The position numbers and the translations under genes are program-made. Below are positions 1 through 35,948 of a stretch of DNA of 35,948 bases, in pieces. The notes under the pieces were generated by a model. It was not told the DNA's origin, did no database searches, and saw only the letters and a program-made list of their open reading frames with translations. The stretch covers positions 1 through 35,948 of the IMG/VR virus record IMGVR_UViG_3300029588_000018; one strand, written 5' to 3'. The DNA comes from a virus. How positions within the stretch are numbered: the first letter of the stretch is position 1; every line of letters starts with the position of its first letter.

Positions 1-41
1 CATCCTCTTTCTATTGTACCACTGGTGTAAATTTTCTCTTT

Positions 42-69
42 TTGACTAGTCCTATTTATATGCTAACAT
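42..69 (+). promoter_or_regulatory. candidate sigma-A-type promoter for the rightward early operon
   Basis: TTGACT at 42-47, a 16-nt spacer, then TGcTAACAT (extended -10) at 61-69, upstream of the AAGAGGA RBS and ATG of the 90..329 ORF. The window begins with CAT, which on the minus strand is an ATG preceded by GAAAGAGG. A divergent minus-strand gene probably starts at the window edge. Confidence 0.35.
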
Positions 70-89
70 CAACATAAGAGGATTGTAAG

Positions 90-329
90 ATGACACAAAC
101 AGAAAGAGTTATCAAGCACCTAAAGGAATATGGATCTATCACTCCTTTAGAAGCAATTAAAGAGTATGGAATCACTCGTTTAGGTGCTCGCATATGGGAT
201 TTAAGAGACTTGGGGTATGACATTGAAACGCAGACCGAGACTTCAAAAAATCGGTTTGGAGATAAAACATCATATGCCAAGTACGTATTAAAAGGAGGGG
301 CTAAAAATGAATCTGTATCAAGACACTGA
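90..329 (+). CDS. small winged-helix/HTH DNA-binding protein (HTH_39-like phage regulator)
   Basis: 79-aa ORF with an RBS. ERVIKHLKEYGSITPLEAIKEYGITRLGARIWDLRDLGYDIET matches the pattern of small phage wHTH regulators. It is the first gene of the rightward operon. Confidence 0.7.
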   Translation: MTQTERVIKHLKEYGSITPLEAIKEYGITRLGARIWDLRDLGYDIETQTETSKNRFGDKTSYAKYVLKGGAKNESVSRH

Positions 330-978
330 TAAATACATTGTCGAGCATTATGGAAACCATGAAGAATGGTTAAAAAAGCGTGGACGTGGAATTGGAGGGT
401 CTGATGCAGCGTGCTTCATGAATTTGAATCCATGGAAAACGCTTAATCAGTTATGGCATGACAAGAAGTTCGGTTCACAACAAATTACAAACGAGGCTAT
501 CGAGTATGGCAATACTGCAGAGCCTTGTTTAAGAACGTTATTTCAAGCCAAACATCCTGAGTTAGATGTGCAATACGTGGATAACGTTACATTGGTTTCT
601 AAAGAACATGAGTTCTTGAGATACAGTCCTGATGGATTGATTTACAACAAGGAAACCGGTGAAAGAGGAATCTTGGAAATCAAAACATCTAAGATAATGA
701 ATCAACAGAGTTTAGATAAGTGGGGAACAAATGGGGAGAAAGCAGTTCCTAATAACTACTATTGCCAAACTTTAGAGGGATTGATCGTTACGGATTTCGA
801 CTTTGTTATTTATTGTGCAGAACTAAGATTTTTAAATGGCAAAGCATGGATAATAGAGCGTTCATACAGAAAAGAAGAAGCACTAGATAGTATGAATGAA
901 CTAAAAGAAAACATGTTAGAAAAGTGGGATATGTACTTTGTTAATGATGTAGAACCACCTATCCCATTGTCTATATAG
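307..978 (+). CDS. YqaJ-like recombination exonuclease (PD-(D/E)XK, lambda Exo-like)
   Basis: N-terminal GRGIGGSDAACFMNLNPWKT is the YqaJ signature, and ILEIKTSK is an ExK catalytic block. It sits in a module with RecT. Confidence 0.88.
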   Translation: MNLYQDTDKYIVEHYGNHEEWLKKRGRGIGGSDAACFMNLNPWKTLNQLWHDKKFGSQQITNEAIEYGNTAEPCLRTLFQAKHPELDVQYVDNVTLVSKEHEFLRYSPDGLIYNKETGERGILEIKTSKIMNQQSLDKWGTNGEKAVPNNYYCQTLEGLIVTDFDFVIYCAELRFLNGKAWIIERSYRKEEALDSMNELKENMLEKWDMYFVNDVEPPIPLSI

Positions 979-997
979 AAAAAGAGGAGATGGAAAT

Positions 998-1846
998 ATG
1001 GAATTTAATTTAGAGGTTAGTGCAAAGGATGGAAAGGTTTATACAAATGCATCTGATTTATTACCCGAAATTCAGAATGGTTTAAAGCACTATGACTACG
1101 TAGTTGACGAAAACAACTACAAACAAGCAAAATCTGACAGAACTGCATTAAACAACTTAGTAAAGATTGTCTCAGACAAGCGTAAGCAAGTTGAGAATGA
1201 TGTCTTTGCACAATGGATTCAGGATAAAAAAGACATTATGCAAGTCGAAAAGACTATCAAAGCAGCATCCGATAAATTGGGTGACGGTATCAATCAAGTT
1301 GATAAAGAAGAGAAAGAGTTAAAGCGTAATCAAATCAAAGAGTTATGGGAAAGCATGACGAACAACAAATATCCTTTTGAACTAGTTTTTGAAGAAAGAT
1401 ATTTGAACAAGTCTGTTAAGCCTAAAGAAATTGAAGAAAGCCTAAATAACAAGTTTCTTAAAGCAGAAGAACAATTATCTTTTATTGAAGCTTCACTTCC
1501 CGAAGATGAACTACAAGCAGAGCAAGTTATCCAATTGTTCTGTAAGACATTGGATTTAAGCAAAGCTACGGAACGTATCAACGAGATCAAGGAAGCTAAA
1601 GCAAAGCTTCAAGAAAAAGTAAATGCTCAGATTGAACAATCTAAGCAAGCTCAAATGGAAAGAGTAAATGCAGTTCCTGTTCAAACTCAAGTGAATGAGG
1701 TTCCAAGTCAAACAAAGCCTAACAGATATTGCGTGTTCAAAATGGAAGGCCCTATGGAAGAACTACAAGCGTACAATCCATTGTTGAACCAATTTATTAA
1801 AGAACACAACGTTAAAGTAACAATTTTAGAAAAGGGAGAGTGTTAA
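998..1846 (+). CDS. DUF1351-like phage protein (accessory to the YqaJ/RecT module)
   Basis: 282-aa, charged, coiled-coil-rich ORF between the exonuclease and RecT. The N-terminal pattern (LPEIQNGLKHYDYVVDENNYKQAKSDRTALNNL) resembles the DUF1351 family. Good RBS (GAGGAGATGG). Confidence 0.6.
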   Translation: MEFNLEVSAKDGKVYTNASDLLPEIQNGLKHYDYVVDENNYKQAKSDRTALNNLVKIVSDKRKQVENDVFAQWIQDKKDIMQVEKTIKAASDKLGDGINQVDKEEKELKRNQIKELWESMTNNKYPFELVFEERYLNKSVKPKEIEESLNNKFLKAEEQLSFIEASLPEDELQAEQVIQLFCKTLDLSKATERINEIKEAKAKLQEKVNAQIEQSKQAQMERVNAVPVQTQVNEVPSQTKPNRYCVFKMEGPMEELQAYNPLLNQFIKEHNVKVTILEKGEC

Positions 1847-1847
1847 C

Positions 1848-2678
1848 ATGATTCAAAACAATATTGCTAAAAAGCCACAGGCTTCATTCGCATCTTACGT
1901 AAAGTCTGATGCAGTACTTGCAAATATCACAAAAACTTTAGGAAGTGCAACAAGAGGAAAGAAATTTGTTGCATCCATTATCAGTGCAGTTAATACGGAT
2001 AAGAAATTAATGGAATGTGATTTTCCAACGATTATAAGTGCAGGAATCGTAGGTGATTCTTTGAACTTATCACCAAGTCCACAATTAGGACACTACTACA
2101 TGGTGCCATTCAGAGACACTAAGAACAATCGTACAGTCGCTACATTCCAACTTGGATATAAAGGTTATCTTCAATTAGCTATTCGTTCAGGTCAATATAA
2201 GAAAATCAATGTTGTAGCAGTTAAAGATGGTGAATTGTTAAGCTATAACCCATTTACAGAAGATATTGAAGTAAGAGCAATTACAGACCCATTAGAACGT
2301 GAAAAAGCTCCTACTATTGGATATTACGGAATGTTTGAATTGACTAATGGTTTTACTAAATCAATGTACTGGTCAAAAGAAACAATGGAAGAACACGCTC
2401 AGAAATATTCTAAAGGGTATGCAGCTCATAAGGGATATACATTCTGGGAAAAAGATTTTGACGGAATGGCTTTCAAAACTATCTTACGTCAATTGATTTC
2501 TAAATGGGGAATCATGAGCATTGAAATGCAAACTGCAATTGAAACAGATATGTCATTTAAAGATGATGTAAGTTCTGAACCTGTTTATTTCGATAGTGAA
2601 GAAAATCAACAAGTAGAACAAGTTCAAGTATATCAAGAACAAACATATCAAGAACCAGAGGGCGTAAGTCTTGTATAA
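1848..2678 (+). CDS. recT: RecT-family single-strand annealing protein
   Basis: 276 aa. LNLSPSPQLGHYYMVPF...FQLGYKGYLQLAIRSGQYKKI is typical RecT core sequence. It pairs with the YqaJ-like exonuclease. Confidence 0.88.
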   Translation: MIQNNIAKKPQASFASYVKSDAVLANITKTLGSATRGKKFVASIISAVNTDKKLMECDFPTIISAGIVGDSLNLSPSPQLGHYYMVPFRDTKNNRTVATFQLGYKGYLQLAIRSGQYKKINVVAVKDGELLSYNPFTEDIEVRAITDPLEREKAPTIGYYGMFELTNGFTKSMYWSKETMEEHAQKYSKGYAAHKGYTFWEKDFDGMAFKTILRQLISKWGIMSIEMQTAIETDMSFKDDVSSEPVYFDSEENQQVEQVQVYQEQTYQEPEGVSLV

Positions 2679-2982
2679 ATCAAAACGTAGTAAAGCTACA
2701 GATATAGATTTAAAAACTAGAAAGTTGGTAAAAGAAAGAGACCAAATGTGCATATTTTGTGGGAGTACATATCGCATTGAATTAGCACATACAATTCTTT
2801 CAAGAAGCAATGGCGGACTAGGTTCTGAAAAAAACCTAGTCTGTGCTTGCCAACGTTGTCATAGAATCATGGACTCAGAAAGTCTTAAAGGCAAGAAATT
2901 GAGAGAGATTGCAATTAAGTACCTAGAGCGTATCTACGGAAACATTAGTGAAGATGAGGTGAAATATGCTAAGTCAAAATGA
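2671..2982 (+). CDS. HNH endonuclease
   Basis: CIFCGS...ELAHTILSRSNGG...NLVCACQRCH gives the CxxC...H...N...CxxCH zinc/HNH pattern. TTG start overlaps the recT stop. Confidence 0.75.
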   Translation: MYKSKRSKATDIDLKTRKLVKERDQMCIFCGSTYRIELAHTILSRSNGGLGSEKNLVCACQRCHRIMDSESLKGKKLREIAIKYLERIYGNISEDEVKYAKSK

Positions 2983-3442
2983 ACTGTTGTTTAAATACAA
3001 TCCATTCAAAATCAAGCATTGGAAAGATGAAGAAATTCAAGAACAATTAGGAATCCTAGTTGATGCTTATATCTCTGATGCAGAAACAGTAATGGAAATG
3101 GCGTTAAATGTCGAAAACCTAGCGAATCAAATGTTCTTGATTGGTGAAATGATAGCTAGGTTACAAGAAAGCTCGAACATCTTAAAAGCAGATATTGAGA
3201 ACAAAATGAATCAAGCGATTTACGTAGAACGCAGCACATGGGAACGTGACCATGGAAAAGCACCTAGCATTAAATATTTTGAAGCTTTAGCAGGTCAAAA
3301 AGTATCTGAGGAAAAATCAAAGTTTGCAAAATTAGATAGCGATTTGAAACGATTCAAAACGGCTTATGAAAGTATTGAAGCTAAGATGAATTCGGAAAAG
3401 AAAAAAATCGAGGCTACTAAGTTTGAGATTGGAGGTGCGTAG
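2966..3442 (+). CDS. hypothetical coiled-coil protein
   Basis: 158-aa ORF with a GAGGTG RBS, overlapping the end of the HNH gene. No recognisable motif. Confidence 0.55.
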   Translation: MLSQNELLFKYNPFKIKHWKDEEIQEQLGILVDAYISDAETVMEMALNVENLANQMFLIGEMIARLQESSNILKADIENKMNQAIYVERSTWERDHGKAPSIKYFEALAGQKVSEEKSKFAKLDSDLKRFKTAYESIEAKMNSEKKKIEATKFEIGGA

Positions 3443-3443
3443 G

Positions 3444-3938
3444 ATGATTTTAGGTATTGATCCAGCAAATGAATACAGTGCATTTGTTGTGGTAGAAAAT
3501 GATTTATCGGCAGTTGTAGATAAAGGGAAAATATCTAACTTGGAATTGCAAGAGAAAATCTCAAGTTGGAAAGCAGAAAATTATCCAATTGATTATGTAG
3601 CAATTGAAGGAATACAAAGTTTCGGTATGCCTGTAGGTCAAACAACATTTGAAACTTGTTACTTTATAGGACGCTTATTGCAGCAATTTGAATCTTTTGA
3701 TATTTACCCAACGTTAATTTATCGAAGTGAAGAAAAAATGACTCTATGCCACTCTATGAAAGCGACAGATACAACTATTAGACAAGCTCTGATTGATTTA
3801 TTTGCTAAAGATACTCCAAACAAGGGAAAAGGTACAAAAAAGAATCCTGGTTACTTTTATGGATTTAAAGCGGACATTTGGAGTGCCTTTAGTATCGTTT
3901 TGACGTTTCATACTAAATATATCGGAACAGAATGTTAG
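3444..3938 (+). CDS. putative RuvC-fold Holliday junction resolvase
   Basis: MILGIDPANE...VAIEGIQSFG...FKADIWSAF places acidic residues in RuvC-like order. GGAGGTG (3431-3437) lies 6 nt before ATG 3444, so the ORF-track start at 3423 is less likely. Confidence 0.5.
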   Translation: MILGIDPANEYSAFVVVENDLSAVVDKGKISNLELQEKISSWKAENYPIDYVAIEGIQSFGMPVGQTTFETCYFIGRLLQQFESFDIYPTLIYRSEEKMTLCHSMKATDTTIRQALIDLFAKDTPNKGKGTKKNPGYFYGFKADIWSAFSIVLTFHTKYIGTEC

Positions 3939-3950
3939 GAGGTGTGATGA

Positions 3951-4676
3951 ATGGAAGAACAACTAAAATCATATTATGCGATCATTCCAGCAAACGTAAG
4001 ATATGATAAAGATTTAGCTCCAAACGCAAAATTGCTATATGGAGAAATCACTGCATTATGCAACGAAAAAGGATATTGTTGGGCATCTAATCAATATTTC
4101 GCAGATTTATATCATTCTTCTATATCGGCAGTACAAAAATGGGTAAGTGCCTTAGTGAAAAAAGGATATATCAATCTAGAGCTTGTTTACAAAGAAGGAA
4201 CGAAGCAAGTACTGCATCGAAAGTTATATATCACCCCTGGTGTAAATATTTACACCACCTCACATAAAAATTTATATGACCCTGGGGTAAAAAACTACAC
4301 GCCCCCTGGTGTAAATATTTGCGTGGAGAATAATACATTTAATAATAAAAAAGATGTATATACACGCAAACACAAATACGGAGAATATCAGCACGTATTG
4401 TTAACTGATAAAGAACACACTCACCTAATTGAATTATATGGACCATCTTTGGATGAACATATAAAGATTCTTGATGAATATATTGAGACATCAGGAAAAA
4501 AATACAAGAACCATTCACTAGTTATTCAGAAGTGGGTACATGATGAATGGACCAAAAGAAATAAAAATAAGCCTGTTAAATTGGATTCTAAATTCTACAC
4601 CCAGGAAAACACACTATCCGATGAAGATTTGATGAAAGAATTTAACAGGGTGAGAAGGGAAATGTTAAGAGCGTAG
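3951..4676 (+). CDS. phage replication initiator / replisome organiser with N-terminal wHTH
   Basis: YYAIIPANVRYDKDLAPNAKLLYGEITALCNEKGYCWASNQYFADLYHSSISAVQKWVSALVKKGYI is the typical N-terminus of Firmicute phage and plasmid replication HTH proteins. Iteron-like repeats lie inside the gene. Confidence 0.7.
   Translation: MEEQLKSYYAIIPANVRYDKDLAPNAKLLYGEITALCNEKGYCWASNQYFADLYHSSISAVQKWVSALVKKGYINLELVYKEGTKQVLHRKLYITPGVNIYTTSHKNLYDPGVKNYTPPGVNICVENNTFNNKKDVYTRKHKYGEYQHVLLTDKEHTHLIELYGPSLDEHIKILDEYIETSGKKYKNHSLVIQKWVHDEWTKRNKNKPVKLDSKFYTQENTLSDEDLMKEFNRVRREMLRA
4234..4320. repeat. iteron-like repeats and palindrome (putative phage ori) inside the initiator gene
   Basis: CCCCTGGTGTAAATATTT occurs twice exactly (4234-4251 and 4303-4320), with a degenerate copy CCCTGGGGTAAAAA at 4280-4293. 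GGTGTAAATATTTACACC (4239-4256) is a perfect 18-bp palindrome. Confidence 0.6.
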
Positions 4677-4688
4677 AAAGGTGATTAA

Positions 4689-4958
4689 ATGATTAATTGG
4701 TTTTGTGGGTTTATGTGGGGAAGTGCTGCAACACTTCTTCTATATAGCCTATATGTTGGAAAAAGAATTCAGAGAGAACAAGATAAAGCGACTAAATGTA
4801 TTTTCAAATATGAAGAATACAGGCGAAGAATCAGAACATTGGCAAATGAAAACAAAAGTCTAGTGTATCAAGTTAGAGAGCTAGAGAAGAAGCTTGAATC
4901 GAGTAATAACACAGATGATTACACGGGTGATTACTTAGGCTTCGAGGAGACGAAATAA
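4689..4958 (+). CDS. hypothetical protein with N-terminal transmembrane helix
   Basis: 89-aa ORF with a hydrophobic N-terminus (WFCGFMWGSAATLLLYSLYV) followed by a charged coiled-coil segment. Confidence 0.55.
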   Translation: MINWFCGFMWGSAATLLLYSLYVGKRIQREQDKATKCIFKYEEYRRRIRTLANENKSLVYQVRELEKKLESSNNTDDYTGDYLGFEETK

Positions 4959-4973
4959 TCAGGAGGGGTAAAA

Positions 4974-5618
4974 GTGAAATATTACATGCTGGACATAAGA
5001 GATATATCAAATGTACGTGGAATCGTAATTGCCAAAGATGTAATGAGGGAATTGGGCATTACAAATGCTCAGTTCACTAAAATGGTTCGGAACGAGGAAA
5101 TCTATAAAGGATGTATTCTCGTTCCCGTCATTCGTGAGAGCGGTAGAGAGCTTCCAACAAGTGAATCGGAGGAACTATACCAATTGGTTGGTGAAAGTGA
5201 CAGTGGGTATAGATATTACGTTACAAGTCACATAAGAGTCGTTTCTGTTTCACCATTTGATGGAACGGAAAGAGAAATGCGTATCCGAAAAACAAGCGAA
5301 ACTAGATATGTTGTAAAGATTAGAGATGGAAATCGGAACAAATATATAAGTGTTCTTGGTGAAGTGTATAAAGCGTTTGTTGGGGAAATAAAAGATAAAC
5401 ACATTGTTGTATGTGATGGGGATTTAAAAATAGAAAATCTAAAGTTAGTAGATCTATCAGAAGTAAACAGATTAAAAAACTCGAAGAAGGTAAAGGTTGG
5501 AGATAAAATTTATAACTCGATTGCAGAATGTGCCAATAAGAATTTTATCTCTGTACCTTATTTGTATCAGATGATAGAAGGAATCAGACCTAATTCAATA
5601 GGTGTTGAATTTGTATAA
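4974..5618 (+). CDS. hypothetical protein with NUMOD/IENR-like C-terminal DNA-binding motif
   Basis: The GTG start lies 7 nt after AGGAGG. The C-terminal KIYNSIAECANKNFISVPYLYQMIEG resembles the small HTH modules of homing-endonuclease-associated proteins. Confidence 0.55.
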   Translation: MKYYMLDIRDISNVRGIVIAKDVMRELGITNAQFTKMVRNEEIYKGCILVPVIRESGRELPTSESEELYQLVGESDSGYRYYVTSHIRVVSVSPFDGTEREMRIRKTSETRYVVKIRDGNRNKYISVLGEVYKAFVGEIKDKHIVVCDGDLKIENLKLVDLSEVNRLKNSKKVKVGDKIYNSIAECANKNFISVPYLYQMIEGIRPNSIGVEFV

Positions 5619-5633
5619 AGGAGTTGAAAAGAA

Positions 5634-6104
5634 ATGAACAGAGTAATTTTATCAGGCGAAATCGGTAGCGATATTGTTTTAAAGAATACAACTACAGGAC
5701 AAAGCCTATGTAATTTTTCTATCGAAGTTAAGGAGAAAGGGAAGGACGGACAAGAACGTAAATATTTCTTCGATTGCACCGCTTGGGGAGATAATGCAGA
5801 GTACATTAATCAATATGGATTTAGAGGGCAACACATTGAAATTGACGGAAAACTTCAGAAAAGCTCATACACGAACAAAGAGAATCAGAAGGTGTATAAG
5901 ACTAGCGTGTACGTAATGGACGTAGAATTGGCTTTAAACAATGCGACAATGCCACAAACACAAGCTTATCAACAACAAGTAAGTCAACAGACATATCAAC
6001 CACAACAACAGATGCAGCAACCTCAAACAGTACCATTTACAAATCAAGTAAATTACCAATCATATCCTTCAAATGATGATTTAGGAGAGGGGATGCCATT
6101 CTAG
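5634..6104 (+). CDS. ssb: single-stranded DNA-binding protein
   Basis: MNRVILSGEIGSDIVLKNTTTGQSLCNFSIEV is an OB-fold N-terminus. It is followed by a Q/P-rich linker and an acidic tail, DDLGEGMPF. Confidence 0.9.
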   Translation: MNRVILSGEIGSDIVLKNTTTGQSLCNFSIEVKEKGKDGQERKYFFDCTAWGDNAEYINQYGFRGQHIEIDGKLQKSSYTNKENQKVYKTSVYVMDVELALNNATMPQTQAYQQQVSQQTYQPQQQMQQPQTVPFTNQVNYQSYPSNDDLGEGMPF

Positions 6105-6320
6105 ATGATTGCTAAAAGATATGACGGAAAAGTTTCCTACAGTGTAAAGAAATGCGACAACAGGTGCATGAACAAATACAAATACTGTACAGATACAGAG
6201 AATGGGAAATTGGTTTTCAAGAAGCCTGGGAAAGATTTTCTAGGAGCAAAAAAGGAAAACATTATGAATCTGTATGTAATCGAAGGAGGTCTATACATTG
6301 GGGAATATGTCGGAAAATAA
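6105..6320 (+). CDS. hypothetical small protein
   Basis: 71-aa ORF starting directly after the ssb stop. It competes with an overlapping alternative frame (6152..6364). Confidence 0.35.
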   Translation: MIAKRYDGKVSYSVKKCDNRCMNKYKYCTDTENGKLVFKKPGKDFLGAKKENIMNLYVIEGGLYIGEYVGK

Positions 6321-6633
6321 CGTTTACGGAAGATTTGCTTCATTCTTTAAAAACTATGAATTAAAAGAAGCGGACAAATATATTAAACGTGTGTTTCCAA
6401 ACGCTGAGTTTTATATAGATTACGAGCACGCACTGGTTTTTGAAAGAATTGGAGAAGATGAACAAATTGATCTTGATTATCATACAGTGATAAACGGGAT
6501 TGCTTATGATGGGACGTTCACAAGCAATTATAACGAGTTAGTTAAATATTTTGATGAATCAAAGGCTCAAGAAAAGAAATCTAATGTATTCACGTGCAAT
6601 GGTAAGAAATTTGAACAAGAAACGTTGTTTTAA
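6298..6633 (+). CDS. hypothetical protein
   Basis: 111-aa ORF in operon context. No recognisable motif. Confidence 0.5.
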   Translation: MGNMSENNVYGRFASFFKNYELKEADKYIKRVFPNAEFYIDYEHALVFERIGEDEQIDLDYHTVINGIAYDGTFTSNYNELVKYFDESKAQEKKSNVFTCNGKKFEQETLF

Positions 6634-6648
6634 AAAGGGTGTGAACAA

Positions 6649-7620
6649 ATGGAAAAAATACAGATTTTAGAATTGTTTGGAGGTATAGGTTCTCCAAGAT
6701 GTGCATTGAGGAACATAGGAGTTGATGTAAAAGCAATTGACTATGTAGAGATAGATGAAAAAGCAGTTCGGTCTTACAACGCTATGTTTGAGAGTGAGCT
6801 GCCATATAAAATTCAATCTGTAGTAGGTTGGAATTTAAAACCAGACATTTTGATACATGGAAGTCCATGCCAAGATTTCTCAATCGCAGGTAAACAAAAA
6901 GGAGCGGATGAAGGATCTGAAACTCGTAGTTCATTGATGTGGGAAACTATACATATTATTCAACAGATGGGAGTATGGAAGCCTAGATATGTAATTTGGG
7001 AAAATGTGAAAAACGTATTGTCAAAGCACATGATTCATAACTTCAATCGTTATTTGAAAGAAATGGAAAAAATGGGATATACAAATTCATTTGAAATATT
7101 AAATGCAAGAGAATTTGGATTACCGCAAAACAGAAATAGAGTGTTTACAGTATCGGTTTTAGGAAATGAATATTTTGAATTTGATGATTTAATCAGAACA
7201 AAAGAAAAGAATATCAACGATTTTCTAGAAAAAACATTTGAAGATAAATACATAGTTAGTCAAAAAAGTATGTTAAAAAAAATTGAATCTAAAGATAGCA
7301 ACTTTAAAGTGAAAGTGATTAAAGATTATTGCGATACGATAACGTGCAAACAAGTACGAAGCCCAAACGCAGGTGTAATTAGATTAGATGATGGAAGATA
7401 CAGATATTTGACGGAACGTGAATGTTGGAGACTTCAAGGATATACGGATGATGACTTCGATAATGCAGCAAGAGTAAATCCTGGGAAAGAGGGGTGCATG
7501 AACAGTGCATTGTACAAGCAAGCTGGTAATTCAATTCCTGTACCAATATTCGAAAGTATATTCAGAAAAATAATACTGAATCAAACAGATTCAAGTAACA
7601 AGGAAAACAGATTGTTTTAA
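6649..7620 (+). CDS. DNA (cytosine-5)-methyltransferase
   Basis: Motifs appear in canonical order: ELFGGIGS (I), GSPCQDFSIAGK (IV), WENVKN (VI), QNRNRVF (VIII), GNSIPV (X). Confidence 0.92.
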   Translation: MEKIQILELFGGIGSPRCALRNIGVDVKAIDYVEIDEKAVRSYNAMFESELPYKIQSVVGWNLKPDILIHGSPCQDFSIAGKQKGADEGSETRSSLMWETIHIIQQMGVWKPRYVIWENVKNVLSKHMIHNFNRYLKEMEKMGYTNSFEILNAREFGLPQNRNRVFTVSVLGNEYFEFDDLIRTKEKNINDFLEKTFEDKYIVSQKSMLKKIESKDSNFKVKVIKDYCDTITCKQVRSPNAGVIRLDDGRYRYLTERECWRLQGYTDDDFDNAARVNPGKEGCMNSALYKQAGNSIPVPIFESIFRKIILNQTDSSNKENRLF

Positions 7621-7632
7621 AGGAGTAAAAGC

Positions 7633-7929
7633 ATGGCAAAATATTTATTTAAGGCGAATATATTCGCTAAATTATCAGAAATCGTAGAAGCTGATTCAGA
7701 AAAAGAAGTTTGGGATAAGATTAGAAATCGAAAATCTTTTGAAATTAATCAAGAAGTTTTGAACCTTTATCCATCATCAATTGAGATTAGAAAAATCAAA
7801 GAAAAAAAAGAGGAAAATAACAAGGAATTAAAAGAAAAAGTAGAGTTAATGAACTCTGAGGATTACAAAGAATTAATTAAAGAAGAATATGAAAAATTAG
7901 GAATTGAGGTGTTAGAAGGCTATGAATAA
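7633..7929 (+). CDS. hypothetical protein (charged, K/E-rich)
   Basis: 98-aa ORF in operon context. Confidence 0.5.
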   Translation: MAKYLFKANIFAKLSEIVEADSEKEVWDKIRNRKSFEINQEVLNLYPSSIEIRKIKEKKEENNKELKEKVELMNSEDYKELIKEEYEKLGIEVLEGYE

Positions 7930-8305
7930 ATATCAAGAAGCTTTAAACAAGATTAGAAATATAGTGTTAGATGAAAGTGGTGATGGATATCACACTCAGA
8001 GATATTTACAAGACTTTTATTCGAACGCATGTGGAACATTACAGGATTTAGTCTATAAAGCAGATTTGTTTGAGTGGATTCCATTTCCACCAAAAGACGA
8101 GGTTACAATTTGTCTCGATTGTCTAGTTCCTGAAGTTGATGAGGAAATACTTGTTAGTGATGGTGAGGACGTATGGCAAGATAGATGGCTCGTTATCAGT
8201 AAAGGCTATGATTATGATTATGAACTTGATAGTGAAATAGATTTTGAAGGTTTAGCTTGGATGCCATTGCCAAAGCCTTATAAGGAGCAAGAAGATGACT
8301 GCTAG
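7922..8305 (+). CDS. hypothetical protein, DUF551-like C-terminus
   Basis: EWIPFPPKDEV and the C-terminal WMPLPKPYKE resemble the DUF551 phage family. It overlaps its neighbours by 8 and 11 nt. Confidence 0.5.
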   Translation: MNKYQEALNKIRNIVLDESGDGYHTQRYLQDFYSNACGTLQDLVYKADLFEWIPFPPKDEVTICLDCLVPEVDEEILVSDGEDVWQDRWLVISKGYDYDYELDSEIDFEGLAWMPLPKPYKEQEDDC

Positions 8306-8522
8306 AGAAATGTTTAAAAAGCTAGGGTATAAAAAATGTGCTTTTGGCGATTGTGTTGTTTATGAAAAAGGAAGTATTATGCGTTACATAATTCAATTTA
8401 ATTTAAAAGATAAAATCTTTTATTCATATACGGAATGTGGAATGGCAAATTCAATAAAAAGTTTAACTGCAAATGAGTTAAAAGCGGTTCAACAACAGAT
8501 GAATGAATTGGGGTGGATTTAA
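8295..8522 (+). CDS. hypothetical small protein
   Basis: 75-aa ORF, translationally coupled to its neighbours. Confidence 0.5.
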   Translation: MTAREMFKKLGYKKCAFGDCVVYEKGSIMRYIIQFNLKDKIFYSYTECGMANSIKSLTANELKAVQQQMNELGWI

Positions 8523-9025
8523 TGAAAACAAAGGAAGAATACTTATTAGCGTTAGATCGAATTGATAATGCGTATAATAATTTTGATAGATCTATTAGTG
8601 CAGTAGGAATGTTTATCCAAGATTTCAATTTACTTCTCGGATTAGTAAATGAGCATTTTGAAGATAAACAAGAAACAAATTTCGAACATTATTTTGAATA
8701 CTTGTCAAAACTAAACATGGGTGATTTTGCTCTAATTGATGGAAGAGTTACGCAGTGCTTGGGCACAGGTTGTAGTGAATGTGACTTTAATGGTGATTGT
8801 ATCGAAGGAAAATTTAAATGGTTAAAGCAGCCATATGAAAAGCCAAAATATAAATTAACTAAATTTGAGTTTGATTTAATTCAAACATACCGTGATTGTC
8901 ATGAAAGTTGTAAAATTTCAGAGTTTAAGCAATTAATAGAGTTAAAAGATAAAGGATATTTCAAATGTATTGATCACGATACAAAGATTCAGGATGTTTT
9001 AAAAAATTGTGAGGTTATTCAATGA
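8513..9025 (+). CDS. hypothetical Cys-rich protein
   Basis: 170 aa with the cluster CLGTGCSECDFNGDC and CHESC. The C-terminus LKNCEVIQ is shared with the next ORF. Confidence 0.5.
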   Translation: MDLMKTKEEYLLALDRIDNAYNNFDRSISAVGMFIQDFNLLLGLVNEHFEDKQETNFEHYFEYLSKLNMGDFALIDGRVTQCLGTGCSECDFNGDCIEGKFKWLKQPYEKPKYKLTKFEFDLIQTYRDCHESCKISEFKQLIELKDKGYFKCIDHDTKIQDVLKNCEVIQ

Positions 9026-9252
9026 TACGACAAGCAGGATTGATGCTTCCTAGAAAAGAATACAAGGAGCCTTTATACAGGTTAAGACAAAATGAATACT
9101 GTATATTGCTGATGTTTGAAGGAGAACCTGGCAATAAGTCGATTAGAAGGTATGCAGCTTTATCGGACCTGAAGAAACAAGGATTTTTAAAAAATGTTCC
9201 TGTTGATATAGCTATCAATGAAATATTAAGAAATTGTGAGGTAATCGAATAA
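9022..9252 (+). CDS. hypothetical small protein
   Basis: 76 aa, ATGA overlap with the upstream gene. C-terminus is LRNCEVIE. Confidence 0.45.
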   Translation: MIRQAGLMLPRKEYKEPLYRLRQNEYCILLMFEGEPGNKSIRRYAALSDLKKQGFLKNVPVDIAINEILRNCEVIE

Positions 9253-9485
9253 TGCGTAAAGCTAGATTATTATATTTAGTTGATAAATACGAAAATGAAT
9301 TGATTAGCAGTACTGGTAAGCACAAAGAAGATTACATCGGTCAAGTTGGTAATGTTACGCACAAACAAAACATATGTGTGCTTGTTGGCACAACTAGATA
9401 TTTGTACGACATCGAATTTAATGATGGTGCTAGGTTTTGTGTTGATAGAGAACAAATTGAGTTTGTAAAGGAGAATAGTCGATGA
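9252..9485 (+). CDS. hypothetical small protein
   Basis: 77 aa, TAATG overlap with the upstream gene. Confidence 0.45.
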   Translation: MRKARLLYLVDKYENELISSTGKHKEDYIGQVGNVTHKQNICVLVGTTRYLYDIEFNDGARFCVDREQIEFVKENSR

Positions 9486-9778
9486 GCGGTGGACATTATA
9501 ATTATATGTATTGTCGAATTGAGGATGAATATGTTGATAGAATGTATGATTCTCAATTAAATGAAATGATGAAAGATTTGTGTAAGTTGTTACACGATTT
9601 AGAGTGGTGGAAGTCATGCGATTATAGTGAGGACACTTATCGTAGAACAGTTACTGAATTTAAAAAGAAGTGGTTTAAACAAACTAAGATTGATGTACAA
9701 AAGCAAATCGAATCAAAGTTTGAGCAAACAAAAGATGAGCTGCTAAAAGAGTTTGAGTATTTAAAGGGTGATGAATAA
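9482..9778 (+). CDS. hypothetical small protein
   Basis: 98 aa, ATGA overlap with the upstream gene. Confidence 0.5.
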   Translation: MSGGHYNYMYCRIEDEYVDRMYDSQLNEMMKDLCKLLHDLEWWKSCDYSEDTYRRTVTEFKKKWFKQTKIDVQKQIESKFEQTKDELLKEFEYLKGDE

Positions 9779-10050
9779 TGAGCGCAACAGAATATGATAT
9801 TCACGATGAATTAATTCAAAATGAGTGTATTAGATTACATACTCACTTTAAGGATAGAATCTTACAAGAAAAAGATTTCTTTGAATTAAATAATGCAGTA
9901 TTAAGAATCACTGAATACATCGTCAAACTTGAAAGAGAAAATTGTGGATTAAAAGAATATAAGAAACACCAGGAAAGAGCAAACGAAAGAAGATATCGTA
10001 GTGGGGAAGAGTCTTGGCATAGAGGGTCAGTTGTCGCAAAGAAGAAGTAG
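9778..10050 (+). CDS. hypothetical small protein
   Basis: 90 aa, TAATG overlap with the upstream gene. Confidence 0.45.
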   Translation: MSATEYDIHDELIQNECIRLHTHFKDRILQEKDFFELNNAVLRITEYIVKLERENCGLKEYKKHQERANERRYRSGEESWHRGSVVAKKK

Positions 10051-10059
10051 GTGGACAAA

Positions 10060-10488
10060 ATGAACAAATTAAAAGTAAATCAAATGTTGAATGATTTGAA
10101 GTCGGCAAACTATTGCTGCCATCGAATTATTGAATTGAACGAGGAACTTGAGGTTCTGAATCATAAAATGTTAGGACTAAGCCATAATCCAATTAGGTTG
10201 ACAAAGGAGCAGGAGAAATCCAGTGCTCCTATGCCGACCTTTCATGGTTCTTATACAAGTCCTTTAGGGATGATGGAAGAAGAAACTTTAAAAGTGGAAG
10301 AAATAAATTATTATCGAAGACGTTTAAATGAATGCAGAGCAATCGAGCTTTTATCTTTGCGTGATCAGAATATATTATTTGATCTATACTTCTGGAATAT
10401 GAATACATATGATGTAGCCGATAAATATGGATATTCTAGAAAAGGGTTATGGAAACATATAAGAAATGAGATACACAGTTTAGTGTAA
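10060..10488 (+). CDS. ArpU-family / sigma-70 region-4-like late transcriptional regulator
   Basis: About 142 aa and the last gene of the early operon. The C-terminal LSLRDQNILFDLYFWNMNTYDVADKYGYSRKGLWKHIRNEI looks like a sigma region-4 HTH. ATG 10060 follows AGGTGG, and the ORF-track GTG at 10051 is an alternative start. Confidence 0.55.
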   Translation: MNKLKVNQMLNDLKSANYCCHRIIELNEELEVLNHKMLGLSHNPIRLTKEQEKSSAPMPTFHGSYTSPLGMMEEETLKVEEINYYRRRLNECRAIELLSLRDQNILFDLYFWNMNTYDVADKYGYSRKGLWKHIRNEIHSLV

Positions 10489-10489
10489 A

Positions 10490-10560
10490 AAAGTTAACCC
10501 ATGCAAAGTTAAAATAATAACTTTAAAAAGTTGACATATTAATTTTTTATGAGATAATAT
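10490..10560 (+). promoter_or_regulatory. strong sigma-A promoter with overlapping operator-like repeats
   Basis: TTGACA at 10531-10536 with GATAAT/TAATAT at 10553-10560. AAAGTTRA occurs three times (10490, 10505, 10527). The inverted repeats AAAGTTA(10505-10511)/TAACTTT(10518-10524) and AACTTT(10519-10524)/AAAGTT(10527-10532) overlap the -35 box. Confidence 0.55.
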
Positions 10561-10595
10561 CTATGGACATTGAGAAATGATAGGAGGACTGCTTT

Positions 10596-10949
10596 ATGCT
10601 TACAGCGTTTGGGAAGGAAGTCAGAAAAATTCGTTTAGATCGAGGAGAACTATTAAAAACAATGGCGGATAGTTTAGGTGTGAAATCATCGTATTTATCT
10701 GCGATTGAGCATGGAAAAAAAGCAATTCCAAAATCTTTTATTAGTTCATTAACTTCTTTATACAGTCTTTCACAGAATGAGATAGAAAATCTGGAAAAAG
10801 CAGCGGATTTATCTAAACAGAACGTGAATATAAATCTGATTGGGAAAGATGCTGATTTAGCGGGCTTAGCCAATGCTTTTGCTCGAAAGTTTGATTCATT
10901 AACAGAGAATCAAATCAAAGCTATTGAAAAAGTATTAAAGGAGGATTAG
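10596..10949 (+). CDS. XRE-family helix-turn-helix transcriptional regulator
   Basis: FGKEVRKIRLDRGELLKTMADSLGVKSSYLSAIEHGKKAIP is a canonical XRE/Cro-CI HTH. RBS is TAGGAGGA. Confidence 0.85.
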   Translation: MLTAFGKEVRKIRLDRGELLKTMADSLGVKSSYLSAIEHGKKAIPKSFISSLTSLYSLSQNEIENLEKAADLSKQNVNINLIGKDADLAGLANAFARKFDSLTENQIKAIEKVLKED

Positions 10950-11474
10950 TTGCTTATGAGTACAATGTGCCAGGCGGATGGTTTGTCAAGAAATGAGATT
11001 CGATTAATTGCTAAAAGACTTAGAAAAATTTTCAATATTAAGGGATATTGTTTTCCGATAGTTAAGTTTCTTGATGTTGTGTTGCCAACAATTGATGAAG
11101 AATTTTCTCTGAGTATTGTTGAGCCAGATGAAATCACACCTGGACATTACGCTATAACATATCCTGATACTCATGAGATGGTAGTGCGGTCAGACGTTTA
11201 CGAAAAAGCAATTAATGGAGACGGGAGATCTAGATTCACGTTAGCGCATGAATTGTTTCATTACCTTTTTCATACGGCGAATCACATTTGTTTTGCAAGA
11301 GCAAACGAAGAAATTCCGTTCTATATAAACCCGGAATGGCAAGCAAATACATTTGCAGCTGAGCTTTTAGTTCCTATGGATTTAGTAAAAAATATGAGTG
11401 CAAATGATATCGTGAAAAATTGTAAAGTATCTTGGCAATGTGCAAAGATACAAGTTGAAAATTTTAAAAAATAG
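10950..11474 (+). CDS. ImmA/IrrE-family (COG2856, DUF955) zinc metallopeptidase
   Basis: HEXXH motif in FTLAHELFHYLFH, with a downstream E in EWQANTFAAELLVP. It is directly coupled to the XRE gene. The start is either TTG 10950 or the in-frame ATG 10956. Confidence 0.85.
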   Translation: MLMSTMCQADGLSRNEIRLIAKRLRKIFNIKGYCFPIVKFLDVVLPTIDEEFSLSIVEPDEITPGHYAITYPDTHEMVVRSDVYEKAINGDGRSRFTLAHELFHYLFHTANHICFARANEEIPFYINPEWQANTFAAELLVPMDLVKNMSANDIVKNCKVSWQCAKIQVENFKK

Positions 11475-11512
11475 ACTATATTGAATGTTCAGCTTTTTTT
11501 GAACATTGAATA

Positions 11513-11543
11513 TAAAAAAAGAATCAAGCTGCAACTTGATTCT
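11513..11543 (-). terminator. rho-independent terminator oriented for the minus strand
   Basis: Perfect 9-bp stem AGAATCAAG/CTTGATTCT (11520-11543). On the + strand it is preceded by A7, which is a U7 tail on the minus strand. There is no U-tract on the + side. Confidence 0.45.
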
Positions 11544-11617
11544 AAAATCTTGAGATGAGCACACAAAATGCGGCTAAACTCTTCAATAGATCAATTGAAT
11601 TGTATCATTTTGCGACG

Positions 11618-11641
11618 CTCCTTTCAAGATTGTGAAAGGAG
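11618..11641 (+). promoter_or_regulatory. hairpin sequestering the RBS of the 44-aa ORF
   Basis: Perfect 9-bp stem CTCCTTTCA/TGAAAGGAG with a 6-nt loop. The 3' arm contains most of the AAGGAGG RBS (11636-11642) of the ORF starting at 11651. Confidence 0.4.
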
Positions 11642-11650
11642 GAATGTAAT

Positions 11651-11785
11651 ATGAAGCAACAAAAAGTTATTTTTTGTACTCACTTTACACGTGATGGCGT
11701 AACGTATTACGCAAAAGATTACGGTAAGAAAGCTTTTAGATTTTATGTTGACCCGAAATCAAACAAGATTAACTATACAATCTAA
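11651..11785 (+). CDS. hypothetical 44-aa protein (not in the ORF track)
   Basis: MKQQKVIFCTHFTRDGVTYYAKDYGKKAFRFYVDPKSNKINYTI. A strong RBS lies 8 nt upstream. The peptide is not hydrophobic. Confidence 0.4.
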   Translation: MKQQKVIFCTHFTRDGVTYYAKDYGKKAFRFYVDPKSNKINYTI

Positions 11786-11904
11786 TTAGAATAATATTAT
11801 ATATAAAGAATAAGTCCATATATATAGCCGGTAAATGGGCTTTTATTATATTGGTGCACACTGTGTACTTGAATAAGTGGTAAACTAATATCATAAGAAA
11901 TTAT

Positions 11905-11930
11905 GTCAAGACAGAGGTCTTGGCTTTTTT
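11905..11930 (+). terminator. rho-independent terminator or attenuator immediately upstream of the DUF4417-like gene
   Basis: GTCAAGAC/GTCTTGGC stem (one G-U pair) with an AGAG loop, followed by T6. The RBS of the next gene starts about 10 nt later. Confidence 0.55.
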
Positions 11931-11951
11931 ATGCAAGAAAGGAGGTGTTCT

Positions 11952-12590
11952 ATGCCAGGAAGAGAACTAACAATCAAAAAATACAATCTAGATTTATATG
12001 ATCCATATGAAGCAGACGGTCCATTTGAAATGCCAGTAATTAAAAAGACACTTCATATTCCTAATGAGTTAATTGGATTCAATGAAGCAATTTCTTCAAA
12101 GAATTATCAATCTGGAATTCATATGTTTATTGATGATTATCAGTTTGAGCGCATTTGGAACACTCCTGAACGATATGTGAATGTTTTAAAACAGTATGAC
12201 TGTGTTCTTACACCAGACTTTTCTCTTTACATGGATATGCCTAGAGCTATGAAAGTATGGAACATATATAGAAGCAGACTTATTGGGCAATATCTTCAGA
12301 GTCAAGGAATATGTGTTATTCCAACAGTTTCATGGGCCGAAAGAGAAACATACACATTCTGTTTTGATGGTATAGAACCAGGAGGAGTTGTAGCAATCTC
12401 AACTATTGGATGTATCAAGGATGAATATGCAAGATCAATTTGGGAAGATGGTGTAGATTACATGATTGATAAGCTTAAACCCACTGCAATTCTAATTTAT
12501 GGCCAATCTATTGAACATGATTTCAAAGGCACAAAAGTTATTTATTATAAAAATAAAGTAATAGAGAGGGCAAGAAAACATGGGCGGTAG
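11952..12590 (+). CDS. DUF4417-like protein of unknown function
   Basis: GIHMFIDDYQFERIWNTPERYVNVLKQYDCVLTPDFSLYMDMPRAMKVWNIYRSRLIGQYLQSQGICVIPTVSW matches my memory of the DUF4417 family. ATG 11952 follows AAAGGAGGTG. The ORF-track start at 11931 lies just past the terminator U-tract and is unlikely. Confidence 0.75.
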   Translation: MPGRELTIKKYNLDLYDPYEADGPFEMPVIKKTLHIPNELIGFNEAISSKNYQSGIHMFIDDYQFERIWNTPERYVNVLKQYDCVLTPDFSLYMDMPRAMKVWNIYRSRLIGQYLQSQGICVIPTVSWAERETYTFCFDGIEPGGVVAISTIGCIKDEYARSIWEDGVDYMIDKLKPTAILIYGQSIEHDFKGTKVIYYKNKVIERARKHGR

Positions 12591-12978
12591 AGGAGCAAGC
12601 AGTGGTGTCAGTGACAGTGGAAAACCTTATGGGAGTGAATACAATACGGTTTATCATAGCGGTAATATTAAATTTGTGAAGCAAGCCAATGCTAGTAATG
12701 CAAAAGCTCCGATGGAAACGATGACCAGAGGGCGAGTATATGCCACAGTAAATGATAAAGATGAAATTTCATCAATTTCTTATTATGACAATTCAAATAA
12801 ACGTACAAAACAGATTGATTTAACACATGATCATCAAAATATGAAGCCACATACTCATCATGGTTATTATCATTCTGAACGTGACGGGAAAAAAGGTGCC
12901 ACAAACTTGACTGCAGAGGAAAGGAAAATGGTTGACCGTGTAAAACGGTTATGGTTAAATAAAAATAAGAAAAGGTAG
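12580..12978 (+). CDS. hypothetical protein with MGGRG N-terminus and His-rich segment
   Basis: 132 aa, and its start overlaps the DUF4417-like gene by 11 nt. Sequence landmarks are MGGRGASSG..., THDHQNMKPHTHHGYYH, and the C-terminal ERKMVDRVKRLW. Confidence 0.65.
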   Translation: MGGRGASSGVSDSGKPYGSEYNTVYHSGNIKFVKQANASNAKAPMETMTRGRVYATVNDKDEISSISYYDNSNKRTKQIDLTHDHQNMKPHTHHGYYHSERDGKKGATNLTAEERKMVDRVKRLWLNKNKKR

Positions 12979-13108
12979 TCGTATAGGGGTGATTACACTT
13001 TGATGCATGCATATCACAAAACGATATGCACTGAGGAAACCTCCGTTCGAATCGGAGCGCCTTTTCGATTTGTTAAAAAATATCAGTTTAAATTTTAAAC
13101 GCTATCTA

Positions 13109-13139
13109 AGCATCTTGTTAATTCAAGGTGCTTTTTTTA
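13109..13139 (+). terminator. rho-independent terminator
   Basis: AGCATCTTG/CAAGGTGCT stem (one G-U pair) with a 6-nt loop, followed by T7. Confidence 0.7.
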
Positions 13140-13164
13140 TACATGAATAAGGAGGAAATATTAT

Positions 13165-13506
13165 ATGGGTGGAAGAGGCCAATATGTAAATCGGGGGGGG
13201 ACAGTTGGTTTAACTGTTACCACAGGAGATGGAACTGTATTTGAGTATAGGCAAAAAGGGAAGAAAGTATTTTCTTTTTCCGGTGCATCATTTGCTGATA
13301 GTGGAAGTAGGGAAATTCCTAGGACCTTATCCGATATAGCTTCTAGGGCAAAATCTATGGGTTATAAAGTACAAAAGCTTACAAGCCGAGATTTAGCTAA
13401 TAAAGATTCAGAACAACGTCGTCGAAAAAGACAAATAGCAAAAGAAGTGGATCGATTGTGGGTAAGAGGAGCTGGCTCACCAAGAAAAGGATGGAAAGGG
13501 CATTAA
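13165..13506 (+). CDS. hypothetical protein, divergent paralogue of the 12580..12978 product
   Basis: 113 aa. It shares the N-terminal MGGRG and the C-terminal basic block with VDRLW. AAGGAGG lies 9 nt upstream. Confidence 0.6.
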   Translation: MGGRGQYVNRGGTVGLTVTTGDGTVFEYRQKGKKVFSFSGASFADSGSREIPRTLSDIASRAKSMGYKVQKLTSRDLANKDSEQRRRKRQIAKEVDRLWVRGAGSPRKGWKGH

Positions 13507-13519
13507 GACAGATATTTAA

Positions 13520-14008
13520 TTTCAAACCGGAACACCAGCCCCGAAAGGAATCCCGGACCTTTGGAGCCAGATATATTTGATTGACCAGGGAGAAAGATTA
13601 GGTCGAACGCTAACTCAGTTTCGAGAAAGGTATCTAATTCCAGAAAGAAGAAACGGGATGATCGTATACGATTGGAAGCCAAGACCAGACGCAGAGGAAA
13701 AAATATACAAGAAAATAGGTGACGTATGCATGAGTCTGGATCAGGCAGACTGCGCCAAACTTCCACCGGTTCAGTACTTAAAAAAATCAATCGAACTACC
13801 TCAAAAAGTGATGACAGAATACCACGCTTTCAAACGTGAGAAGGTTCTGGAACTAGATAACAACGAATCATTGCTAGCAGCCAACGCTGGAGTGCTATGC
13901 GGTCAGCTTCTACAGATGACATCAGGAGAAATCTATAAACGTGATCAGCTAGGAAACAAGCTCGAAGAAGTAACAACCCTTCATGCAGCTAAACTTGAGG
14001 CACAATAG
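13520..14008 (+). pseudogene. internal fragment of a phage SNF2-family helicase gene
   Basis: The open frame reads TGTPAPKGIPDLWSQIYLIDQGERLGRTLTQFRERY...LLAANAGVLCGQLLQMTSGEIY, which matches helicase motif III through the inter-lobe region of phage SNF2 helicases. There is no N-terminal ATPase motif I/II and no C-terminal lobe. The frame opens right after a stop at 13517-13519. Confidence 0.7.
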
Positions 14009-14329
14009 ACGAGGACATGCTGGATGCACTAGAACACAAGAACATAACACAAAAAGCTAAAGAGTTCCCACTGTGTACCACTTTAAAGTGGTATATTAGT
14101 ACTTGTAAAAGAGGACCGATAGAAAAGGGCCCCCTTTTCTTTTACCCGGAGCGTCCTCCTTTATAAAAAACGAGTGCTTATAATCAATGTCAACAGCAGC
14201 TACGACAAATCACGGAATTAATCTTATTTTTCTTTTCAGCGCTCCGGGTAATCATAGACAACAAAGAAGCAGACACAGCTTCTTTTTTAATACAACAGAG
14301 GTGAACACACATGAACATTACAGACATAA

Positions 14330-14566
14330 GAACATCCAACCATGAAACCAATTCCACTGATTGCAAGACAGACCAAGCCACGCAGCCGAACTGGAGAAAA
14401 CGTATTGGACCTATTCGGAGGTTCAGGCTCCACGCTTATGGCTTGCGAACAGCTAGGACGGAGGTGCTTCATGATGGAGTATGATCCACACTATGCCGAT
14501 GTAATTATCAAGCGCTGGGAAGATTACACCGGAGAACAGGCGGAGCTGATATCAGATGCCCGCTAA
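14330..14566 (+). pseudogene. C-terminal fragment of an N4/N6 DNA methyltransferase gene
   Basis: The frame reads EHPTMKPIPLIARQ...VLDLFGGSGSTLMACEQLGRRCFMMEYDPHYADVIIKRWEDYTG (HPTxKP and the AdoMet motif FGGSGST). It opens directly after a stop at 14327-14329, and the catalytic DPPY part is missing. Confidence 0.7.
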
Positions 14567-15059
14567 GGGATTAGCTGGACGTACAAAAAGCGAAGCGGCC
14601 AGACAGCGCAAAGACCCAATGCAAAACCTGAAGCCGTTCACGAAAGAGAACGCTGCAGAGATGGGACGCAAAGGCGGAGCCGCAAGCCAGAAAGTCCAGA
14701 AAAAGAAAAAGAAGCTGAAACAATGCCTGGCCGCAATCCTAGAGTTGGAGCCAAGCGAAAGAAATAAAGAGAAGCTGATCGACATGGGATTAGAAGATGA
14801 TGAGCTCAGCAATCAAATGCTTTTAGCCGCAACCATGTTCAACAAAGCCACACGCGGAGACGTAAGGGCTGCAGAATTCATTCGAGACCTTACAGGACAG
14901 CAACCAGTCACAAGTCTAGACAGAGCCCGAACGAAGCTGATGAACGCACAAGCCGAACAGATCAAGAGACAAGGAGACCCTTCTAAAGAGATTACGAAAC
15001 TGGATCTTTTATTAAAAGCTATGGACACAGTAGCCGGAGACAACAGTGGAACTGACTGA
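14556..15059 (+). CDS. terS: terminase small subunit
   Basis: 167-aa basic protein immediately upstream of, and overlapping, the large terminase gene. The N-terminal basic/HTH-like region reads NLKPFTKENAAEMGRKGGAASQK. Confidence 0.6.
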   Translation: MPAKGLAGRTKSEAARQRKDPMQNLKPFTKENAAEMGRKGGAASQKVQKKKKKLKQCLAAILELEPSERNKEKLIDMGLEDDELSNQMLLAATMFNKATRGDVRAAEFIRDLTGQQPVTSLDRARTKLMNAQAEQIKRQGDPSKEITKLDLLLKAMDTVAGDNSGTD

Positions 15060-16275
15060 GAAACAGAAAGAGTTCTGGAATCATAAACCAAGCCGCTGGA
15101 ACATAAAAGAAGGGGCTACACGTAGCGGAAAGACATGGCTGGATTACTACATCATCCCGAAACGTATTCGAGCTATAGAGGGCCTTCCAGGCCACGTGTT
15201 CCTCATAGGAAACACAAAGTCAACACTTGAAAGAAACGTTCTAGAACCCATGCGAGAATTGTATGGCCCAGAACTGGTTGGAAGAGTAAGACCGGATAAC
15301 ACGGTAAAACTTTTCGGTCGTATGTGCTACGCAATAGGCGCAGACAAAGAAAGCCAGGTTACAAAGATACAAGGGGCCTCAGTAGCATATTGCTACGGAG
15401 ACGAAGTCGTAACCTGGAACAAAAAAGTATTTGATATGCTAAAGTCCCGTCTAGATAAACCGTATAGCTGCTTTGATGGGACGTGCAACCCAGACAACAA
15501 GAACCATTGGTTTTTAAAGTTTCTAGAATCAGGAGCTGACATCTTCCGACAGAAATACACGATTGAAGACAACCCGTTTCTGCCGCAGGAATTCGTGGAA
15601 AACTTGAAACTCGAATATCGAGGGACAGTCCTATACAACAGATACATACTGGGAGAATGGTGCAATGCGGAAGGGCTACTCTTTCCACAGTTTGCAGACA
15701 ATCCAGACGAGTGGGAAGTCAAAGAAGAACTCCCACTTTTTAACATGATCAACATAGGCCTGGACATAGGTGGAACACGTTCACATAGTAGCCTGATCGT
15801 AACGGGAATCACGGCAGACCTTTCTGAGATTGTAACCTTTGCAGAACGTAAAGTCGTACACGCTAAAGGAACTATAGATGCCGAAAGACTTTGCACAGAG
15901 ACAGTCGACCTGATCAGAGCTTTATGGATTCAAGGATTTGTGGTATCAAGTGTTTTTGTAGATAACGCAGAACAAGTCATTTTGAACAGTATACGAGTAG
16001 CCGTACAAAGGGCAGGCTTTCCAACCAATGTGATGGATTGCCGCAAGATAGACGGAAAGACAAGGATTCTGACATATAACATGCTGTTGAACCGACACAA
16101 GATGAAGTTCCAGGCAGTACCTATGGTGGTTGAAAGTTTGAGCACAGCTTTATACGATACAAAATCGAAGGAAGATAAGATTCTGGATGACTTTACAACC
16201 GACGTCGATACATTCGACGCCCACTTTTATAGTTGGTCGACATATATGGACCTGATCACAGGAAGGAGTACTTAA
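15046..16275 (+). CDS. terL: terminase large subunit (PBSX/SPP1-like)
   Basis: Walker A-like EGATRSGKTW, Walker B-like YCYGDEV, and a C-terminal RNaseH-like nuclease region (IGLDIGG...FVDNAE). GTG start. Confidence 0.9.
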   Translation: MELTEKQKEFWNHKPSRWNIKEGATRSGKTWLDYYIIPKRIRAIEGLPGHVFLIGNTKSTLERNVLEPMRELYGPELVGRVRPDNTVKLFGRMCYAIGADKESQVTKIQGASVAYCYGDEVVTWNKKVFDMLKSRLDKPYSCFDGTCNPDNKNHWFLKFLESGADIFRQKYTIEDNPFLPQEFVENLKLEYRGTVLYNRYILGEWCNAEGLLFPQFADNPDEWEVKEELPLFNMINIGLDIGGTRSHSSLIVTGITADLSEIVTFAERKVVHAKGTIDAERLCTETVDLIRALWIQGFVVSSVFVDNAEQVILNSIRVAVQRAGFPTNVMDCRKIDGKTRILTYNMLLNRHKMKFQAVPMVVESLSTALYDTKSKEDKILDDFTTDVDTFDAHFYSWSTYMDLITGRST

Positions 16276-17832
16276 ATGAAAGTTTTATTCACAATACTAA
16301 AGGACTTAGGATATCCTGTGAGCCAGGAAGTCCAAGACTACTACAACAAAATTCAATTCTGGAACGATTGGTGGAAGGGCTACGTTCAAGATTTTCATAA
16401 ATACGAGATCAAGAACGAAAGCGGAAACTCAAGAGAAGTCAAAAGAAAACAGATGCGCATGGCCAAGAAGGTCTGCGAAGACTGGGCCGATTTACTTCTA
16501 AACGATAAGACTAGAATTCTTGTAGAGTGTGATGACCACGGAACGAGCATCACACAAGAATTTTTGACTGGAGACAAAGAAGACCAGAACGGTGGAGTTT
16601 TAGGAAACAGCAAGTTCTGGAAGCTAGGAAACAAGGCGGTCGAGAGAGAATTCGCACAAGGGACCGTGTGCTTCTATCTGCAGCTTGTAAATCCAACAGT
16701 AAACAAAGGACAGCTAAGTGCCCAGAGCGTACAAATCAAAGCTATCAAGGACGCGCAGAAAATAGTGCCATTGACCTATGACGAGGAAGATATTTCAGAA
16801 ATTGCATTAGCTAGCGAGTACACACAAAACGGGGAGCGTTTCATGTACATCCAGGTCTTCAAGCAAGAGCAAGAAGGCTACCAAATCTACAACCATTACT
16901 TCAAGATCAACAACGTGGCAGGAGACGCCGTAGGCTATGAAAGAGTATCAGCACCACATGGCGAAGCAATCAGCTATAAATTGCCTTGCAAACCGTTTGT
17001 TATTTTGAAGCCGAACATTGAAAACAACATAGCAGACGTACCATTAGGGATGTCGATCTACGCAAACGCAATCGACATGCTAGAAAGCTGCGACTTGGCA
17101 TACGACAATCTATTCATGGATACTTTGCTAGGAAAGAAAAAGGTTTTCATGGATCAGGCGTTATTCAGCATGAAGCCAACAGCCTACGCGATAAACGATA
17201 AAGGTGAACGAGTACCAGTAAGGCAAGAACCAGACGTTGGTGCAACTTTGGAAAAATCTCTATACGTAAGTACGGGAACACAAGTAAGCCCAGACAAGCC
17301 TCGACTTTTTGAGGAATACAACCCCAGCCTTAGAGTTGATGAAAACAAGGAGAATGTTCAATTCAATCTAAATCTTTTATCAAGTAAATGCGGACTTGGC
17401 CAAAACAGATACCAGTTCAGCATCCAGAACATGACCACAGCAACGCAGGTTCGTGCAAGCAATAAAGAGCTAACAGAAAGCGTCTGGAAGCAACGTATCG
17501 CAATCCAGGACGCCCTTACAGAGCTAACGAGATCGATTATCATTCTAGGCAAAGAGAAGTGCCACATATCCGGGCTTGATCCAGACGTACGCATCACAAT
17601 TCAATTTGACGACACTATGTTCTCAGACGAGGAAGCGGAACGTCTAAGAATGCTTCAGGAAATCTCGGCCGGCATCCTACAGAAATGGGAATATCGCGTC
17701 CGATACTACGGAGAAGACGAACAGACCGCACGCGAGATGACCGGAGAAACACAAAACCCGGCGGACAAAATTCAAAGTATGTTCTTCCAGCAAGATGAAA
17801 CACAAGAAGAGGAGCCAGAGGGTGAAGCCTAA
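16276..17832 (+). CDS. portal protein (SPP1 gp6-like)
   Basis: 518 aa, directly after terL, with an acidic C-terminus. Its size and position, followed by a MuF gene, fit an SPP1-type head module. Confidence 0.85.
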   Translation: MKVLFTILKDLGYPVSQEVQDYYNKIQFWNDWWKGYVQDFHKYEIKNESGNSREVKRKQMRMAKKVCEDWADLLLNDKTRILVECDDHGTSITQEFLTGDKEDQNGGVLGNSKFWKLGNKAVEREFAQGTVCFYLQLVNPTVNKGQLSAQSVQIKAIKDAQKIVPLTYDEEDISEIALASEYTQNGERFMYIQVFKQEQEGYQIYNHYFKINNVAGDAVGYERVSAPHGEAISYKLPCKPFVILKPNIENNIADVPLGMSIYANAIDMLESCDLAYDNLFMDTLLGKKKVFMDQALFSMKPTAYAINDKGERVPVRQEPDVGATLEKSLYVSTGTQVSPDKPRLFEEYNPSLRVDENKENVQFNLNLLSSKCGLGQNRYQFSIQNMTTATQVRASNKELTESVWKQRIAIQDALTELTRSIIILGKEKCHISGLDPDVRITIQFDDTMFSDEEAERLRMLQEISAGILQKWEYRVRYYGEDEQTAREMTGETQNPADKIQSMFFQQDETQEEEPEGEA

Positions 17833-19427
17833 TGCTAGAACCAAACTACCTACAGAACGTAGGTGACGACCTAGAAAAGCTGTATCAGGAACTGGCCACA
17901 GAAATACTGGTGGACATAGCGGAGCGGATCAAGATGAATCAGGACGCTATGACAAGCACCACGGAGTATTTAAACAACAAGCTAAAGCAGCTAGGACTCC
18001 AGCAAGACTGGATTAATAAAAGACTAGCTGAGATACTACACACTTCCGAAGAAGAAGTCGACCGGATCATGCAACAGAGCGCTTATAAAAGTATCCGTGA
18101 TACCTTCGATAGACTAGAGGCTGGAGGATACGACACAAGCGGCTTAGAATTTTCGAATCAGATCAAAAAAGGAACATCAGCACTGTGGGGAGACATCCAG
18201 AACCTTACAAGGACCACAGCTCAACTGGCTAGCGACACTTTTATGAGATACTATGACATGGCTTATCTTCAGGTATCAAGCGGAGCTTACTCACTAGATC
18301 AAGCGACCGCAAACACAATAGATAAGCTATGCAAAGAAGGCCTAACAAAAGTATCCTACCCAAGCGGTGCTCAACGATCAATCGAGGCGGCCGTTCGATT
18401 GGCAGTACGAACCGCAGTAAACCAGAACGCCCTGGCTTGCGAGAAATCGGTCATTGATGAGCTAGATATAAATCTAGTACAGACAAGTGCCCACATGGGA
18501 GCCAGACCAAGCCACGCAGCCTGGCAAGGAAAAGTATTCTGGGTAAACTATCCGGAAGGAAATTACGAGAACTTTTATGAGGCCACAGGATACGGAACAG
18601 GTGCAGGACTTGGCGGGTGGAACTGTAGGCATTCATTTACCGCATACTTTCCAGGAATAAGTGAGGATTACAACAAGCCTGTAAATCCTAAAGAAAATGA
18701 CAGAATATACCAGATGGAGCAAAAGCAAAGGTCTTACGAAAGAAACATGAGAAAGTGGGACAGAGAGCGACGTGTGAAAGCCGCAGCAGGGCTAGACACG
18801 ACAAAAGAGGACTACTGGTATAAATACAACAAGATGAGACTGAAAGAGCTTGTGGACGCTTCTAACGGGTATCTGAAGCGAGATTACTCAGCCGAGAAGA
18901 TAGGCGGAACAAAGGGCAGACCTTACAAGCCTGTAAGAATACCGAAGAAACGAGTTACTACAAAGGCCAATGCACAAGTAAGCGATAAAGAAACGAATAC
19001 AGACATACCAAAATACGAAGTTCTGTGTAATATAGACTCTTCTAAATATAAGGCACCAGAAGGCTCTAGTTCAAAAGTAATTTTGATGGATGAAAGGAAA
19101 AAGCACATAAAAGAAAGTCACCCTGAAGCGGTGGATGCTATCGTAAAAAATTTACCTAGTATTCTTACTGATCCAGACGCTGTGTACATTGAAAATGGAA
19201 AAGAAAACACAAGATGGGTAGTCAAAAAACTGGATGACCACAATGCAAAAATAACATTGAAACTATCAACAGGGGACAACGAAAAATTTCATTCAATTAT
19301 TACTGGACAATTTATGAGACAAAAACAAATAGAAAAAGCTGAAAAAAAGGGCCGTATAACAAAGGTTTACTTTAAGGAAAATCAAGAGTATACTGTAAGT
19401 GAAGAAAAGCCTAAGGTGGAGGAATGA
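17832..19427 (+). CDS. MuF / SPP1 gp7-like head morphogenesis protein with a C-terminal toxin-like extension
   Basis: Core motifs are GARPSHAAWQGKVF and GGWNCRHS. A basic linker follows, then a C-terminal module of about 140 aa (VILMDERKKHIKESHPEAVDAIVKNL...). TAATG overlap with the portal gene. Confidence 0.85.
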   Translation: MLEPNYLQNVGDDLEKLYQELATEILVDIAERIKMNQDAMTSTTEYLNNKLKQLGLQQDWINKRLAEILHTSEEEVDRIMQQSAYKSIRDTFDRLEAGGYDTSGLEFSNQIKKGTSALWGDIQNLTRTTAQLASDTFMRYYDMAYLQVSSGAYSLDQATANTIDKLCKEGLTKVSYPSGAQRSIEAAVRLAVRTAVNQNALACEKSVIDELDINLVQTSAHMGARPSHAAWQGKVFWVNYPEGNYENFYEATGYGTGAGLGGWNCRHSFTAYFPGISEDYNKPVNPKENDRIYQMEQKQRSYERNMRKWDRERRVKAAAGLDTTKEDYWYKYNKMRLKELVDASNGYLKRDYSAEKIGGTKGRPYKPVRIPKKRVTTKANAQVSDKETNTDIPKYEVLCNIDSSKYKAPEGSSSKVILMDERKKHIKESHPEAVDAIVKNLPSILTDPDAVYIENGKENTRWVVKKLDDHNAKITLKLSTGDNEKFHSIITGQFMRQKQIEKAEKKGRITKVYFKENQEYTVSEEKPKVEE

Positions 19428-19490
19428 TGCGTCCACACGCCGCAGTGGCCAAAAGGGACCCCGGGTAAGCATCACCGGGTGGGCTTATCT

Positions 19491-19517
19491 ACCGTGCTAG
19501 AAATAGCGCGGTTTTTT
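19491..19517 (+). terminator. rho-independent terminator (copy 1 of a duplicated element)
   Basis: ACCGTGC/GCGCGGT stem (one G-U pair) with an 8-nt loop, followed by T6. Confidence 0.55.
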
Positions 19518-19536
19518 AGTAGATAGGAGGCAGAAC

Positions 19537-19857
19537 ATGTCGGAAGACTTCAGAACGATATACAAAATTCTATCAACTCTGCAGAAATCAATGGACTATG
19601 AGGTAGTAGACATTCGAAGACTTTCAGCGGATAACCTAGACATCACAGAGCCAAAGAGAAAAGCACTTCTAGGCATGCTACTGAAAAATAGATACGTTGA
19701 GGGATTCCAGGTGATTCAATACATAGGAGACCAAACACCAAACATTGAAGGGCTAGAGGGTATCAGGATAACCCTTAAGGGACTAGAATACCTAGAAGAA
19801 AACAGCTTGATGCAGAAAGCCGCAAGACTTGCAAAAGGAATTGCGGAAGTACTATAG
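19537..19857 (+). CDS. YjcQ-like winged-helix protein
   Basis: 106 aa. ITLKGLEYLEENSLMQKAARLAKG and the overall length resemble the YjcQ phage-associated family. GGAGG RBS. Confidence 0.65.
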   Translation: MSEDFRTIYKILSTLQKSMDYEVVDIRRLSADNLDITEPKRKALLGMLLKNRYVEGFQVIQYIGDQTPNIEGLEGIRITLKGLEYLEENSLMQKAARLAKGIAEVL

Positions 19858-19880
19858 AACACAACTAAATAAGGACAAGA

Positions 19881-19906
19881 ACCGTGCTAGGAATGGCGCG
19901 GTTTTT
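19881..19906 (+). terminator. rho-independent terminator (copy 2 of the duplicated element)
   Basis: ACCGTGCTAGGAATGGCGCGGTTTTT differs from 19491-19516 at only two loop positions. Confidence 0.55.
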
Positions 19907-19918
19907 ATTATGCCCTAA

Positions 19919-20004
19919 GCACGGCATATAAAAGGCTTGAATACCCCTCGGCACGGGATATAAAAGGCCGGACTCGATACTGGAGTGAACCAGATATAAA
20001 AAAC
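19919..20004 (+). promoter_or_regulatory. spaced direct repeats upstream of the scaffold gene (candidate late regulatory sites)
   Basis: GCACGGCATATAAAAGGC (19919-19936) and GCACGGGATATAAAAGGC (19951-19968) match at 17 of 18 positions and are 32 bp apart. A partial third copy, CAGATATAAAAAAC, lies at 19991-20004. Confidence 0.45.
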
Positions 20005-20018
20005 GCAGGAGGACAAAA

Positions 20019-20582
20019 ATGGAGTTTTTAAAAGAAATCTTAGGTGAGGAATTGTATGCACAGGTTGCAGCTAAGCTAGAAGGAAATAAAACCGTAAAAT
20101 TAGCAAACCTAGCCTCAGGAGAATACGTCTCGAAAGCAAAATACGAGAGTGACATGCAAGCCAAAGAAACGCGCATTCAAGAGCTTACACAAAGCGTCAA
20201 GGATTTTGACGGAGTAGACGTAAAACAACTACAAAAAGACGTCAACGACTGGAAAACAAAATACGATCATGACTTGGAAGAAACAAAACGTGACAGCGCA
20301 ATTCGTTTAGCTATCGCGAAATCTGGAACCTTATCTGAAAAGGCCTTGATGGGATTACTAGATAAAGACAAGATCAAGTTTGATAAAGATGGAAAATTAA
20401 CAGGACTTGACGAACAAATCGAAGCTATCAAGAAAGAAGACAGCTTCTTATTTAAGGCGGCAGAGCCAAACAAGCCAAAAAATGGGAACGACGTCGTGCT
20501 TGATGGAAATCACGAAGGAAGTCCGAAACCAGAGGCACCAACAACTCTAGCCGGCGCAATTTCAGAATACTATAAAAAATAG
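20019..20582 (+). CDS. scaffolding protein (Phage_GP20-like)
   Basis: MEFLKEILGEELYAQVAAKLEGNKTVKLANLASGEYVSKAKYE, followed by coiled-coil. It lies immediately upstream of the capsid gene. Confidence 0.75.
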   Translation: MEFLKEILGEELYAQVAAKLEGNKTVKLANLASGEYVSKAKYESDMQAKETRIQELTQSVKDFDGVDVKQLQKDVNDWKTKYDHDLEETKRDSAIRLAIAKSGTLSEKALMGLLDKDKIKFDKDGKLTGLDEQIEAIKKEDSFLFKAAEPNKPKNGNDVVLDGNHEGSPKPEAPTTLAGAISEYYKK

Positions 20583-20595
20583 GAGGAACTAAAAG

Positions 20596-21588
20596 ATGCC
20601 AATTACATTAGAGCAATCAAAAGTCGGTTTAGCCGATCACGTAGACCAGCAGGTCATTGATGAGTTCCGTAGGGACTCTTTTATTTTGGATCGTTTAACT
20701 TTCGATAATGTGGTATCACCAGGAACAGGTGGCTCGACATTAACTTATGGCTATTTGCAATTAAAAACACCATCAGTGGCTGAAGGTCGTAAATTGAATA
20801 GCGAATACACAGCAGGAGAAGCTGTAAAGACTCAGAAAACTACAAACTTAAAAATCTTTGGTGGGGCTTACGAAGTAGACCGTGTATTAGAAGACACAGC
20901 AGCAAGCTCAGAAATTGCATTCCAATTAGCTCAGAAAATCATTGCAGTAAAGAACAAATTCCACTATGACTTCATTAATGGAAAGTCAACAGTCAAAGGA
21001 ACTGCTGCAACAGATAACTCAGGCTTTGACGGTTTGGATGTATTAGTAAAGGGAACAAATACAGAAGAGAAAAACGCAGATGCAGCCTTTGATTTGTCGA
21101 CAGCAGCAAAGATCAAAGAAAACGCAGATGCCTTCACTTTTGCATTGGATTCTTGGCTATCAGAATTCTCTGTAAAACCAGACGCTTTATTAGTAAACCG
21201 CAAGACAGCTACTGTTTTAAAAACAATCGCTAAAATGCAAGGATACTACACAAGATCAGAGGACAGCTTCGGCCAAGGCGTAGACAACTACGACGGAATC
21301 GCAATCGTTGACATGGGAGAATACTACAATGGAACTAAATCCTTGATGTGCGTACCTATCGACGAAACAACAGGAACAACAAGCATTTACGCTGCAAAAT
21401 TAGGATTGGATGCCGTGCACGCAGTAAGTCCGCAAGGACAGAAAATCATTCGTCAATATATGCCAAATTTAAGCGAACCTGGAGCCGTTAAAAAAGGAGA
21501 AGTAGAAATGATTGCTTCTATCGTTTCAAAAGATACAACTAAAGCCGGTGTATTCCGTAATGTACAAGTAGCTCCTACTGCAGGATAA
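20596..21588 (+). CDS. major capsid protein
   Basis: 330 aa, directly after the scaffold gene, with a strong RBS and a high-expression look. The position is canonical. Confidence 0.8.
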   Translation: MPITLEQSKVGLADHVDQQVIDEFRRDSFILDRLTFDNVVSPGTGGSTLTYGYLQLKTPSVAEGRKLNSEYTAGEAVKTQKTTNLKIFGGAYEVDRVLEDTAASSEIAFQLAQKIIAVKNKFHYDFINGKSTVKGTAATDNSGFDGLDVLVKGTNTEEKNADAAFDLSTAAKIKENADAFTFALDSWLSEFSVKPDALLVNRKTATVLKTIAKMQGYYTRSEDSFGQGVDNYDGIAIVDMGEYYNGTKSLMCVPIDETTGTTSIYAAKLGLDAVHAVSPQGQKIIRQYMPNLSEPGAVKKGEVEMIASIVSKDTTKAGVFRNVQVAPTAG

Positions 21589-21599
21589 GGAGATAAAAC

Positions 21600-21995
21600 A
21601 TGATCCTAAGCTTTGAGGAATACACAACCTTAGGTGGAACGCTACTGGATGAAGTGGAGTACTCACAAATAGAACCAAGAACCGAAAGTCTTCTAGAATC
21701 CTACATTCGAGAGAATATTCCATACTGGAAAGTTCAGGCTTTGGAAGATTACGGCATGGACCTAAAAAAAGTAGTCCTATACCAGATTGACTTCATAGAA
21801 GCACATGGCGGCATGGACTGCTTTGTAGGTTCTAGCGATATGAACTTCACAGGCGCAACCACAAGCGGTTTCTCGTATTCCGTAGATAATGCTAAAACGA
21901 TAAGGTTCCATGACATACCCTTATCAAGCCTAGCAGCATCAGAGCTCGACTACCAATTACTCAAAGCAGGACTAGCCTGCCAGGCGGTTTGGTGA
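21600..21995 (+). CDS. head-tail connector / adaptor protein
   Basis: 131 aa and the first gene after the capsid gene. The call rests on position. Confidence 0.5.
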   Translation: MILSFEEYTTLGGTLLDEVEYSQIEPRTESLLESYIRENIPYWKVQALEDYGMDLKKVVLYQIDFIEAHGGMDCFVGSSDMNFTGATTSGFSYSVDNAKTIRFHDIPLSSLAASELDYQLLKAGLACQAVW

Positions 21996-22360
21996 AAAGC
22001 CCGAGATGGCTTAGGCCGCATACAATAAAAGTCATGAACATTCTAGGTGAAGAAAACCTGGAAGAAATTACGTCAACAGTAACGGTCCAACACGTAAAGG
22101 TTTCCAAAACAAAAGCCCGGACTTATGGACAGACGGGCGCCAGTAATTCAGATACGATCCTCATAACGATAGACGTGAACGATTATAAGGCTGACAAGGT
22201 TCTAGTTCCCCCTTCAGAATTTAAGACGCCAGACACTCAATTCACAATTAGAACCGGGGACCGTATCGAAGTACACGGCGACATTTACGAGATCACAAAT
22301 GTGAATATTCTAAATCCCTTGAGAAATACGCCGGAATTCATAGAGGTAACATGTGAGTGA
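21989..22360 (+). CDS. head closure / minor capsid-type neck protein
   Basis: 123 aa, GTG start overlapping the upstream stop. The call rests on position. Confidence 0.45.
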   Translation: MVKSPRWLRPHTIKVMNILGEENLEEITSTVTVQHVKVSKTKARTYGQTGASNSDTILITIDVNDYKADKVLVPPSEFKTPDTQFTIRTGDRIEVHGDIYEITNVNILNPLRNTPEFIEVTCE

Positions 22361-22772
22361 GTATCATCTAAAAGTTATAGTTGATATCCCGGTGGCACAG
22401 CTACAGGCCAGAGGAACAAAAGCGCTCCGACGGTCTAGATTGAAGCTGAAGCAGCTTATCGTTCAAGACACGAACAAAAACGTGCCTATCGGAAAAGGAA
22501 CACTGAGAACATCAGCTTTAAGATGGGCGGCACAGGATAACGATTGGATCGTATGGGATACGCCATATGCACACTTCCAACATACGGGAAGAGTGATGAT
22601 TGGAACCCATAGCCACAGTCCATGGGCTAAACACGGAGAAACAAAAGTCTATACAACTCGAAATTTGAGTTATAGACAAGGAGGTTCGGAGTGGTGGCCT
22701 AAAACTTTGAAAGCAAGAAAGAATGCCTGGATGGAAGGCGCTAAAAAATTTTTTAAGGAGGAATTCAGATGA
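22353..22772 (+). CDS. neck protein (HK97 gp10-like / minor capsid 2-like)
   Basis: VPIGKGTLRTSA...WDTPYAHFQHTG resembles the TG-L--S ... PYA-Y pattern of head-tail joining proteins. Confidence 0.5.
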   Translation: MSEYHLKVIVDIPVAQLQARGTKALRRSRLKLKQLIVQDTNKNVPIGKGTLRTSALRWAAQDNDWIVWDTPYAHFQHTGRVMIGTHSHSPWAKHGETKVYTTRNLSYRQGGSEWWPKTLKARKNAWMEGAKKFFKEEFR

Positions 22773-23233
22773 GTGAAAAGAAGATCATAAAGCTGGAAGA
22801 CGTAAAACAGATTGAGGACGGATTGTATAGCTTTTTTTCTTCAATCAATATCAACAACATACCGTGGTGCCTGGAGTATTTTAACGAATCCAAGCACACC
22901 GCCTTACTTTTCAAAAGTAGTGGCTACACGGAAGAAATAGAACACTATCTGGGTGGTGGCTATAGAGCTACTTACCCTTTTGAAATTTATATTCAAGCAA
23001 GCAGAAAGGACACGAAAGCACGTCTGGACTTATCCAGAATCCTGTATGCAATAGTACAGGCACTCGCGGAAGAAGAGGCGCAAGGTTTTCCAAATCTCGT
23101 GCTAGACGAAGCAACACCGCAAGATGTCGCACTCACAACGCTACCTTCAGACTACACGGGAGAAGAGGCCGCGCTTTCAACTTTCTACTGCTCTATGACA
23201 TTAACCTACGAAAAGAAAGGAAGGTTTGAATAA
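22769..23233 (+). CDS. tail terminator / neck protein
   Basis: 154 aa, immediately upstream of the tail tube gene. The call rests on position. Confidence 0.45.
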   Translation: MSEKKIIKLEDVKQIEDGLYSFFSSININNIPWCLEYFNESKHTALLFKSSGYTEEIEHYLGGGYRATYPFEIYIQASRKDTKARLDLSRILYAIVQALAEEEAQGFPNLVLDEATPQDVALTTLPSDYTGEEAALSTFYCSMTLTYEKKGRFE

Positions 23234-23742
23234 TGGCATCAGAACTACCAAACAGAGAACTCAAGGTCGAAGACAACCTACATTACGTCAAATTCACAGG
23301 CTCGGATAGCTACGTTCTAGCCAACAAGGGATTGACAAACTGGGAGCAAGCCTTGAACGCTACAACAGATGATGGGGTGCAATATATCGGAGAGGCCGGA
23401 AGCCAAAGCCAGGTTACCGGCTATGCGCCTACAGTGTCTTACGAGGGCCGAGCGTATCCAGGAGACGCATTTAACTATTGGGTGTACTTGCAAGGTAAAG
23501 AACAGATAGTCGGTTCTACTTTCGAAGAGATCGAAGTGGAAACATGGAACGAGAAAGTAGACAAATCTGGGGACTTTGTAGCTTATCAAAGAGTTTACGA
23601 AGTGCAACCAGATAACCCAGGAAGCGGAGAGGCTGGAGGCAAACTAATGTGCTCTGGAACGTTCGCACAACAAGGCGATCAGGTAAAGGGAACGTTTAAC
23701 ATTAAGACGAAAATATTCACCGCAGACAGAGACAAAGAGTAA
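23233..23742 (+). CDS. major tail (tube) protein
   Basis: 169 aa, positioned between the neck genes and the chaperone and tape measure genes. Confidence 0.55.
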   Translation: MASELPNRELKVEDNLHYVKFTGSDSYVLANKGLTNWEQALNATTDDGVQYIGEAGSQSQVTGYAPTVSYEGRAYPGDAFNYWVYLQGKEQIVGSTFEEIEVETWNEKVDKSGDFVAYQRVYEVQPDNPGSGEAGGKLMCSGTFAQQGDQVKGTFNIKTKIFTADRDKE

Positions 23743-23769
23743 AGCACTTAACAACATAAGGAGGACATC

Positions 23770-24231
23770 ATGGAACTAAAGTTACAAAAGCAATTATTTA
23801 AAGATATCGAAATCGACGGACACAGATTCAGAGTCGATGTAAAGGACACTTCTAAGATCGAAGCCCTAGAAAATTGGGCAACTGAACAAAATGCACTTAG
23901 CAAATTCGGAAAAGAATCACTAGAGGACTGTCCTGCTTTGATTGATAAGATTCTAGGAGATGGAGCCTTTGAAACTCTATTTAAAGGATACGAAGGAAGC
24001 TCGGCACAGTTTGAACTTTGCTTCACATTACACAGCATCTTCCAGGATGAATTTTTAAAGGATCAGCAGGCAAAAGTCGCGGAAGAAGAAAAAAAGAATC
24101 TGGATAAAATCGACAAGCTTTGCGAATCTATGGACAAATTTAACAGGACATTAGAATACGCAGACAAACGATATGGAGGTAGAAATGCTGTGGCTAAAGA
24201 GAGAAGACCTTCCGGAAAGCGTAGACGTTAA
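23770..24231 (+). CDS. tail assembly chaperone
   Basis: 153-aa acidic protein between the tube and tape measure genes. Confidence 0.55.
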   Translation: MELKLQKQLFKDIEIDGHRFRVDVKDTSKIEALENWATEQNALSKFGKESLEDCPALIDKILGDGAFETLFKGYEGSSAQFELCFTLHSIFQDEFLKDQQAKVAEEEKKNLDKIDKLCESMDKFNRTLEYADKRYGGRNAVAKERRPSGKRRR

Positions 24232-24773
24232 CGGAACGGTTCTCCCCATTTTTCACAGACTTTAGAACCTGGGTCCGAGTTGACAGCGTTATACAAGATA
24301 ACGCAATACCAGAGGAGCTGAAGCTGCCCGTTATTTGTGATCTAATAGGAATCAATCCGTTCGCTTTTAAAGGTGATCAGAAAGACCTATGGGATGCGAT
24401 AATGGGCTTTTATTTTTGCAACAAAAAGCCTAAGGAATCTTATGCCAAGACAAACGGACGACAAGGCTATCGATTCGAATACGATATGGACCTTATATAT
24501 GCAGCGTTTAGACAGCAATACAACATAAACCTTTTAGACGCTAAACTTCATTGGTTTGAATTCAAGGCGCTTTTTAATGCTCTAGGCGACGACACCATGA
24601 TCATACGCGTTATTGGATACAGGACCAGAGACACTTCAAACCTAAAAGGGGAAGAGAAGAGTCATGCGCAGCGCCTAGAAAAGTATTACCGCCTGCCTGA
24701 GGACAAAGGACCAGAAAAGGAAAGAACACCGCAAGAAATAGAAACAGAACTTCTGGCCAGATTAGAAATCTAG
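24185..24773 (+). pseudogene. Gp15-like tail assembly protein with its reading frame interrupted at a T5 run
   Basis: ATG 24185 (after GGAGGT) reads MLWLKREDLPESVDVNGTVLPIF and stops at 24263-24265. The +1 frame continues TDFRTWVRVDSVIQDNAIPEELKL... to 24773. The frames join at TTTTT, 24249-24253. The joined N-terminus fits the Gp15-family pattern V-V-G---PI-TDFR. Confidence 0.55.
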
Positions 24774-24785
24774 GAGGCTGAAAAA

Positions 24786-27371
24786 ATGGCATCAGGAGCT
24801 GATGGAACAATTAAAGTCAAATTAGGACTTGACGACAGCGAATACAAAAGCGGCCTTAGCGGAGCGCATAAAAGTGCGGAAAGCTTCGCAGACAAAGTGA
24901 AGTCAACCTTCGTAGGCGCAACGGTATTCAAAGCCGCCAGCAAAGGTTGGGACTTAATATCTGGATCAATCGGAAAAGCAACCGCCCGATTAGATGCCAT
25001 GCAAAAAGCTAAACAAGTTATAGGAGTTTTAGCAGGAAGCAGCAAAAAAGCTGCGAAGGTTGTAAATGAACTAAGTGACGCGGTATCCGATACGGCATAC
25101 GGATTAGACACCGCTTCGAGTTCGACTCAAAAGCTAGCCACATCAGGATTAGGCTTAGACAAATCTACCCGAATGGTAAAGGACATGATGGATGCCGTTT
25201 CCTTCTATGGAGACGGAACCAATGAAACCCTGGCCAATACAGTAGATGCAATCGCAAAGATGAACGCCAGTGGAAAAATATCTGCAGATCAATGGCAACG
25301 TTTAACTGACGCAGGAATTCCCGTTTTAAAGATTTTCGCAGAAAAGACAGGGAAGAGCATGGGAGAAGTTTCGGACGCATTCTCTACCGGAAAAATTAGT
25401 GCGCAAGAATTTAATGACGTTTTGATGGACGCACTAGAAAACGGAACTGAATCCTTCCCAGCTGTAGCTGGAAAAGCTAAGGAAATGGCCGGAAGTTTTG
25501 CAACTAGCTTTTCAAATATGTCAGCACGTATCGCAATCGGTATAGCTAACATCATTACAGCGTTCAATGACTTTTTAGCGGATAACAGCTTGCCAACAAT
25601 TCAAGAAATGATTGCAAACTTCGGGTCCGTAATCAAAAACGGATTAAATTGGATTGCAGAAGAAATACCGAAAGCGTTGAACGCACTGAAAGATTTTTTC
25701 GCGCCAACAGCGGAAGCAATCAAAGCGGCAACAGAGAAGATTCAAGAGGCCTGGAACAGCGTGCGAGAAACTATCGCGCAGAAACTAGACTCTAATGATT
25801 CCCTAGACTTTGTAAAGAGCGGATTGGAAAGAATCAGAGATATTCTGCCGATTCTTGTAGAAAAAGTAGGAGAGTTCGTCGCAGCGTTTATCGAGAAGCT
25901 TCCAGACATTATAGACAAAGTACAAACTGTAGCAGATAAGATTCAGGAGCTAATGCCTTTAATTGCAGCCGTAGCCGGAGCCTTTGCAGCCTGGGAAGGA
26001 ATCAAAGCTGTAAGTAATATCGCGAAAACAATCGGTGACGCTGGAAAGAAGATCAAGACATTCGGACATTTAGTATCACAAGGCTCTGGATTGATTGATG
26101 GCCTAGCCTACGCCGCATCATCAGGAACAGGCGTGATTGCAAGTATGGCCGAAGCCTTTACACTAGCCGGCGGAGGACTTTCTGGATTAAGCGCAGCTCT
26201 TGGAGTAATCGGTGGACCTATCACACTGGTGGTCGTAGCTATCGGAGCATTAGTAGCGGCTTTCGTATATCTTTGGAATACCAGCGACAGCTTCAGAGAA
26301 TTCTGGATCAATCTATGGAAAGGCATAAAGGAAACTACAGGCCAAGTCATAGATGGAATCGTAAACTTCTTTACAGTAACAATTCCAGAGGCGTGCCAAA
26401 GTTTCGTGGAAGCAGCACAGAACCTGGCTACACAAGTAGTTCAATTCTTTACGATTACCATTCCAAACGGCGTACAAACGCTTGTGACGAACATTCAAAC
26501 GTTTTTCGGATCAACGATACCTTACTGGATCGGATACGCCGTAGGATACATTCTAGGAAAGTTCGTAGAGTGGGGTTTAAGACTTGTACAATTCGCGACG
26601 CAAGACATTCCGCAGTTTATATCGAAAGTAGTGGATTGGTTTAAGCAGCTACCAGGCCAGATCTGGACTTGGCTACTAAACACAATCAACAAAACAGCTG
26701 AATGGGTAAGCCAGATGATCCAGAAAGCGATTCAGGCAGGGCGTGACTTTGTATCAAATGCGATCAACTTTATTTCACAATTACCCGGTAATGTATGGAC
26801 ATGGCTATCAAATACGATCAGCAATGCCGCAAGTTTTGCAAGTCAGTTTGTACAGCAAGCGATTCAAGCAGGACAGAATTTCTTTAGCGGGATTGTAAAC
26901 AAGGTAAAGGAAATACCGGGACAGATGCTATCTATTGGCTCGGATATAGTAGGTGGAATTAAACGAGGAATCAGCAACGCATGGAGCGGATTGACTGGAT
27001 GGCTTGGAAACATGGCTAAGGGCCTTATTGACGGTGTAAAAGGTGCCTTAGGGATCGGGTCGCCTTCAAGACTGTTCGCAGATCGTATTGGTAAATGGAT
27101 TCCGGCCGGAATCACGCTAGGCGTAGAAAGAGCTATGCCAAAGGCTAAGGCCTTTATGGGACGCATGTCTAGTGATTTACTAGAAGCGGCTAACATGGAC
27201 AGCCTAACTTCAAGATTGGCTTTAGAAGGCAATCCTGGAGGCCTAGGAAGCAGCTTAGGCAATACAGTCGTCTATCAAGTAGATCAGACTATAAATTCAG
27301 CGAAGGAGCTAAGACCTAGCGAAATTGCGCAAGAAACAGAAAGAATGGTTAGGAGGTTAGCATGGGCGTAA
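24786..27371 (+). CDS. tail tape measure protein
   Basis: 861 aa and the longest gene. It has an alpha-helical N-terminal domain, glycine-rich hydrophobic segments (AAVAGAFAAWEGI, GGPITLVVVAIGALVAAFVY) and internal 44-aa repeats. Confidence 0.9.
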   Translation: MASGADGTIKVKLGLDDSEYKSGLSGAHKSAESFADKVKSTFVGATVFKAASKGWDLISGSIGKATARLDAMQKAKQVIGVLAGSSKKAAKVVNELSDAVSDTAYGLDTASSSTQKLATSGLGLDKSTRMVKDMMDAVSFYGDGTNETLANTVDAIAKMNASGKISADQWQRLTDAGIPVLKIFAEKTGKSMGEVSDAFSTGKISAQEFNDVLMDALENGTESFPAVAGKAKEMAGSFATSFSNMSARIAIGIANIITAFNDFLADNSLPTIQEMIANFGSVIKNGLNWIAEEIPKALNALKDFFAPTAEAIKAATEKIQEAWNSVRETIAQKLDSNDSLDFVKSGLERIRDILPILVEKVGEFVAAFIEKLPDIIDKVQTVADKIQELMPLIAAVAGAFAAWEGIKAVSNIAKTIGDAGKKIKTFGHLVSQGSGLIDGLAYAASSGTGVIASMAEAFTLAGGGLSGLSAALGVIGGPITLVVVAIGALVAAFVYLWNTSDSFREFWINLWKGIKETTGQVIDGIVNFFTVTIPEACQSFVEAAQNLATQVVQFFTITIPNGVQTLVTNIQTFFGSTIPYWIGYAVGYILGKFVEWGLRLVQFATQDIPQFISKVVDWFKQLPGQIWTWLLNTINKTAEWVSQMIQKAIQAGRDFVSNAINFISQLPGNVWTWLSNTISNAASFASQFVQQAIQAGQNFFSGIVNKVKEIPGQMLSIGSDIVGGIKRGISNAWSGLTGWLGNMAKGLIDGVKGALGIGSPSRLFADRIGKWIPAGITLGVERAMPKAKAFMGRMSSDLLEAANMDSLTSRLALEGNPGGLGSSLGNTVVYQVDQTINSAKELRPSEIAQETERMVRRLAWA
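26646..26925 (+). repeat. tandem 132-nt (44-aa) repeats inside the tape measure gene
   Basis: QLPGQIWTWLLNTINKTAEWVSQMIQKAIQAGRDFVSNAINFIS is followed by QLPGNVWTWLSNTISNAASFASQFVQQAIQAGQNFFSGIVNKVK, and then EIPGQ begins a third unit. The units start at 26646, 26778 and 26910. Confidence 0.7.
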
Positions 27372-28234
27372 CAGTAATATACACAAACAGCCTGGGGAAA
27401 TCAGTTGAGTTTTCCGAGGCCTCAGGCATCCGACTAACAACACTAGACGGAATCTCTAAAAATGAGATCACTTTATCAGAATCAAGCGTTTCAAATCAAA
27501 TAGGGACAACGGTGTCCGGGGCTTCTATTGAGCCCAAGGACATCACCCTAGAGGGGCGCTTTAAATACAACGCAGACACTAGAAAAAGACTTCTAGCGGT
27601 AATCCTTCCTGGAGTATCAGCAACACTGCGTTATATCAACACAAGAGCCGGAGTCGATGTATACTGGAAGGTTGAACCTAAAACGACGCCAATTATCACA
27701 CTCAATGAAACCTGGCAGAAATTCCAGATTGTATTGAGAGCCCCATTCCCATACGCAAGACGTGCAAAGGAAACAAAGGTGACTTTCCAGAGATTGAGGT
27801 CGCTCTTTAAATTTCCTCGCTCTTTTTCAAATACAGAGCCCTGGAAAATATCAGAAAAAATTCTAAGTCCACTGGTAACAGTCGACTATAAGGGGAGTAT
27901 AAACACAGGCTTCCTTTTGACTATGAAAGCGGAGGCAAAAGTGAAGAATCCGAAAATTCTAAACGTGTTTACTCAGGAGCATATAGCCTTCGGACAAGTA
28001 GCAGACCTAGAAATGAATTTAGGTGACGTGCTAGAAATAAGTACTTTCGCAAACGAGCAATACTGCCACTTGATACGAAACGGAGAAGTAGAAAATATTT
28101 TCTGGATGACAGACTACGATTCCGAGTTTTTCCAGATTCAACCAGGAGAAAACGTACTGAAATATACAGCAGAGGAAAACCCCGGAAGCCTGGATGCACT
28201 TCTACGGTTTGAAGAAGTACTGGCGGGGGTATAG
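27362..28234 (+). CDS. distal tail protein (Dit)
   Basis: 290 aa, directly after and overlapping the end of the tape measure gene. Confidence 0.7.
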   Translation: MGVTVIYTNSLGKSVEFSEASGIRLTTLDGISKNEITLSESSVSNQIGTTVSGASIEPKDITLEGRFKYNADTRKRLLAVILPGVSATLRYINTRAGVDVYWKVEPKTTPIITLNETWQKFQIVLRAPFPYARRAKETKVTFQRLRSLFKFPRSFSNTEPWKISEKILSPLVTVDYKGSINTGFLLTMKAEAKVKNPKILNVFTQEHIAFGQVADLEMNLGDVLEISTFANEQYCHLIRNGEVENIFWMTDYDSEFFQIQPGENVLKYTAEENPGSLDALLRFEEVLAGV

Positions 28235-28236
28235 AT

Positions 28237-29292
28237 ATGCACTATTATGTTTACGACAGAGAAGGAAAACGACAAGGGCCGCTCCAGAACATAACCAGCG
28301 TGCAATGGAACCCAAAATATTATGAAACAGGAAAAGCTGAGATTCATGTGGAATATACGGACTTCAATACAAGATATCTACAGAAATGGAACCGAATCGT
28401 TTGCAAGGAAAGAAACGAGATTCTCTTTATAGAATCCGTAGAAAGACTTGCAAAAGAAATTGTAGTACTCGGTCATATGGACAATTTGGAGGACCGTATA
28501 AACCTCTATACCTTGACCGTTCGAAATGTAGAACAATCGTTACTCGGTAATTTTGAAAAGAACAAGCGCGGATTGGATATAGTAATCGGAAAGAATACAG
28601 GCCTTCCCGGAAAACTTGAGAACGCATCCGACACAACATACGACACGCTCAGGACCATGGCTCAGAAATACTGCCATCTAGTAGGCTACGGATACAGAGA
28701 AGTTCTAAAAGGGACTACACTGAATTACTTCGAAATCTATACTGGATCAACAAAAAGCAAGTTGAGGTTTTCGAATAGACTCGGAAACCTAATCTCGCAG
28801 ACTTTTATCGAGGATATATCAGGGTATAAAAACTATGCTTACGTGTACGGAGAAGAATCTGGATCAGGCCGAAAAAGCGCGATCGTAGATCTTCGAATAG
28901 GAGACGAGCCGAGAATGGAACTGTATGTGGATGCCAGAGATTTGCAGTCTACATATACTGATGCATCAGGTAACGAGCAAACCTATACGGAAGAAGCATA
29001 CAGCAATTTGCTAAAAGAGAGGGGCCTCAATAAGCTAGCAGAGGCTAGAAAAGGCTCCTCTAAATTTGAATTTGAAATTGATGCGGACGACAAGAAGGCC
29101 ATCCTTCAAAAGGACTTTGACCTAGGAGACGTGATACCGTGTCTAAGCTTTAAATTCAATTTATTTACGTTTGCAAGAATCTCAGGCCTTAAGTTTGTAG
29201 AAGAAAGCAATTTACAGACGCAGGTCACCATCGAATTAGAATTTGTAGAGGTTCAAGAAAACGCAACAAAAATGAAAGGAGGGGTCTCATGA
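28237..29292 (+). CDS. Siphovirus Gp37-like tail/baseplate protein
   Basis: The N-terminus MHYYVYDREGKRQGPLQNITSVQWNPKYYETGKAEIH matches the typical start of the Sipho_Gp37 family. It lies after Dit. Confidence 0.65.
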   Translation: MHYYVYDREGKRQGPLQNITSVQWNPKYYETGKAEIHVEYTDFNTRYLQKWNRIVCKERNEILFIESVERLAKEIVVLGHMDNLEDRINLYTLTVRNVEQSLLGNFEKNKRGLDIVIGKNTGLPGKLENASDTTYDTLRTMAQKYCHLVGYGYREVLKGTTLNYFEIYTGSTKSKLRFSNRLGNLISQTFIEDISGYKNYAYVYGEESGSGRKSAIVDLRIGDEPRMELYVDARDLQSTYTDASGNEQTYTEEAYSNLLKERGLNKLAEARKGSSKFEFEIDADDKKAILQKDFDLGDVIPCLSFKFNLFTFARISGLKFVEESNLQTQVTIELEFVEVQENATKMKGGVS

Positions 29293-30059
29293 CAGCATAC
29301 CCTTTAGACAACACGGAATATCTGGCAGAAGATCTGCGGATGTTCCACGCCGGGCGAACACCTGGCCTTTTTAATATCACCGGTGAAGACTTCGAAGTAA
29401 GAACTGCCGGCGGTATGAATATATCAGTCAGTAACGGGCTCGCCTTTTTAAAGACATCCAGCGACGGAATAGGTGGTATCGTTTACTCGCCTAAAGTCGA
29501 AACTACCCTAACAGCTACCGTCGCTACGAACTACACTAGATACGACTACGTGGCCATTCGATATGATAAGATCAGCAATTCATGCGGTCTTGTATATCAG
29601 AAAGGAACACAGTCAATGCCTACGCCTATTCGAAATCTAGAAGAATACGAGCTAATCATTGCGATTGTAGCTTTAAAGGCATCAGCTGGAGAAATCACGC
29701 AAGAAATGATTCAGGACGTAAGACTTGACGAAAACTACTGCGGTCTAACGGTTGATACTTTAACGCGAGTACCAACACAAGAACTATATGATCAATTCCA
29801 AAGTTTCTATGAAAGAATCCAGAAAGAAAATGAGGACACTCAATACGCCAACGGCGAGAAATTCAGAAAATGGTTCGAATCTTTAGAAGAAACACTTCAG
29901 GGTGAAGTCGCAACGGCACTAGCTGGCCGCATTCTAAACCTTGAAAACATGCTTCTGGACAATCACATTTATACAGAGCTTCAAGTTGACGTGGACAACA
30001 CTCTAACCGACGAAGAGGGCACAAATATATTTGCGGACTGGAAGTATCAGGTTCAGTAG
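29289..30059 (+). CDS. tail tip / fibre-associated structural protein
   Basis: 256 aa, ATGA overlap with the upstream gene. The C-terminal NHIYTELQVDVDNTLTDEEGTNIFADWKYQVQ is repeated in the 31283..31528 product. Confidence 0.5.
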   Translation: MTAYPLDNTEYLAEDLRMFHAGRTPGLFNITGEDFEVRTAGGMNISVSNGLAFLKTSSDGIGGIVYSPKVETTLTATVATNYTRYDYVAIRYDKISNSCGLVYQKGTQSMPTPIRNLEEYELIIAIVALKASAGEITQEMIQDVRLDENYCGLTVDTLTRVPTQELYDQFQSFYERIQKENEDTQYANGEKFRKWFESLEETLQGEVATALAGRILNLENMLLDNHIYTELQVDVDNTLTDEEGTNIFADWKYQVQ

Positions 30060-30067
30060 GTAAGATC

Positions 30068-30367
30068 ATGAGACAAGGGACAACACCAACTCTGGTCATT
30101 CACACATCAGGACTTGAGCTAGAGAAACTAACAAGTCTATATTTAACGATTGAACAGAACGGGACTATTCTAACAAAAAGAATGGAAGACCTAGTGATTG
30201 AGGAAAATACTGTGGCCGTAACGCTAACCCAGGAAGAGACACTTCAATTTATACCTGGACGATATCAGGTACAAATTCGAGCTATCACCGAAGAAGGAAC
30301 GGTTATAGCTTCCCCAATTCTAACCCGTCCTGTTTTTCCGGTTTTATATAAGGAAATCATAGAATGA
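30068..30367 (+). CDS. hypothetical small structural protein
   Basis: 99 aa starting MRQGTTPTLVIHT. It sits within the fibre cluster. Confidence 0.45.
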   Translation: MRQGTTPTLVIHTSGLELEKLTSLYLTIEQNGTILTKRMEDLVIEENTVAVTLTQEETLQFIPGRYQVQIRAITEEGTVIASPILTRPVFPVLYKEIIE

Positions 30368-30657
30368 TGAAAGATGAATTTAGTATCAATCTAGCCGAGG
30401 AAAACGAAAGCCTGGGGTTTGATTTAAAAGAGCAATACGTCGCAGGAACAAGCGACTACAACAAACTGAAAAACAAGCCAACTCTAAACGGTAAAGAGAT
30501 CATAGGAGCTATGGAAGAAGAGGACCCAACAGTTCCAGCATGGGCGAAAACAGAGACAAGACCGGTATATACACCGGAGGATATTGGAGCTATGGCAGAT
30601 GGCTCTGTAACTTCGGTATCAACAAATGAATTAGATGAAATATGGAATAGTTTATAA
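30364..30657 (+). CDS. short tail-fibre-like protein
   Basis: SDYNKLKNKPTLNGKEIIG is a common fibre motif. The C-terminal VTSVSTNELDEIW parallels the end of the next gene. Confidence 0.5.
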   Translation: MMKDEFSINLAEENESLGFDLKEQYVAGTSDYNKLKNKPTLNGKEIIGAMEEEDPTVPAWAKTETRPVYTPEDIGAMADGSVTSVSTNELDEIWNSL

Positions 30658-30670
30658 GGAGGAAAAAAGA

Positions 30671-31279
30671 ATGGCTATTGAATATTTAGATAAGAGTGGA
30701 TTAACTCTATTAATCAGCAAAATTAAAACTGCATTAGGTGGAAAAGTTGATGTGGAAAGCGGCAAAGGCTTATCGACAAATGACTATACAAGCGAAGAAA
30801 AAAGCAAATTAAGTGGTATCGCAAGTGGTGCTCAAGCGAATGTGATTGAGTCTGTAAAGGTTAACGGTACAAAGGTTGAGCCAAGCTCAAAAGCTGTAGA
30901 TATTTCAGTGCCAACAAAGGTATCACAATTAGCAAATGACAGCGGCTTTCAAAATGCTACACAGGTTAATTCAACGATTACAGGAAAAGGATATCAAACG
31001 CAATCACAAGTACAATCATTGATTAATTCGGCAGTAGGAAACATCGCATCTATTAAGTATGAAAAGGTAAGTTCATTACCTGTTACAGGATCGAATAGCG
31101 TTATCTATTTAGTTGCACATTCGCATGGAACGCAAGATATTTATGATGAGTATATTTGGATTGCAGACACTAAAACGTTTGAAAAGATTGGTAATACAGA
31201 TATTGATTTATCGGGATATGTTAAGAAGTCAGAATTAACTGCAATCAGTACATCAGATTTAAGCACAATGTGGGGTTAG
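30671..31279 (+). CDS. tail fibre protein
   Basis: GKGLSTNDYTSEEKSKLSGIASGAQANV is a classical fibre repeat motif. ATG 30671 follows AAGGAGG, so the ORF-track start at 30635 is unlikely. The C-terminus reads LTAISTSDLSTMWG. Confidence 0.6.
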   Translation: MAIEYLDKSGLTLLISKIKTALGGKVDVESGKGLSTNDYTSEEKSKLSGIASGAQANVIESVKVNGTKVEPSSKAVDISVPTKVSQLANDSGFQNATQVNSTITGKGYQTQSQVQSLINSAVGNIASIKYEKVSSLPVTGSNSVIYLVAHSHGTQDIYDEYIWIADTKTFEKIGNTDIDLSGYVKKSELTAISTSDLSTMWG

Positions 31280-31282
31280 CAT

Positions 31283-31528
31283 ATGGCTTTCGTATTCAAA
31301 GACAAAGCTTCTATTCAGTGGCTTGTCGATAGAATAAAGTCTGTAACCACATCACATAACGCATTGAATCAAATGGTGATGAATAATCACTTTACTACAA
31401 ACTTGAATGCTACAAGCGCTCAAGATTTAGTAGATGAAAAAGGAAATACAATCTTAGCCGATTGGTCTTATGAAGTAGCAAGTGGAGTAGTCGGCACGGA
31501 TTGGACATATAAAGTCAAGGAGGAATAG
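31283..31528 (+). CDS. small fibre-associated protein, homologous to the C-terminus of the 29289..30059 product
   Basis: The sequence NHFTTNLNATSAQDLVDEKGNTILADWSYEV here matches the sequence NHIYTELQVDVDNTLTDEEGTNIFADWKYQV in the larger protein. Confidence 0.45.
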   Translation: MAFVFKDKASIQWLVDRIKSVTTSHNALNQMVMNNHFTTNLNATSAQDLVDEKGNTILADWSYEVASGVVGTDWTYKVKEE

Positions 31529-31531
31529 AGA

Positions 31532-32431
31532 ATGCCAGGGAAGCAAGTAACAGAATTAGACGCATTGCCCAGTTTCACGGATACAAGCTTATTGCCTGTG
31601 CACAATGGCGCAGGATTGAAAAAAGGAAAATTATCGCAACTAGCTAATTATTTAGGAACAAAATTCAGTAATCCGAATTTATTGATTAATCCGGATTTTA
31701 AAATCAATCAAAGAGGAAACAGTACTTACAGTTCTACAAATTCAAAAAAAATATATACTGTTGATAGATGGAATATTTATAACGCTAATCTGAATGCGTC
31801 AACAAAAGTGTTGACAAATCCAAATTCAAGCAGTGGACAATTTAAACAAACTTTAGAACTCCCTCTAATAGGAACATATACAGTAACAATTAAGGCTTCA
31901 AGAGTAAGCGGCAATGTGCATTTCTTTATAAATGAGAATGGCACTAATATTATTGATAAAAGCATTGTATCCGGATTGAATACCGTAACATTTACGTCAA
32001 CAAAAGGGGTTTCGGAAGTTGGCGTTTTAATTTCAAGTGAAGCTTCATTGCAGATAGATTATGTAAAACTAGAAGAGGGTGCAGTCGCAACTGCATATAC
32101 TGCTCCTAGCGCTATAGAAGAGTATCCGAAGTGTCAAAGATATTTTCAATATATCCCAAAATTGTATTGTGTACCACTTGTTTATACGAGAGATTTAATT
32201 AGTGTTTCAGAAAAATTCTTTCAAGCGACAAGTGGTAATTTACCTACAGAAATGAGAATAACGCCGACATTGACATATAAAGCACTAGGCCAAAGCGATA
32301 ATTCTACATTTACTGGAAGTGCTTCTTTTGAACTTACTAGTAAATCAATTGATACAATTACTCTTGACCGTGCAATAAGCAACTTCACAATCACTATCAA
32401 TGGTATAACTCTAGACGCAGAAATTTATTAG
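31532..32431 (+). CDS. putative receptor-binding protein
   Basis: 299 aa. The N-terminal anchoring-type segment reads MPGKQVTELDALPSFTDTSLLPVHNGAGLKKGKLSQLANYL and is followed by a beta-rich C-terminal part. It is the last large structural gene. Confidence 0.5.
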   Translation: MPGKQVTELDALPSFTDTSLLPVHNGAGLKKGKLSQLANYLGTKFSNPNLLINPDFKINQRGNSTYSSTNSKKIYTVDRWNIYNANLNASTKVLTNPNSSSGQFKQTLELPLIGTYTVTIKASRVSGNVHFFINENGTNIIDKSIVSGLNTVTFTSTKGVSEVGVLISSEASLQIDYVKLEEGAVATAYTAPSAIEEYPKCQRYFQYIPKLYCVPLVYTRDLISVSEKFFQATSGNLPTEMRITPTLTYKALGQSDNSTFTGSASFELTSKSIDTITLDRAISNFTITINGITLDAEIY

Positions 32432-32440
32432 GAGGAAGCT

Positions 32441-32791
32441 ATGGAGAACGAATATAAAGTATACGTATCCTTACAAGATGGATACATCACATCTATTAAT
32501 TCAGGAATCTTTTTATCACAAGAAAAAATCTCAACTATGACAGAGATTGACCGAGGACAAGGTGATAAATACGCACACGCACAAAGTCAATACCTAGAAA
32601 AAGGATTAGTTGATGAAAAAGGTCGATACAATTATAAATTTGTAGAAAATGAAGTGGTTGAGGTTACAGATGAAGACAAACCAACTATTGAAGAACCAGA
32701 GCAACAAGCAACAGCACAGGATAAAATTGAAGCGCAAGTCATGTATACAGCCATGATGACAGATACGCTTCTAGAAGAAAACGAGGCTTAA
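32441..32791 (+). CDS. hypothetical protein upstream of XkdX
   Basis: 116 aa with an acidic C-terminal half ending IEAQVMYTAMMTDTLLEENEA. The position matches genes that precede XkdX in PBSX-like lysis-proximal regions. Confidence 0.5.
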   Translation: MENEYKVYVSLQDGYITSINSGIFLSQEKISTMTEIDRGQGDKYAHAQSQYLEKGLVDEKGRYNYKFVENEVVEVTDEDKPTIEEPEQQATAQDKIEAQVMYTAMMTDTLLEENEA

Positions 32792-32794
32792 TTT

Positions 32795-32920
32795 ATGTTT
32801 GAAAAAATCAAAAGATTTTATGATCTAAAACTATATACAGATAAGCAGGTAAGAAAGTTTTGCGAAAAAGGAATCATTACGACTGATCAGTATAAAAAAA
32901 TCACTAGTGAAAACTACTAA
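32795..32920 (+). CDS. XkdX-family small protein (not in the ORF track)
   Basis: MFEKIKRFYDLKLYTDKQVRKFCEKGIITTDQYKKITSENY (41 aa) fits the XkdX pattern Y--G-YT---V--FV-KG-IT--EY--IT. Confidence 0.65.
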   Translation: MFEKIKRFYDLKLYTDKQVRKFCEKGIITTDQYKKITSENY

Positions 32921-32923
32921 AAA

Positions 32924-32945
32924 GGCTAGAATGTCTAGCCTTTTT
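32924..32945 (+). terminator. rho-independent terminator
   Basis: GGCTAGA/TCTAGCC stem with a 3-nt loop, followed by T5. Confidence 0.7.
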
Positions 32946-32970
32946 ATATATGACATAGGAGGAACAAAAA

Positions 32971-33237
32971 ATGGATTTTGCAGAATTAAATAATTATTAT
33001 GTTTTGGTGGTAGTGGTAGCATGCTTGATTGTAGGCTACATTTTAAAAACTTCATTTGAATCATTCCCAAACAAGTACATTCCAACGGTGCTTGCTTTAA
33101 TTGGAATGACATTAAATCTAGCGGTATCAGGTCTTTCGATTGAAAGTGCCGTATATGGAGCACTGATGGGCTTATCTAGCACAGGCATGCATCAAGCATT
33201 TACAAGATTCATCGAAGGCAACACAGAAGAAAAATAA
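32971..33237 (+). CDS. holin (Hol44-like)
   Basis: 88 aa with two or three hydrophobic helices (YYVLVVVVACLIVGYIL, IPTVLALIGMTLNLAV) and GLSSTGMHQ. GGAGG RBS. It lies upstream of the endolysin. Confidence 0.75.
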   Translation: MDFAELNNYYVLVVVVACLIVGYILKTSFESFPNKYIPTVLALIGMTLNLAVSGLSIESAVYGALMGLSSTGMHQAFTRFIEGNTEEK

Positions 33238-33251
33238 AGTAGGTGGTTTGT

Positions 33252-33647
33252 ATGGATTTTACAATTACAAGCCAACAGATTGTATGGATTTGTGGCTTCA
33301 TAGCATCCGTTTGGGGAGTTGTGAAGATTATTAAAGAATTGAAAAAACCGAGCGATGATTTAAAAGCTAAAGTTCAAAGACACGATGAATTGCTTCACAA
33401 AGATAATGAGCGATTAAATTCACTTGAGAAGATAACACTGAATCAGGAAGGTATCAATCGCAAATTAGAAGAACATACTCGCATTTTGTCCGATCATGAT
33501 GGTAGATTGGATGAAGATAAAGAAAGAAGTAATTTGCTACTTAAGGCAAACATTGCAATCTTGAATGGTTTATTGTCAGATTCCGATAAGGAAAAGTTAG
33601 TCGAAACTAGAAATGAAATCCAAGATTTCTTGGTCGAAAAAAATTAG
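33252..33647 (+). CDS. membrane-anchored coiled-coil protein in the lysis cassette
   Basis: N-terminal TM helix (IVWICGFIASVWGVVKII) followed by coiled-coil. ATG 33252 follows AGGTGG. Confidence 0.5.
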   Translation: MDFTITSQQIVWICGFIASVWGVVKIIKELKKPSDDLKAKVQRHDELLHKDNERLNSLEKITLNQEGINRKLEEHTRILSDHDGRLDEDKERSNLLLKANIAILNGLLSDSDKEKLVETRNEIQDFLVEKN

Positions 33648-33659
33648 GAGGTATAATTC

Positions 33660-33764
33660 ATGGAAGAAAAAGAAGTAAAATTTGAAGATTTATCAGAAGA
33701 AGCTCAATCTGAGTTATCAAATGGAAAAGAAGAAGGTGAAGAAGAATGTCATATTCAAGCTTAA
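33660..33764 (+). CDS. possible 34-aa acidic peptide (not in the ORF track)
   Basis: MEEKEVKFEDLSEEAQSELSNGKEEGEEECHIQA. GGAGGT lies 8 nt upstream. It overlaps the endolysin start by 19 nt. Confidence 0.35.
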   Translation: MEEKEVKFEDLSEEAQSELSNGKEEGEEECHIQA

Positions 33765-34843
33765 CAAATAAATATATTCCTGCTAGCGCAGACAACTATA
33801 TGCGAGGACGTGGTGGCTATAAAGTATGTAAAATTACACCACACCACATGGCGTGTCAGTGGAGTGCCGAAAGATGCGCTCAATCATTCCAAGTAAGCGG
33901 AAGAATGGCTAGTGCAAACTATTGCATTGGTTCAGACGGTACGATTGTTGCGAATGTTGATGAAGAAAATCGTGCATGGACATCAAGTAATTACTACAAC
34001 GATTGCCAAGCTATCACAATTGAAGTTGCAAATGAAACGTGTGCGCCTAATTGGACTATCTCAACTAAAGCATGGAATGCATTAGTAAATTTATGTGTTG
34101 ATATTTGTAAGAGATACGGATTTAGATTAAATTATACAGGAAATGCGAATGGAAGTTTGACAGAGCATAGAATGTTTGCAAGTACAAGTTGCCCAGGCCC
34201 TTTCCTACACGATAGAATGCCTCAATTAGCACAAGAAGTAAATGCTAGATTAGATGGTCAGACTGTAGCACCAAGCGCTCCTAGCACTCCAAGCGCTCCA
34301 AGTGGCGAAAAATATTCAGTCGGTACACCTATCTGCACAAATACATTAAGCGTTAACTGTTACGGAACTTCTAAAATCTTGAAAGGCGATTGGAGTGGAA
34401 CAATCGGACGTGTAATCAAAGGTGCTAAATATCCATATCGTGTTGATCGTAATGGGGTAGCTATTGGATGGACAAATGATGCAGGTATCGATACAGACCC
34501 TCATACACCAGTTGGAACAACACAGTCTAGTGCAGAAGTTATCGACCAAATTCTGCATGAAGGCAGCTATGTTACATCTGTACACATGAAAATTGGTAAC
34601 CAAGGCTTGAAAAAAATCGGCGATGATTTATGTGCATACCTATCACAATTAGGTGGTTGGTTTCCAATTCGTATGGTAGACAAAGTGCCAAACTCAGATG
34701 GATATAATGACAATGTATTGCATACCACAAATGCAGTCGTTTATGTTACAAGAATTCGTGTAGATGCGGTTAATGTTCAAAAGAATATTGTTAAAATTGG
34801 CGGTATTTGGGTTGACCCAACACCATTAACTGAAATCGCATAA
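33746..34843 (+). CDS. endolysin: N-acetylmuramoyl-L-alanine amidase (Amidase_2/PGRP type) with an uncharacterised C-terminal wall-binding region
   Basis: ITPHHMACQWSAE...ANYCIGSDGTIV...NRAWTS...ITIEVANE...HRMFASTSCPGP is an Amidase_2 core. It is followed by the linker APSAPSTPSAPSGE and about 180 further residues. Confidence 0.9.
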   Translation: MSYSSLTNKYIPASADNYMRGRGGYKVCKITPHHMACQWSAERCAQSFQVSGRMASANYCIGSDGTIVANVDEENRAWTSSNYYNDCQAITIEVANETCAPNWTISTKAWNALVNLCVDICKRYGFRLNYTGNANGSLTEHRMFASTSCPGPFLHDRMPQLAQEVNARLDGQTVAPSAPSTPSAPSGEKYSVGTPICTNTLSVNCYGTSKILKGDWSGTIGRVIKGAKYPYRVDRNGVAIGWTNDAGIDTDPHTPVGTTQSSAEVIDQILHEGSYVTSVHMKIGNQGLKKIGDDLCAYLSQLGGWFPIRMVDKVPNSDGYNDNVLHTTNAVVYVTRIRVDAVNVQKNIVKIGGIWVDPTPLTEIA

Positions 34844-34968
34844 ACAAGCGAATCTGCACATAAAAATGTCAAAATTGTACAAAATGCGCAAAAATTACAA
34901 TTAAATATCAAAAAAAGTGTCATAATTTAAAAAATGACACAAATCCTTCAACTATTTTTCGTATACTT

Positions 34969-35000
34969 AGCCTATGATTAAGTTCATAGGCTCTTTTTTT
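34969..35000 (+). terminator. rho-independent terminator of the lysis operon
   Basis: AGCCTATGA/TCATAGGCT perfect 9-bp stem with a 6-nt loop, then C and T7. Confidence 0.8.
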
Positions 35001-35047
35001 ATGCTATTATTTTCATAACTCGTCTACTAGTGTAGAAGGAGTTACTT

Positions 35048-35082
35048 AAATCGTATGAACTTTATACGATTTATGCTATAAT
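35048..35082 (+). promoter_or_regulatory. extended -10 promoter preceded by a perfect 9-bp inverted repeat
   Basis: AAATCGTAT-N7-ATACGATTT (35048-35072) is directly followed by TGCTATAAT (35074-35082). Confidence 0.4.
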
Positions 35083-35303
35083 CGTCTTAGGCCGAGCATG
35101 AGAAATTCCAAGTGAACCATGTTAGCTTGATGTACAAATCTAAGTTAGGCATATAGGTTTATTAGTATTGATCTATAGTCATACCAAGCGTGACTGATTG
35201 ATATTATTTTTATGCAAGTCGATATTATTTTCTTACCACTGAATAGAATACATTCTAGAAGTACTTGAAAGGTGGTTCTTTTTATATAAAATTCATACTG
35301 ATA

Positions 35304-35312
35304 TGATATAAT
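35304..35312 (+). promoter_or_regulatory. second extended -10 promoter element
   Basis: TGATATAAT, in a context (ATATGATATAATCAT) similar to the first one (TTATGCTATAATCGT). Confidence 0.35.
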
Positions 35313-35318
35313 CATGTT

Positions 35319-35516
35319 GCTAGGAAAAAGCAGAGTGATAAAGGCCTAAGCTCTCTTTTGTGTAGAGACGATTGCAGACGTGTGATTGTATCTTCACTTT
35401 TCTCTTGTAGGCACTAGCATAAACAACAAAATGTGACAATTGCTAAAAGCTCCCCTTTTTAGATACTGTCACCAAAACGATTCCATACCTCATCCACATC
35501 AGGTATGGTTTTTTTT
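35319..35516 (+). ncRNA. candidate non-coding RNA of about 200 nt, unknown class
   Basis: The interval between the extended -10 element at 35304-35312 and the strong terminator at 35483-35516 has no ORF longer than about 10 codons with an RBS. Confidence 0.25.
35483..35516 (+). terminator. rho-independent terminator
   Basis: CCATACCT/AGGTATGG stem with a 10-nt loop, followed by T8. Confidence 0.75.
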
Positions 35517-35601
35517 GTTTTTTTAACAAATCATATAATTAAGGTGTTATATTATTGATGTGTTAATTGTGACACGCCCTTTCTGATAAATATTCTTTAC
35601 C

Positions 35602-35634
35602 AAAAAAGTCTCCATGCCAGCAGGAGGCTTTTTT
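35602..35634. terminator. A-run/hairpin/T-run element: a bidirectional terminator or an IS left-end hairpin
   Basis: AAAAAAGTCTCC-N9-GGAGGCTTTTTT (one G-U pair), immediately preceded by TTAC at 35597-35600. Confidence 0.45.
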
Positions 35635-35834
35635 GTATGCCTATATAATAATAAGGAAGAGAATTTACGAATTTGTGGCATAAAACTTTGGCGCAGTGGC
35701 ATATAAAATGGAATATTTTTTAAAATTTTACAGAATAAAATGTAGTAATATAGGTGAAAATATGAGAAAATTAGTGTAGTTAGAGGAGAAAGGAAGATTA
35801 ACTTATTTACCATTTTAAAGGTAATGGGTTAATC

Positions 35835-35948
35835 ATGGAAAAGGCATTCAAGTATCGTATCTATCCAAATAGAGAACAAAGAATATTACTGGCCAAGACT
35901 TTTGGCTGTACTCGTTTTGTATATAATCATTATCTGGCAAAGCGTAGG
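35835..35948 (+). CDS. tnpB: TnpB (IS605 OrfB-type RNA-guided nuclease), 5' partial
   Basis: MEKAFKYRIYPNREQRILLAKTFGCTRFVYNHYLAKR is the canonical OrfB_IS605 N-terminus. The ORF runs off the window. Confidence 0.8.
   Translation, partial: MEKAFKYRIYPNREQRILLAKTFGCTRFVYNHYLAKRR

Follow-up and report, generated by a model that had tools for sequence, protein, structure and literature searches.

Two unrelated, uncharacterised phage modules lie side by side behind the late regulator of a mosaic temperate siphophage

The 3-kb stretch between positions 10,490 and 13,519 of the window (the whole 35,948 nucleotides analysed, IMG/VR record IMGVR_UViG_3300029588_000018) consists of two unrelated, uncharacterised phage modules adjacent to each other, not of one system. 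The phage itself is a mosaic temperate siphophage of gut Bacillota. The explanation that fits best overall, and in which we place reasonable though not strong confidence, comprises a switch cassette (unit A), a DUF4417/MGGRG effector module belonging to the phage backbone (unit B) and a scar (unit C).

Organization of the region

The left border is formed by a gene whose equivalents in relatives (134/142 aa) occupy the identical position:

10051–10488, plus strand: ArpU-like late regulator (PHROG 36 transcriptional regulator, E 8.8e-7)

All genes that a preliminary description had named here (ArpU-like, XRE, M78, a 44-aa ORF, DUF4417 and two MGGRG genes) are real. It had proposed that the whole of 10490–13519 is one independently transcribed island encoding a single defence, exclusion or counter-defence system. 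In favour of this, the order XRE, M78, 44-aa ORF, DUF4417, MGGRG132, MGGRG113 is found again in L011, L097 and about 16 IMG/VR contigs, and among the components only the regulator pair matches a named system. We nevertheless consider a single island highly improbable, and the analysis of gene neighbourhoods largely refutes it. The contigs with the full order are relatives 94–99% identical to the window; outside this immediate lineage the combination is absent and the blocks occur independently, the unit A cassette being present at 2 of 80 MGGRG132 loci and DUF4417 at 1 of 72 genome cassette loci. What varies cleanly among relatives is the cassette by itself, which they have, lack or replace with something else, and DUF4417/MGGRG genes track terminase, portal and MuF genes in phages of Firmicutes and Actinobacteria. 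Comparison with relatives by blastn delimits the cassette, an in-frame MGGRG132 deletion in relatives, and a junction at 13526. The label of accessory island thus suits the slot after the ArpU-like gene but not the DUF4417/MGGRG part, which is a widely conserved module linked to terminase, portal and MuF genes.

As to the promoters and terminators with which the region had been credited, the specific sites named are conserved in relatives, although the window as a whole holds no excess of promoter-like (19 versus 16.7 ± 4.1 in shuffled sequence) or terminator-like sites (6 versus 3.8 ± 1.9). A PADLOC scan of the region matched the XRE/M78 regulator pair only, in agreement with the earlier view that the combination matches no named system; judged by such profile matches, neither unit A nor unit B corresponds to one.

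Unit A, a mobile cassette and proposed switch

10461–11876, unstranded: limits of the mobile XRE-M78-sRNA-miniprotein cassette (blastn against cassette-free relatives)
10505–10524, unstranded: palindrome AAAGTTA-N6-TAACTTT beside the -35 box, candidate XRE operator read from the sequence
10531–10558, plus strand: sigma-70 cassette promoter TTGACA-16-TGaGATAAT (11/12 match plus extended -10)
10596–10949, plus strand: XRE-family repressor, 117 aa, ImmR/CapH/DdrO-like (Pfam HTH_31/HTH_3)
10950–11474, plus strand: M78/COG2856 zinc peptidase, ImmA/CapP/IrrE-like, 172–174 aa (Pfam Peptidase_M78 2.4e-10)
11514–11592, minus strand: predicted antisense sRNA of about 78 nt, with promoter 11627–11599 and terminator hairpin 11543–11520 plus T-run
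11618–11641, plus strand: hairpin pairing the miniprotein Shine-Dalgarno (SD) sequence (CTCCTTTCA/TGAAAGGAG), from leader folding
11651–11785, plus strand: 44-aa basic, beta-rich miniprotein, the cassette output gene, with strong SD and structured leader

Unit A is a self-contained, horizontally mobile cassette and probably a self-regulated switch. Homology to cassette-free relatives ends at window 10445–10460 and restarts at 11877, and in close relatives the slot directly 3' of the ArpU-like gene is filled by the cassette, by a 280-aa ORF or by a SocA/Panacea toxin-antitoxin pair, or is empty; even near-identical phages lack the cassette or carry the Panacea pair in its place. The same layout was found in more than 100 further phage or prophage loci, mostly 3' of an endolysin gene. 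Of 50 viral-contig copies, 43 keep the order XRE-M78-miniprotein, as do at least 50 of the 67 copies assessable in species genomes; the miniprotein stands without detectable M78/XRE partners in 5/48 assessable viral-contig and 17/67 genome copies.

The XRE protein matches PADLOC capH (3.1e-8), and its family profile matches the DdrO, CapH and ICEBs1 ImmR structures. The peptidase, which likely starts at the ATG at 10956, contains HELFH and matches PADLOC capP (1.7e-15); residues H100, E101, H104 and E129 are invariant, and the profile matches CapP 7t5t (1.9e-17) and IrrE (1.8e-7). Most other cassettes examined have a strong TTGACA-type promoter 5' of the XRE gene, and palindromes are likewise present in most, with analogous ones (e.g., TTAACC-N7-GGTTAA) in the equal position.

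The spacer between peptidase and miniprotein bears out the structured leader (-55.4 kcal/mol, z = -5.8) and the opposing minus-strand terminator (11543–11520) described previously for the 44-aa ORF. The promoter of the predicted antisense RNA (TTGAAA-17-TGcTACAAT) and its terminator are the best-conserved intergenic parts across divergent cassettes. Covariation backs two hairpins of this RNA, with 78% of cells paired versus 26–47% when slid and a score reached by 0 of 500 shuffles, and G-U pairs favour the minus strand. RNAalifold on raw alignments of the region did not find a consensus structure, and an Rfam search with the predicted RNA gave no match. Folding predicts an equivalent hairpin around the SD for most of the 27 cassettes, although their sequences differ. 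The miniprotein family (31–60 aa) shares the core YIFxxxFT(R/K)(N/D)GxTYYAKDYGKKAF, which is under purifying selection (dN/dS = 0.17).

The analysis establishes which genes are present, where each unit ends, how far each layout is conserved and that A and B are independent; the biochemical steps proposed here, like those for unit B below, we infer. On the model of the ImmR/ImmA, CapH/CapP and DdrO/IrrE pairs, the palindrome-flanked consensus promoter would drive the XRE repressor, the M78 peptidase and, by read-through, the miniprotein; a single operon is suggested because there is no obvious internal promoter, and no detectable second operator, near the miniprotein gene. A convergent constitutive promoter would supply the antisense RNA of about 78 nt against the peptidase-miniprotein spacer, and the miniprotein ribosome-binding site would be locked inside its hairpin. 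A signal, either damage or infection, would activate the peptidase to cut the repressor, and only the ensuing operon burst would out-titrate the antisense RNA and allow miniprotein production. Silencing on several levels, and the fact that the slot can instead hold a Panacea toxin-antitoxin pair, suggest that the miniprotein is a harmful, growth-arresting or exclusion effector, albeit a hydrophilic one, unlike classical type I toxins.

A rather unlikely alternative is that unit A serves as an auxiliary induction switch and not in toxicity or defence, its miniprotein being a small antirepressor or DNA-binding regulator that links damage of the DNA to induction of the prophage or to the control of a co-resident element, much as the LexA-controlled Tum of coliphage 186 and the Gifsy antirepressors do. 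ImmR/ImmA-type pairs are indeed how ICEBs1 and many Gram-positive phages classically sense inducing signals, and SOS-controlled antirepressor genes sit at the prophage end, as the cassette usually does, 3' of the lysin gene. A basic, beta-rich miniprotein would be compatible with nucleic acid or protein binding, and its tight silencing would keep the prophage from being induced spuriously. Against this role, the cassette is dispensable in near-identical phages and swaps with the Panacea pair; the undetected second operator also argues against it, as does the failure of the miniprotein HMM to match integrase N-termini or other regulators in any of the loci analysed. Searches found no Pfam or PDB relative of the miniprotein.

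Unit B, a backbone module with a shared leader

11905–11924, plus strand: backbone intrinsic terminator, directly 5' of the DUF4417 ribosome-binding site
11952–12590, plus strand: stand-alone DUF4417 protein, 212 aa (Pfam DUF4417 2e-76; alternative start 11931)
12580–12978, plus strand: MGGRG132 (family F0, 132 aa), MGGRGASSG leader and beta-rich domain (PHROG 9479, 3e-56)
13108–13133, plus strand: intrinsic terminator between MGGRG132 and MGGRG113, then a promoter-like site at 13136–13164
13165–13506, plus strand: MGGRG113 (family F1), F0-type leader and unrelated body, invariant C-terminus DRLWVRGAGSPRKGWKGH

Unit B (11905–13506) is phage backbone in the packaging region, not island cargo. 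Its first terminator lies within sequence common to cassette-free relatives, where, contrary to the expectation that packaging genes follow the regulator closely, DUF4417 and MGGRG113 stand between the two; MGGRG113 lies 41 nt 5' of TerS in relatives. In 78 of 80 loci MGGRG132 adjoins DUF4417, on one side of it or the other, and the pair lies 5' of terminase (A25, Dorea and Roseburia phages) or between portal and MuF. That the stretch contains nothing for virion production can accordingly not be asserted for genes embedded elsewhere in packaging/head modules. The coupling of DUF4417 to the His-rich MGGRG132 is confirmed by the overlap of the DUF4417 end (12590) with the next start (12580). Since close relatives have lost one or the other, neither MGGRG132 nor MGGRG113 is essential.

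The two MGGRG proteins had been called paralogues, a relationship that proved undetectable: BLASTP and hhalign align F0 and F1 over the first ~13 residues only. A distant MGGRG113 relative in another phage lineage is placed between DUF4417 and the F0 gene (a DUF4417-F1-F0 trio). MGGRG132 has 1065 homologues. The leader, invariant in this family and disordered in the AF2 model, is carried in the form MGGRGxxSG by about 20 unrelated small-protein families, with up to four leader genes per locus. All 168 leader ORFs (168/168) have a DUF4417 gene no more than 1.5 kb away and on their own strand, in a non-independent sample of loci gathered mostly through F0 or DUF4417 homology; loci without a DUF4417 match (0.9 Mb) gave only two leader ORFs, both at loci too truncated to judge. 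The pairing extends to Mycobacterium and Gordonia phages, with the actinophages SWU1, JSwag, Baehexic and Douge as cases. Some DUF4417 phages lack a clean leader gene: pneumococcal MM1 has only an internal GGGRGA, Calm an MGRGRH variant, and Lactococcus proPhi6 none at all. Among the leader proteins are two toxins, one an ADP-ribosyltransferase (4e-21) and one a papain-fold glutamine deamidase (1.5e-12), and 52 of 87 F0 members weakly match Ntox24, below the Pfam threshold.

In our reading, MGGRG is a putative targeting leader on polymorphic effectors that have DUF4417 as an invariable partner; the literature searched assigns no function to DUF4417 and does not mention the leader. MGGRGxxSG would mark small proteins, effectors or toxin-like, whose genes neighbour DUF4417 in the packaging/head region, and would act as a recognition or targeting tag, which DUF4417, often fused to a ParB DNA clamp, would read, process or load, so that the leader proteins could be deployed together with the packaged DNA. 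T4 proteins with a capsid-targeting sequence and the MuF-fused toxins of other phages offer parallels, and phage ADP-ribosyltransferases encoded beside head genes have been argued to be head-packaged (PMC9503650). Unit B looks like a new phage route for deploying toxin-like effectors.

DUF4417 and MGGRG132 might instead be an enzyme and its small metal-binding subunit acting on phage DNA at packaging, either in modification/anti-restriction in a ParB-methyltransferase slot or in helping terminase, as HNH proteins do in cos phages, the MGGRG motif being a subunit interface and not a targeting leader. We think this unlikely. It is consistent with the donor-lineage ParB-N6/N4 methyltransferase directly 5' of TerS, in a place like that taken by DUF4417, and with the same ParB domain being fused to the majority of the 3466 DUF4417 homologues. 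In the L5-like actinophages sampled, DUF4417 is also the first gene past the genome end. Its AF2 model (pLDDT 92) has TGT and phage DpdA-like base-exchange enzymes as nearest non-self folds, a weak similarity (E ~0.003–0.01, TM ~0.5) that profile comparison with Tgt did not reproduce (hhalign, 0.3% probability); 7-deazaguanine synthesis genes are absent from the window. The conserved His/Glu/Asp cluster of F0 (PHTHHGYxHxExD in MGGRG132) lies in a beta-beta-alpha segment, but the F0 search found no PDB fold at E < 1. Such a pair also leaves unexplained a leader found on some 20 unrelated proteins, two toxin types included, at up to four per locus.

Distinctly improbable, in our view, is that the MGGRG proteins are intracellular toxins with DUF4417 as a general antitoxin or immunity factor acting via the leader, in an addiction or abortive-infection module and not as injected cargo. 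Toxin-type domains in the C-terminal parts of leader proteins, translational coupling of DUF4417 and the next gene by overlapping stop/start codons, and relatives that keep DUF4417 after losing MGGRG132 would fit. Yet in the polymorphic toxin systems surveyed, immunity families are paired with particular toxin domains (PMC3482391), whereas here the partner is constant and the toxin domains vary. The invariant, enzyme-like Asp, His, Glu, Arg and Lys residues of DUF4417, its frequent ParB fusion and the strict tie of the module to packaging/head genes also argue against an antitoxin.

Unit C, the join to a foreign packaging module

13526–13527, unstranded: recombination junction of two phage lineages; all left-arm relatives lose homology exactly at 13526
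13577–14008, plus strand: SNF2-type helicase remnant (PHROG 62, positions 863–993 of 1881)
14342–14566, plus strand: C-terminal remnant of a ParB-N6/N4 DNA methyltransferase (Pfam N6_N4_Mtase, positions 166–220 of 221)
14556–16275, plus strand: TerS (14556–15059) and PBSX-type TerL (15046–16275), start of the foreign packaging module (PHROG 2412; TIGR01547, 1.9e-24)

Unit C (13527–14555) is a recombination scar where the left arm meets the foreign packaging module. The distance from the regulator to the packaging genes, previously put at 3 kb, is about 4.1 kb to TerS (14556), and its last kilobase consists of the helicase and ParB-methylase remnants. L093–L095 have an intact 454-aa helicase in place of the SNF2 remnant, and L093 and L095 an intact 434-aa ParB_N+MTase directly 5' of the same TerS. 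At the junction, GC content climbs from ~0.33 to 0.43–0.47.

Gene content and mosaic structure of the region

Gene calls and profile matches placed in the window every gene named in a preliminary description of this DNA.

Genes from the ArpU-like regulator to the large terminase subunit of the window
10051-10488, plus strand: ArpU-like regulator (PHROG 36, E 8.8e-7)
10596-10949, plus strand: XRE HTH protein (Pfam HTH_31/HTH_19/HTH_3)
10950-11474, plus strand: M78 peptidase with an HELFH motif (PF06114, 40.7 bits, cut-off 22)
11651-11785, plus strand: 44-aa ORF (miniprotein)
11952-12590, plus strand: DUF4417 protein (PF14386, Pfam E 2e-76; 256 bits, cut-off 28.9; profile positions 1-183 of 183)
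12580-12978, plus strand: MGGRG132, 132 aa (PHROG 9479); its start overlaps the DUF4417 stop
13165-13506, plus strand: MGGRG113, 113 aa, with an MGGRG start
13577-14008, plus strand: fragment of an SNF2-type helicase
14342-14566, plus strand: final 74 codons of an N6/N4 DNA methylase
14556-15059, plus strand: TerS
15046-16275, plus strand: TerL, PBSX-type

An accessory stretch does separate the ArpU-like gene from TerS, but it measures about 4.1 kb instead of the 3 kb initially given, and its last kilobase is gene debris. GC content climbs from ~0.33 to 0.43-0.47 near 13 kb of the window. The module boundaries were located by blastn against many closely related gut-metagenome contigs, retrieved by exact-protein look-ups. 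In relatives that lack the XRE gene, homology ends at window 10445-10460 and resumes at 11877; relatives that lack MGGRG132 miss exactly 12604-12912, a 309-nt in-frame deletion; and all left-arm relatives cease matching at 13526, 20 nt past the MGGRG113 stop, and carry a different TerS (Terminase_2) that begins 41 nt after MGGRG113. The TerS and TerL of the window are those of another lineage, to which the comparison loci L093-L095 belong. There, the order upstream of TerS is an intact SNF2 helicase, a 142-aa ORF and a 434-aa ParB-N6/N4 methyltransferase. Since helicase and methyltransferase thus stand intact before a TerS of the same lineage, 13527-14555 reads as a recombination scar. The single island of the preliminary description therefore merged this scar with two unrelated modules, as follows from the boundaries and from the co-occurrence comparison, in which the DUF4417 and MGGRG genes are linked to each other but not to the XRE-M78 cassette.

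That description had rightly sensed an accessory slot with uncharacterised biology: behind the ArpU-like gene, the cassette is present, absent or replaced, and no named system matched. PADLOC recognized only the regulator pair, with no hit for the 44-aa ORF, DUF4417 or the MGGRG proteins, and among the window genes it detected no CapH/CapP-type association with CBASS or another recognised defence system. The slot right behind the ArpU-like gene is a hot spot.

Content of the slot after the ArpU-like gene in fetched comparison loci
XRE-M78-44-aa trio: L004, L006, L011, L097
280-aa ORF with no Pfam match: L007-L009
SocA/Panacea antitoxin plus partner gene: L096:4956-6068, L098:3442-4360
Empty: L005, L010, L012

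No near-identical DNA was found among deposited phages. An Rfam scan of 10400-14700 returned no match at the cassette and only a weak one to SpF41, a Streptococcus sRNA, at 12966-13093 (32 bits versus a gathering score of 52, E 0.026). This match lies mostly within the spacer behind MGGRG132, upstream of a terminator at 13108-13133, and part of the area shares ~70% identity with the DNA that precedes terS in Streptococcus phage A25.

An ImmR/ImmA-like regulator pair with a conserved miniprotein as third gene

We infer computationally that the cassette (10461-11876) varies the ImmR/ImmA-CapH/CapP theme: its output is a novel miniprotein, and an antisense RNA is predicted. The regulator pair is ImmR/ImmA-like in gene order and sizes, with XRE first and both genes adjacent and co-directional, just as the XRE repressor of ICEBs1 is followed by a co-directional ~170-aa M78/COG2856 HExxH peptidase. 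PADLOC matched XRE to capH (3.1e-8) and M78 to capP (1.7e-15). The XRE family profile matches the structures of DdrO, ClgR, CapH (7t5u) and ICEBs1 ImmR (7t8i), and that of the M78 family matches solved CapP (7t5t) at 1.9e-17 and IrrE at 1.8e-7. H100, E101, H104 and E129 are invariant in the M78 peptidases of 27 cassettes. The peptidase, about 170 aa long (174 aa in the window), covers positions 35-124 of the 242-position capP model and aligns to residues 81-182 of the 291-aa CapP chain 7t5t. This alignment is restricted to the peptidase region of CapP, so the C-terminal GAF domain of the latter is absent from the cassette enzyme.

Most cassettes examined are equipped with a strong TTGACA-type promoter, which in the window reads TTGACA-16-TGaGATAAT at 10531-10558. 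A palindrome accompanies the promoter in most of them (e.g., TTAACC-N7-GGTTAA elsewhere); the window copy, AAAGTTA-N6-TAACTTT at 10505-10524, is a candidate operator. An own promoter with an adjacent palindrome is shared with ImmR/ImmA, CapH/CapP and DdrO/IrrE, whereas the output of the cassette is a miniprotein and a predicted antisense RNA instead of an integrase/excision operon, CBASS or DNA-repair genes. The CapH/CapP pair further differs in its 291-aa, GAF-containing CapP and in lying on the strand opposite to the operon it controls, whereas all cassette genes are co-directional. Closer in layout are the predicted three-component Xre-COG2856-toxin modules of Makarova et al. 2009 (PMC2701414), mobile pairs abundant in phages and prophages with a third, effector gene. 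That gene is a RelE or PIN toxin in those modules, but a novel miniprotein in the cassette, where control at the RNA level is also predicted. A second XRE operator near the miniprotein gene did not emerge above shuffled controls in the 27 cassettes, and no internal plus-strand promoter before this gene was convincing. Therefore, the miniprotein is most simply the third cistron of the operon.

Its sequence conservation marks the 44-aa ORF as a real gene. A family of proteins of 36-62 aa that share the core YIFxxxFT(R/K)(N/D)GxTYYAKDYGKKAF was gathered by exhaustive search with HMMER; once start codons are corrected, they measure 31-44 aa and have strong Shine-Dalgarno (SD) sequences. dN/dS is 0.17 across the 21-codon core. 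The proteins are basic, aromatic and hydrophilic, with no hydrophobic stretch. In 43 of 50 copies on IMG/VR contigs beyond the window lineage, the M78 gene ends 17-191 nt upstream and is itself preceded by XRE. When one-genome-per-species bacterial genomes were scanned with the miniprotein alignment, at least 50 of the 67 assessable copies had the same XRE-M78 layout, and the closest relative of the window miniprotein shared 67% identity over partial length. Most hosts belong to Lachnospiraceae, Oscillospiraceae, Erysipelotrichales, Coprobacillaceae, Clostridium and Tissierellaceae, and a few lie outside Bacillota. Outside the window lineage, the cassette usually sits behind the endolysin gene or adjoins the integrase, the classical position of morons, i.e., accessory genes with their own promoter. 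The idea that the miniprotein is an integrase arm-binding domain or another known fold, prompted by a supposed resemblance to lambda Int, was rejected: its HMM matched only its own family in the fetched loci, and it has no PDB relative.

Predicted RNA-level control of the miniprotein

A hairpin at window 11618-11641 (leader fold z = -5.8) takes up the SD sequence of the miniprotein as its 3' arm; it is kept in most cassettes despite sequence change. Within the spacer between the peptidase and miniprotein genes, conservation peaks at a minus-strand promoter (TTGCAA or TTGCGA, 17 nt, TGnTATAAT), whose -35 box begins 24-30 nt from the miniprotein ATG. An intrinsic terminator follows on the same strand ~77 nt downstream, where the peptidase gene ends.

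Predicted antisense RNA signals in the window
11627-11599, minus strand: antisense promoter
11543-11520, minus strand: antisense terminator

The RNA so delimited, ~78 nt long in the window (~11592-11514, minus strand), is predicted to adopt a two-hairpin structure. Across the alignment, 78% of cells pair, compared with 26-47% when the partners are slid; nine pairs are altered on both sides, with a covariation score reached by none of 500 shuffles, and G-U pairs turn into A-C mismatches if the structure is read on the opposite strand. This support comes from per-sequence folds and the pair count for the named structure; RNAalifold, when given MAFFT alignments of leader and sRNA, found no consensus structure, and no Rfam family matched the predicted RNA.

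The arrangement recalls type I toxin-antitoxin loci, above all SOS-controlled tisB/istR-1 and zor/orz. Shared features are a very small ORF (44 aa here, 31-60 aa in the family) with an SD sequence occluded by a hairpin in the window and most cassettes, a constitutive small RNA on the opposite strand upstream of the ORF, here predicted, and a stress-cleavable repressor that would likewise gate transcription of the small ORF in the cassette. Two differences stand out: the cassette miniprotein, being hydrophilic and basic, is no membrane peptide, and the gate would be the XRE/M78 pair, not LexA.

A putative damage-gated effector module

By analogy with ImmR/ImmA, CapH/CapP and DdrO/IrrE, the XRE protein would hold the cassette operon at a low level until a DNA-damage or infection signal activates the M78 peptidase, which would cleave the repressor and release a burst of transcription. 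The predicted antisense RNA would set a threshold and the SD hairpin would limit translation, so that the miniprotein might be made only after a sustained signal. Such logic would resemble that of SOS-gated type I toxins such as tisB/istR-1. We favour a harmful effector that causes growth arrest, abortive infection or exclusion, a role suggested by the layered silencing and by the Panacea toxin-antitoxin pair that occupies the same slot in sister phages. That the miniprotein is instead a regulator of the antirepressor type is a serious alternative. TERi of Listeria, a small prophage protein acting on terminase (bioRxiv 10.1101/2025.02.27.640495), was considered as a precedent; it differs in locus and architecture and is a conceptual neighbour only.

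The cassette would provide the widespread ImmR/ImmA-CapH/CapP family of damage sensors with a new output and an RNA layer. It is common in the prophages that Lachnospiraceae, Oscillospiraceae and Erysipelotrichales of the human gut carry. A conserved candidate effector of 31-44 residues under three layers of silencing is a compact object for direct tests.

DUF4417 and the MGGRG genes form a second module linked to packaging and head genes

By tblastn, MGGRG132 occurs in 30 deposited phages, among them Streptococcus A25, Str01, phiNJ2 and phiST1, Javan prophages, Dorea DO134P1 and Roseburia Jekyll, where it lies beside DUF4417 and near terminase genes in the records inspected or with both positions reported. 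Linkage was assessed in 80 IMG/VR loci picked via MGGRG132, 78 of which have an adjoining DUF4417 gene. The latter is upstream in 54, mostly with stop/start codon overlap, and about 158 nt downstream in the other 24. The order in this second arrangement is TerL, portal, 148-aa ORF, MGGRG130, DUF4417 and minor capsid protein 2/MuF, which in some loci ends in an Ntox50 toxin domain. A distant MGGRG113 relative (117 aa) of a further lineage is located between DUF4417 and an MGGRG132-family gene upstream of terminase. These adjacencies, upstream of terminase and between portal and MuF, link DUF4417, MGGRG132 and MGGRG113 to each other and to packaging and head genes.

The second MGGRG gene had been described as a paralogue of the first. 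We rejected this kinship, as BLASTP and hhalign confine the alignment of the two proteins to residues 1-13, i.e., the leader. The remainder of MGGRG132 is modelled by AF2 as beta-rich with a single C-terminal helix. A fold search with this model had no match at E < 1 in the PDB, and the profile found chance-level matches only among PDB sequences. MGGRG132 scores 14.6 bits against Ntox24 (PF15529), below the cut-off of 24, and weak matches to this domain recur in 52 of 87 members of its family, hereafter F0 (best E 1.2e-5). Invariant residues of F0 include Y17, Y54, Y68, H85, H91, H93 and H98; Ntox24 is described as all-beta with conserved Y, H and H (Zhang 2012, PMC3482391).

A 131-aa variant of MGGRG132, at L008:7399-7794 in one of the related contigs and as the same protein in L016 and L034, retains the first ~50 residues nearly unchanged and has a strongly diverged C-terminal half (…IYVTLGKNNEPKSITRYSNNG…PHTHKGYVHDE…). 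Such a half-conserved, half-diverged protein hints at intragenic recombination of the kind known from polymorphic toxins.

A shared N-terminal leader on unrelated small proteins

All fetched loci were scanned for ORFs of at least 80 aa starting with M-G-G-R-G. There were 168 in the DUF4417-containing loci, whereas the loci with no detectable DUF4417 (0.9 Mb) had two only, both in loci whose truncation precludes a verdict. Each of the 168 shares the strand of DUF4417 and lies no more than 1.5 kb from it, and 48% begin within 100 nt of the edge of its gene, figures that describe loci gathered by homology rather than an unbiased census. Once the first 12 residues are removed, these proteins group into about 20 families with no relationship at BLASTP E 1e-4; in 49 loci, between two and four different families stand in tandem. 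The leader follows the consensus MGGRG[AGS][SA][SG]G and its codons vary between copies, so that it is the protein sequence that is conserved. In F0, G2, R4, G5, S8 and G9 are invariant, and residues 1-8 are disordered in the AF2 model.

Recognizable toxin domains occur among the leader proteins: an ADP-ribosyltransferase exoenzyme domain (ADPrib_exo_Tox, E 4e-21) in gp2 of Gordonia phage JSwag and a papain-fold glutamine deamidase toxin (Gln_amidase, E 1.5e-12) in the protein of comparison locus L131. No MGGRG protein matched a MuF or Phage_min_cap2 domain, MuF being a separate neighbour gene. The DUF4417-leader pairing spans phyla, from phages of Bacillota to those of Actinobacteria. In mycobacteriophage SWU1 (L256:1073-2077), an MGGRG ORF from 1073 overlaps the DUF4417 stop in frame with ORF2, which is annotated from 1298; in Baehexic gp3, a 'VIP2-like toxin' (L262:1304-2314), MGGRGG lies three codons past the annotated start; Douge gp128 starts with GTG-GGRGG and Calm gp117 with the variant MGRGRH. 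In these four phages the leader gene comes directly after DUF4417. Judged by the leader, the deposited start codons of SWU1 ORF2 and Baehexic gp3 look wrong; should the leader hypothesis be true, it would correct such starts in deposited genomes. Lactococcus proPhi6 has no MGGRG-leader gene, and pneumococcal MM1 has an internal GGGRGA only.

DUF4417 as the constant partner

Deposited phages with DUF4417 number 509, of which 385 are mycobacteriophages; in the L5-like ones sampled, DUF4417 is gene 1 or 2. Among its 3466 homologues, an N-terminal ParB domain is present in most, but the window copy lacks it. In phages, few partners are joined to the ParB-CTPase fold as often as DUF4417, a fusion noted and left unexplained in a recent survey (bioRxiv 10.1101/2025.10.10.680097). 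The ParB-methyltransferase of the donor lineage, placed directly upstream of TerS, occupies a position comparable to that of DUF4417. Invariant residues (H57, D61, D62, D89, K101, R107, R109 and E130) are enzyme-like. The AF2 model (pLDDT 92) has TGT as its best non-self match in the PDB (E 0.009, probability 0.98, TMq 0.51) and a phage queuine tRNA-ribosyltransferase in BFVD (E 0.003, TMq 0.54), and other TIM-barrel proteins score similarly to TGT. The model places DUF4417, weakly, nearest to TGT and phage DpdA-like enzymes. The likeness is one of fold (E ~0.003-0.01) and does not extend to profiles: a sequence relationship to Tgt was rejected, as hhalign against E. coli Tgt gave 0.3% probability. 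A tblastn search with E. coli Tgt recovered only close Tgt homologues, none of them in the DUF4417-containing phage records found here, and the DUF4417 profile matched only ParB-domain proteins among PDB sequences. The Pfam-scanned genes of the window include none for 7-deazaguanine (preQ0) synthesis, which the host might supply. Our literature search found no paper that assigns a function to DUF4417 or mentions the MGGRG leader.

A strong intrinsic terminator at 11905-11924, within the backbone common to cassette-less relatives, ends 15 nt before the SD sequence of DUF4417. It leaves no room for a promoter, so expression of DUF4417 may need read-through or antitermination tied to the ArpU-like regulator.

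A candidate leader for phage-delivered effectors

The constancy of DUF4417 beside varying cargo, its enzyme-like residues and its usual fusion to ParB led us to propose that this protein may read, process or load leader-bearing proteins, possibly onto DNA being packaged. We infer computationally that the module points to a trafficking leader with a partner enzyme, new within the known theme of phage-delivered polymorphic effectors. Extended to its full scope, the reading is tentative, and we lean slightly against it as a whole: MGGRGxxSG would be an unrecognised targeting leader of polymorphic small effectors or toxins in siphophages of Bacillota and Actinobacteria, among them Gordonia phages and sequenced L5-like mycobacteriophages by the hundreds; DUF4417, an enzyme-like alpha/beta protein, would be its dedicated recogniser or processor; the effectors would be loaded with the DNA and delivered to the next host; and the cassette would be, separately, a damage-gated small-protein effector module. 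In the boldest version, DUF4417 with TGT-like chemistry would couple the N-terminal glycine of the leader, exposed after Met removal, to DNA. Two alternatives would make DUF4417 either a DNA-modifying or packaging helper enzyme, with F0 as its subunit, or a general antitoxin.

The targeting-leader reading has a counterpart in T4, where the internal proteins and Alt, an injected ADP-ribosyltransferase, share a capsid targeting sequence (CTS). As in the MGGRG set, a short N-terminal leader is the sole feature common to unrelated small proteins, which are encoded with head genes, are polymorphic among related phages and include an ADP-ribosyltransferase as cargo. The MGGRG leader differs from the CTS in being glycine-rich and of other sequence, in belonging to siphophages of Firmicutes and Actinobacteria and in having a constant DUF4417 partner with no T4 counterpart. 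A conserved N-terminal module followed by many unrelated C-terminal domains, here about 20 families, is also the design of polymorphic toxin systems (Zhang 2012, PMC3482391). MuF polymorphic toxins (Jamet 2017, PMC5576092; Zhang 2012, PMC3482391), among which Ntox24 has been listed, similarly place variable toxin domains in the packaging/head module, and the MGGRG/DUF4417 cluster adjoins MuF/minor-capsid-protein-2 genes, some with toxin domains. The toxin-like bodies of the MGGRG proteins are, however, free-standing behind a ~10-residue leader instead of being C-terminal extensions of MuF. Phage ADP-ribosyltransferases encoded beside head genes have been argued to be head-packaged (Iyer et al., PMC9503650).

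If true, the leader hypothesis would provide a function for DUF4417, with thousands of homologues in public data, and explain orphan small genes beside terminase, portal and MuF. It would also yield a simple sequence rule for phage-delivered effectors of Gram-positive phages, ADP-ribosyltransferase and deamidase toxins included, and possibly a tag to load foreign proteins into capsids.

Other genes of the window and its relatives

At 17832-19857, the window encodes a 531-aa minor capsid protein 2 (Phage_min_cap2, E 1.2e-86) and, behind it, a YjcQ-family protein (19537-19857); the two genes are arranged like that of a MuF polymorphic toxin and the small gene downstream of it. The C-terminal extension of the capsid protein has weak MuF_C and PBECR2 nuclease-like matches, and its length varies in relatives (474-578 aa). 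In the related contigs L005, L008, L010, L011 and L012, terL (Terminase_3) is split into two ORFs at ~8864-11036; a GIY-YIG homing-endonuclease gene between the halves in L008 and L012 suggests an intron or other mobile insertion. The left arm of the window also encodes YqaJ, DUF1351, RecT, an HTH_36 replication protein and SSB, and its early region a C-5 cytosine DNA methyltransferase (6649-7620; PF00145, E 2.4e-56).
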